Shown one piece after another: positions 1-64,000 of a stretch of 64,000 nt of DNA. Positions within the stretch are counted from its first letter, which is position 1. Each line of letters opens with the position of its first letter. This DNA comes from Marsupella aquatica (taxonomy: Eukaryota > Plantae > Marchantiophyta). The notes beneath the pieces are model-generated. The model saw only the letters and a program-made list of their open reading frames with translations. It had not been told where the DNA came from and searched no databases. Location: positions 1,130,917 through 1,194,916 of the forward strand of contig OZ316892.1 of assembly GCA_973895155.1 (NCBI GenBank). The letters run 5' to 3'. A program made the position numbers and the translations under genes.

Positions 1-3000
1 TAGTTGCTTTTCTAGTCCATGTTGCAACCTTTGGTTCTTCCTTAATTAGCACACATATGTGTTCTTTAATGCCTTGTTGCAGTACATCATCTTTACACAA
101 GAAAAGAATCATATTCTATTCACATATGCTTTTCCGGTATTTGCCCTATTCCCCGCTCTCTCCATTTCCACATCAGCATTCCTTGTGTCTTGTTTAAGTT
201 CACCTTGTGTTCTTTTCGACGTTATCAGATATCTGAAGCTCTTAATGCTGGCCTGTCACAGGGTTCTTTCAGCAGCACTGGGCTTGCCATTTCATCGAAG
301 CTTCCACGGTACTCTGACATTTACACTTTGACCATTGCAAGCGCTGACCCACAGTCCATTGCTGCTCATCCCCCAGCAGAGATTACCAAAAGTGTGACAA
401 AGTGGTGCGTCCTCCTGCATATGATGCCTCGGTTACTTAGGAGCAGGGATCTCGAACGTCCTTCAAGTTCAGTTGTGATCTGCAGTCCATGCTCATGAAT
501 CTCCTAGCATTGAGTGGGATTTTCAGATCATCAGAGTGTTTACAATGAGCCATTAGTCAGACTTTTCGATCTTAACTTTTCATATGGGTTGTTGCAGGTT
601 TACCAAGGGTGGAGTTTTTCTAGAAGATCTCTTTTTCAGCGATGTTGAGAAACTGTTGGATGACTACAGCATTGACCCGAAGGAATCTCGTAAATCCAAA
701 TAGCTCTGATCATGTGTTTCCCATTGTCACAATAGGTTTGTCTTATCCCAGAATCGGGATCCCGAGTGTAATTTAAATCGTTTGGAAACCCCAAAGTAAG
801 CTGGAGCAGGTATATTGGGTGACACGAAGGATGAGCCAGGTAGTGTCGACAGGGACTGGGACGTTGGATTTGTGATTCTTTTCCCCCTGTTGATCACATC
901 TAGGTGTTTTCAGTCTTGGAGGCTTACTACACATGTCGTATTCAGGGTTTGCACACATTTTATTGTCGAGGGATAAGATACAATGTTTGTCAAGAGCTCC
1001 CTTTCGTCCAGCTGTTTCATCAATGGATCGCAGTGATTAGACCTTTAAGCCAAAGGTCTAACACAAATTCGTTAACAATCACTCGGCATTCCATTTACAG
1101 TTTGTATTATTGGTGGCATGAGAGAAAGCTAGTAATCTGGGTGGGGCCAATCTGCACGAAGAAATATGGATCCATGTTACCTGAACAAGGTGTTCATTGG
1201 ATGCTGAATGTAAATCCAAGTTTCCTTTGTCCAGGTACTCAGTGTTCCTGTGAATCCATGGACACATTCCAGGACACGAGAACGACATATGAGATGACCC
1301 CAATGTTGAGGACACGGACGTAATTTTTGGAATCATAGCCTCGTGCCCATGATGGTGCGAGGTTAGGAATGACCCATCATAGGCATGCCCAAATTTCCGG
1401 GTTGACAGTGAAGAATTAGTCAGTTTTCTGATTTCCTATGCAACAATTATCTATCTACCATCTGGAATAGAAAGGTGCCTAACGCACTGCTGTCAGATAG
1501 CTACAGTACATAAGACCTTTGGTTAGTAAATGAGACCGTGGCACAAGGCAAATTTCAATCTAGAACCGTGGAAACGCAACAAAACTCAGTTTGGACCTTG
1601 CGACTTCTCATTGAGCGATAGTTGTATTTTTCTCCAACCTGTAATCTGTGAAGGGCCCAAATTAAGATAATCATGAGTACTGGTGATTTCCGATTCTAAG
1701 TCGTACACCTCAACCTTTTTATCCTGCAGTCCAAGTGTTGCATGCAACAATGGCGCCCCAGCTGCATGAGATATCTTTGTTGAGGAGTGAGCTGCATCGG
1801 TGGCGAATCTTCTACTTGCTTACTCTTTTTCCTATAAGATGTTGTTTGGGTAGCTTGGGTATCTTGGACAAGTGCCCTACATACCTGCCAAAATAGGGAT
1901 CTAATATATAACCATTTCATGGAGGCAAAAGTTGGGTGATATTTGTTGGGGGAGGCGCCCCTCCCCTCCCCTACCTGCTTACATGATGTCGTCAAGAATG
2001 ATTCCCACATTGTCCATGGCCATGAGCCTCTACCACTTTGCTTGCCTCCATGGGTATATTTTCTTTGCATATCCTGCCACCTTAAGAGACAGATTTGCTT
2101 TGTATTGATAATCAAACCCTTGAATGTGATTTCCCTTTCTAACTGCTTGATTGCTCCTTTGGTATTGAAGTGTTCACAAGCAAAAGCAAGACAATGTACA
2201 GCGTTTGAATATTGCACATGGATGTTTGAACATTGCACATGGACATCTAACAAGTAAGTGCTTCATCGACTCTCCTTATCACTTCCTTTCTTCTTGATGT
2301 AACTCTTTCTCAAAGAGGGACTTCTCACTTTAATAAGTGCCAGTTTCAGAATTGTCAATTCAAAGAACCGCATTACTTAAAGTCCGGAATTTGGAGATTG
2401 GAAGCCTGCCTGATGTTCCTCTGTGAGATCCTTTTACATTCTTTTCATGTCGTATCTAGGCGTACAGTAGGGACAAGCTGTCCAGGCAATCCATTCAAAA
2501 TCTTAATATGTTTACCTTTCAAAAGGACAGCCCAATGGCCTAAATAATTTCTTCACATTTAAGTTTTTACATTGAAATAAACATAGATAAATCAGTATTT
2601 TAAATCAAAATGCTAAGAACATTCCTAAACACAAAGTGGATTTTTCCAACTGAACAGTACTTCAAAGTTTGTTTCAGGGACTCAAAATTTTCAATAATTT
2701 TTTTTTTATTGAGCAAACCTGATGGGTCAGTACTGTATTTGTGTTGTGCCCACAAAACTCCCTACTCAGATTTGTCAGTTATTATTCATTTATTGAGCAA
2801 AAAGGATCATCATTACTCTTTTTGTCTTGTGCCCACACTTGCAGAACCATTGCGTGAAACTAGGTCACTAAAACTATGCAGCAAGACAACGACAGCGAGA
2901 CGACTTTTGAATTCTAGTTTATTTTGTATCGTGCTTAATAGCTTACTTCTTTGTTTTGGTAATAGCAATATTATTGTACCACTGACCCAGCCATTTTTTG

Positions 3001-3160
3001 GTGGCCATTCACCAAAAACTTACCTAGACAAGGGACTGGCTAATGATACTTGGGAAAAAATGGCAGCCATTTGTCACATCAGGATCAAGGGCTGATATCA
3101 TTTGCCAGCAAGCCCTAGGCAAGATAAGATTTGTTTGTCTGGTCTGCTGCTCATTACCAT

Positions 3161-3352
3161 GCAATGTACATAGTTGTCAGTCATTGACAATGAGCTAGTG
3201 GAGTTTTCCCAAGAATGAGCTAGCAAAGCCAAGAAGTTTCCCAAGAATGAGCTAGCAAATGTACATAGTTGTCAATTGTTGACAATGAGCTAGAGGAGTT
3301 TTCCCAAGAATGAGCTAGCGGAGTCAAGAAGTTTCCCAAGGATGAGCTAGCA
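3161..3352. repeat. ~95-bp tandem duplication with internal TTTCCCAAGAATGAGCTAGC subrepeats
   Basis: AATGTACATAGTTGTCA..TTGACAATGAGCTAG..GAGTTTTCCCAAGAATGAGCTAGC occurs twice. Each copy carries two CCCAAGAATGAGCTAGC-like motifs. Confidence 0.85.
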
Positions 3353-4239
3353 TAGCTGTTCAAGTTACCATTTGTCACCTAAGTGTACTGCTAGAATTTG
3401 GGATTAGCTGGGAACTTACTCTCAACCAGAAACAATTAGCCAGTTGGCTGTAACCCAAAGACACTAACCAACTTTCCTGTCTCCATAGGCCAGTAGGGAG
3501 CCACCTTGGCTGATTTTTTAAATACAGAAAAAAAATGGCTGCACTGACCTCGTGTGATAGTATCTCAAAAAATCACTAAAAGTAACACTAGGTTTAGCTT
3601 ATATATGTGCATTCCTCCCCATTAGTATAATTTCCACCTCGCCAGTATCCGGTACCGAGTATACCTGCCTGCCCGCGAGTTCTGCATTCGGTAGGCTCTA
3701 ACTCCTCTCAGGTATACTTTGGGTGCAACCAGTGCAGGAATAACAAGTGATCTAACTGAATTTCGGTCTGGCAACCAACATGTTTAATTTCAACTAAGGC
3801 ATTGATGACATCTTTTGAGATTAAGGTTTCTTCGTTGCAAACATAGTTACAGACGAAAGCAACGCTAAAGGGAACTTTCCCGTCGTCAGAAAATATCTGT
3901 TGGCATAAGCTTTGCTGTCATTTTGTATATATATACACACTATACATTTCCGTTGCCAGTTTGTTAAACAGCTTTTGGGCAATGGGGCAACTGAATTATC
4001 ATTCTTTGGCAATTCCATTGCAAGTTCCGCAGGGCGTCATGGCGTGGACATATCTTTCGTAACGAATATCTAGCAACGAGAAGCAGAACGCGTCTGAAAG
4101 AAAGTAAAAGAAAATGTGGCAAACGTGGTACAACCCAATGAACAAATGATGTAATCCTTCACACTACTGATCAATCCTTGCACGTCGACAGTTGAGATTT
4201 TTTCGAAAAAATCTTTATTCGAGTGATATTATTTCCATC

Positions 4240-7200
4240 TTACGTTGAAGGAGCGTTACTCAAATGGTGAGGAGCAGAACTCCTATGCTCAGGCGTACTG
4301 CTCCTATGGTCAGGCGTATTACTCCTTTGGTCCAGAGTATTACTCGCATGGTCACTCAGCAAAGACTTAGTTTCAGAACCGTCAGTGGACCACGACTCAC
4401 GTCCTAACGAACGTGCATGGCGAGGACTGTCATTTATATCTACAGGGGACGAGTGATTACCCTCTTCAGCCGAACTTTCAGGCTTGCTAGTCAACGCTTG
4501 GGCATGAGAAATGCAGGTCTGCACAGCATCATGTACGCGGACAAAATACCACTCACGTCCTATGCGGTCAGGAACCCCTGCTCGTGCAAGAGTTGTCATC
4601 ACCGTTCGATTTGGATTGCAAAGTGCCAACTGCCACAGCAAGTAGGACATCAGAATTACATCATCTAGCGGAACAAGCAATTCTTGGCAAGGAAGTCTGT
4701 AATTCGATAATTCGCGAAACGTTTTGCAGGCTCTGAAATTTAGGGAAAACCCTAACAGCCTTGAGAACAAGCTACATGGGTCGAGCTTAAACAGACAGAG
4801 AGGTAACAAAAGGTATATGGCTGATAAGTATTGAGCACCACCATCCTCCCCTAACTAAGATGACAATGCAAGCCGTCAAATACATGAACGAATAATGTTT
4901 GATGAACCACGAGAAGTATTTCTTGTAAGTCAATTTCTGACAAGCATATTTTCTTGGCCATCAGAAGTAACAAGAGAAACTATTGAACAATGTCATAGTT
5001 TTCTGAAACCCTTGAAAGCACAACACCGATCTCAGTACCTGTACTCCGCGTGCTTTATAGTTGTAGTAAAGCTCAATAATAGCATGTACGGCACTGGAAT
5101 CAATGTAGGTCACAGCTGCAGCATAAAACCTCAATATGTCATGTATGAGTAAAAAAGGTGCCCTACCCTGCCGCAAGTGCCTAGGAGGGGAACTCATATT
5201 CTCATCAGATATTCTAGCGTTATCGAGCTAGTGGATAATCCGAGCAGGTCAACTGGATAATTTGAGTTTGATTAATCTGTGATTGATAAGTTTGATCATG
5301 CAAGAGAAGTAAGTTCTTTCCAGCTCAGGAATTTCTTGTACAGAGACCTTCCGAGCTTTATGGCTTCCACTGATACGTCACAAATGCTTAGACGGTATCT
5401 CGCTATAGAAATACGAGACAATGAGGTCATGCGAAACAGACAAGAGACATGAGGGTTAATTCGTCAAGTAAACAGCTGAAGTCCAAAACAAGTGGCAAAA
5501 GGAACTTACGAGACATGTCAAAGATGATGTAGGAAACTCGATCCACATGAACTCCACGACGGTGACTACCTCCCACATAGTGCTCACAACTCCGGAGCTT
5601 ATCCTTGATGAAGCTGATATTCGCAAAGTACATTGGAGCATCCACTCGAATGATCACAATGCCATAATATGTGTAGGCATCTGGATACTGCTTTGTGTTC
5701 CTATACACAGTTGTTCCTGGCAAACGTCCTAGTATTGCTGTGTGTGGGTTAGCAGATTCATAGATCACGAAAACGAGAGAGAACCCTGCTCCAACTAATA
5801 CTCCAACTTCAATTCCAAAGAATAGGGTAAATAAGCATGTAACAGTCCACAGGAATAGATCTCTCTTCGTCACTCGCCATAGGAATATGGCTTCGTCATA
5901 ATCTAGAAGGCCAATGACAGCGGAGATGACAATTGCTGCCAAGCCGCACTCAGGAATATCTTTGAAAGCCGGAGTGAAGAACACCAGGGCTGCAGTGATG
6001 AGAAAGAAAATAACGATTCCACTCAGTCCTGTTTTTGCCCCACTCTCGTTCATGACGGCTGACCTAGAAAACGACCCTGCGACAGGGGAAGCTGAGAATG
6101 CTGAACCAAAAAGGTTGGAAACTCCCAGCCCGAAGAGCTCTTGGTTTGAATCAATCTCATATCCGTTCTTTGCAGCCAAAGCTTTCGCAATGCCCACAGA
6201 TTCCAAGATTCCCACCCCAGTCACTAGAAAAGCATGGGGCACCAAATTCTTCGTATACTCAAAGTTATAGTGCAACGAGAAGCTAGGGAGTCCCTGGGGC
6301 ACTATTCCTACTACGCTCACGCTTGTAGGCCGAAACACCTTCACAAAAACAACTCCAAAAATAATGCCTGTAAGAGGTCCAGCTGCTCGCAGAAATGTGA
6401 GGTGCTTATATGTCTTCCCCACATGCTTCATTATCAGAAGCAGGGCTAGAGTTACAGACCCCATCAGAAACGGCTGCCACTTGAATCCACCAGCGCCCTC
6501 AATTATACTTTGCACTATGGGAACGAGCTTATTGCTACCCGAGATTTCATATCCCAGGAAATTCTTGGCCTGAGAAAGGCCTATGATGACCGCTGACGCT
6601 GTGGTGAAACCAGAGACGACCGAGTGACTGATAAAGCGAATCAGCCAACCTAATCGCACTAGTCCCATAAAACATTCTATAATTCCGACCAACAATGCCA
6701 GTTGGATGGCAAGATCCGTGTAGATTTTTTGCGCTTGTTCCTGACCTTCTTCTGTCGGGCTCTGGCTCGGATCTATGATCCGAAGTAATGCATTGGAGAC
6801 TAGCAGTGAAACCATCGCCACTGGGCCCACACTCAGCTGCCGAGAAGATCCCAAAATTGCATAAGTGAAGACAGGCACAAAACTGGAGTAGAGCCCATAG
6901 ATTGGATGAAGACCGGCCAATTTGGAGTAGGACATGGCCTGGGGGACCAACATGGTACCCACTGTAATACCGGCAATCACATCTGCTTGCAAGTACTCCT
7001 TCCATTTGTAAGATTTCATCCAACCTATGCAAGGGAAAATTCGCTCCAGGAGGCCCTTCCAGCCGCCCTTCGTCCACCCTGAGAAATCGAAGAGCTCTCC
7101 ATTCGCCGTTCCATTGTGGGAGGAGCTCTCATTCTGAAGATAATCATCTCTTCCAGGATGCTCTATGGGCAGGACCTTCCGACTATGTTCTTTATTGGCT

Positions 7201-7271
7201 CGGGGAGGAAGACCGCTGTGCGCTCCTCTTTCCAAGTTGCTAATGTCCGGGAGACTCTCAGAAGCATGCAT
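4240..7271 (-). CDS. SULTR4: Sulfate transporter, SULTR4-like (SLC26/SulP plus STAS domain), ~742 aa, 3 exons: 7271-5510, 5115-5039, 4629-4240
   Basis: SulP motifs ADVIAGITVGTMLVPQAMSYSKLAGLHPIYGLY, GSSRQLSVGPVA, GSFSRSAV, LGRLPGTTVYRN. GT-AG introns at 5509-5116 and 5038-4630 join in frame to give DMSPVTYIDSSAV...GVQLALCNPN (STAS) and IGREWYFVRVHDAVQTC, typical of group 4. Confidence 0.93.
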
Positions 7272-8220
7272 GATGCTTGGTTATACGAGCATTATACCTC
7301 TTTTAAGTGATTATCGAGTCGATAACCCTTCCGAACCTTCCGAATGTCACGTCCAGTAATTCTCTCTAATCCCCATTCAAGTCCATTTTTTACAACTGCT
7401 CCTCGAAACTCCCCTGTTATCCAGAGAGCTTCAGTGCAAAATTGTTCAATTCTAAAAGATTGGCACAAAATGACCATCAGTGGAAAAGAAAATCATATGA
7501 CTGCAGAGAAAATGAAAGAAGAGGCTCCAGAGAGCTGGAAAACTCCCGAATTGTTCAAACGGTAGACGCCCAACAATCCAAGCTTGCGCCATGATCTGAG
7601 GGCTGCTCGTCGGTCCCCATTGGACCAAAGACTGGAAAACAGGAACGATGGGTGTCAAAGGAGAAGAGGCAACCATTAGTTTCCGTCCAGGTGCATGCAC
7701 TTCCTGAGTTCTGATCAGGCCGGTCAAGTGGACTGTACTGCACTCGACCCCACATAGCACGGTCCTCTACGAAGCATGGCGAATTCATAGCAGGCAAGCA
7801 TTTCAATGCTTCAGTGGAAGACTTTCAAGGAAACGGAGTTTTCAGTTTGGAAGACACAGAAATTGACGAAGCTTGTGGGTCAGCTCAGTAAGTGGGACCA
7901 TCAGACGTATATGGACGACATATCCCCTGCAATTCGCACCAGCTGCCCGACAGACTGATGACCAAGGCCGCCAGTTACTCTGTTTCTAAATTCATAGAGT
8001 GAAGCTTTCCCCTCGTCTCACCGGCACTACTACAGTAGTTACGGGGCACAAAGCCTCAATGTTCATACATTGCACAAGAGAGCTGTAAAGTTAAAATGTG
8101 TCACGTGAGGTGTCCATTGCAAAGACGCCGATAAATAAAATGACCATGGATAAAGTAAATGCAAGATCATGATTAGAAATGGCCCATCTTTAGGCCCAAC
8201 TCGCATATCATGTGGTGGGC

Positions 8221-8443
8221 GCTATGTTTTTGTTTGTTTTTGATAAATAAAATTTATTCAAAACAAGGGCAAAGCCCCCCTAAACTGAGTGGCTAGGACA
8301 TTGCTGGTATTCTACAAAGAGACTAGGGAGTGCGCTATGTTTTTGTTTGTTTTTGATAAATAAAATTTATTCAAAACAGGGCAAAGCCCCCCTAACTGAG
8401 TGGCTAGGACATTGCTGGTATCCCACAAAGAGACTAGGGAGTG
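8221..8443. repeat. ~112-bp tandem duplication
   Basis: GCTATGTTTTTGTTTGTTTTTGATAAATAAAATTTATTCAAAAC...GAGACTAGGGAGTG at 8221-8333 and 8334-8443, near-identical. Confidence 0.9.
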
Positions 8444-8883
8444 ATTTTTGTGAAAGAGCTTTTAATCACTTTGCCACTAAAGATGTTCTAATCCGTAATA
8501 TTGTCTTTTTTGTATTTATAAAAATATCACGGTTTGGTATACGAATGAAAGTTTACCAAAGTAACCAGGGGAACTATATACAAAAATAATGACATTTTTG
8601 TAAAAAAAATAAAAATAGTGGCACTATTGCAAATTTAAATATCTTTAGCGACAATGTACTTAAAAGATGTTTTGTGAAAATTATGAATCTTCTTGTCCTG
8701 ATAAATTCTGTTGACAATTATCAATTTTTTTTTGTAATAAGAGGAACAAGGGGAATAGGGAGCAAAGCCCAGGAGCAAGACAAAAGGCACCAGCAGAAGC
8801 AGTAGTGCCCAAAGCCCCAGGCCCCTAGGTCATGACCTTGGGACGGGCATAGGTCCTAGTCAGCCACCTCTTAATGGGCAAAA

Positions 8884-8965
8884 GATGAACTCACCTATAG
8901 TACCACATCTAGTGCACTCTCTGGACATCTCACTAGATGGGCCTCCGTATTATAGCATGTTCATC
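8884..8965. repeat. Short palindromic element related to the outer arms of the 27687-28220 foldback
   Basis: GATGAAC...CCACATCTAGTGCAC...CACTAGATGG...GTTCATC. The same terminal motifs occur at 27687 and 28220. Confidence 0.55.
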
Positions 8966-9021
8966 CTGGAACATTTCTTGTTTTTTTTTCTTGTAAACAT
9001 TTTTTTTCTTGTAGTGATATG

Positions 9022-9314
9022 TGTTAAGTATTGTTTTTAGTCTTGTGACTCTATAGCTAACCGCAGTTAGTCTAACTCAGGTTAGAACTTAGCCAAGGTT
9101 AGCGGTAGTGCTGATGTGTATATAGCTAGAGCTGGTGCCAGTCCCTGGTGGATCTTCAGTTCATTGTTTGAGTTGGGCAAGAGAGAAGTAAAGGTCTCTT
9201 GCTTTCCCGTGGACGTAGCCTCGGTCATGAGGTGAACCACGTACTCGCTGTGTCGATTACTTTGTATGGTGTTCACATGTGCATGGTGTCTTAGGATAGG
9301 GATTATCCCCAACA
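9022..9314 (+). mobile_element. Solo LTR of a Ty1/Copia-type retrotransposon (293 bp)
   Basis: Starts TGTT, ends AACA, flanked by a perfect 5-bp TSD ATATG (9017-9021, 9315-9319). Contains CCCGTGGACGTAGCC...GGTGAACCACGTA, a motif common in plant Copia LTRs, and a TATATA box-like site. Confidence 0.88.
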
Positions 9315-10709
9315 ATATGTGTGTCTAGATACAATCTCTCTTCCTGAAGACAATCTCTTGTTTTGCTCTAGATGGTGAACTATTTCTCTCTTTTACATTT
9401 CCCTAGATTGGTGGTACTCCATAATCCCTTCCCAAGACAATGCCTGTAAAAATACAACTTAAGAGAAAAATCACAAATTAAAGTCTAGAAGGCTCATAGC
9501 CATCAAAGAGAAATACAAAGAAAAAACTATATGGGGATTACAATCTCAATATCCTGAATTTTGGATGCTCCTATAAGGGGAATCCACCTTTCTGTGTTTT
9601 ATCTTATACATTTTCCTTGTGTATTTTTTAATGTATTTTAACAAGGTGCATCGTTTGTATTATTTAAATTTTAGCACCCCTCTTAATGATTAATCTTTGC
9701 TATCCTAGACCTCGTTTTATACTTCAATATTGTGCATCCATATAATTATCTATCTCACTAATAAAGCTCAATGCAAAGCTATTTTCCAAGACTAATGTGT
9801 AGAGTGAAGACACTAGAACCTAACTCTCAATAAGGACAAAACTGAAAGTGTGGGCCAAAGTGTGGGCCTACCTAAAAACAGGATGGGCAAAGATAAACAG
9901 GAAACAGCATAGGATTTTTTTTTGTCTTCTTCCCTAGTTAGCCTAGTTAGGTTCAAGGAATCTTACTAATAAATTGCAAACATAAGCTACTTTCAAGGGC
10001 TAGGGTCTAGAGTGCCTCTAGACACCAACTCCATATAAATACAAGGAATGGGTAACCAGGCTAGTGGGATTTTCTTGACGGGACCCAAACATGAATAGCG
10101 TTACTTAATAGGACCCCTGAAGGTTTGGGTATTTGGGTACGTTGATTCACCTTGAATCAAGGGTCCGGATCACTCAGGGTCCTAAATAACACGTTTTATT
10201 TTGGGGTCTCATCAAGCCCAATCAAGCTAATGTAACCTGTCTGCAATGACTTGTTTGAGAAGGAGTATGGGTTTCGTTCGTGCCTTTGGGATCGTTGGCA
10301 GTGGGATACAAATCATGGCAAGGCACGGCAAGGCAAGGAACCAAACGGGAGAGGGGAACGGCGGAGCGTTGGGCCCGAAAGATGATGCCGAACCACGAGA
10401 GCGGGTGATCCAACACCCAGAGCAGACTCCTATCGAGTACACAATTGAGTACAATCTTTCATGGCTAACAGGAGACTCCGATCGAGTACGCAATTGAGTG
10501 AAATTGCTTCTGAAGACAAGACCAAGCTCTGCAACGCTGAAAAGTCACGTCGGGAGAGGAAGGAGCGATTGAGCCCAAGTACAGACAGCAATTGATTAAA
10601 CATTGATTGAATTATTGACGATGAAACCGAGAGAGCAAGCGCGTCAATTCTTTTTTTCTGGTGCTTCTTCTGCTTGTGCCTGACTACGCTCCAACGAACA
10701 AGCAGACGT

Positions 10710-10711
<2 letters not shown>

Positions 10712-10769
<58 letters not shown>
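10712..10769 (+). repeat. (AG)29 microsatellite in the 5' region of the ASH2-like gene
   Basis: Uninterrupted AG dinucleotide run ~155 bp upstream of ATG 10926. Confidence 0.97.
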
Positions 10770-10773
<4 letters not shown>

Positions 10774-10925
10774 GGAAGACCAGCTGGAATGATTGATTGA
10801 TTGATCGGCTGCTGATTGTTGGCAAGTCATTTGGCTGACGTAAAGGAGGTCTGTCAATTTGGGATGTCGTGGCCATTTTGATGTACGAGAGGAGTAGAAC
10901 AAATGTGGTGAATTCATGAGACACA

Positions 10926-13900
10926 ATGTCTCGAGTGGAGTCTCCCTTTCATGCCATTGCTGCAGAGGCACTCGACGACAAAGACACTCCCGACGTCCCT
11001 ATCTCGGACGAGGTCGAGGCCGATGGTTGTTCAGCTCCCGCCACAGCGACTACGGTCGACGCAAGCTCAGCAGAAGCCAAGCATGGCCTAGAAGAGGACT
11101 CTGCTGTGAAGCCGCCGACATTGGAAGCGAACACTGACAACGATGATGAAGGTGAACATTTTCGGGAAGAAAACGGGGGTGAAAATGAAAATGGGGTTGA
11201 AGAAAATGGCGGCGTTGAGGCTTCGAGCAAGAACGGAGGTCCGGGGCAAGAAGCAGAGGAGACGCCAGTAGCTCTGGAGCAGAAAGTTTCCTCCGAAGGT
11301 TAGTGATTCCGATTCAAGTCGGCATTTGTGTTCAGCTAAACGACTCTATCTTGAGAAAATTGTGACTGGCACCGGGAGGGACTGACATCCAGCTTAAGCT
11401 CCTCTTCAGTAAGAATGATGGTGCATTAGGGGCGATGGAGTGGTGCCAAGCCCTCACAGTTTCCGACTTCATCGCTATCTTGTGAAGAATGTTGTGTGTT
11501 ACCATTTGGGTGAAAGTGGTCGTATGATTATCGCGTTGTTTTATGAACTGCTGGAGACCATGAGGAATTTTGACCCCTTGCCTACCATTGACGTTACCCT
11601 CCCTGCCCTGCCCTGCCGACATCCTGTGTAGCCGTGAATTCTGCCGTCTGTCTTACTGAATCGTCGTTGGACAGAACTTTTGGGTCGCAGGAATCGGAGC
11701 AGTATAATGTCAAACATTAGAACCAAAGATTTGGCTAGGGTTTTTTGCAGTGAATGATTGTTACTGAATCCTTTGTAAGACACTACTGGGTTGTCTCCCG
11801 CGGAATTGGCAGGCACTTGTCATGCTCCAAACTGTATTGTATAATAGGAACGATATGTAGGGTCAACAGGAGTTTTTAGGGTTTCGAGACATATTGAGTC
11901 GTACTTACTAAGCTCTGCGCAGTCTTGAACTATGGATATTTTTTTTTCCCTTTGGAAGAATCTTCATTTCATGTTTTCAGGAGGATGGATGTGTGGTAAT
12001 GAGCAGGTGTTGGAGCAGAAGTAAACGAAATAGTCGCTAAGAAATCAAAGAAGCGGACCAATGTATGGACGAAAACGACGTCTCGGAAGAGTGCAAAGAA
12101 AGTTAAAAACAGTGGAGTGCGAGGTCAGTCTGACGCGAAGGATGAGAACGTGCTGTTGAAGCCCTTTCATCAAGAGGATGACCCATCGTATCCAATTCTC
12201 CTCTCGAAGATCTACAAGGCGGAAAAGATTGAGCTAAGTGCGGATAGGCTCGTCGCGAGTGGTAGCAAAGGTTATCGGATGGTGAGAGCGACTCGTGGGG
12301 TCGTTGAAGGTGCTTGGTACTTTGAAATTTATGTGGAAAGGTTAGGAGATACAGGGCACACGCGGCTGGGTTGGAGCACACGTAGAGGTGACCTGCAGGC
12401 ACCAGTAGGATACGATGCTCACAGCTATTCTTACAGGGACTTAGATGGCTGCAAAGTACATGCAGCACTGCGGGAGGACCATGGCGAGGCGTACCACGAG
12501 AAGGACGTGATTGGCTTCTATATAAATCTTCCCCGTGAGCCAGGCTTTACGTGGAAACCAGAGGAAGAGGTTGTTGGATATAAGGGACAACCATACATTA
12601 TTGTCGCCGACGAGCCCCTCAAACCGTTGCCAGGTATGCTAATTACAGAATTAGAAAAGTTGTTGATTTCATCTCTCTGAAAGTCCAGTCGTTGTTGTGA
12701 TTTGTTCCTTGCTCGTCAGTAGGCCTTCGTCTCGACTACTTGTTTCGAGAGGACCTCTTGCAAGGGCGATATCCTCCAGAGTAATCCTCTGCTTTTATGT
12801 TCTTCTCTGCTCATATCCCTTCTGGCTGATCAAGTCAAAACGGCTGAACCGAGAAAGGATTTTGATACCAGCATTCGTGCGAGAGTGTTTTATGTTTCAG
12901 AAGCGAAAACGTTTAATTATAAGCGTGCTTCCATTGGGCGATGCGCTTCTAACCCTAGGGAGCTCGTGGCACTTGATTGTGTTGGTGCGAGAATTTTGTA
13001 ACAGAGCAGGGAGGGGTTGTTTGTCTGACGGTGGGGTTAAGTCACAATTAAAGTACTGTAAAATAATTTGTCTACAGTTAGGGGCAGTCGATATTTGCCC
13101 ATTTGAATGTCCAAGACCCGAAATTGAACCAGAGGAGGAGAGTTAAGTTGGATTCGATTGTCTTAAATGGACTGCCGCTGAATCTCTCTTTGGTATGGAT
13201 ATAGGAAGTGAAATACTCTTTTTCAAGAATGGAGTCTGCCAAGGCGTGGCCTTCAAGGACATTAACGACGGCAGCTATTTTCCTGCTGCATCCATGTATA
13301 CCCTTCCTTCTCAGGACTACTGCAAAGTAGTCTTTAATTTTGGTCCAGATTTTAGGTATCCTGTTACTGATCTTGGAGATCGGCCTCTTCCTTTACCCAT
13401 GTGCCAGGCTCCTGGGCCTTCTGGACAAGCGAGGGCAGAAACATTTCCTACAAATCAGACGGAGGCAGTGGTACAATTTAGGGAGAATGGTGGGGATAAG
13501 TGGATGGCACTTGAACTTGGCGATCCAATGGAAGTCGCAGAGGCTACAGAAGGTACAAGAAAGGAGAGCAAAACCAAGGAAGTTGAAAAGGTATCACCTG
13601 TAGCTAAAAAGAAATTGAAAAGGCCCACTGGAACAGGCACTGAAGCAGTTTTAGCTCTTAAAGGAAGCAAGAAGGATCTCCCTGGAACAGGATCAGCACT
13701 CAAAGCAAGTAAGAAGGACCTCCCTGGAACAGGATCAGCACCCAAAGGAAGCAAGAAAGACTCGCATGGAACGGGGTTAGCATTCAAATCAAGGAAGGAC
13801 TTGCCTGGAACAGGATTGATTCACAAATCGAGCAAGAAAGACTCGCCTGGAACAGAATTAGCACTTAAAGCAAGCAAGAAGGACTCACATGGGACTGGAT

Positions 13901-14604
13901 TAGCTCTCAAATCAAACAAGGACTTATCTGCAACAGGATTGATTCACAAACCGAGCAAGAAAGACTTGGTTGGAACAGGATCAGCACTTAAAGCAAGCAA
14001 GAAAGACTCGCATGGAACGGGATTAGCACTCAAATCAAGCAAGGACTTACCTGCAACAGCATTGATCCAGAAATCGAGCAAGAAAGACTTGCTTGGAACA
14101 GGATCAGCTCACAAACCCAGCAAGAAAGACTTGCCTAGAACAGGATCAGCTCATAAACCCGACAAGAAAGATCTGTCTGAAACAGGAGCGGCTGACAAAC
14201 CCGGCAAGAAAGGCTTGCCTGGAAGTCAATCAGCTCACAAATCCAGCAAGGACTTGCCTGGAACAGGACCGGCTGACAAATCCGGCAAAAAAGATTTTCC
14301 TGGAACAGTGTCAGCTCACAAATACAGCAAGGACTTGCCTGGAGTAGGGTCAGGTCAGAAACCCGGCAAGAAAGACTTGCCTGGGACAGGATCAGCTCAC
14401 AAACCCAGCAAGAAAGACTTGCCTGGAACAGGATCAGTTCACAAACTGAGCGAGTTCAACGGACATGGATCTCTGCCTAGGGGTATGGGACCATCAGCTT
14501 TTGGTGCGGGCAGAAGTTGGGGAGGTATTCATGGGGCTCTGAATGTTGATGTTGTTGTTGTGGAAACGTCAACACCTACTCAGGCCGAAGGCCCTTTCAG
14601 GTAG
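10926..14604 (+). CDS. ASH2R: ASH2/TRAUCO-like COMPASS subunit (SPRY domain) with long C-terminal repeat extension, ~799 aa; exons 10926-11298, 12007-12633, 13205-14604
   Basis: SPRY motifs [76 protein letters not shown]. Phase-1 GT-AG introns join the three ORFs in frame. Acidic N-terminus followed by [14 protein letters not shown]. Confidence 0.9.
13660..14442 (+). repeat. Coding tandem repeat: 19 units of 14 or 13 aa (consensus K-[APS][11 protein letters not shown][HL])
   Basis: 783 bp = 14 units of 42 bp + 5 units of 39 bp, all in frame within the last ASH2-like exon. Confidence 0.95.
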
Positions 14605-15160
14605 ACGTCACAGGTGTAATTCTTCTGCAGAGTGTACAGTTTCCGAGCGTAGTGAGGCCTTTAGGAAGGAATTGGACGTCCGTCTGGCAGTAGGGCAGCG
14701 AAATCATCTGCTCTAGTAGGAAGTTCAATAGCCTACCCAGTCGAAGGACAGCGATTTGGGTGCATATGATCAGATTCAATAGTAGCTTTGTTGTTTCGCT
14801 TTTTCTCCACATATTGTTCATCTTGTTTATATCATGAGTAATAGCAATGAGCAAGGTAGCTTGTTTACTATGCAGCTGATCACTATCCTGAAGCTGGGAG
14901 GGTCAGTCATTCATTTTTGCATGCCGCAGCACAATTGCAGTTCAAAATTGTCAAGATTCCCCATATTCTTACATTGCTTGCTGCGGCTAGCCAAAGTAGT
15001 ACAAAAAGGCGGAAGATCTCAGCTCCGACCTAGCCAATTGAATAAATTTCTAGTGACGTCAACCTGTTTCAAATCCATCAGATTTGTCAATCTGCTTATC
15101 AGCGTTACTGGATAATTGGGGAAATAGTGATCACCTTTTGATTACATTACATTTGTAAAG

Positions 15161-15325
15161 TGACTATTAGCACCAGAGCATTGTCGTCGTTTGTACGAGT
15201 TCGGAAGTTTGGATTTCTTCTGGAGTTGAATTTTTTTAGACTTGACTATCAGTCCTTCACCAGAGCATTGTCGTCGTTGGTACGAGTTCGGAAGTTTGCG
15301 TTTCTTCTTGAGTTGAATCTTTTTG
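15161..15325. repeat. ~85-bp tandem duplication
   Basis: TGACTAT.AG..CACCAGAGCATTGTCGTCGTT.GTACGAGTTCGGAAGTTTG..TTTCTTCT.GAGTTGAAT occurs twice. Confidence 0.85.
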
Positions 15326-16902
15326 ATTTACTTATGTAAGTAGGAGTTTTAGGAATTCCCACCCCTGGAATTTTTTTTAGGTTCGCCCTGAACAGCAGTT
15401 ACAAGCAGGCAGGCATGGAGGAAAGAGAGACAAAATATCTCTGAAATTCTACTTGGACAGTGTCTTGGAGCAAGGTAAAGTTTTGTCTGTGTTAAGTTGA
15501 TGTCTTCGTTCGCTTCCTTTCAGTATTCCTGTCTTGCTTTGTTCTTTCGAATTCGCTGTCCTTGAACCATCTGTCTGCCATATCTAGAGACTAGGTTAAA
15601 TCGGTAGTCGTAGCTGGCTGATTACTGCTTTATTCAGAACTATCCAGAACTAGTGTGCTGCAATCAAAGAAACGACGGCCGGTTATAAGAGAATATTGAA
15701 AGGAAAAGCACTGCAATAGTAGCATCGAGAAGTCCAGGGACGAGTGAAGCACAGAGAAATACAGGGCCGACATCCAATCGCTTCATCGAATGGGGTTTGT
15801 GGACAACTTCTAAACAAGATGACGCGATCCACCAGATCGCCACAGTTGAATTGGTGTGAGAGCACTCATACATTGGAGGCAAGCAGGACAGGAAATGCAA
15901 TGGAGGTTGTCCATGACGTCCGATTGCCTTCCTAAGTTTTCTGCCGTGTAATGAGATGCTTACCCGAACATGACTGGGAGCTCATCACGAGCTGGTCAGT
16001 TTTACTCTCATTTGTTCTACAACTAAGATGATAGCCGCAAAACGAGCACTGAAATTTCCATCACAAATAGGCGGCCAGGAAAGAGGATGCATGCTTAAAA
16101 TTATGTACAATGTTTGTGCAATCCATGTGAAGTCCAGGGTCTCTACTGTACTTCAAGTCTGTACGGACCCCTGATACCATATCATACAAATTCCTAATCC
16201 CAACAACAAGAATTCCATATTTCACAAAGTATCAACAATTGTACGCCGAGGACGCTCGCCATACTCCGCCTCGGGCATCGTTCCCCCTCGCGGGCTGCCC
16301 ATGCATGTAATTCGTCAACAGTTTCAAGGGGAAAAAACAAGATTGTCTCACCATAGAATGTGCCGGTAGTGTAAGTAAGAAACTGCTACGACAACAGCCA
16401 CACCAACCACTAAGTAACCGAGATAGTGACCTGCAAATCGAATCAACAAACTTTGGTTCTTAATTTCCGCATGGCACCTTCAATATACACAATATTGCGG
16501 CTCTCTCTGTCTAACCACAAAAGCTAGTAAAAACCCAGAGACAGCTCTCTATTCACTCAATTCTTTCCCTACAATCTCATAACTTGAAACGTAGAAGAGA
16601 ACATTGCAACGAATGTCCATCTCTAGGTCTACTGATCTACTATACAGTATTGTACATGTCGAAGCCCGGGACGTTCACGAGTTTACCCTGGCTCATTCAT
16701 CTTCATCATCTTGTGCCAAATCCGAAGTGAACTTGAAAAGTAGAACATTCCAATGAAACTTGTGACGAGATGGAATGCGAAAATACGGGTTTGTGATATT
16801 GTGCTGGACGCGGGGCCATTGGAAGAGGGATTTAAAGCAAATTAATCCTTTTGGCAAGATGGTTAGATAAATCCTGTCATGTTTTAAGTGTTGCTGTGAA
16901 GG

Positions 16903-19664
16903 TTATTTAGATGCAGCTTTTCCCAGCACGGTAAGGACAGTCAGAGCGCCTACAGCCAATACATGCGGCACTGTAAAGAAACCGACTTTCCATGCAGGAG
17001 GTTCCTCTGCATGGGCGAATTGGGCAGTATTTCCTTCAAGACTACGATCTTGAAGCCCAGCGTAATCAGAGTGGCCTGCGTACAAGTGGCTAGATCTATC
17101 CTCACCTGTTCCGTATAGTGAAGCTTTATCATCCTTTCCCGCTGTTGATATGTTATACAAGTTTGTACTCCCTGCTACACCTCCTTTGGGATCATGAGTC
17201 CCATCGTGATGAACATCGTTTGCAGCAGTTTCACTCTTACCCTCAGTTAGCAATTCTCCCAACCCTTCATTTTTGGGAGAATCGCCAGTATGAGGGGCAT
17301 TTAGATCATCTCCATCTGCAATTTGTTTTTCGTGCAAGCCATCCTGCATCTTCTCACCCTCTACATTTTGAAGGCTACCAGAGTTCTGGGCTTCCCGTTC
17401 AAATTCTGAAGGATGGCTTTCTCTTCCATCCGAACTACCAGCTTGGTTCCAGTCCGATTCCTGCTTCCCGTTCTGTACCATTGGATCAATTTCCCCTGCA
17501 AGATGTTTCTCCGGTAGATTCTGACTGGAGTGCTGCGTCCCGTCCTTACTAGCTTGCTGCAAGCGCTCCGAGCTTTCAGGCTTGAAGTCACCGCTCTCAG
17601 ATTCCTTTCCTGGGATGTCTTGCAGAGGATCGTTGGGCTCCATTTTGTTCTCGGCCGCTCCCTTCTCGTTGAAGAGTGCAGAGTAGTCAGTAGAAGGACT
17701 CCCCCTTCCCTCTTGAATGGCATCCCTACCGGTGGCATGTGAATTTGTGGTAGCGAAGTCCTGTCGTAGATGATGGGAGTCCCTTCCTTCCACGGCCTCT
17801 GAGCTCTCGTCTTCTGTCTGTCGAAGATTGTCAGAATCTTGTTGAGGGGTCCCAATTTCTTTTACTGGTTCGGCTACGTCAGTTTTGCGATCATGAGAAC
17901 CAGACCCGGAACCAGACCGAAATTCCTCAATTTCATGCTCAAACTTATCGGCACGTGGATGTGGGGTATTATTGGCTGGATCAAAGCTCCCCCACCGTCC
18001 AGATCCCAACGCACCTGAAAGCACTGATACAGGTGACTCGTGTTGTTCCAAGGCCTTCATCTTCTCAGCCCCCGCGCCCTGGAGATTGTAACCACTGCCT
18101 GCGTTGGGGATGACGATATTTTGACCTGCTTTGCCCGAGACAGAACTCTCGTTGGACTCTGTATACTCATCAGGAGGACTCTCAGAACGCTCAGTTCCAA
18201 ATTGAATCTTCTCCTCTGGGACACCTTCCACCGATTGTGGTACCCGATTCTCTTCCTCAGCTTTCCTGTCTGCTTCCTCTCGAAGAGTTTCTGAATCCTT
18301 GTTCAGTGTATTGGAAACTTCTCCTATTTCCTCAACTTCGGAATTGGAGCTGAAAGCTTTGTGGAAATCAGCAGGAGGACGATCCAGATTCTCAAATCCA
18401 TCCTTTTCACCGACGTTCACAGCTTCGGTGTTTGGACAGAAATGTACGTGTTTCGAGCTACCAGTTGCGAAGGGATTGGTCGGTTGAGAGTCCTTTTCGA
18501 GAGCACTTGAAGAAGTCTCGTTTTCATCCATGACCTCTTCGATCTCATGATGTCCGTGTCGGAGAGGGTCACGCTGAATGTGGCCGTTGCCTAATTCTCT
18601 GTCGACTTTCTCCTTTCCTTTACCAGATTTCGGAAGACCAACACGTAACGAAGCCGCACCTCTCTCAAAGTTTCCCACGTTCTCACCCCGGGGACTGAAA
18701 TCATCTAGATGTCTTTGAGACGTTGGCTGAAGCTGTCCATTGGTCTTGTGTCGGTGTGTTGGTCCGGCCTTCTCTTTTCTCTCCGATTGCCCTGCTTGAC
18801 ATGAATCTCAACTCATCAGAAGCGGTGGGACATAGTTGCGCAGAGAACACTTACTGGTATTCACGTTAGAATAACCCAAATTGTATGGAAGATCATAAGT
18901 AGAAGAGATTTGAGGCCTGCCTACAATTTAGAACACAATCCGAGCTCAGCGGATGCAGTGTCTCCCACGCAAACTTTGGTTTTCTTTCAACCAATTCTGA
19001 TTGAAGTACCGTAAGTATACTCTAATATAATCACCATCGAAGTTTCCAAATTGAATATTTAAAATCCGTGCATATGAAAATCAACTGACAGCGAGAAACA
19101 GAATTCAGAGATTCACAGATAATATCTTCCGCTAGCCACTGACAAGAAAATTAACTTCTGGTACCAACCTTCTCGTGGATATTCGAGCGCAAGACTTTCG
19201 AGCGACAGACGATCACTTTTCACAGGAGTGTGCGGACTGGCTTTGATTTCCTCAGGAATCTTCTCATACTCTCCTTTCTCTCTCGTCCTCTCTCTCTTCT
19301 TCTTACCACGCCCGCGAGGAATTGGGCTTATGTAACCTCCACCACTGCGACAGCCCAAAGCCCCTGCAAAGAACCGTTTCTAGTCAATAAACTAGTCTCC
19401 AAAGAGTAACAACTGATTTGGCCCCAAATATGAGGGTGCAAAGATAAAGAAATTTGGAGAACGCCCAGGTTCCGACTGAAACACGTAGCGACAGATCCTG
19501 CATCCACGCAACTTAACCGTGCATGTCGATCGATGTCTTCATCAGGCCCAGTGTAAAAGCATTGAGACTCATAGTTCGTAACAAGGATTGCTTTGGTTGT
19601 GAGTGTCACTCCAATACGTGAGGAATTGGCCATCCCACTTCTGATACTGTCAAAGTCGAAGAAG

Positions 19665-19695
<31 letters not shown>

Positions 19696-19789
19696 TTCTG
19701 CCATATCGATTGATCGTAGACTTACCTGAAACAGGACTAGCTATGTGTAAATGTAAACTAGAAAGCGATACAGTCCGAATCAATAACAT
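16903..19789 (-). CDS. Uncharacterised acidic, low-complexity protein with transit-peptide-like N-terminus and hydrophobic C-terminus, ~737 aa; proposed exons 19789-19726, 19363-19165, 18916-18855, 18791-16903
   Basis: A 591-aa stop-free E/S/G/D-rich ORF extends upstream in frame to a CAG acceptor. Three upstream GT-AG introns have compatible phases (1, 2, 1); one is only 63 nt. The 3' end is uncertain, with an alternative exon at 16430-16348. Confidence 0.65.
19658..19694 (+). repeat. (GAA)12 microsatellite (intronic)
   Basis: Pure GAA run inside the proposed first intron of the minus-strand gene. Confidence 0.95.
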
Positions 19790-22700
19790 AGCAGGGTTGA
19801 CAGGTTGGTCGACACAGTTTATGGTGCCACATCTGGAAGGCTGTCTGGCCGAGACTGTTATTTTGCTCGAGTTGACCGACTGTTCTGCACCGATCACTCT
19901 CGCCTGAGAGTACTTTCTGAATCGATCATTGGACTCCCACTAAAATTAACGCCCCCAACTCTTGATTGGGCACACCAGACAATAAGTTCATGAAACTAGC
20001 TAATGAAATTGAATGATTTTGAAAAGCACATGAATGTCTTGAGTGATACGGACCAAGCTAGTCCGATGCCAAATCCTCACGCCCATACGTACCAGTAAAG
20101 CTAGATTTAGCGCGGTTGAGACGCTCCAAAAAATTATCACGATGGTAACCTTGTCCGTCCTTCGACCCCGACATCGTCACGATCCAATGGGTTGGCTGCG
20201 GATATCTCGATCCACTTTCAAGAACGAGGAAGGAAGCTATTCACGTACAGGTGCATCTGCTCGAAACCACGGACTCGCAAATTGTTTCCTCTCGTTCCGG
20301 GGTGCCACGGGACGATTGATACACAAAGCAGGCAACAGCCTGCAATCATCAAGTTGGGCAGCCCATCAGGATCGATCGCTCTCAACCACCTCAATCAATT
20401 CAACGACGTCAAGCACGAATGGCATGGCATGGGTAGTTCAACAAAAACCGTGCTTACAATTCGGTCGTTTGTGTGATTATCCCCTCGCTAAGCATGAACT
20501 CATTACCCGATTTCCCTGGAGTTCACACAGGGCTTGCATCACACCAACCAGCAGTGCCATCAATCAATCATAAATTGTGTTTGTGTATATTAAGGAGATA
20601 GCACAGCCTTGTGGCTGCCGGACAGCCATTCGATCCTGACGAGAGTATAGTGCATACAGCTAGAGTCGACTTTACTTCAGATTTTTCGATACCAACCCCA
20701 GGACACTTCAGCTAGTCAGAGATCTACAAGCATATATATCAACTCAGCCAATCATTCAACCCCGATCAATTCCATCGTGCCAACCGTGATGGCTCTGACT
20801 AGTCTACCTCCAGTACAGTTTGTGTGCCTCGCGTACCTGAGAATGAATAGAAATACTTGCCTCGCATACCTGAGAATTAATAGAAATGCTAGTCGAATCA
20901 GGACACCAGGAATGGATCACGATTGAAGGATCAGACCGTGTTCCGAAAAGATCTAACGAGAATTGTAGGCTGTCCCAATAAAATAGCCTTACCGGTCACC
21001 AGATATCCGGTGTACCAATTGCCTACACTACCGACATTAATTAATAATTATTATGGCCTATGCTACAGCGTTAGATAAGATTCGTTCCAGGTGTGCCCGA
21101 GTAAATACGAGATAAGAGTACTTAGTTATATAATTCATTTGCAAATGAATAAAAAGTTATGATTTGCCGAAGTAATATACTGTGAGTCCGATCGTGAACA
21201 TCTACTAGAAACTAGCCTGGATAGTAAACATCTACTAGAAAATTTTCATTCCCATAATTTATGTTTTAGATTCTTTTGATAGATTCAAGACTGTCATCAA
21301 CTGTTTTGTAGCCCTGCCCGCCAACAGAACAGTTTAATGGTTCAATCTTATCTCTTAGAATTGTCTGGATTGTTAAAATTCACAACGTGAGTGGGTGATG
21401 CAGCATCGAGAGCATTATTTCGTAAACCGGGTCCTAAATGAACTGGTGGTTTGAATGCTCAGATGCTCGAGCTTGGCATCGAACATCAATCTAGGTTCCT
21501 GGCAGTTCCAACATCAATCTAGGTTGAGGATTGACGAGGCTGACTTTGAACTTGTCTACGTTGAACAGTTGACTTTACCATGTAAAGATGTCAGCAAGTA
21601 CTCGGAATAACGACTTTAACTGGTGCTTTCTTTTGAGCTCATGTCAGTCAGATCAGCTGACTGTTCCAAAATCACTTCCAGAGGCCCTTGTCGTAATTAA
21701 CCGATTCAAGTGTGGGCTCTAATTTTCCAGGCTTCCGCTGTGCTCTGATGTGTCACTATGTTATAGTATCGGATTGTCCAGCCGCAAAGCTAGGGACAAT
21801 ACGCTCTCGTGGACAACTTTCCTGGAGACTGGCATCATCATTGGGCGAGAGTTTTACTAAGTGCACACGGAATTGTCCCTTTCTTGTTGGTTGGGACTTC
21901 CACTCATTGCGTATAGAGCACAACCTTGGGCTGACAGCATTGGCCGAGATTTCTGCTAATTAAACGAGGAAATTTGTCATTGCTAAGACATCTTATTATC
22001 GGTACATAACGGAGCCCAAATGTCCTACGTACAGGGACTAACACTCTTTTACGAAAGATCTTTCGTGTGAAGCCAAGCATGGTAATCCAATTTTGAATCT
22101 CCGAATGGTTCTCAGTTTTACTCCCGGTTATACTTTTCTCCTCGTGTTCCATGTGAGTTGGTAGGATTGGTCGTGATCCTCCACGAGCTCAGCGGTTTCC
22201 TTTTTCATAGAAAGGGAGTGAGCGGGGCCCGTAGTTTGAACCATGTGGCTGGATCGAAATTTTGATTCGGTTGCGAAGAAAATCTGAATGGGGGCATTGC
22301 TTTCGACCCACAAGTAACACGGTGAAGAGAAGCTCTGCATGTGGCGTGTCGTGGGTTGAAGGAAACCTATAGATGGCCCAACAGCTACTACAGAAGTCAG
22401 ACAGGCCCTGGAATGTCATGATGGTTCTTCCGATTCACCGTCTCACTTCAGCTTCCCACTTCAGCTTTTGTGAATCAAATGATCAGCACGGCAGCCATAG
22501 AAAGGTCCTTCTTATAACGGCTTCAATTGTCAAGTTTGTTCCCAATAGGATCATTCAGCAAACTATAGTAAAAGGCTTCCATGGATTCATCTCCTGTGCT
22601 TCTCGTTGGTCACTTTGGATATTCGCTCCTGCATGGTGGGGTCCCTCCGTTGGATCCCTCCCACTTCATGGGCTACACACGTTTTCGATGATCATTGTCT

Positions 22701-23009
22701 AGTAAGTGATGGTTGGATGGGTTTCAAGGAAAAAGCAAAGTTAGCTCTCATAGTTTCTAAAAGTTTTGACGCTACCCATCTAAGTAATAAAGTGCAATCA
22801 AAAGCTACTCTTCATGCCTACCCTACTGTCTAGAGTGAATCCTACTCATTGCCTAGTGTCTATAGTGAAGCCTCTAGACTAGGACTCTACTCATGACATA
22901 AGTGAAAGATATATCACAGTGCCCAACTGAAGGGCAAAAAATGCCGGGGAGACAGGGAGACATGATACCAAAGGCAAAGCAACCAGGGGAGGAAAAGAGG
23001 GGGAAGTGA

Positions 23010-23105
23010 GGGGGATGGGTGCAAAGATGACATAACTGAAACTAGGGGGATGGGGGCAAAGATGACGTGACATAGCTGAAACTATGGGGATGGGGGCAAA
23101 GATGA
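23010..23105. repeat. ~35-40-bp minisatellite, 3 copies
   Basis: GGGGATGGG(T/G)GCAAAGATGA...CTGAAACTA repeated. Confidence 0.8.
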
Positions 23106-23479
23106 ACAGGAAACAGTATGAAATTATTTTTTGCCTTGGAATTAGTTTATCCTCATCTCTTTTTACCAGGTGGTCCAGCCAAAGGATTCACTTCTAGGAG
23201 TCATTTAATGTTGTCCTATAGCTTAGTGAACATGAAACTGGTACAAAGGGAAGCCTGTTCCCTCTGCTGGAATGAAAAAATAAAAATCTAATTGCCACTT
23301 GCTACAGAGCCTGCTGGATGACAGAAATGTTTACATTATTCTGCGGGCAGAAAAACTGCATCCACCAGCCAGCAGCCACCGCACCACAGACAACATTGAA
23401 TGCCACTCCCGTGACTTATAGAAGGAAATGCCAAAGGTTTGTAGTGTGGACAGTAATGTTGAGTGACCCAGGTTTGAAG

Positions 23480-23812
23480 TGACGGGCAACTTGCCAAGTT
23501 GCCGGGCACGTAAACTCGGCATTTTCCGGGCAAAAATCAGCCCAAATGCCAGCCGGGCCGGGCAGGGATAGGCTGGGACTGGCAGGGACCGGCAGGGACC
23601 GGAAGGGACCGGCCGGAATAGGTCGGGACAAGCCGGGGGTCGGGCCGGGACAGGCCGGGGTTGGGGCCAGGAGAGGCCGGGAGAGGCCGGGACAGGGTCG
23701 GGGTGGGGTGTGAGCCAGCCAGGGCCGGGAGTTCATGGCCGGGCCGGGCCGGGAAGTCAAGTTCGGCTGAGCCGGGACGGTCCGGGTGACAAATTGCCGG
23801 TTGACTGACTCT
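23480..23812. repeat. GC-rich, G-skewed island of GGCCGGG/GGGACCGG subrepeats (probable non-autonomous TE interior)
   Basis: Many GCCGGG/GGGACCGG motifs in otherwise AT-rich DNA. The ORFs here are Pro/Arg low complexity only. Confidence 0.6.
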
Positions 23813-26372
23813 AAAGCCATGTGCAGGTTTCTGAAGAGTCACATGGCTACTTTCATCTATTTTGGGCAGAAAACCAACAAATTTACTTTACATGATCTCA
23901 AGTAAAAGTCAATTATATCTCTGGAGAGTGAAAATGTATGATTCATGGTATAATGCATTGAGGTGCACAATTCTACAAAAAACAAGAAACAGCCCATGCG
24001 GGAACAAGAAACAGCCCATGCGGGAACAAGAGGAAGCTTTTTTTTACACTTCATGACAGCACATATATATGTGGTTCACATTTGTTACCCCTAATCAAAG
24101 CACACAAATTGACATGTTATTCTAAATCAACCATGTGGATTTTCAGGGAAGTTGCATCCACTCCTAGCGCAACATTGTGTGCATTCGTGAAACAATTGAA
24201 CCACGCTACATAGTGCAGTGTCCCCAACACTACAGTACTTAGATGTACAGTACAATAATAGTAAATGTGACTTAGAAGCACATTAGAAATAGAAATGAAC
24301 CCTATGCTCTGAACTAGGAGTGGACCATTTTTAAAACTATTGCAAGCAATCTTGCCAAACCCTCACATGGTCGCAGTACAAAATGAGAAAATGGGAAATG
24401 ACTTGGGCTGCCAGATCTTTCTAATCATTTCTAGAGGCCCCATGATCTTGCAAAGTAGACCTTTAGGGCAAGCGTGTGGAGGCGCTCATCACAAGCATGA
24501 GCTGGGAAAGCTTGTGGGGTGGAGGGTGTGAGGTCGGTATTCAAGGGCTAGCAGTTGTGGAGGTTGAATCTCACACCAAGAAAACATGTAACTAAGAGGG
24601 AGAAGAAGGAAAGGAAAAAGGGCAAAAGAGGGGGCAAAGTGATGGAAGGAGGGAGGGAAAAGGGGAAACAGGGAGAAAAGAGAAACGAGAAAGGGGAGGA
24701 AAAGGGAAAAAGCTGGCAGCCGCTGGGAAACCAAATGTTTTCTTCTTGAAATCAGAGAGCCATTTGATTGCAGACCAACAAGAAACCAAGCCCATAAAAC
24801 AATTAATGAGGTTGGTGGAAAAGTGCCGAAGAAACCTTAGAGGGAAAGGGACAATAGCCACAAAATTAAGTGCTTTGCACAGCACCTTGGCCCAACCATC
24901 TCCCACTTTTTGCTTGGCTCTCACCCAAATTCTTACCTCACCTCAAGCAGGGGGGAGATAAGTGAAGCTTGGTGTAGAGGCCTACCAGGCAGGGAGACTG
25001 TGGGGGCATAGATAGATGTTCTGCATGAGGTTATTTGGGAGGTTAGTTTCTTCTCTCCAATTCATATTTCCTGTGTCCCCTTTGGTTATTTTCTTTGCAG
25101 TGTACTGGCACCTGAATCTTTCACCCACAATCTTTATGTGAGCAGCATTCCAACTTGATGCCCCTTGCTGCAACACGCCGTAACAAACAAAGACATTTTT
25201 TTCCATTCAACAACACTTCTGTACAATATCACTTTGCTTGACACCATGTGCACTCAACAACACTGTCTTCCACTTGCCTTTGTGGCCCCTTTGGACAGAT
25301 GGAACTGATTTGCCCAATCGTGCATGTTACACAGTATGTCCTCACTTTTTGACTCCTTGATACCACAATCTTGCAGGACAACAATACTCTTGCTCCTACA
25401 ACACATACACTTGACAACCCTTTAATTTGCTCAACAACGTTTCTGCTTGACAGCTTTTTAAGTTCACAACTTTCAGCTCAACAGGTCTTTCTCTTGACAT
25501 CTTTTCCGCTTGTCTCCTCTCATTGACCTTGTGCATCTTGCTGGCATTTGGTGAGTCATATTAAACCACCACAGGCCATATATAAGGGGGAAGTGTCCAT
25601 GACCTCCCCATTTTCCCACATTCCATTCACAATTACAGGACAATGCTACTTTTAATTGTAGCTAAGGGTAACGGGTAGCTTTTGAAGGCAGGTATGATTT
25701 AATGGAACCTAGAAACAACTTTAAAAAATACTCAAAATTGTTCATTTATAGAGTTGTTTTTTTTCAAATCAATCGAGTATAAAGATGAGATCTACAACGA
25801 GGTGAAAGACTACTCTAGGACTTGGAATAGGGGTTTAGCTTAGACTCCCTTTACCATCATTTCAGGGACCATAGTACCTGAACACCAAAAGTGGAGGCGA
25901 ATGGGAATCCTCAATAAGAAGACAAGCAGCCATTTTACGCTACAGTACAATGGTTGCAGTTGCTGAGTAGGACTGAGAAGGATATACAGATTTCTTTATT
26001 AGTTTCTAGGGGACAGACAAAATGCACTCTATTTTTAGTTCCAGTGGCACCTCAAAATTTCTCGTGTACGAGTTTGACTTAGTTATAACACTACTCCTGT
26101 AGATATCTATCATTAACTTATTCATTAACTTATCAAATTACATCACGAAAGTGTTTTTTTATATCCATTTGATATTCAAATTGTTAATATTTAGAAATAC
26201 ATATCATATTGACAAGAGTTTTGGATACTGAAGTTCATTTTACATTAAATGTATGTATCTTTAGTGTCATTATGATTAAGTATCCATAATTTCAGGTGAA
26301 CATTATTGGTCAGGGGTCACAGAAGAGGGGAATTAAACAGATATAGAAATTTGCATAGAAACCAGTTGGTTT

Positions 26373-26610
26373 TGGTTAATTGGCTAGGGGATGAGTCGAG
26401 AACCGAGAGCTCCAGGAGAACTGAGAGCTCCAGGTTCAATCCCCCCTCCACACGGAAGGGGTGTTGTCGTGGGAGTCTTAGTTTCTACTCAGCCCCTAGC
26501 TGGCCCGCTTTGGTGTCCTGGTTCAACCCTCTCTCCCTCCTTGTCTGGGTCCTTGTAGGATCCCTAAATATTGTCCCCCCTTGTGAATTACCCTACAGTG
26601 GTGTATCCTC
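26373..26610 (+). mobile_element. tRNA-derived SINE-like remnant (3' end approximate)
   Basis: A-box-like TGGTTAATTGG (26373) and B-box GGTTCAATCC (26433). Their spacing is lengthened by an 18-bp duplication GAGAAC(C/T)GAGAGCTCCAG. No cloverleaf. Confidence 0.45.
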
Positions 26611-27686
26611 CAAAGTAGAACGCCTATGTTGGATGCATCTACTTTTGACTTTCAAAGCAAAAAGACATTTGGGCTAATTATTCTACATTAACATTACATC
26701 AAAATGACCCAAAATGACTTTATTGATGCAGATGTGAACCATTAGCTCATCACTATTGTAGTGGTCCTGATCTCTATTTTATTCCTATTTCAAGGCTGTC
26801 CTGTTCACTTTATTTCGCTTTTGGAGTTTGCATTTCCCCCATTCCTTTGAGTTTGGTGTTCGTCCTCTATATACCACTTTTTCTTCTACTGTATTTTATT
26901 GTGTTTAGCCATTTTTAATTACATTTTCCCTTCTTTGTTTAACCTCCCTTATTCTGTGGCCCTGAAAACTCTTGAATTGTTATTAACGGAGTTATTGCAA
27001 AGCCACAATAACAGCCCATAAACCTCCAGATGACAAGTACCGGCGCCCTTTCATCTGGTCTAACTTACGTTTTGTAGGGGAAAAACTGGTCTAAGTTTGC
27101 TACATCATCAAACCCACAAGATAACAAAGTGTCCATGTTGTTGCATAAGTGTTGTCATTGCTGCTGTACATTTTGGTGCCTTGCACACCCCTCTGCCTTC
27201 TTCCTCTTTCCTTTTTTAGGGGGGCCTTTTTTTGTTTGCCTTTTCTCCCTCCCTCCCTCCCTCTTCCTATGCCATCCCTACTTCATGCCACCCTCTCCTG
27301 TGGACAGAGGGCTCAGGAGGGAGGGCATAGAAGGAGGACGGAAGGAGGGAGGGAGGGTCCACAGGAAGAGTCAGGATTGGTGGACGAAGCTATTCAGTGT
27401 GGCAGAAAGAGAGACTGCCCCCTGGGCGAGGGTTGTGCAAAATAAGATGAGGTTAATATGGTGCTCCCATACAGAAGAGCATGCAGTGCTGGAAGTTTTG
27501 TTAGGCTGTCGCGTGTGGCATGCAAAAGGTGCAAGTTTAGGACATCTTAAGGTCAGGGAAAAGGACCCTTAATTTAGCTTGTATGTTTCTTCTAAACTAT
27601 GATTTGAACTGAATTGATTGCATGTTTATAAAACTCCAATGCAATTCCATTAAGTATAACAAAACTTCATTGATAGTTACTTCTTG

Positions 27687-28220
27687 GATGAACTAAGGAT
27701 CCACATCTAGTGCAACAGTGTGATGAGCTCATACCTACTGTAGTGGTGCAGTAACTAAGTCTGCAAGTGGGACATGGATACTTTTGGTTTGGGACATGGA
27801 CACTTTTTGTTTTGGCCCGAAGAAACTCACTCAAGAGTTTGTATGTATTCTTCTACAGTCTTATCACTTTTGTTTACTAACCAACTCTGTCCCCAAATTA
27901 ACTACCCATATATACTAATCTACCCCCCCCCACCCAGCAAATGTGTTTGTCGACTTGTCCCCCATTTCATATATCAATTATTACTAAATCAGGAACCCTT
28001 AACCAATGGGAGCAAAAGTCTCATAACCATGATTGAGTTAGGGACAGGATTGATCTGTTTTGGGGGATAGGTTAGTAAAAGGTTGTTAAAATAAATACAT
28101 ACAAACTCTTGAGTTTCTTCATGCCCAAACAAAATAAAGTATCCATGTCCCACTTGGAGCCCTTCGTTACTCTGATAGGCTGCACTCCCTGTTGCACTAG
28201 ATGGGGACCCTTAGCTCATC
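27687..28220. mobile_element. Foldback/MITE: inner element 27764-28156 with long inverted arms inside an outer palindromic element
   Basis: CAAGTGGGACATGGATACTTT / AAAGTATCCATGTCCCACTTG; GAAGAAACTCA..AGAGTTTGTATGTATT / AATACATACAAACTCTTGAGTTTCTTC; outer GATGAACTAAGGATCCACATCTAGTGCAACAG / CTGTTGCACTAGATGGGGACCCTTAGCTCATC. Confidence 0.85.
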
Positions 28221-29190
28221 ACTATTGACTCACACTATTTAAAGTGGCACATTTTAATATATTCTGTTTCCCAATTTGAATTTGCCCTCTTCTTTTAGTT
28301 TGGTGTTCTCTGTACCTCGTCGGCATTTTGTTTGGCCCTTCTATATCGTAAATTGGTCCTTTCTGTGTCTAAAAGTATGGTAGTTTTAGAAACTTATTAA
28401 GCTAAGTAAACTAAAGCAGCGACAACTACAGTATATTTACCACTAAAGGTCGGTGGGGCTTGATAGCAGCTAGCCTGCATAACCCTCCACCTACAAGTTC
28501 AGAGAGGACCACTTGAATGGGAGGATCACCCCACCACATCCTCGTGACATTATGGTGGAGTTTCTTGCCGGTGGACCCTCAAGTCCCAACTTGTAGCCCC
28601 ATGTAAATGTGCTACACGTTTTCCCTTCACATTGTACACACGTTTCCCTTTCATATTTGATGTTATTAAAAACATAAACCACATGTGAGTTAATTAACAA
28701 TGCATGAAAATAGCTTTCACTACAGACAGCTGGAAATGTAATTAATGCATTACAGTAATTCTCCTTTCATTACTGTAATGCCATTGAATTTAATGAGCAA
28801 GAATCAAAAAGTTTGTGTTTGGCCCAAAGCCTGTTTGCTGTTTTGTCTTCTCGGATCTTCACTCATGATCATTAATTAATTTGTTGGGCCTTTGCTTGTT
28901 TTGAGCTAAACATTGAAATGACACTTACTCTCACAATTCACACAAGGGTAGAACAAAATGTGACAAGACATCTAAATTACAAATTCGTGGAGGGCCCTGG
29001 CACAAGATATGCCCAGGGATGTGCCATGGAAACTTGTGTTATCAATAAACGTATTTGTACACTCAAGCTTCATTTGATGAATGTTTTCGAGAGGTTTTTT
29101 TTTTTCAAATGAAATAATGCTTGTCCGGGGGTAAGGAGGTTTACAGATAGGTTTAATTCAAAAGAACATTCTTTTGACTTTGTAGATTGA

Positions 29191-29329
29191 TAAAGTTGTG
29201 TCATCAATGCAAGAGAATAACTCTTTTTTTAATCTTTGCTGCTAGCTAAAGTTGTGTTATCAATGAAAGAGAATAACTCTTTTCTAAATCTTTGTAGCTT
29301 GCTAAAGTTGTGTTATCAATGCAAGAGAA
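29191..29329. repeat. ~56-bp minisatellite, ~2.5 copies
   Basis: TAAAGTTGTGT(C/T)ATCAATG(C/A)AAGAGAATAACTCTTTT..AATCTTTG repeated. Confidence 0.85.
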
Positions 29330-29564
29330 GTTTTTTTTTATAGGAATCTTTCTTTCCTTCTTTTCAGCTAAAAAGCGATTTTCCCTAAGGTTTCCAAGCA
29401 TTAGCCTTTTATTTGTTTACTATTCACTTTTCATAGAAATCATATTTTCCTACTTTTAAACTTGATTTTTCATGCTTTCACTCCAAGCATGTTGAATTTA
29501 TTTTGCTGATTTGACTCACAAGTATAGACTTATCTAAACCCAGATTCGTTTTTTCCCCTCCTTT

Positions 29565-29612
29565 TGTGTGTGTGTGTGGGGGGGGGGGGGGGGGTTAGGG
29601 TTTAGGGTTTAG
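29565..29612 (+). repeat. (TG)n - G17 - telomere-type TTAGGG/TTTAGGG tract
   Basis: TGTGTGTGTGTGT, then 17 G, then TTAGGG TTTAGGG TTTAG. Confidence 0.85.
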
Positions 29613-29677
29613 CTCCAATATTGGCAGTTAGGTAGATGCTTGTGAGGTAACTAACACATGTTCTCTCACAAAGGTAG

Positions 29678-29881
29678 TTGAAGTTTATTTTCCATGCCTG
29701 GCTCAAGACCATATTTTGTGTCTCCGCAGAGGTAAATCAAGCACACCTTCTCCATACCATATTTTGCAGCCTTGATGTCATATGGTGGCACTTCAAGCCA
29801 AACAATTCCAACAGCCATAGAGATGCTCACAATCGAGCTCATGAATTGGCTCAAGAGGCAAGAAACTTGGTTTTAAAATAA
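29678..29881 (+). pseudogene. Degenerate RNase H-like fragment, probably from a plant LINE
   Basis: ...IWWHFKP...HRDAHNRAHELAQEA resembles the C-terminal H-x-x-R-E-x-N-x-x-A-H-x-L-A motif of plant retroelement RNase H domains. Confidence 0.4.
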
Positions 29882-31295
29882 TGTCCATTTTTTTCCTGCT
29901 GACAGTGGCCATGAAAATAACAATGTCAGGCCATTGTTAGCAGGCGAATGAGGTACAAAGACCTCAAGCCCTCCTTCATACCTTAATCCTAAAACTTGCA
30001 ACCCCAATTGTTTTTCTCCTTCATCTCAGGTTTGATGAGGCTCATTGGAAAGTTTTGGGAAACTCATTTCTTTAAACAAAACCACAGTAAGTAGGTGATT
30101 TGTCGTGGTTTCAAGGCACAGGATTTGATTCTCAACATTTCGTCATGGTTCGTGGTTGCAACGAGGAAAATCAGCATCTGATGGACTGCTTTGAAACGGT
30201 TTCCAATTGGAAATGCAACGGAAAGTGGACTAGAGACGAGAAAGCCAGGAAAAATGACATCGACCTCCTTCCACATCGCTCTTTTGTGAGTGTCCTGGAT
30301 ACAGATTTTTACCTGGGGATGGACCTGATTTTTACCTGGGGATGGACCTGTGAGCAAACGAGAGCTGAGAATACCCAGAACGAAAGTTTGAGTACAGAAC
30401 ATGAGATATACACCTGAGTCCACATAAGGCTGGTTGTCAATCTTTGCCATGTAAATTGAATGCCTCGATGACTAGTCCCAAGTCATCGGATCAGAAATCG
30501 AAACCAGGTTAGAAACCAAGGAAATTGATACGGTGAGCATTGCGAAATCCACCCTTTGCAGATCACCAGTCACTGAGATGTGGGCATGACCTACCTCAAG
30601 CTTTTCATTTTGAATACTAACGAAACAGGTCCTATCTCTCTTTCCCTACCCATCAAACAAAACGTTTCCCTACGATAGTGTCACCGACGCCGGTGGCCAC
30701 TGTCGGCCACCTCCTCTAGCTTACAGTCAGTACTCTGCTCATTTCCTCTCCCAAACTAGCTCACTCCCCATTTCAAATGTCCACAAAAACAAATCACTTA
30801 ATTTACGGATCTATCAATCACTCTTCTCATAATTGTCCAGAGTAAATAGTATGTCAGAGCTTTTTGATAACGGAGATCATGAAAAGAAACCCAACTCACA
30901 ATAATTGTTTGAGATCAATGGTTTGTGGAGGAAGACGTATACCATCTCCAATCGCGGTCTCCAGTATAAGTGGAAGCCGGCTTAGCTTCCAGTGTTAACT
31001 AAAGTTTTAAATCCTAGAACTCTGGCACCGATTTCCGAGCAAAGAAGAGCAGGGAGCCCAAAACAGACGAAAGGAATTCCAAAAACAGAGGAATGGAATT
31101 CATTCGAATCTAACTGGACACGCAGCACCGCATTAAATGGATCCTTACCGTGCACTTGCAGCAACTACTGTGGAATTCTGGCGGTTATCTAGTATATACA
31201 TCAGTCACCGTAAGAAGTGCATAAAGTTCAACATTTCTCAATGCGCAGTTGTCCTAGAGCTTCCATAACCAACAGGAGATAAGATGGTATGCCTT

Positions 31296-33328
31296 CTAGT
31301 TGGAGAGCTGTGGGTCGCTACTCTCCTGTACTGATGGAGCGTCCGCTTTCCAATCCGAAATGGTTGTTCTATCTTCTTCCCGAGAATTCTCGACCTGATT
31401 TTCCAAGCCGAAAGGATACTCCATTCTCTCGCCGAAAAGCTTTCCATTCTTTGGGGTGAGCTCCTCCTTTGGAAGTAGAGCTAGCCACAACCCGGTATCA
31501 GCTCCTTGCGCAGGGGCCTTCAGCGCAAACCCTGGTGAAAGTGTTGATAACCCTTCTTCAATTAATGTAGACATCATATCTGTCTTGACAGCTCCAGGAC
31601 AAAAGCTTGTTATCAGTATTTTGTGAACTTCAGGTTGCGATACTGAAAGATATTTTGCCAGCGCCTTGAAGAAAACAATTAGGAATATTTTGGATTCGCT
31701 GTAGATAGGGGCATTATCCGCTCCTCCGATTATCCAACCTTCCTCATCCCACCGTCCGGCTTTGATGTCGTCAAGATACTTAGTAGCCAGAGAGTCGGCA
31801 AGCTCCTCACTGTAATTGTCCTCAATTGTAAACTTTTGTTTGAGTGTCTCTGACCTGAAACGCTGGGTACACGACAAGGAATCCATTTTCATGCACCGTG
31901 TTAGCTTACTTCCAAGAAAATAATCGAAGTAAGAAACTGCCAAACAGGTCATGAGTTCCCAGCGTCACTAGGACCCATGTCAGGACTACAGTTGAGTCTA
32001 ATACGACTCCTTTCGTAGTTAGTATTTAGTCTCTTTGCATGTAGTTCGAGTTCATGGAAACTTGAGAAGGAATGATTGAGACTTAACAGCTCCTTGGCTT
32101 GAAGACAAGTTCGAAGCATTCCTACCCTTTTCACCGGTGCACTTTGGGACAAAAATCTGGCTGGCCAGAGCTACGATTTAGGTCACATACCGAATAGAAA
32201 CCCGCTCTAGAAGTACAGTTGACAATGCGAGCTCCAGCAGGGGACGGGCGCAGCAATGGCAACAACCGTTTCGTCACATTCTTGGTACCGTAGAAGTTAC
32301 TGTCTATGACCGCCTTGGCATTTTCGTATGTGAAGGCAAAGCCGGCTGGTCCAGCTACTATTGCAGCATTGTTCACCTGAAAATAATCCATTAGCCATTA
32401 CAGGCAAACAACTACATCTATGACGAGAGTGAGCCTTGAAATCAATTTCTGCCTGAGTGAATCGTTAATGATTAACATGGAGGTCTTCTAAACTCGAAGG
32501 GTCGGCTAATTGTGATCGTCGAGCTTCTGTATCAGCTCAGTCAACACCACTCACCAGAATGTCGATCCCACCAAACTGGCTTTCCAACCAGACTGCTAAC
32601 GTCTCAATTGATGTTGAGCTTGTGAGGTCCAGTTGGTGGAACAAGACGGAATTCTGCCCAGCGGCCTTTAGGGCATCAAGAGCAGCTTTGCCTTTCGCCG
32701 GGTCTCGTGCTGTCAAGACAACAGTCAAACCCTGGTCCGCAAGGCCACGAACGATCTCATAGCCTATTCCCTTGTTGGCTCCACTCACCACAGCAACTGT
32801 GTCCTTCGACCACCACGGTCTGTACACCAGTACACAAGTTACAGAACACAATTAGAGCTCGCAAGGATGAAAAAATACGGGCTCCACTGTCGATTACGTT
32901 TTAGTCCTGCCCGGCTTTCAAGATTGACACCTGAGTAGATGAGACGTGAAAACCGTCAATTGAATATTGCCAAATTGATCTTTCTGTCAGGATTGGAAGA
33001 GTTCAATATTAGCTAAGCGCCAATCCCTTTGCTATCAGGGAAGCGAGAATAAAACAACGGAGCCACAGAACTCCAATGGACGAATTGCAAATGATGATCT
33101 AAAGTCCCTCCAAATCGTAGATAGTCATTTCTGCTCAACGAACGAATCAGCGAGAATCTATGTGAGTACTTCCAGATCAACACCTGGGGACGTAGTTTGA
33201 CGGACCAACTGAACATCAGAAGTGGACTGTCATCATCCAAGTGTAAACGAATGCCGAAATAAATGATTGCATGAAGTCAACCAAGAACACAGGATCTTAA
33301 AATTGACTCACTTCGAGTCAGCATTCAT
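31296..33328 (-). CDS. Short-chain dehydrogenase/reductase, carbonyl reductase 1 / neomenthol-dehydrogenase-like, ~344 aa; exons 33328-33312, 32819-32555, 32376-32191, 31862-31296
   Basis: WWSKDTVAVVSGANKGIG (Rossmann motif), FHQLDL, FGGIDILVNNAA, NFYGTK, GARIVN, catalytic YSESK, FCPGAVKTDM, GADTGLWLALLP. Canonical GT-AG introns with matching phases. Confidence 0.9.
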
Positions 33329-33426
33329 AGTTTCGGTGAGATTGGATTTGCCGAACGAATGCTTAATCAATCCACAATCGTACGATGCAGAAAATATATG
33401 TGTAGATATGTTTCCTTATGTTTCCT

Positions 33427-33858
33427 GAGAGTTTTCCGACTGTTATGAGAGTCCACTTCACAGAAACAACCAATAGCAATCGTGAGTCAAAATTTCAATC
33501 GTCTCACTGACTCCACCACACATACAACACAAACAGTCAGAGCACCCTCTTCTGTGACTCGTTATCTGGAATGGATCGCTCACAAGAAAAAAAATAGCTT
33601 ACCAATGCCCCGTTGTCACTGCCTGTACGTCGACGAATGCGTTACCGGCAGCCTGAGAAAATGACACACAATCAACGAAAAGACTGAAAGAAAGTGATAA
33701 GTGATAAGTCGTTGTGATTCATGCTGTCGAATGGATTGTGCCCTAAAAGTTCGCTTAATGCGCTCCCGATTAATGTTGAGGGTTTACGGTTTAGGAAACC
33801 CTCAACCGCTCGAAGTCAACAACCGTAATAAATCCCTCCCAAACAATAAATCGAAACT
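33427..33858. repeat. Copy 1 of a ~430-bp dispersed duplication upstream of the SDR gene
   Basis: GAGAGTTTTCCGACTGTTATGAGAGTCCACTT...TTTCAATCGTCTCAC.GACTCCACCACACAT...GATCGCTCACAAGA...ACCGTAATAA..TCCCAAACAAT aligns with 34849-35265. Confidence 0.85.
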
Positions 33859-33937
33859 TTATCGAGGATACATCGAGCTACAGTAGCGACGGCCTTACCA
33901 TCACATAAATCTATCTGTTCTGATGTCCCCACACTAG

Positions 33938-34450
33938 GTTCCCGAGCTACACTCATGGTGAGTCTGCATAGCTACGGAAAGCCTAGGAATCCACAGGGGA
34001 AATGCTGTCCAAGCTACAATCGTGAGCTATAAGTAGGGAAATCCAGAAATCCACAGGGGAAATGGTTTCCAAGCTACAGTAACGAGGGCTCTGTAGGGAA
34101 TATCCAAATGATTCCCAAGCTACAGTACTGAGGGCACTAGGCAAGTATATTCAAATCGTTCCCAAGCTATACTAGTGAGGGCTCTACATGCAATATCCAA
34201 ATTGTTCCCAAGGGATAGCGGTGAGAAGGGCTCTAGAGGGCATATCCAGGAATTTACACAGGAATGGTTCCCAAGCTACAGTGGTGACACTTCCAATCCG
34301 CCTGTATCTGGACAGCATCTAGGGACATCCAGGAATCCACAAGGAGGAATGTCAGATGGGTGAACTGAGAGATCCGCCTGTACCTGGACCGCATAGGGAA
34401 AATTCAGGAATCCCCAAGGAGGAATTGCCAGATAAGTGAACTGAGAGATC
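33938..34450. repeat. Degenerate minisatellite with recurring TTCCCAAGCTACAGT and AGGAATCCACAGG motifs
   Basis: About 7 CCAAGCTACA-like cores spaced ~45-70 bp, then two CCGCCTGTA..TGGAC..AGGAATCC..AAGGAGGAAT..CAGAT..GTGAACTGAGAGATC units. Confidence 0.75.
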
Positions 34451-34848
34451 TCCACAACTTACTGGGTTTGCTTATTGTAACATTATTCTGAGCAACAATC
34501 TAGCCAACAGGACAAGCCGATTGGATATTGGACATTCTTGGGTTACTGGAACTGAGGGGCACTAGAGTCAATTACTCTTAAGTCTGGATTCATAACGTAC
34601 CTGGTTTCCCATTCAAAGATCTATCCAACGGTGCAAATTTGAGGAGAAGAGGTTTTCTAGTAACGTAGGGTGGCTTTATAGGGTGCATTCCTTTACAAGT
34701 CATGGGGGGCAGTTTCAGAAATTTTCTGTTGTAGAAGCTGTGATCAGGGCCATCCACTTGGGAGATAAGCTTCTGTTCACTTTACAAAACACTGGGAGCA
34801 GTTTTTTTGTCAATCGTACGATGCAGACACTACGGAGCTATGCTTTTT

Positions 34849-35265
34849 GAGAGTTTCTCGATTGTCATGAGAGTCCACTTGACAGACACAACCAATTGCA
34901 ATCGCATGTCATTATTTCAATCGTCTCACAGACTCCACCACACATGCAACTCCAACATTCAGTCCGAGAATCCTGTGACTACTTGTCTGGAATGCATCGA
35001 TCGCTCACAAGAGAAAACCTAGCTCACCATTGTCTCGATGTCGCGGCCCGTACGACGAATGCATGTCCGGCCCTTTTAGAAACTTCACACAGTAGACAGA
35101 AAGCCGACAGTGACGGAAAACTGACAATCATAAGTTACTATGACGGATGATCTGCAATGGATTGTTCGGAATAAAAACTCGCTACCAACCCTCTCGATGT
35201 CTTCGCTGCTTGAAGAAATGAATCTTATGCGACCGTAATAATCAATCCCAAACAATCAATCAAAG
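34849..35265. repeat. Copy 2 of the ~430-bp duplication upstream of the SDR gene
   Basis: Colinear, diverged match to 33427-33858. Confidence 0.85.
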
Positions 35266-38200
35266 ATTTGGAAGTCCTGATGAGAAACTGACCGCCCTTG
35301 GTTGTGAACTGTAGAAAACTTGTCGCCGTGCGAGGCAACCCGAGGCTGGAGCCGTTCCAAGCTATCTGCGGGGAATCACGTTGCTGCTGTACAGTCATTC
35401 TCTCGAAAACGTTTATTATTACTATATTGTAGTTCTAAGCAAAACAACTCTCATTTCTAGCTTTTGATTGAAATTGAAGTTAAGCCTGAGATTTGTTCTA
35501 TTTTACTTACCCTGGAAATCAAGCTTTAATGAAAAAATGACAGAATGAAATACAGCACGGGAGATCACCGACAACTGGTAGATTTGTTCTATTGCCTCTT
35601 GCTCTCCACTCACAAAGTGTCGATAATTTCATCCAAAGTGAACTAAGCGACAGGACTGCCTGATTGCGAGGTACGTACCCCCAGAGTTCCTTCTCTCAAG
35701 TGATTCCCCCGCACCGGCCCCTGGCTGTGAAGCCATCTCCGGACCGCTCGATGATGAACGAAGTCGCACGATTAACTGAACATGTAGTGAAAATATTGCC
35801 GCAACGATTCGCTGGAGCAAGACTTGAAGTCGATCATCATGACAAAACTAGTCGATGGTGGTCGAAATTCTACTGGCAAGGAGCGTTCACTCCAGCAAGA
35901 CGTTACTCTAAAGTCAGGACTCCCCGGAATCGCAGGGGAGATTGCGAACCGTTGCGACAAGATTCGGACAAGCCCAAATGAGAGTTGCACAGATCTATCC
36001 GTAGTACCAGACGTGCTTGAAGGCATCTCGACCAGTTCACTGCTCTGTCTGGGCTGATACACATCCCGCGTTGGCCATCTCGAAAACATCCCGCATTGGC
36101 CATCTCGAAAGGACGTAGCTGTGTTTCAAGCGGGATATTCCGGATAACAGCATCACTCTCCTGTCGCCTCAGTGAACATGATACGCTCCAGCATCTCCCG
36201 TACCTGTTTGAAGGTGTCTTCAATCCGGGCGAGGCAGAATCTGAGCTACCGCCGCTTCCATCTGCTGCCGGGAAAACATCTCCACTAGCTACCCCAACCG
36301 TCGAAAGGGAGGATTTCGCTTTTGGGCTCTGACATTGTTCTCCTCCCTATTCTGCAATAGATGGCTCTGTTCGCGTACGACGCTTTGGAGATCTCTCACA
36401 AGCTGACTGGGATTTTCTGCGACGTGGCCGACTACGCTCGTGTACTTTTAGGATGCCTGCTGCTTTCTTTGATATTGTTTTCCTTTTAATTTACGGACGG
36501 CTTCCTTCATCTGAATCTTACTTTCATATGTATGTAAAGTTGTGGTCCAATCAATCATGGTACTGATTTGGCAATCATGTAATTGCGGAACCGATGGCAA
36601 ATGACATCGGTAAAGCAAGGTTTTCGAGAAGCTGGGGAACTTGTAGCTGTTGTAGGATTTATGTCCGCCAAAATACTAGAATTCTCGCACTTACGTTCTC
36701 GCATTGGACAGGCGATAAACTAGATGCTTTTTGAAGTTACTCCAACACTTTCTGTATTCAGTTTAACAGAGTGATTGAAATTTGGCTGACTATCTTTGAT
36801 CATGGAATTGCTTTTAGAGTTTACCATTGCATATCAAATATACTGATTGCCTGGAATTTCCTTCTACGATGGTGATATGATTGATAACTTTGGCTCTCGC
36901 AAGGAGAGCTAGCCAAGTGAGTGAGGAGTCCAAGGAGGACCATTGTCAAACCAGCAGTTTGCCCAGCTTGCCGAACAATCGTTTAGATAACACTGTCTGG
37001 AAGATTCTTAGTTCGTGCATTCTCATCATCGTTCGGAAACCTGAACAGAACAGACGCTTTGCCATGATTGACGAAACCAAAACAACTTTATCAACTCCTT
37101 CAGGAATATTAGCGAAGAAAGCAAGGCATAATGACGTTTGCTGGGATTGGGGCTGTTTCCACAGGTACTGAAATTGTTTATTTAGGCGAGAGTTTCAGAG
37201 GAGCTACGAGTTTCAGAGCACTGTCGACTGGTCGTTAACAAATGGCCGTTTTTCAGTGTTGGTCATGGGAAACTTACACATCTAGATCATAGCAATTAAA
37301 GAAACAAATGAGACATCTAAATGTGTAAACGAACAAATGAGATATCTGAATGACTAAACCCTACAGTCACTGCCAAAATTCTCATTTGTGAAGGGATACT
37401 GTGATTCACTCTCTAACGTCCGGAACTATTGCACAAGGAACAACACGACTGAATCTACTAAGGACGGGATCTTAGTCATTTTTAAAAGTACCAATAGTGT
37501 GATAAGCACTGACGAACTGACAGGGTACCGACTGTCAGTCACACTTAAACAGCGAGTCTCCAACCTGATTGACTCAGATGAACAATACACTGAGGCGCCA
37601 ACGAACGGCATATAGCATGCAGCTGGTTTCCGTTATCGAATACGGAATGTGTCCTTCGAGCCACCAAAGAGAAGCAGGCGAGGAAATACCACGAGATCGC
37701 CAAACGAACGACTCATCGATCGACATGAATTGATTAAACACGTTCTCAACTCAAAGACTTGCCTTTGGTGTAGGTCGGCGCAGGCTAAGGTCATTGTTTT
37801 CAAAATCATACAACAGGACGTACAGTTGCGAAACGTCTATTCATGTTTGTATGTAATAATTGAATCTCACTTTAAAGGTGAACAAATGTTATACGTAGAG
37901 ATGGGTCCCTAAATAGCTCGGGGAGGAAGCGTGAAGTGAATCTATTTTCCACTGTTTACGTTGCCTTCTCTTGAATCAGCTATGGAATCGCCTCACGAAC
38001 ATGTGTACCCGTACGTACTGGTCACGCCTTAAATCGGCTTGGCGGACCAGAAGATACCGGAATCAATCATACATATCTAGATCTCGTGACTGGTTAATTT
38101 TACTACGAGCAAAGTTTCCGGAACCTGAGAAGAAAGCTTTCTAATTCAGGATTGATGCCTGTTTTGTTGACTCGCATCACGAACTGAATTGGCTGCATAC

Positions 38201-38447
38201 GAATGCGGTTGACTACCTCGAACTCTCGCTAGCGGGCTCGCTAGTTCCAGTCGAAACCGCGGAGTAGTGATCGGAACTGAATTCTCTCACAGATCGAGCC
38301 GGCAGTCTGTAGGGAGTCCCGAGGCTCAGTGACATTCAGAACGACCCGAATTGAAGCCCAACTTCAGTAGCGAACGTACTAATAAGCTCCTAATGCCTCC
38401 TATCTGCGAGACCGGATCATCGATCGATCAGCGGTTTGAAACTAGCT

Positions 38448-39713
38448 TCATTCTAAACGTGTGCACCAAGGGCAGGAGAGGCTCGGTTTGAAGAGGTGAA
38501 AACTCGTTCGGTATGGCCACACCCCTAACTTGTTGGGCCATTCTGCCGTACACTCTGTGATGAGATCCGAATTGTTCACTCGGCAATGCCTCCATACTGC
38601 AAACACATGGTATGGACCTGCGTTCGACTCGTGTGAGACCATCGCCACAAGATATACAATACCATCTTGTTCAACGTACACCATTTCGAAGCACTTTCCG
38701 GCAATGACTGCTTCTCGAAGTTCTTTGGAAATCCTGGCCATTAGGTCCTCAAATGCTTTCTTTAAAGGCGGTGGAAATGTAATTTCTGTGTGACCTGTGT
38801 CTCTGATCTCTTCGAATTCCAACTGATTTTCGCCGCCGATGGTTCCAACCAGTTGTTTCCTACTGCGTCGTGGAATTTGCGGAACCCTCAACCACCCCGA
38901 CCGCCTCTGTTTCAAGTCGTAGATAAGCACGTTGAAGCTAGCCGGGAAGTCAACAGCGTGGGTAGCATTGTAGAAACCCAAAGCCAACTGTTCTCGAGAT
39001 ACCATTACAGGTCCGTCAACATAGAAACGAAAGCCATCTTGGACTCCGGCGACGGACTCGAAGGTGGACCATTTGGTGCGACGATAATCGTGCACAATCG
39101 TTTTTCTCTGATCATCGATCAAACCAGTATTCAACATCAGCTGGACGTCTGCTGTAATGTTCGATTGGTAGACCGTGATCACCTCCTGGTATGTGTTCGG
39201 TGTATCTACCGCGGGCCATGTTGTGTAGGCTACCACGCGCGTCCCAAGCCTTCCTGTGTGAGGAAGCCCTGCTTCAAGTCTGTTGCTAGGACGCCAGCGA
39301 TGCTTGCCCAACCTCTTGCAGCATCGGGTGAGTGGATTGCAGAGAATGTACTCGCCATCTGCAGTATTGGATAGACAGAGCAGCCCTCCGGCTGAGACCA
39401 CCAGCCGCAGATTGCGGAGCTGGAGCCCCGGCAGGCGACGTTTGCAAAACTGCAGCGAGATTTCTTCCCAGATCCCTCTTCTAGAATTGAGGGCCGTGAG
39501 CTTGCCCATGTGGAAGTAGAAAAGGTAATGCGTTTTGGAAAGGAGAAAGTCTCGCCATCTCTTACTGAAGCTGCAGAAGCTGTAGAGTTTCGAGAAGGGC
39601 ATGTCAATCAAGACCCTGAGAATTATATCATCAATCAGGGCACAAGGTAGTGTGCTCCACAAATCTGGTGTCATCTCGGGAGTCTTCAGTTGTCTCTGCC
39701 AATATCCTCTCAT
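38448..39713 (-). CDS. Intronless F-box protein with divergent beta-propeller/FBA-like C-terminus (ATG at 39713 or 39674)
   Basis: LWSTLPCALIDDIILRV...FCSFSKRWRDFL (F-box) followed by LVVSAGGLLCL...YILCNPLTRCCKRL, typical of plant F-box/kelch-associated proteins. Stop-free for >400 codons. Confidence 0.82.
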   Translation of the reverse strand: MRGYWQRQLKTPEMTPDLWSTLPCALIDDIILRVLIDMPFSKLYSFCSFSKRWRDFLLSKTHYLFYFHMGKLTALNSRRGIWEEISLQFCKRRLPGLQLRNLRLVVSAGGLLCLSNTADGEYILCNPLTRCCKRLGKHRWRPSNRLEAGLPHTGRLGTRVVAYTTWPAVDTPNTYQEVITVYQSNITADVQLMLNTGLIDDQRKTIVHDYRRTKWSTFESVAGVQDGFRFYVDGPVMVSREQLALGFYNATHAVDFPASFNVLIYDLKQRRSGWLRVPQIPRRSRKQLVGTIGGENQLEFEEIRDTGHTEITFPPPLKKAFEDLMARISKELREAVIAGKCFEMVYVEQDGIVYLVAMVSHESNAGPYHVFAVWRHCRVNNSDLITECTAEWPNKLGVWPYRTSFHLFKPSLSCPWCTRLE

Positions 39714-42399
39714 CCCGATTGTGCGTTGACAATATTTTCTATGAAAACGTGGGTGCTGACGTGCTGTGACTGAATCTTTAATATTCAAATGAGGCGGTGC
39801 ACAGCCTGCCAGATCAGATACGGCATTGGACCAAAATATCCTAGTAAGACGCAGAGTCTGTGCTAGTCGGTCACGGAGATCGAAGGATCAAACGACTGTG
39901 ATTTCGAGCTGTAGGCAAAGCAAAGCAGGTCCAGCGTCTCAACGAAGTCATCTCATCTTAACAATTCGGTGACGCTGAGAAAAACCGGACGAGGCAAGTT
40001 AGCTAGGGGTTAGTCATGGCATTAGATTTTCAGAGCCAGCGTTCATTACGGCACAACGATGGTGTCTCGACTCAAACCAGGAGAAGTGGCTTTGCCAATC
40101 AACAAGAGGAGAATAGTCCCTACGTCCTTTCGAAAGCAAATATTAATTGAGCAGAGTTTGTGACCCACCTAAGTTGATCATCGACATAGATGTGAACGTA
40201 CAGGACAGGTTCAGTTGTGTTACCACACAATCCCTGGTCGATTATCTGAGTATGTGGATCATACGCACAGGCCGAACAACTGGACGACGTTTACGCCTGA
40301 AATCTGCGGAGATTCGTCATTTGCCTTTTGTTCGACAAGCGGCCCCTGCATACGCTATCCATCATCAAGATCATTCAAGGGTGGACTCTAGTAAAGCACA
40401 AGATGTATGATCAAATGCCAACGCGTCCAGGAGATCATGACCGAATCGTGCTGAGGCCCTGCATGCGACTAAATCCAGTACTGACGACTACTTCCCTGAA
40501 TGATCTAACTTTTGATCAATCGCCAGACTTGACATCTGACAGGGAAAACAGTCAAGTTCGCCAGCTTCAGCAAATGCCTCTATCTAAACTACATTGGATG
40601 CTTTGAGATGAGTTCAATCGTCGAATTAAGTTCGATGACTTTAGACTCGATCGAGTTACGCAAAAATCTCAAACCCACTTTCTGAGAGCTTGAGGACAGG
40701 CTAGGTATACATATATACAATCAAATAAATCACAATTAATGAACCGCCTCGACAATTTTCACACTGGCGGGTCTTATTTTCAACCGGCTGCTGGCTTCAA
40801 ACGGTTGAACCTCGTCGGACAAATGCAAATCCGTATAATCTCATGTCACGAAAGTTTACAGTTCCGGTCAACAAATATCTATCGGCGTCTTCGAATCATT
40901 TTAACGATCAGAACCGATGGGGTAACGTTGCACGATAACACAAATACCGTAACCTGGGTTACGTTGAGATTCAAATCCGAAACACAGCGTCATCGATCGA
41001 ACGCTGAGCTTAACCAGTAAGCTAGAACTTTCAAACTTCGATCGCAACAACGCTCAACAGCTCATGAACTCGCTCATGAAGCGGAGAATTCGTTTTGAAT
41101 TTCTAGCTTGATCGAGTCGGTACGAGTCAGCCAGCTTGGTCTTGCACGGTGGAAATATGGACACGGGCAACTTGTAGATGACATTATGATCAAACCGTAT
41201 CAACCGAATTCCGAGCCACTGCAGCTAATGTTTTCATTTGCTAGCTAGGTCAAATCTTAGAAAGAAAAAAAGTTGATTTGCATTGTTGCTTGATTCACCT
41301 CAAAAGTATATCGCATACGTCCATATAGTTGTTGGGATACTATGGGTGACTGTCCTTCACGAGCAAACTGACGGCACCAAGATGGATAGAAACTAGTGAG
41401 TGCAAAAAGAGCAGCTTGCCACGGCCAGCAACCCGTTGAGGTGTACGTTAGCTGCAGGCCACGCTCGATCAATTCGTGCACTTTCAGTACCCTCTAATCA
41501 ACTTCGACTTCGGGTGAAATCATTTCAACGAATCAGTGGTCGATGTTTGACGTTATTTGATGCATGGCAGGCTAGGGTTAGTCTTTTCTCAAGCAATGTT
41601 ATTGTTTCAGCTGACTGTTGGAAAGTCACCAAATACAGTCAACGTAGAAATTTACTAGCTAGTCGAGGAATACACTCAGGGTCAGGGTTTGTCGCTCGTA
41701 CGTTATCAGCGATTTAAAAACTTGTAGTTGACCTTCGGTTTCCTGGATGTATGGCTCTAATTAATAAAAGTGGACGATGCAGCTTGATGCCCGTCGAGTG
41801 CTCGACGAGATTGTAAACATTGGAGTCCGAACTTGTTGCGGAACTACTTCAATGGACAAATCTTTGAAATTTCCGGAAAAGATCCAGCTTCTTCCTAAGA
41901 GCAACTGCCAGACGATTTTGGGAAGCAACTGCCAGAAGATTTGGGAAGCTGCAGACAATCCAGAGGAAATTTCAGTTTTCGAACCTCTACGATGCGTTCG
42001 ATCGAAGCTTTCTTCTAATGAACGCTGGAATGAATGCTGTTGAATGGAGTCACGTAGACATGATTGTTATGTCCAAGCTTTCTTTCGGTGACTTGTACTG
42101 AATGTTATTCTCTAAATCTCTTCGGACAACTAAGACCAGGAACCCACAATAACTATCTCACACACTTCTGCACCAGTTTTGCTTTTACTCTATTGTACTT
42201 TGTTTGACAATTTTTAACAGAATGCTTTCACTCTCTTGTACACTCCTTCGAAAAGAAAGTGTGATCTGTTTGAGTGTTGGGAAAAACAATGGGAGATTAA
42301 ACAAAAGGTGAAGAGAAATGTTCCCTGCAAGGACGTAGGGGAAGATGAAATGGTGAGAAGGAACAAGATGTTTGAATAAGAAGAAAATAAGTACATTTA

Positions 42400-44140
42400 T
42401 AGAATAATTGTATTTATAAAGCACCAACTACAAAGCTAGAGTTTGGGCGGAGTCTTCTAGAATGAAGTCTCTGATTGTAACTATATGGCTCATTATGTGT
42501 ATTGGAAAACTCATGACTACTAGGTATATCAAATGATAATCTTATTTATAAAACGGCAATTACAAGCTAGAGTTGAGGTCTAGGCTTCTAAAATGGAACC
42601 TCTAGACTGTAATTCCATGGCTGATCATGTGGATGGGAAAACTATGATGTCCGTCAAATGTCAAATGATAATCATGGATGTTTGTTTGTCATGTTTTTTA
42701 TTTATATTAAAAAATTGGCTCTATGGCCCAACCATATATATGTGCATACAAAGAAGGATGTGCTTAGGAAAGTGTATAGTTTGTTATATATGATTATTAA
42801 AATGATGAAATGCATGATGGTTTTTTAATCATTTAATTAACCTTCAAAAAATATAAATAATGAATTTATTTTGGTGACATTTTTATTACCCTCCCCTCTA
42901 TTCATGTTCAAAGAAGGGGTAATCAGGGCTAGTTAAATAGCAAATGAAGGTCCACTAATCACCTAGCCTCGTATTATTAATATTATTATACAGTACTGCC
43001 TAGTACTACTATAAGCACCTACCTGTGGTGGATAACATGGCAAACCTGCCTGAGAAGGTTTGGACCACATTTATCAAGTAGTGGATGGATTGAGCTTGAG
43101 ACCAGTCACAAGCAGTACTTTTTAATTAATAAAGTCGTTCATTCTTTCTTTTCTAAATGCAAAATTGTTGTTTACAAGAAGAAAAGCTTGCTGGCGCCCT
43201 GGAGGGAAACAAAGGCCCCAAGTGCTCCTTTTCCTGTCCATTTGATTGGTATAGAAGTGTTTTATTTCTCTGATCTTCATTATACCTAGTTTTAAGCTCT
43301 TTTAAAACTTCTCATTTCTAGTGGGGAAAATCTATTGTGACTTTTCATTTAAGAGTAAGATTCTTGTGACTTTGGCCTGTTTGCAACATGATTGCTGATC
43401 CCTCAATGCCACATTATAGGACATGTTGCTGCAGGACTCAAGGTAGTGAGGATGCAAGGACACACGTTATAGTGTCCTGGCGAAAGAGGCAGGAGGCAAG
43501 TTTTTGGGGCTGCACTCCAACATAGTGATGGAAGGCAGGACTGCATTGCTGCAAAGTACCAGCCAATATCCAGTCATATTGTCTGTGAAGCGCAAAAACC
43601 AGGCCACAAATGGTTTTAGTGGCTAAACCTTGGTAGATTCCACATCTATAAAATTAATGCAGATTCCCACCTAGCCACCAACCCCAAAAGCCACTAGATT
43701 CTAGAGAGAATCTGACAGGTACTTGATCTAGCAACTCCTAGAATGATGTATTGATTAGCTTGATTAATCAATCTAACAAGTCTGTACTTATTGAAGGGAG
43801 AGGTGATGGTCAAATTTGAATTAGTGAAAACATATAAGAATATTCTTAGCATCTTCTCCTTCTCGCAAGGTGACCTTGCACACCAGTTAAATAGAACAAA
43901 AGTTTAAAACCCCCATTATGCTGGTTGCAAGGACAGCCTGACAACTATATAACAACTATATAAAATATTGCAAAGAACAAAAGGTGCCATAGTGGGAGAC
44001 AACCTGAGACCATCTGGGCTATGGAGTTACCATCTAGAAACTTCACTCTAGAAGCCTAGCTCCTAACTCTGGTTTATATTTGGCACTTTATAAGTAAGAA
44101 TGAAACTTGTGATAAGTAATTTTCCCCATACCACATTTAT
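42400..44140. mobile_element. Degenerate ~1.7-kb element bounded by long inverted repeats; left arm tandemly duplicated
   Basis: ACAAGCTAGAGTTGAGGTCTAGGCTTCTAAAATGGAACCTCTAGACTGTAATTCCATGGCT (~42562, with a second copy at ~42430) matches the reverse complement of 44017-44100 (GCTATGGAGTTACCATCTAGAAACTTCACTCTAGAAGCCTAGCTCCTAACTCTGG). Confidence 0.55.
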
Positions 44141-44194
44141 ATAATACAAAACCTATGTGAGCTGGGATTCTAGTGCGAACTATGCTCCCATACT

Positions 44195-44756
44195 GGTTTA
44201 GGGTTTAGGGATTGTACAGTAGTGCGAAGTATGCTCCCATCTTGTTTTTCTGGTCAGAACGTTACACCCCTGGTAAACCCCCCCAAGCCCTAGTAACCCT
44301 CTGCCCAGACTGTCATAGTTGTATACAAAGAAGGGGTCTCGTCGAGGGTTTGCTTGCTCGAGAGGGCGTCAAGCCTCAATTTGCTACGTTACGTTCGAGA
44401 CACAAAGGAAAACCTTTCACCCTAAAAAGTAGTGGACGCGTTCACCACTCCGCCCCAGGTGGTCGCAGAGCAGAGGCGGCCGACGGGCGAGTGCTCTCCC
44501 CTCGCGTCACCCGCACCTGCTGCTTCTGCTCCATTCGAGGTCGACCCAGCAGTGATGATTGTTGCAGCAGCTGGATTTCTTTCATGTGTGGGTTCGTGAT
44601 TTAGCAGCTAGATTCCCAAATTCTAGAACTGGACTGCAGCTTGGAGGTCTGATCACGATAGAGTTTGCGAAGGAATCGATGAAGGGCGATTTGTCCATTT
44701 GAGTATGCAGTCGCCGATGGGAACATTCGCAGCTTGAATCGACCTCCAAACCCTAA
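44195..44756 (+). promoter_or_regulatory. Telo-box-containing promoter/leader region of the G-patch gene
   Basis: GGTTTAGGGTTTAGGG at 44195 and AAACCCTAA at 44748, around a CpG-rich stretch. Candidate 5'UTR intron from ~44843 (GTAATA) to ~45298 (TTTGCAG). Confidence 0.5.
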
Positions 44757-45433
44757 AACCGACTCTGAATTGTATGTTGTATATACTCTGTAGCAGTGTC
44801 GCAACAGGGGAAGGGTTGCATCGGCAATGCGAGCATTGCAAAGGTAATATTTTGTTGAACTCCGAGAAGAATCTTAAGAATCAAAGCACGAATGGATGGT
44901 TAGAACCGTTCCATGACCGACAATTGAGTCAGATGATTGTCTCTGTTTTGGTTAGATTTTGCCGTCAGGAGGAGGAGCTCATAGACTATATTTTTTATGT
45001 AGCCATCAGGCCTTCCTTCATATCGCTGTCCAAAGGCTTGAGGACACACGGTCTAGCCTTCAGTTGGGATGGACAGTTCCTTCGGCTTTAGGGTTGAAGG
45101 TGTCTGTGTAGTCTAGCAGGGGAGATAAGGGTTCCAATACATGGGCTTCAGAGTTGCATTGTAAACGTGTGAGTGGCTACATGAGTTTGGATTCCCGTGT
45201 TTATTGTGTGGAATTTCGGTGCCTGATTCTATTTGAATGTCAATTGATTCCCGGACGTGTGAGCTATGAAGCTTACCTCTTGACAATGGTATTTGCAGAA
45301 AATCATCTGACAGTTGAGTGAATATTTGCTAAGACGATGCTCTCAAATTGGAGGGCCGAGCAATCAAGTGCTTAGAAGCTTGGAAGGAGTCGACATCCGA
45401 ATTCAAGAGGAGAGAAGCCACAAGCATCCAGAT

Positions 45434-46654
45434 ATGGCGACCTTGTTTCAGGGTGTCGAGAAACATGGTGCGGCCTTCCGCCTTATGCAACAGATGGGCT
45501 GGGAAGAAGGCAGTGGCCTTGGCAAGGACAAGCAAGGCATGAAGGAGCACTTGAGAGTCAGAAACAAGCAGGACAACTCAGGAATTGGCATTGACCAGAA
45601 AACGAAGGCACAAGCGCTCTGGAAGGTCAATACAATGGAGTATGACAACGTATTGAAGAAATTGAAGGTTGTTGTGGGGCAAGCAGCTGCTGAAAGCATT
45701 GAAGATAAGGATTCTGAAACCAAGGTCACTAGGGAGGTTGAAGCCACCCACAACGAGTTACTCCGAGTGATAAAGGCTACGCGTCCACAAGGAAGGTACA
45801 AGAAGAGGGAAATTGGGAAGATGGTCGAGAATTACTCGAAGACCGACCTTGCTGCAATTTTGGGTGGAGTGAAAGTTAATACCGAATCCGAACAAATATA
45901 TCAATCAAATAAAATTATGTCTCGCAGGACCTCACCGGTTAGAGTTGAGCCATCTGATCAAGTTTCCGGGGACGTATCCTCGGATAGTGAGGGGGAGGAA
46001 TTGGCGCCAGCTGCTAAAAGGGTTTGCATGGCGAATGAGGAGCCGGAGTTTGCCGACTTGCCAGCTGATTGGTGGGGAAATAAGTTTGGATTTGTGAGGG
46101 CTGGGAGGCTTGGAGCATCTTCTGGGACCGTGACGACTGAGAGGACTGCTTTTCATGAAAAGGATCAGGAGGACTTGGCCATACTTGCCCACCAGAAGGC
46201 AACAAAGGGGAAGCAAGGCCTTGGCGCTGCAGACAGGATAAAAATGGGTAAAGCAGGTTGGAAGGGTCAGAGGAAAACTCTGGACTTAGAGAGCGACGAG
46301 GATAATGATATTACAGAGGAAACTAGCAAGGTTGATCACAAGGAATCAGCCACTAGTACTAGACGCGAAAATAATGAGAAGCAGTCTGAGACACCAACGA
46401 AGGACATCATGAGAAACAAATCCAAGGGTGATGTCGGGAAGATTAAAACATTTTCCAATTGGAAAAAAGTTTGTGAACAACTACTCAGCGAAGCCCCTTT
46501 GCAGACATTATCATTAAAGCGACTGCAGAAGAGATTCTGCTCCGCAATGCTTTCAGCGTATGGAACTGAAGTCCAGCTGGATAAAGAGAAGTTGCAGAAG
46601 AGCTCAAGATTTGCGATGGAAGGGAAGAAGGTTACTCTGATTCGTTGTAAGTAG
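45434..46654 (+). CDS. G-patch domain protein, PINX1/GPATCH4-like (ribosome biogenesis type), 406 aa, intronless CDS
   Basis: N-terminal G-patch AAFRLMQQMGWEEGSGLGKDKQGMKEHLRVRNKQDNSGIG, then RPQGRYKKRE, WWGNKFGFVRAGRLG, FHEKDQEDL, GKQGLG, WKGQRKT. ATG 45434 is in frame with ORF 45314-46654. Confidence 0.88.
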   Translation: MATLFQGVEKHGAAFRLMQQMGWEEGSGLGKDKQGMKEHLRVRNKQDNSGIGIDQKTKAQALWKVNTMEYDNVLKKLKVVVGQAAAESIEDKDSETKVTREVEATHNELLRVIKATRPQGRYKKREIGKMVENYSKTDLAAILGGVKVNTESEQIYQSNKIMSRRTSPVRVEPSDQVSGDVSSDSEGEELAPAAKRVCMANEEPEFADLPADWWGNKFGFVRAGRLGASSGTVTTERTAFHEKDQEDLAILAHQKATKGKQGLGAADRIKMGKAGWKGQRKTLDLESDEDNDITEETSKVDHKESATSTRRENNEKQSETPTKDIMRNKSKGDVGKIKTFSNWKKVCEQLLSEAPLQTLSLKRLQKRFCSAMLSAYGTEVQLDKEKLQKSSRFAMEGKKVTLIRCK

Positions 46655-48491
46655 GAGCCTTTTCGTGCGCAAGTCCTTCAAGCTTATAATTGTTGTTTGG
46701 ACATCATATTAGAAGGTGATAGACCGCCTTTACACTGGAAATAATTGTTGCTTATTTATTAGCATGTTCATGATTTGGGCACTAAAATTCATTTGTGAAA
46801 GGAGCTTGAGCTCAATTTAATCCCCGAGGAGGAAAATCAACAGTAGGCTACTCTATCTTGATAGCCAACTGGTAGACGACGATAAGCACTTCATTTTTAC
46901 CCTGCTTTCAATGTTGAGGCGAAGGCTAGATTATTTTTTAGCCACTTATTCAGAGACTGACAGCAATCACTTGCCTAACCTGTTTCTCAATCCCATCAGA
47001 AATTTGGTGGTCACTGCCTTACATAGAGAATTTAAATCAGATCTTGCTAGTGAGTCTCATATTTCCAAATGAAGGACTCTGCGGAACCTTTGTACATTGA
47101 TGGTCCCACCATGGCCCTAATGGGTCCCACCGTAGCCCTAATGGTTGCCGTGGACATAATATTCATTCATTCGATATATCTTATCTCTAAAGAGCAGCGC
47201 TTGAAGTTCCTAAGCGTAAAGCTTATTTATTCGAATCTCATATTGAGAAGCATAGACGATTTGTCATGGAAATGATTGCTACTTGTTTTCTAACATCTTC
47301 GAGATCTGGTCATTAGAATTGGCTTACAGAAAGATCATGAGTTCAAAATGAGTTTCTTGAAGGAAATTCTTCAATCGCGAAGCTCCGAGGACTAATTTTA
47401 CCGACGCTGGGTATCTAAACGTGTATTGCACGAGATTCTATTTGCTACTTTTCTTGCAAGGGTGTACCTCGAGTTTAGATGAAGCGTAAGAAGGCGCTTG
47501 TGTCGATGCAAATGTTAACCTGGTAATTGTTGATTCATGCAGAAAATGAGAAAACATAGAAGAGGTGATCTGAGAATGAGTAAAAAATGGAAAATTGAGC
47601 TTGTGATGGAGCAGTTGGTGAATGTGCATTTTAAGCTCGGGCAACTTTTGATGGCACAAACCGGTGCTGGGCAATATGCACATTCTCCGTTGTAGTTTAA
47701 GTCTGATATTTTCAATGTGAGCCCTGTTCGTTTTCAAATTATGCCACATATCTCAGATTTTTGCTTTTCGCATCCAGATTCTTGTTCCTGGGATTTAATC
47801 TCCACTCTCCACGAGCTGAGCTTCCAATTTAGCATATTCTGAGCTTTGCACAGATCACGCTCAGCAGGAAGGAAACCAACCGGACCAGACGCTTGAGAGA
47901 AGGGCCAGGCAGGTTGATAGGAGCATGAGGTCAGTAGGCAGAGAATTATGAAGTTAGCCACTCACAGCCCACCCCACATCCTCACACTTCAAGCTTCGTC
48001 TCATACTCTTCAGCTATCTTAGTTAGAAGACACTTGATTGATGTTGTCAGAACAATCGGTACAGGGTCTGGAGCAATTTGCAGGCATCTTACCATCTTAC
48101 TGCCATTTGACAGCCAGGGCTAAGTCAATACTCCAAAACTTATGGCGTTCTATGCTCCAAAGGTGTATTCATGCAAGAGATTCATTTCTGCGGGGTGGGC
48201 CCCCACTCAAACTGTTGAGCAGGGACTCGAACGGGTACAATCAAACAGCGCCAGTCTGCTTACTTGGTGCAGGGAAGTGATTACGCATCGAGTGCAGATC
48301 ACCAGGGGCAGATAGCAATCTGTGTTTGGCGTTTCCCAGCAGCACAGCAGCACTTACACTCGGACTGGATGGCATTCGTCATAAAATTGAACCACCACCA
48401 GAATTTGCGTGAGATGTGTGTTAGGCTGAAAACCTCTTATGTGTTCCACAAAAGTTGGGAGAAGCAACAAGTTAATTTTTGTTCAAAGCAG

Positions 48492-48920
48492 TATGTATAA
48501 ATGTTAAAATGGCCATGTACTCCAAACTTGAAGGCAGAATATGGCGTCAAAAGTCTGATGGCTGAAAACTTTTGGGACATAATAATCTTCTTACAACTTT
48601 TGGGAGATAAGCCCTCATCAGAGGGAAACATTATGTATAAATGTTAAAATGGCCATGTACTTCAAACTTGAAGGCAGAATAGGGCGTCAAAAGTCTTATG
48701 GCTGAAAACTTTTGGGACATAATAATCTTCTTACAACTTTTGGGAGATAAGTCCTCATCAGAGGGAAACAGTATGTATAGAATATTAAAATGGCCATGTG
48801 CTGCAAACTTGAAGGCAGAAAAGGGGATCAAAAGTTTTCAACAGTTTTATGGTTGAAAACTTTTGGGACATAATATTCTTACAACTTTTGGGACATAATA
48901 TTCTTACAACTTTTGGGAGT
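48492..48920. repeat. 140-bp tandem repeat, ~3 copies
   Basis: TATGTATAAATGTTAAAATGGCCATGTAC...GAGGGAAACA units start at 48492, 48632 and 48772. The third copy degenerates into shorter ACAACTTTTGGGACATAAT repeats. Confidence 0.93.
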
Positions 48921-49322
48921 TAAGATTCCTACGGGCGGGTATTTAGATAGCCAGTAAGGAGTATGTCCTGGTCATATAAGAGTTGTATGTCGGCATGCTT
49001 ATTTGTTTGTGCAGGAATAGATGTAGGCTTGAATATGTTGAGTGTATCAAGGTGAACCTTCCACCGGTGTCTTGGGTGCAAGAAGTTGGAACTTTACCAG
49101 TAGCCTGGGGTAGGAGTGGATTGAGACCCCGACGGGCACTGAAACTCCTGGCCCTCAAGGCAGAATCTTGCATCCTTTGTTATAGTATATGTTATTATTA
49201 TCTGAAATTTAAAGAATCTTTAATTGACATTTGAATACCTGAGAGAAAAGTAACTAAATCCTTAACTATCTCTGCCATGTGAAAATTAAATCCTTGCAGA
49301 CAATGCAAACTCTTCCCTTTTT

Positions 49323-49503
49323 AAGTACTCCTCAAAATTTTGTTTCCTAAGTTTATGGATTTTTAGTGAATTATGTGTCACAAAATAAGATCACTATGAG
49401 ATAACCTGAAAGGCCGACCATTTTTTAGAAAATAATTTTTTTGCAAGCTTTTAAAAACTAAACACTTATTTTTTAGAAAAAAAATGACATTTGAGGAGTA
49501 CTT
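49323..49503. mobile_element. Small MITE-like element with 14-bp perfect inverted ends
   Basis: AAGTACTCCTCAAA ... TTTGAGGAGTACTT, AT-rich interior, TTTA/TTAA-like flanks. Confidence 0.55.
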
Positions 49504-49626
49504 TAAATGTGGGGGAATAATTTACAAGTCCATGACCAGTGAGAAGGGACAGAAGTACCCAGACACCCAAAACTAACGTAGTTTAACTTCACTGTGGTTA
49601 ACTTGAAGGCAGAATTATTATTCTTA

Positions 49627-50215
49627 CTAGCTCAATACCCGTGCGTTGCACAAAAGAAGTCAAGTCGGCCAAAATGTCGTTAAAAAAAATGTTGTTTCGG
49701 CCAAGAGGTCGTTGAGAGAAAATATGTCATATCAGCCACGAGGTCGTGGAGAGAAAAGATGTCATGTCGGCCAAGAGGTCGTTGAGAAAAAATGTGTCGT
49801 GTTCGCCAAGAAGTCGTTTGAGAAAAAAGATGTCATGTCGGCCAAGATGTCGTCAAGAAAAAAATTGTCATGTCAGCCAAGATGTCATTGAGAAAAAGAT
49901 GTCGTGTTGGCAAAGACGTCATTGAGAGAAAAGATGTCATGTCGGCCAAGACATTGTTGAGGGAAAATACCCGTGCGTTGCACAAAAGATGTCGTGTTGC
50001 TCAAGATGTTGTTATGTGAAAGATGTCATGAAATAAAAAAATGTTATTAAGTAAAAAGAAGTAATTTTGCCAAAGATGCCATTATGTGAAAGATGGTGAT
50101 AAGAAAAAGGTGTCATTTTGCCAAAGATATCGTGAAGTAAAAGATGTTATAAGAAAAAAGGTGTTGTTTCACCCAAGTTGTCGTTATGGGAAAGATGTTA
50201 TGAAGTAAAAAGTCA
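49627..50215 (-). mobile_element. Helitron 3' terminus followed by a ~35-bp minisatellite
   Basis: Minus strand reads GTGCAACGCACGGGTATTGAG-CTAG|T, the plant Helitron subterminal hairpin plus CTAG before T. Interior ATGTCATGTCGGCCAAGA(G/T)GTCGTTGAGAAAA repeats. Second hairpin copy at ~49967. Confidence 0.75.
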
Positions 50216-50227
50216 ATGAGAGAAGAA

Positions 50228-52360
50228 GCCATGTAAACGGGCAATTCACTCAGCCTATCCATTTATTGCGAGGAGTTCGACAAGGCTGTCCCCTCGCCCC
50301 ACTGGTTTATGCATTGTCCACCCAGCCCTTGATGGATTTCTTTGATGCGGCGCTCTTGGCAGGTGAGGTGCATGGTATTAAGATAAACAACGATCTTACC
50401 CTTGTCCATCGTTTTTTTGCTGATGATCTCAGAATATACACCCCTGCAATGGAATCCTGTTTTCTGGAAATTAGACAAAAGTTGGAGATTTATGAGTTAG
50501 CTGCGGGAGCAAAATTAAACTTAGAAAAGACAGAGGTCTTTACTTTCTGTCTAGAATCGATTCCGCAATGGCTAATAGACTCAAATGTTATTGTTATCCC
50601 GCATGGACAGCTTTCGTGCTATCTTGGAGCTCCGTTCGGACAAGATATATCCAACCAACAGATTCAAGATTTTTGTATGAAAAAACTTAAGAATCGGCTC
50701 TCTAGCTGGTCTAACAAAAATTTCTCCTTCACCGGACGGGTTCTATTGGTAAAACAAGTTTTGTTATCAATGACCGTTTACCACATGATGTATACACGTA
50801 TAGCTGGTAGCCTCTCTAACATGATTCGACAGACATGTAAAGACTTCCTTTGGGGTTATAATAAAGATAGTGGTCGAAAAACACCTCTTGTTTCTTGGGA
50901 ACGTATGTGCTGCAGAAAACAGGATGGCGGGCTTGGATTTAAAGATATCCAGACTCAAGCTTCGGCCCTGCTTGCTTGTTGGTCGGTTAGAATGATTACT
51001 GACTCATCTTCGGATTAAGCACTACTATTCTCAGCTAATATTCGTTTGGTTGCATGGAAACAGTCGGTTCTCCTCAGAACATCGGGATACACTCCAATGG
51101 ACAGATTCCTGTTCTCAACCCCATCGAGCTTTCGTGGAATGAGATATACCGAAGGATTTGGAAAGCATGGATTCAGATTCGGGGGAACTTGCACTGGAGC
51201 TCTTCCTCTCTCGCCATTCCTGCTCGATGGCGCATAGCAGACCTCCTCAGAATATACTTTCGCACTCATTGTTTCCCAGCTCCAGTTCTTCCTCTCATTA
51301 CTTCTGCTTGCTCCCGATTAAATATTCGCTGTGTACTAGATCTTTGGAACACGCATTCAGGTATCTGGATTGATTTTTCGACCAGGATCTCTAGGTTACG
51401 TGGACTAGGGGCTTCGAATATCATTGTTCTTACCAACATACTTCGGCTTTTTCAGGATGGCCCTCCACCATCAGGTTCTTCCTCCTTCGTTCCAACTCAA
51501 TGGTTTTGGAAGGGACTCAAAAATCACCACTCCCACGGGTTCTCAGTAGCGTTCAGGCATATAAATTTATTGACCAATCTGACGCAGACTCTCGTTCGCT
51601 GAACATCAGATGGGGCTCCTCAGATTCCCCCTCCACATGGCAAAGGAGATGGAGGCGGTTATGGAGATCAGATTTGTCAAATCGTGGGAAAAATTTTATA
51701 TGGCGGGTCCTGGCTGCTGGTCTGTTCACTGGCAGGAGAGCATTCCAGTGTGGTCATGGGGATGGAATGTGCCCCCTTGGCTGTGGCATCCCCGAAGATA
51801 ATAAGCACATATTTTTTATGTGCACTCAAGCCACAATGGCCTGGAACCGGACTGCCTGGTTCTACGAACGGGCTTTGGCTGTGTCTCTCCTCCTGGGTGG
51901 TCATTCCTTCACCTCCTTTCTTGACCTGGCTCTCGGTCGTTCCCCCAGCCTCTCCGCCCGTCTATTTGTTATATATCAAACTTTGTGGTTACTCTGGAAA
52001 AATCGTAACTCCCACCAGTTTCAAAGTCTATCAGTTATTTTTTCTCCTTCTATAGCAGCATCTGCAGCCGTTGTGCATCTACGTTCAGTAGCAATCAGTT
52101 CAGATTCAGAAAAAAAGAAAAAAAGGTTATACTACGCAGAGAAATATATATCACGTCCTTTATCATATCGTTTTCCTAGCTGAATCACTCCAGCTCCTCC
52201 TTCCATTGTGTATTAAGTAAACTCTGACTTCCATTCAATGTATCCATATCCCTGGGCCCTCACTCTTAGTATATTAAGTGAACCCCCCTGAGAACAGACC
52301 CCCCCCTTGTACCCCTTCTTAATATTTTTTTCTTCATTAAAATATCTCTTGTTAATATAA
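50228..52360 (+). mobile_element. 5'-truncated, disrupted L1-type LINE (RT C-terminal half plus zinc-binding domain)
   Basis: HVNGQF...RGVRQGCPLAPLVY, FFADD, GAKLNLEKT, YLGAP, GRVLLVKQVL, FLWG, VSWERMC...GGLGFKD; then F.WR and CPLGC...EDNKHIFFMC. Stop at 51016 and frameshifts between ORFs 50266, 51054 and 51500. AT-rich tail ~52350. Confidence 0.92.
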
Positions 52361-52716
52361 AAATATTAATTTTTACTATTAAATTTGACCCTTATGTAAC
52401 TTATAAAAGAGGTTTCCAAATAATTGAAAACACCCTTGACTTTTTAAAAGTATGAATGCTATATAAACATGCAAACGATTCAGAATCATAAATATAGATT
52501 ATGCATATTGATATTGTTTTGCATCAAAAACTTGATCTTACACAGGCTACACCTTTTATATAGGTAAACAAAACTAGTACCAGATAATAATATATCAGGT
52601 TACTTATAGACATCATGCCGAAAGGTGAACTAAACTAATACTACATCTAAGAAAGTGAATATGATGCTCTAGTACCCTGGAGGAACAATTGCATATACAC
52701 TCATGCTAAATTCTTC

Positions 52717-52816
52717 CATCCTGAGCTAACCAACCAGGTAATGCCTTCATCCTGAGCTAACCAACCAGGTAATGCCTTCATCCTGACCTATCCAAACCAG
52801 GTAATGCCTTCATCCT
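52717..52816. repeat. 31-bp tandem repeat, ~3 copies
   Basis: CATCCTGAGCTAACCAACCAGGTAATGCCTT repeated. Confidence 0.92.
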
Positions 52817-53141
52817 TCACACCAAATGATCAGCAAAGTTCTTGGCAATTTCTTCTGAACCTGATTTATCAAACCACACATTAATAATTGATTCTAGACA
52901 ATACTCATAACACAAGGAAATCAATACTGAGAAATATGGGAGTAATACCATAACATCTTCTTTGACTGAAATTGTTACTTAGACATGGTGGATAATTTCC
53001 CTGTCAACTCTGTGATCCAACAAGGATTGAAATATCAGAGGCAGGATCAAAATCTCATTCAAAAGCCTTTCATAGCAATCAGAAACTTAAAAGATACATG
53101 CATAAACACTGAAAATTGCTTACCCTGTTACATATATAAGA

Positions 53142-56100
53142 TTACTGAATTTTGTTTTTGGCAAAATTATCAAGAGAAACTGCATCATCTGAATGCAATT
53201 GAAAAACTCCTGGGCATAGTGGATCCACTGTCAAGTGGACTGTTGATATGACACAGTCCAAATCGATAAATTGTGGATCACACACATTGTAGGCAAATTT
53301 ATGCCTACTAGTTCCAATTGGAGAAAACCATTGGAACATAATTTTACATGCCTCCTCACCACCAGGCCTATCAAGCAAATCCAATTCACCTCTTGCTCTG
53401 TCCTGTTTCCCACCATATTTTTTGTGTATACTTTGTATTCTGCCTATCCACCACATATATTTTGGTGTTGTAGTTGAATACATTGCCACAGCTGCACCTC
53501 TTGGCCTCTTCGGATTTGGAACAAAATCATCTGATCTGCTGCTTCCTCGCTTTCTTTGTCCTTTTCCTCTCAATGTTCGTGAAATTGCTTCTGAACTTCT
53601 AGTTTCACGAGCACTGTATGTATCATCCAAGAATAGTACTCCACAATCTGAACCTACTGTTACAAACATTGTTTGAACACCTGCCCTAACATTGGGTTTG
53701 TCCACTAAATTATTGAAGTAGTGATTTTGCTTTATCCGAGTCAATCTGTCTTTGCTGAGGAGAGGGTTGTGGGTCAGTTGGCTGACCAAAGTACTTTTGT
53801 AAATGGACCGATTTTGGTATTCAACGGTTGGCTTCACATCTTGTGTTGCTGCTCCATATATCAAGTCAGAATGCATGATCCCCATGGTGGCCTCCATTTG
53901 AGCAGCAACTCCCTCTACATCTGGGTCTGCATATATCAAAAGTGGTTCTGTTGGGACAGGTAACTCAGAGTCCTCAGGCTCTACAACTTCTGTTGAAGTA
54001 GATGAGGATGCAGGCTCATGAGAGGTTGTTTCACCTTCCTCAGATTCCTCCACATCTACCCCTCCATCTACTAATGTATCAACATTCACATCACACCAAC
54101 TACCAAACTTGACCCCTTTAGCCTCCATCTTCCATGGGGAATTCCACCACACCTTGTCTTTGCAAGATGTGGAAGGGTTCATTTGTAATTCAGTGCATGC
54201 ATTTTGGGCAAGCTGAAAACCTTCTTGCAGTGCAATCACTATTTCTCCATTGGTTTCAATCCCTATATAGTCCATTTGATCTGCTACAATAGGAATTCCT
54301 GCTGGGATTGTAGTGAGCTTCATCCAAATGTTTTCATGTTTCTTGTGACTCTTCCCTGCACCCATCATTCCTTCTGCCAGATCCATTGCAGCCAATCGAT
54401 TTCGATTGGTAGCACATTCTACTAACTCAGCCAAGTCATAACTTCGTTCATGACCATTCATACCTCCTACAGCAGAAAAAAACTGCTCACAAGCATCTGA
54501 CCCAGTCAAATGCAATGGCACTGGAAGATGTCAAAAATTGTCCCTGAATTGGATTACCAACAGGACCACAAAATGAACTGACATCTGAATGTCAAGGAAA
54601 CTTTGCATGGGAATGCAATTTTTTGTGAAACTGATTGGTTGTGTATTCCCTCCCACTGAATGGTTTCCATGAAAGCACCATTGACGCCATAGTCTAAAGA
54701 AGAACCCCACCTTCCCACAATGGACAATCCTCTGTCGCAAACTCAGACTAGTATTCAGAAATATGTCAATGTAGTCTGCACATATCCTAGTGTAAACTTC
54801 TGTCCCAAGAGTCTGTTCAACTCTTGCATCACCACGTTGGTGAAGCATCCGTAAGGAGGACTGTACTTTGCGACTACAGAGTCGTTGTGCACTAGCCCAA
54901 TTTTGTCTGTCTTTCCTTGACTTGTCCTCTTCATTCAAGCCATGATCACTGTTCAGGTACACTTTGTAACAGGATATGATGTGACTCAGGTTTGCCATTT
55001 CTGCTCCTAATTTCAAAATACGAGAAGTAGAATCCAATGGGTTCACTAACTTCTTCCCATTATGAATAAAATCTTGATCATGCAATCCATATGCATGGAT
55101 CAATGGTCCAGTAGTGGTCATAGAGTGGGTCAATTTCCAAGCTTCCCACCTTAGGTCCTGCCTTGGCCCTGGTATTCCACTTCCAGAGTAGTCTTCCAAC
55201 ATAAGCTTTCTCCTTCGTGCATCCCCATCGCTTGCATGACCCAATAATGGCCCCACAGACTCTAGGCAATGAGTTGTCCATAGTGAGGCTAGGCTGTTCC
55301 ATTGTCGCCTGACCCATGGAGCATCAAACTTGTTACAGGTGCCCATCCCCAGTATGCACAATCGAGGGAATCCAGCAACAAGGGCATTTACTATCAAACA
55401 CCTTGCCTAGTGAGCTATAACATAATTGTCAAATGCATCTGCAATGTTGTTGAAGCCAACTTCTCCTTCCCCCACTATGATCTCCAAGCCAACACTGCAC
55501 TCATGATCCTTTTTTGTCCCACAAAATCCAAGAAGAGTATCATGTTTTGGCAGCCATCTGCAACCAATAGCAGGTGGCTTCTTCATTAGTTCTTGTTCAA
55601 TATTTTTGTGTAGCACAAAAATACATACTGAAGGAAAAGAATGACTAGAGCAAGAGGAGGCAGTGAATAGTCACCTCACAATCCTCTTCACACAAGTCTC
55701 GTCCTCTGCCAAAAAGCATGGAATGGGTCCATGTATATTTAATCGAGCCTTCAATTTGGAAAATACTTCCGCAATAAACTGAAATTGCTCTACATGAATT
55801 CCAGCACGAAACACTACCATGCCTCTCTTATCCCTTTGAAGGGTGTTGAGAGTGGGACCAATTCCATTGGTTGCAAGACAATCAACTACACGTCTTCCGC
55901 CATGTAAAAACAGTGTTTGGCAAAAAAGTTTTGTTCCAGGCCTAAAACGATATCCTGTCTTCTCCCTATTGATGTTCTGTGCTATGTCTGATAACATATC
56001 CCACAGAGCTCCTCTCCCACCAAAGGCACCTCATTTGTGTGCCAATATTATTGAATGACAGAATTTCAATACAGTTGCTTTGTTTGGTTCCTCATAGTGA

Positions 56101-57848
56101 AGACACACTTCACTAATGCTGGGGACCAGAGCCTTTGCCATGAGTAGCTTGTGACTCAAGATTCTCTGTAACTTTCGTTCTCTCAAAATTTGGTTCCTAT
56201 AACTTTTAGCTTGGTATTGGACCTCTGGAATAGTCAAATAGTCTAAGCGCCTACCTTTACCAGTAGTTCTACAACCTCTTTTTTCAAGAGCTTTGTACTC
56301 CCTGTAAACTCTGAGTCGAAAGTCCTGCTCTGTTTTTATGCTAAAACATTGCGTACAGGATAAGTCTATAAACCCACCACCAAGTTCCGAAATTCGTCTA
56401 CACTCTCTGTGTCTAAATAAACCAGAGATCACACAGTTTTCCTGAGTCGTCAAACACCACACCTCTGCCCTCACTATGGGCTCCGCATACCAGTTCCCAT
56501 CTAATTTAAGCTAATCATTTAAAATTTCCTTGATAGGCCTGGTATCTGAACCATATTTCACCACATCACGCCAGAGACCCCAGCATAGCAAAGAGAGATT
56601 GTCAAGAGTACCTTTGTCTTTTGAACTAGAACTGGAAGCTCCTCCAGTTGAGGGGCGAGTTAAGAACCCAGCTATTTTCTGTTGTTTCACATCCCTTCCA
56701 TCTGGTGCACGAGGTCTTCCAGGCCTTCCACTGTGCACTGGGTTACCCCTAGCAGGCTTTTGACTTCTCATGACATAGTTAAGATGACTTAAGCCTCCCA
56801 CATGGGCTTCCAAATTTGTTTCCAAATTGCGTTGTTTTGGAATCAATGTCAAGTTTTCAGCACAAAACTCACAACGAAGTTTGAACTTCATCAACTCTAG
56901 GGGCTCTTTGTCCACATCACCTATTACTGTAAAGGTATCACACCCAACAAGCCCACCAGCAATTTGTGCTGAGTTTATCTTCTCCACAATCTTGACATGT
57001 TGATCAAGTATGGCTCTATCATTCAGAGTACAAGCCTCAGCCCTCTGAGAAATCTCTCTGTGATCCACTTTCTCACCCCTATTAGATGCTACACGTCGAG
57101 CATGCTTTTTTGATGGCAAATGTTTCACTCTGAAGTTTGTAAACACATTATTGACCATAGTTTTATCCACACCCTTGACACTGCTACATGCAACTGCTTG
57201 ATATCTGAAGTCACATTCACAACACTCAATATGCCCACGAGGCACACCATCCTTGTCCCAGGTTCTGACTTTCCATTTGTGGTCCACACACTTAATAAAA
57301 GTCATCCACTCTATCAACTTCGTCACAGAAGTCTCCCATGCTATTTTGAGGTCATGAGACATTAATTCAGACTCTAGGCTGACTTGTGATTCAACTTCCT
57401 GGGATGGGGCTCCACCAATAGGCTGGCCATCCTGGGATGGGGTACTTGCAGGTTGGGCCTCCTGAGATGGAGCTCCACCTACATGCTGGTTAGAGGGTTC
57501 ATCTATTGTGGGAGTACCACAAGATGTGCTACCAGGTCCATTGGATGCATGGCTACTTCCAAGGACTTGTTGTGACCCATTCTGCACATCTCCTTGGACA
57601 AAATTGTTGGGGTATTTTGGGATAATGACAATCTTCCCACCACAATCCTCTACCAGATTATACCTCTCAAATTTCTCCAACATTCTACAAGCAAGGTTGA
57701 TGTCCATGAAATGGAACTCGAAGTCAAAACCTGACTCCAAGTTCTTTCTAGCATCATAAAAGGTTTCACCTATCTTGTAGCTATATGATGTCAGGGGTTT
57801 CCGTTCCCCTGACTCAGAGTCTGCTTGAAATACAGTGGCAGGCGGCAT
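53142..57848 (-). pseudogene. Large P-element/THAP9-like DDE transposase gene (~1530 codons; exons 57848-55675, 55557-53142) with four in-frame premature stops
   Basis: ORFs 57848, 56474 and 55997 share one frame, as do 55397 and 54521. A 117-nt GT-AG intron (55674-55558) restores VR|WLPKHDTLLGFC. Motifs FLAEDET, HASDG, QDFIHNGKKLVNPL, DRQNWASAQRL and GSDACEQFFS match the order of P-superfamily catalytic motifs. N-terminal Cys/His motifs. Confidence 0.75.
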
Positions 57849-59514
57849 CCTCTATGTCCAACGTTAATTCCCTAACCAATTGACATATGCTAGGGGCATA
57901 GGCCTGCAAACATAGCACAAGACAAGAGAGAAGCACCACAATCAAAATGGACACAATCATAACACTTCAACCAATTATGGGTTACTTTGTAACGACCCAT
58001 TCAATGACATTGCTCAACATGGGGATTTGGGAAGTTTTGGCCTCCTACAAGTAGCCCAAGGAAGCCCATATGTCAAGACCGCATCCACCAGACCAATTCC
58101 ACAAGGGCCTTGCCCCATCCCGGCCATTTCTCATGGTAATTGGCTTGTCTAAGATCCATTGCAGCTTTCTCCTTTCGGGTGGGAAGGGACGTACCCTTTG
58201 CATGCAAGGACTCTGGTTTCAGCGTAAGCACAAGAGAGTATGAGATCTGCACATGGCCATTTAAGCTTGTCCTGAATTAGCTTGTCCCAACATATTAGCT
58301 TGTCCCAGTCTGTGCTTGGTCCATGTGCAGTCGGGGCCAGGCCCATCACTCCAATCCCTCTCCTCGACATGTGCAATGGGCTGATCAAAATTTATTTACT
58401 CACAGACTCGCTCAGAGAGGCTCGACCATTCATGAATAGCAACATTCCATGGACCACCCAAATCCTATCTGGCAAGGCTCTAAGCAATCTTCCCCCCCCC
58501 CCTCCCAGGCTACCTGCACCTGCTTCGCCTCCAAAGAGTGCTAGATTGTCAGGGATGAAATCTGACAATCTCCACTGAGGGCATTACTTCCCCAATGGTC
58601 TCCTTGGATTTGATGGGACCTGCAAACGGTCCTACTTCTACAACAGAAAGACAAAGCCTAATTCACAAAACATAAAGAAATGCTTACCTGAGCAAACACA
58701 CAAAGCCCTGTTTGTAAGCGGATTCATACAAGACAACAAGCATGAATCGACAGTACAAGAGACAACGTACAATCAGGAATGCAGGGCAAAATGAAAGTAG
58801 GGCATCTGACTGCAAGAAGAGGCACCACTGATTCTTTACTTACTTGTGTATTTGCATTGGCTGCTTGAACGGGTCAGGGACGGAAACTAGATCCACATTG
58901 GAAGTCGACAACAACAAGCCTGCTCCAGACAAACAACAATGAATGAATGGAGATGCAAAAAGCATTAGCCACAGTCCTGGACTTCTTGGCAGTTGACAAA
59001 ACAGAGATAACAAGCAATTAGAAAACAAACCTGTAATATAGTATAGAAGTGCCGAGAATAACTTGACCAGGGGTGGCATTCATTGATAGTATTCTAATCT
59101 TGATTAAACTTCAAGACCTGTACAAATCCACCAACAAAGAGAATCTTACAAAATATCAACAGGATACCATAGCTTAGCATCTATAGAACTACGATAATTT
59201 TAGTCCTGCTACCTGCCAAAAATACCGGCCAACTACTGTACGTTGGCGTCAAGTTGTGGATACCAAGGTAGAGCAGCTGGAGACTTGGAGAAAATTGATC
59301 TCATAAACCAGCGAAAGAGATAGTCTGCTAGACTGGGCAAAGTTGGACTGAGCCGGGGACAAGTCCAAACCGGGTTGAAATCACTTGGAGCCCTCTACAG
59401 TCTCCGAATAAAAGAACACTCCCCGGATGATTGTGTCTAGGAGGCAGAGAGAAGGCGAAGAGAATATAGGAAGCGGTGCTCGATGAGATCTACAAAGCTG
59501 AAGGAAATCGAGCT

Positions 59515-59870
59515 ATGGCTGCTGCGTCCCTGATCTGCTGCTCCAGCAGTTTGCTTCGCCACTCGCCCGCCCTTTCATCACCTTCTTTCCGTGCGAGAGC
59601 GACGTCCTCGTCCTCCTCGTCCCCCTCAGCGCTCGCCTCTTTGAGCTCGGCTTCATTTCGTGGGGTGCACAACTACAACTTGTCGTCAAATACTCTCGCG
59701 CGGTGGCCATCTTTGGAATTTTGGTGAGAAAAGTCTTGGCAATGAGGGTACTAAGCATATTATACTAATTCCTCCCTCGTTGTTGGGATTGTCGGAGAGG
59801 AACTGCACGCCGCTAGAGCTAGGGACTGTTCCTCTGTCTGAGGAGGAAGCCATGGCATTGCTTCGCAAGG
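59515..59870 (+). pseudogene. Gene fragment encoding a plastid transit-peptide-like N-terminus
   Basis: MAAASLICCSSSLLRHSPALSSPSFRARATSSSSSSPSALASLSSASFRG is Ser/Ala/Arg rich with no acidic residues. I could not splice it to any downstream coding exon. Confidence 0.4.
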
Positions 59871-62800
59871 TCTCTACGCTGAGCCTCACTTTATATAATA
59901 GTGTTTCTAGCTCAATTCTCCCAAAATGATTGGCCATTTGCTTCTGGGTTTACCGTTCAGTGTGACTGGTTGCAGAGAAGCAATTGAAAGAACAATTGCA
60001 AAAATATGTGACCTTCTGACGACAGTGTTAATTCAGGTATTATTTCAGCACAAAATAATTTCATGTGAAATCAAGTCTGTTACGATGACCGGACAGGAAT
60101 TGTAGGGTGGAGATTGGCAAAGGCCGACAATGGACTCAAAATCTGGACTGAATGGAAGCTGAAAGATTTTGGAGCTGGAATTTCGCTTTTCGATCGGATT
60201 GGAGCTGTCGCTGAAGTTGAAGGGCATTACCCAAAACTTCATCTTCAAGGGTTAAACACAGCTAGAGCAGAGCTCTTTACCTAGTCCATAGGTACGGTTG
60301 GACCCTGAACTGATACGTCTGGACTGCTCTATGTATGTTAATTTAATGAATCTCGCAAGATTCATGTCATGTGGATGCGGCTCGCCTCAAGCATCACCCA
60401 CTATGGCGATCATGGCACGCATGTTGTAGACTTCAACTACACTGATGGCATTCCGAGAATAAACAATTTTACCCAAAATTTGACAGACAACAAGAACTTA
60501 AAGAACATGCCTGGGAATGGTGGAAACTTCACCTTCCATAATGAGACAAAAGCAGAGGTTGTGGAAGTCAATTTGGAACCTGCAAGGAACACGTAACAGT
60601 CACTGCAATCCCAAACGTAGTTGGAGCGATATGTTGACCAAAAGAAGGCAATGCAACGGAGAAGATAGCGAAGACTGAGGCTTTAAGACAATGGTAGACT
60701 TAGAGGCACAAAAGGCATAGAATCAATGCAGTGGTACACAACTAACAAAGTCGCGCAGTATGCAATGCGCAATCATCAGATCCAAGTTGAGGAAATGCAG
60801 AAGGGTTTACAGTGTGATACATTGAGGAATATAGTGGCTTACATCTGTTTTTGTCAAACACGCCGACCGTCCTTCAATGAGAAACTGTCTTCTAGCTAAT
60901 GTAACTCCGACTAGATCCTGTCATGTACGCAGTGACAGTTAGTTACTAGATATTATTGGTCAATATTCTAACTGAGTAGAGATAACTGAGTGTTGTCACA
61001 ATGAAATTGTCCATACTTGCTGACCTCTTTTGATGCCACACACTCTTCCCTGATTCTCGATCTACCTCTCTCCCCTACGTTTAGCTCTTCTCCTCTGTGG
61101 CCCGTAGCCTTTGACAAACTCCTGTCGGGACTCCTGCCTGCCTTCTTGCCTAAGGCAAATCCTTCAATGAATGAAGGAATTAATAAATCATGCAAGGAAT
61201 TAATGAATGAAGGAATTTCCAAATAGCCACAGAACGCAACTCTGTGACAAGGTGAGGAGGAGTGACGTACGGTGGTGGGGACGAACACGATGGCTGAGCA
61301 GTGCTTGACGGACTGGTTCCCAACAACGAGGCTATCCTTGATCACATACAAGAGGTTCTTCCTGTGCCTCGTGCCAAAACTGTGCTTCTCACTAATGGGA
61401 TTGTTTACTGTCATCCTCGACAAACATGTTCGCCAGCAGTAGCAAAGCGGAAGCGCGCCATCACAAACTTTGGTCTGGTCTCAATGAAATAGAACATTCC
61501 CAAGCAAAGCAAATGAAGAGCTACTTCAGTGCTCTTTACGTTACTAAATAATAGGAAAGCTATGGAAATGACGTTGGGCTCAGAAAATAGATAGCCTGAT
61601 CGAAACAAGGAAAACATTGACGCAGACCACACATTCTATCTCTTTCGCCACAAAACATTCTACGAGTACACTGTAAGCATTGTTGCAGACAAGTCAAGCC
61701 CAACTCCTCGACACAAACATCACAAATGGAAGAACTGTTTGTTGAAAAGTCAATAGCAACTCACTTGTTAACATGCAATTATCGGGGCAGTTCCGGGGGC
61801 AGTTCAAATGAATGATTGGACTCAACTGCTGCCGTTTTGCGTATTGAGGGCTCCTTCCCCTCGTCCTTCCCTCAATATTCTTTACAATGTTTGGGTCCTC
61901 GTCATCTTACAGCATTACTCCTTGCGCACGCCACGCCATGCCAAGCCATCGATTGATCGCTGTCCCGGGTCGCTGTCCAAATGCAGGTTACTTCGTTGCT
62001 GGCTTCATTGCAGAATGGATTGCTTGCAATCTGCAATAAAAAAGCTCATCTTCAGAAGCATTTCGCTGCTTTTTGGCAAAACACTTACATTGACAAAAAG
62101 AGATCATGCAAAGCAATACCTTCCAAGCTCGAGCATCTTCCTCTGCAGTTTTTGCTTCCTGCACTTTGGCTTTCACCGAGTCCACCAACCAAAAGCCCTG
62201 TGTGAGAACATGTGCAAAAACTGTCAGCTACACAAGACTGAAATAAAAACCCGCCTTAAAACCTGTATCAAAAGAGGTTACATCAGATCACGGCATGTAC
62301 ATGTTAATGCAACCGCGCAAAGTAGCAAGCCCGGGGTAGCAAGAGGGTGGCATGCACTCACTTTGCCAAGCGAGGAGCCGAAAGAATAAGTTCACTGTGT
62401 GCAAGAGCAGAGAATACACACGGGACGGACCCTGCGTGTAGCCTAACAAACAAACATAGCTATGGCGGGTCTGAAATCCAACGCCGCATGCAGCCCAAAC
62501 CCTGGCCCAAACAAGCAAATGATCGCTATGGCCAGTCTAAAATCCAACGACCTAAACTGCAGAGAAGCAGGGGGAATGCAAGGGAGGGTCACGCAAACCC
62601 TGTTGTGTGAACCCCAATGTGGCCAGCCCCTGATACCTCCCTCACCCCAATGATAAGGGAGTACAAACCCCCACCCCACACACACAAACACACCTGGCCG
62701 TTTGATTGAACCCATTTCAAAAGTAATCTTGTTTGTTTATGTGCTATGGAGGGGGTATTGATCCATGGTCCCCATCAATCCCCCATCAATCCCTAAACCC

Positions 62801-63333
62801 CAACCCCCGCCCCAACCAAGTTGGACCCAAAGATCCCGACCCAACATTTACTCAACTCCCGACTCAACTCCTATTGTCTACTAAAACCCATTTGTCCCAC
62901 CATAAGGGGGCACACAAACTTGTCTTAGGAGAACAAATAATTAAATGTGTGATTTACTATATGGACAGGTGTGCCAATGAAGTCATGACACGTGTACCAA
63001 CCATATAGTGACGTGTGTCCTTGACATTTTGGGTACCCTTGCATAAGAGTAATGTGACATGTATTTGATAAGAGCCTTATTACTAATATTGTGTCAAATG
63101 TATATATAGGGATGTTGCCGACTTTAAAAATTATTATGAAAATTAGTTTGCATTACATTAAAAATACCCTTGCGTCGTTCGCACGTCCTCCCTGTATTAG
63201 TAACGCTAAGGGCCCAGGGATCCATATCCCCCTGGTTATTTTTTCCTATGTTTTTTACCCCTGGTGAGGTACACTATCAAGCTATTCGTGCTCCTAGTCC
63301 ACGATTCTCTCTTTTCGCACACCCAGTCTATGT

Positions 63334-63334
<1 letters not shown>

Positions 63335-63382
<48 letters not shown>
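63335..63382 (+). repeat. (CT)24 microsatellite
   Basis: Pure CT run. Confidence 0.97.
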
Positions 63383-63384
<2 letters not shown>

Positions 63385-64000
63385 CCAGGGCCAGTATCTC
63401 CTCGGTTCCTTCACCTTTCCCCCCACACTCGAGCCAGTTATGCTGGATTCACAGTCGGGCTGCTTTCTGGCTCCTGGTTGCCTCTCCCTAACGCTTCCTC
63501 AGACCACTTGGGGCTAATTATCGAGTGGTTGTCAAGGGAGTAGCTCCACAACAGATTCACCGATTCCATATCCTCCGGGTGATGGTGTTGACTGGGTCCC
63601 GTCTGGGTGATGGAGCGGTCTGGGTTCTCTACAGTTTTTGGAGCGCCCTGTTCGGTGGGACCTCACGGTCGGCATACCTTCTCATGGTCTTTTTTTTGAG
63701 GGTGGGCAGGGTTGATATTTCCGGCATTGGTTATTGATGGTTCATTCTCCAGCTCAATGGTTGTTTCTCCAGCACCATTCTGTTCCACCTACACGTCTGA
63801 GCTTTGCAATTGTTCTTCTTCACGTTCTCGACTAACACAGCAGTAGCTCTCTCCGTATATAGCTTTTGGCTCCTCGCACATATAGTTGGAGAAACCGGGT
63901 TTGTTTCACGCATATTATGAATTGCGTATAGATAGTAGATTCCGGGTCCATCCTCTTTCTTCTCCTTTGGCTCATCTCGTGTCACCAGCCATTAGTGTTC

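Follow-up and report, generated by a model that had tools for sequence, protein, structure and literature searches.

A decayed 11-kb transposon in the liverwort Marsupella aquatica encodes a transposase with a predicted P-element fold

We analysed a 64,000-nucleotide stretch of the Marsupella aquatica genome (hereafter the window) and found in it a 10,970-bp copy of a DNA transposon. Judging from its reading frame and from structure prediction, the copy is dead, and its transposase, predicted to adopt the P fold, very probably marks a P-superfamily branch that has diverged deeply. A literature search (Repbase lay outside the comparison) found no description of this lineage, which is a real, divergent representative of the P superfamily in land plants.

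Results

Ends and copy number of the element

The 10,970-bp locus is a transposon copy of the cut-and-paste type, bounded by 11-bp terminal inverted repeats (TIRs) and an 8-bp target site duplication (TSD). It spans positions 52,250–63,219 and reaches far past the interval first noted, 53,142–57,848. The TIR at the 3′ end of the transposase gene (52,250–52,260; CCCTGGGCCCT) is perfect over 11 bp, continues into about 45 bp of loose similarity and pairs with the repeat at the 5′ end of the gene (63,209–63,219). Directly outside lie the two copies of the duplication, ATCCATAT, at 52,242–52,249 and 63,220–63,227; among lengths from 4 to 12, only 8 gives a match between the flanks. By chance, the combined TIR and TSD pattern arose in 1 of 60 simulated windows. 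Additionally, contigs of other loci stop at exactly 52,250 and have unlike flanks (n = 8 in X1, n = 5 in X2), which gives independent support for that end. A TIR search confined to 51.9–59.7 kb yielded nothing convincing; the far end, 63,219, is outside that range. The CCCTGGG sequences at 27,420 and 29,018 were considered as an element derivative and rejected, as they come without a duplication.

The element is multicopy. Summed contig depth is roughly 3–10 times greater over 52.2–58.75 kb than in the adjacent low-copy stretch. At the 3′ end it is 1,093, 4,809, 6,348 and 2,889 at 52,154–52,407 versus 126, 182, 1,071 and 648 in the next bin. The first ~200 bp of the 3′ arm are thus common to many more loci than the element body, and these extra loci are likely non-autonomous derivatives.

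The 3′ non-coding arm (52,261–53,141, minus strand) contains a ~31-bp unit repeated three times in tandem, at about 52,732–52,816. On the other side of the gene, the region at 57,849–58,750 (minus strand) is also multicopy, with depth raised through the 58,504–58,757 bin and falling afterwards, and likely comprises the promoter and leader of the transposase gene; its three short frames had no match in Pfam. The remainder of the 5′ arm (60,292–63,208) is low-copy to ~61.5 kb (depth was viewed to 62,000) and host-like in CpG content. No second element-encoded gene was detected when the non-coding arms were compared with 76 loci by tblastx (0 matches at E ≤ 1e-4), and an Rfam search over 48–64 kb gave a single sub-threshold match at chance level.

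A captured host gene fragment

Between these parts of the 5′ arm lies a damaged fragment resembling pterin-4a-carbinolamine dehydratase (PCD; 59,515–60,291, plus strand; PF01329, E 6e-8), which is 85% identical to the Calypogeia protein P0080 over 59 aa. It has a Ser/Ala-rich N-terminus, a frameshifting deletion, an intron retained from 59,870 and a TAG at 60,282, and its last exon is missing. By its sequence, then, the element carries a truncated, intron-bearing piece of a host gene, and this cargo shows that host DNA can be carried by the element.

The transposase gene

The sequence-only reading had joined six minus-strand ORFs into one 4,590-nt frame. The ORFs do form one contiguous frame (53,142–57,851), but it is not open, as four stops remain after splicing. 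Removal of the proposed 117-nt GT-AG intron (55,674–55,558) leaves a frame of exactly 4,590 nt (1,530 codons), and all six motifs quoted in that reading were found in the order given. Including the terminal one, there are 5 stops in this frame versus 58–112 in the other five, which argues that it did not arise by chance.

Exon 1 (55,675–57,848, minus strand) starts with an ATG that lines up with Met1 of P0002, an intact protein of Calypogeia fissa. Exon 2 (53,142–55,557, minus strand) encodes the rest of the predicted RNase H fold, the helical insertion domain, an acidic linker and the C-terminal barrel, and ends in a TAA stop. The intron between them (55,558–55,674, minus strand) begins with an in-frame TGA and lies ~10 codons past the first putative catalytic Asp. 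When translated, it makes a 39-residue insertion that none of the other 28 rows of alignment A1 shares and that has a pLDDT below 50 in the predicted model. An intron occupies the same codon in the relative L001 and is absent from L005 and the other loci displayed. Taken together, the alignments and the model indicate that the intron is real.

The premature stops, all on the minus strand, are a TAG at codon 446 (56,511–56,513; Q in P0002, P0078 and P0079), a TGA at codon 606 of the spliced frame (56,031–56,033), a TAG at spliced codon 775 (55,407–55,409), where every contig over 55,409 in X1–X4 has a non-stop base, and a TGA at spliced codon 1067 (54,531–54,533; R, R or Q in close relatives). 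A single C-to-T change from the residues of close relatives would account for three of the four. The observed/expected CpG ratio is 0.24 in the transposase gene versus 0.60–0.85 in four host ORFs. Since four in-frame stops survive splicing, the window copy reads as a pseudogene, dead and without evident function.

Fold and catalytic signature

The P-like assignment, first made from motifs, is borne out by the predicted fold, the catalytic signature, the 8-bp TSD and weak P-specific Pfam matches in a few relatives. The predicted core (54,372–56,075, minus strand), consisting of a helix-turn-helix (HTH), a split RNase H fold and an insertion domain, superimposes on residues 128–569 of P transposase (6p5a) with Z 24.4 and an rmsd of 4.4 over 418 of 442 residues, at 11–15% identity within the structural match. 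In a Foldseek search against the PDB, the core matched P transposase with E 1.9e-7, and only two entries, both P, reached E ≤ 0.001. Searches of the PDB by sequence or profile gave no match for the family.

In P transposase, the signature residues come in the order D230, D303, D339xxH, D528 and E531 (stated in the available text of PMC7776569 and PMC8230255), and a [C/D]xxH motif past the second Asp is described as a feature of the superfamily in the latter source (PMC8230255). The family signature follows the same order. The first putative catalytic Asp, D716 in AEDET (55,701–55,703), is found in 39 of 40 rows, as is the second, D835 in ASDGD (55,227–55,229; one gap); D887 and H890 of the DxxH signature (55,062–55,073) are each found in 38, with two gaps. 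Further on lies a D-x-x-E motif (54,486–54,497; spliced numbering), in which the putative catalytic E1082 is E in 37/40 rows (three gaps), and D1079, at the position of D528 of P, is D in 35/40 (two N, three gaps). All four motifs are on the minus strand. The triad is spaced by 119 and 247 residues here versus 73 and 228 in P transposase. The GTP contacts K400, V401 and N447 are without an identical counterpart in a mapping made by eye, and at the D444-like column just 28 of the 40 rows carry D or E.

Pfam models of the P family matched none of the six window ORF pieces and none of the 29 members of A1. Among relatives' proteins, PF21787 matched 4 of 21 (three above the cut-off) and PF12017 2 of 39 (one above), in both cases on homologous stretches, and PF21788 matched 1 of 27 with E 0.13. 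Families of hAT, MULE, CACTA, KDZ and Plavaka transposases gave no match, which leaves those of P as the only transposase families matched.

Predicted accessory domains

The earlier suggestion that the protein has no obvious THAP domain stands: there was no THAP match in Pfam for the window or its relatives, and the THAP Cys/His pattern is missing from the window protein. THAP structures were also not among the fold matches listed for the N-terminal model, which does not imply exclusion. THAP is stated to be animal-restricted in the available text of PMC7776569, and would therefore not be defining for the P superfamily as a whole.

In its place, the model predicts several other domains, all encoded on the minus strand. 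Residues 1–80 (57,609–57,848) form a predicted ubiquitin-like (UBL) beta-grasp domain (pLDDT 92–97) that matches a USP7 UBL with Z 8.2 and an rmsd of 2.5 over 77 aligned residues. They are followed at aa ~154–363 (56,760–57,389) by two modelled alpha/beta repeats, each with a CxxC...H..H pattern; these repeats are probably zinc fingers and show a weak fold likeness to HPF/pY proteins (Z 7.0). A Cys/His-rich beta domain ahead of the coiled coil (aa ~417–520; 56,289–56,600) has conserved C/H columns; on the model it is probably zinc-binding and, by Pfam, not THAP. At the C-terminus there is a predicted BAH/Tudor-like barrel (53,181–53,675; model residues 946–1110). Taken from a larger model, it aligns with DNMT1 BAH1 at a middling Z of 7.0 (VIA-align; rmsd 2.8, 81 aligned), and many BAH, chromo and Tudor structures score Z 5.5–7.0.

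Relatives and distribution

The family is not confined to bryophytes, as had been proposed: besides liverworts, a fern, a brittle star (an echinoderm) and a sea spider supplied named relatives, and the family search returned 3,609 clusters at E ≤ 1e-10. The family tree is a quick version with no outgroup and no canonical P sequence, and leaves out 22 partial proteins, including all those of Riccia and Nymphon and the EukProt entry.

Looking for TIRs with a 7–8-bp TSD, as the sequence-only reading had suggested, revealed an 8-bp duplication both at the window copy and at the relative L006, which has a 26-bp TIR and an open frame of 1,520 codons. Another relative, L002, has 15-bp TIRs without a matching duplication; TIR plus TSD was seen in 1 of the 41 loci examined. 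Full-length frames are open in P0002, L002 and L006.

Candidate origins outside eukaryotes were rejected. The one GTDB match lies on a 2.1-kb contig of a metagenome-assembled genome, scores the same as a marine metagenome locus and is probably a binning contaminant; viral contigs gave no match.

Discussion

Alternative assignments

The alternative that survives best, though we consider it improbable, is that the lineage forms a superfamily of its own, sister to P. It would then share the core fold but differ in its termini, in its DNA-binding domains and possibly in the cofactor it needs. P-element termini begin with CA by the Repbase convention, and those of this family (CCCTGGG, CTCGGGG, CCCGGGG) begin with CCC or CTC, not CA. 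Such distinct ends, CCCTGGG or C(C/T)CGGGGGG, would suit a sister group, as would the lack of THAP, the near invisibility to P models in Pfam and to PDB profiles, and the 3,609 clusters. A Z of 24.4 across the entire HTH, RNase H and insertion core argues against it, together with the 8-bp TSD, the presence of D-x-x-E and DxxH, and P-specific Pfam matches that are weak but correctly placed. To some extent, the choice between a sister superfamily and a P branch is a difference in naming.

Less probable still is that the core belongs to another DxxH/CxxH superfamily (hAT, Mutator, Kolobok, Novosib) or to Transib/RAG and resembles P only because solved structures are sparse. Both hAT and MuDR produce 8-bp duplications too, and Transib, RAG, ISCth4 and Hermes do match the model at Z 8–11. 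The comparison was of a predicted model with the PDB, where the matches listed included no transposase of Kolobok, Novosib, Academ, KDZ, Dada or Zisupton; nor did any Pfam family of Kolobok, Novosib, Academ or KDZ match. Yet P leads by 13 Z units: the next best are Transib (Z 11.0), RAG (9.9), ISCth4 (7.2–8.9, rmsd ~6–7) and Hermes (7.2–8.2, rmsd 7.6–8.1). For hAT and Mutator, named beforehand as possible cores, Hermes and ISCth4 thus superpose far worse than P, and the Pfam results given above point the same way.

Least probable of all is a domesticated, stop-readthrough or edited host gene, or stops made by assembly errors: the 4.6 kb without a frameshift, the kept intron and the window base at 55,409, found in none of the X1–X4 contigs (one of four stops covered), would fit, but both TIRs and the TSD are preserved, the sequence exists in multiple copies and is strongly depleted in CpG, single C-to-T changes would account for three of the four stops, and adjacent host ORFs use the standard code.

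Proposed mechanism and meaning

In the preferred reading, a diverged P branch, the intact transposase would dimerise through its coiled coil and bind the element ends with the HTH and with the zinc-finger-like region, substituting for THAP. D716, D835 and E1082 with two metal ions would then excise the element, which would be joined to target DNA cut with an 8-bp stagger. That the transposase uses GTP like that of Drosophila P is somewhat more likely than not; that the BAH-like barrel guides it to chromatin is speculative. The host DNA may have been taken up at the DNA level, after which the copy would have moved as a single 11-kb unit and decayed, chiefly by C-to-T change at methylated sites.

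More broadly, we tentatively suggest, at somewhat less than even chances, an undescribed eukaryote-wide P-type branch of thousands of clusters (in liverworts, ferns, marine invertebrates and others) that escapes profiles, has its own CCCGGG/CCCTGGG termini, uses UBL and zinc-finger modules for THAP, chooses targets by BAH-like chromatin reading and captures host genes. When 1,007 plant genomes were screened for TIR elements with recent activity, P was among 17 profiled superfamilies and the available text reports only seven others; that screen used Pfam profiles at E < 1e-5 (PMC12973397). No plant family member tested reaches this value, which suggests that land plants hold a P-type lineage missed by annotation. 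According to the available text of PMC7776569, no transposase other than that of P is known to require GTP, and a THAP-less relative at 11–15% identity would therefore test whether GTP chemistry is ancestral. If the family is indeed its own branch, it deserves its own name and offers a second, independent system for that question. If this cut-and-paste transposase does carry a BAH-like domain, a route for targeting would also suggest itself.

Comparison with known systems

Drosophila P (6p5a/6pe2) shares with this family an HTH, split RNase H and helical insertion (here predicted) with a coiled coil before the HTH, the D/D/E residues, DxxH and a D at E-3, short TIRs, an 8-bp TSD and an intron which, if retained, would truncate the protein. 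It differs in size, being 2.9 kb versus 11 kb here, and its transposase is about half as long (751 versus 1,529 aa), as had been noted from the sequence. Its 31-bp TIR contrasts with one of 11 bp starting with CCC. The P superfamily is characterised by a 17-nt stagger in the cuts made at its ends, whereas the perfect repeat here covers only 11 bp. In the family described here there is no THAP, UBL-like, zinc-finger-like and BAH/Tudor-like domains are added, cargo DNA is present, D-D spacing is longer and identity is 11–15%.

TSDs of the P superfamily are reported as 7–9 bp in the available text of PMC3698922, PMC8230255 and PMC10824691. The 8-bp TSD falls within this range, and the catalytic signature is common to Galileo, 1360/Hoppel, the D. 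buzzatii P element and THAP9. As far as their available descriptions go, those belong to animals, carry THAP and are picked up by P models in Pfam, whereas members of the present family are mostly undetected and occur in liverworts and a fern. Transib/RAG1, Hermes (hAT) and ISCth4 (IS256/Mutator) also have an RNase H fold with a helical insertion; however, their superposition is much weaker and none of their Pfam families matched. Finally, Pack-type elements (Pack-MULEs) likewise enclose a truncated, intron-bearing piece of a host gene between TIRs flanked by a TSD, but here the carrier is P-like and also has a full-length transposase gene.

The transposase gene

The sequence-only reading had joined six minus-strand ORFs into one P-like transposase gene. 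The joining holds: a single frame runs over 53,142–57,851 and is interrupted by five stops, as against 58–112 in each of the five other frames. The proposed 117-nt GT-AG intron was found at 55,674–55,558, with one of the five stops inside it. Its removal does yield the expected 4,590 nt, but the frame is not open, as four stops persist (codons 446, 606, 775, and 1067). Every motif quoted in the earlier reading was recovered in the order described. The intron appears as a 39-residue insertion in the window protein that none of the 28 other sequences in a 29-row protein alignment shares, and in the AlphaFold2 model the stretch has a pLDDT under 50. A related metagenome locus, L001, carries a GT-AG intron at the identical codon; none was found in L005 and the other relatives' loci shown.

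Close relatives have Gln at the positions of stops 446 and 775, and Arg or Gln at that of stop 1067, which fits single C-to-T changes. At 55,409 (stop 775), every contig of four public sequencing runs that covers the position carries the non-stop base. The CpG observed/expected ratio is 0.24 in the transposase gene and 0.60–0.85 in four host ORFs. We infer that the copy underwent long-term methylation and decay.

Ends of the element and its relatives

Summed contig depth in the public runs, which is not copy number, is raised from about 52.2 to 58.75 kb. Compared with the adjoining low-copy stretch (profile to 62,000), this depth, again not equal to copy number, is about 3–4 times higher in run X1 and about 10 times higher in X3. 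Contig breakpoints fall exactly at 52,250 (8 in X1 and 5 in X2), and their flanks are mutually unlike. This position is the first base of CCCTGGGCCCT, whose sole inverted partner within the window ends at 63,219, and ATCCATAT flanks both ends as an 8-bp duplication; other lengths from 4 to 12 were unmatched. An 11-bp TIR and an 8-bp TSD delimit an element of 10,970 bp. The same pattern arose by chance in 1 of 60 Markov-simulated windows. The element has a cut-and-paste structure with an 8-bp duplication.

We found 76 related metagenome loci and inspected 41 of them for ends. In one of the 41, L006, a 26-bp TIR and an 8-bp TSD accompany an open frame of 1,520 codons. L002 combines a 15-bp TIR with an open frame of 1,517 codons; its ends are not flanked by matching duplications. 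No paired ends were seen in the remaining inspected loci, many of which are short contigs, and the inverted contig ends of L045 look like an assembly effect. L008 and L035 each show a single end of the C(C/T)CGGGGGG type, and contig L022 begins with a similar G-run.

The L002 relative (L002:308-9065) is 8.8 kb long and includes 3.3 kb of additional 3′ sequence, possibly cargo, with a 174-codon frame that has no Pfam match. Separately, 70 bp in the 5′ region of the window element (58,076–58,145), common to several other loci with differing flanks, show the highest depth of the element body; an Rfam search of this stretch gave no match.

A predicted P-type catalytic core

The core (residues 447–1568, with X at the breaks) was modeled with AlphaFold2 from a 40-row alignment, giving a mean pLDDT of 76.5 and a pTM of 0.73. 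In line with the P-like assignment made from sequence, two entries of the Drosophila P transposase were the only Foldseek matches at E ≤ 0.001. A VIA-align comparison with 48,161 chains placed P transposase first (Z 24.4, rmsd 4.4, 418 of 442 residues), followed by a match of 8.8. In a second structure comparison, Transib reached a Z of 11.0, RAG up to 9.9, ISCth4 8.9, and Hermes 8.2. The match to P transposase covers chain residues 128–569, that is, the HTH, the split RNase H, and the insertion domain.

Within the 40 rows, the putative catalytic triad is conserved in 39, 39, and 37, and DxxH is present in 38. An Asp three residues ahead of the putative catalytic Glu (35 of 40 rows) reproduces the D528/E531 spacing of P transposase, in which D528 is a listed GTP contact (excerpts of PMC7776569). 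Triad spacing differs, being 119 + 247 in the window protein and 73 + 228 in P transposase. Taken together, the model predicts a P-type catalytic core.

The sequence link to the P family is faint. P-family Pfam models matched neither the six window pieces nor the 29 aligned members, and the PDB gave no match to the window transposase by sequence or profile. PF21787 matched 4 of 21 further proteins: three Nymphon models scored above the cut-off, in regions to which the family profile aligns as well, and an Adiantum protein scored below it. PF12017 matched 2 of 39 relatives and PF21788 1 of 27 (E 0.13). No other transposase family was matched in Pfam searches of the window pieces and relatives.

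Accessory domains

Neither Pfam nor a pattern search detected a THAP domain, and none had been obvious in the sequence-only reading. In the N-terminal model, a confident beta-grasp (residues 1–80, best Z 8.2) leads through a disordered linker into two alpha/beta repeats, both bearing CxxC...H..H; these are followed by a Cys/His-rich beta domain and a long helix. For the C-terminal barrel, which was modeled as part of a larger chain, alignments with BAH, chromo, and Tudor domains reached a middling Z of 5.5–7.0; such a likeness of fold is no proof of function. Five related proteins (P0027, P0029, P0107, P0113, and P0040) have added Tudor (two), SAP or C1 domains, or a PB1 match; the PB1 (beta-grasp) match is weak, N-terminal, and lies in a EukProt entry. 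Such additions suggest that accessory domains are modular across the family.

Distribution of the family

The closest named relative of the transposase is from the liverwort Calypogeia fissa (66% over the core). Together with the Calypogeia match of the host-gene fragment and the plant sulfate transporter match in the window (both below), this gives good support for a land-plant host, probably a liverwort. An initial protein search identified 40 family members among 5,791 candidates, and a profile search 51 family proteins among 7,992 scored; an exhaustive search returned 6,496 clusters at E ≤ 0.001, 3,609 at 1e-10, and 1,122 at 1e-30. Named members come from Calypogeia, two Riccia species, Adiantum, Amphiura, and Nymphon. 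Viral contigs gave no family match, and a single GTDB match was rejected as a prokaryotic member, being a probable contaminant.

A quick tree, unrooted and built from 82 core sequences after 22 partial proteins had been set aside, contains a 45-row group with SH-aLRT 100 that includes the window, Calypogeia, and Adiantum sequences; Amphiura falls outside it. This would fit an old land-plant clade, the tree being unrooted and no test of transfer.

Searches of full-text literature found no description of the present lineage or of P elements in liverworts, mosses, or ferns; Repbase, Dfam, subscription journals, and supplements may contain such families. The literature compared consisted of excerpts of PMC7776569, PMC7466625, PMC3698922, PMC10824691, PMC4455052, PMC3985635, PMC10294476, PMC8230255, PMC12730594, and bioRxiv 2022.06.16.496473. 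In the excerpted text of PMC12973397, 1,007 plant genomes were screened for recently active elements, old copies not being addressed, with profiles that included P; the seven superfamilies reported there do not include it.

A host-gene fragment inside the element

Contig depth is low from about 58.76 to 61.5 kb, and from 59.25 kb onward the CpG observed/expected ratio is host-like (0.54–0.74), as against 0.07–0.35 in the multicopy part. This low-depth stretch contains a pterin-dehydratase-like fragment (PF01329) on the plus strand at 59,515–60,291, presumably akin to chloroplast RAF2-type proteins. Its closest named relative is again from Calypogeia fissa (85% over 59 aa, the single match among 15 candidates). 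Aligned with the 236-aa Calypogeia protein, the fragment shows a frameshifting deletion in exon 1, keeps an intron, and is interrupted by a TAG in exon 2; the last exon was not found within the window. The retained intron points to uptake of the fragment as DNA. Downstream, short interrupted plus-strand frames at 60,342–60,899, with no match in a Pfam search, could represent another captured piece of a gene.

Other features of the window

A broken LINE-like element with RVT_1 and zf-RVT (50,209–52,183, plus strand) has its last frame stopping 66 bp short of the end of the P-like element, which may have inserted into its 3′ tail. An array of ~35-bp units at 49,626–50,205, which begins abruptly on the left at 49,626 next to unlike flanks, reaches a summed depth of 8,356 in X1 and 83,027 in X3 and is a very abundant dispersed repeat. 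A ~140-bp unit occurs in three tandem copies at 48,486–48,924.

A non-coding element of 554 bp lies at 2,988–3,541; its TIRs are 11 bp long (CAGCCATTTTT), the 8-bp duplication (CACTGACC) is perfect, and two 95-bp repeats lie inside. It is taken as a MITE-like insertion, either hAT or canonical P in type. Two diverged direct repeats (33,417–33,633 and 34,839–35,058), about 1,422 bp apart and 79–84% alike, may represent LTRs from a small retroelement. An inverted 97-bp pair (42,525–42,621 and 44,018–44,114), 70% complementary and 1.4 kb apart, is possibly an old TIR element.

Host genes include a SULTR4-like sulfate transporter gene (5,427–7,280, minus strand) of 617 uninterrupted codons, whose match to the solved structure of plant sulfate transporter 4.1 has an E of 7e-226, and a SPRY-domain gene (12,003–14,604, plus strand) whose second frame contains a long tandem repeat, rich in Lys, Gly, and Ser, with units of 42/123 nt. 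Long intron-free frames are also seen in several further host genes.

Proposed mechanism and comparison with P elements

By analogy with P as described in excerpts of PMC7776569, the transposase would bind and pair the element ends, the DDE site would excise the element, and insertion would take place at target cuts 8 bp apart, with GTP probably bound in the insertion domain. It is highly probable that the element works like P. Intron retention is predicted to end translation just past the first Asp and to leave the DNA-binding half alone, a product that would resemble the 66-kDa P repressor.

The window element is a genuine copy, though a dead one, of a transposon that belongs to the P superfamily and is divergent within it. 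In its catalytic residues, fold, TIR, and TSD it agrees with the P superfamily, and it differs from the canonical P element in having no THAP domain. The termini of P elements conventionally begin with CA, and those of the window element do not. Because of these two differences, we regard it as a variant within the P superfamily rather than a canonical P element.
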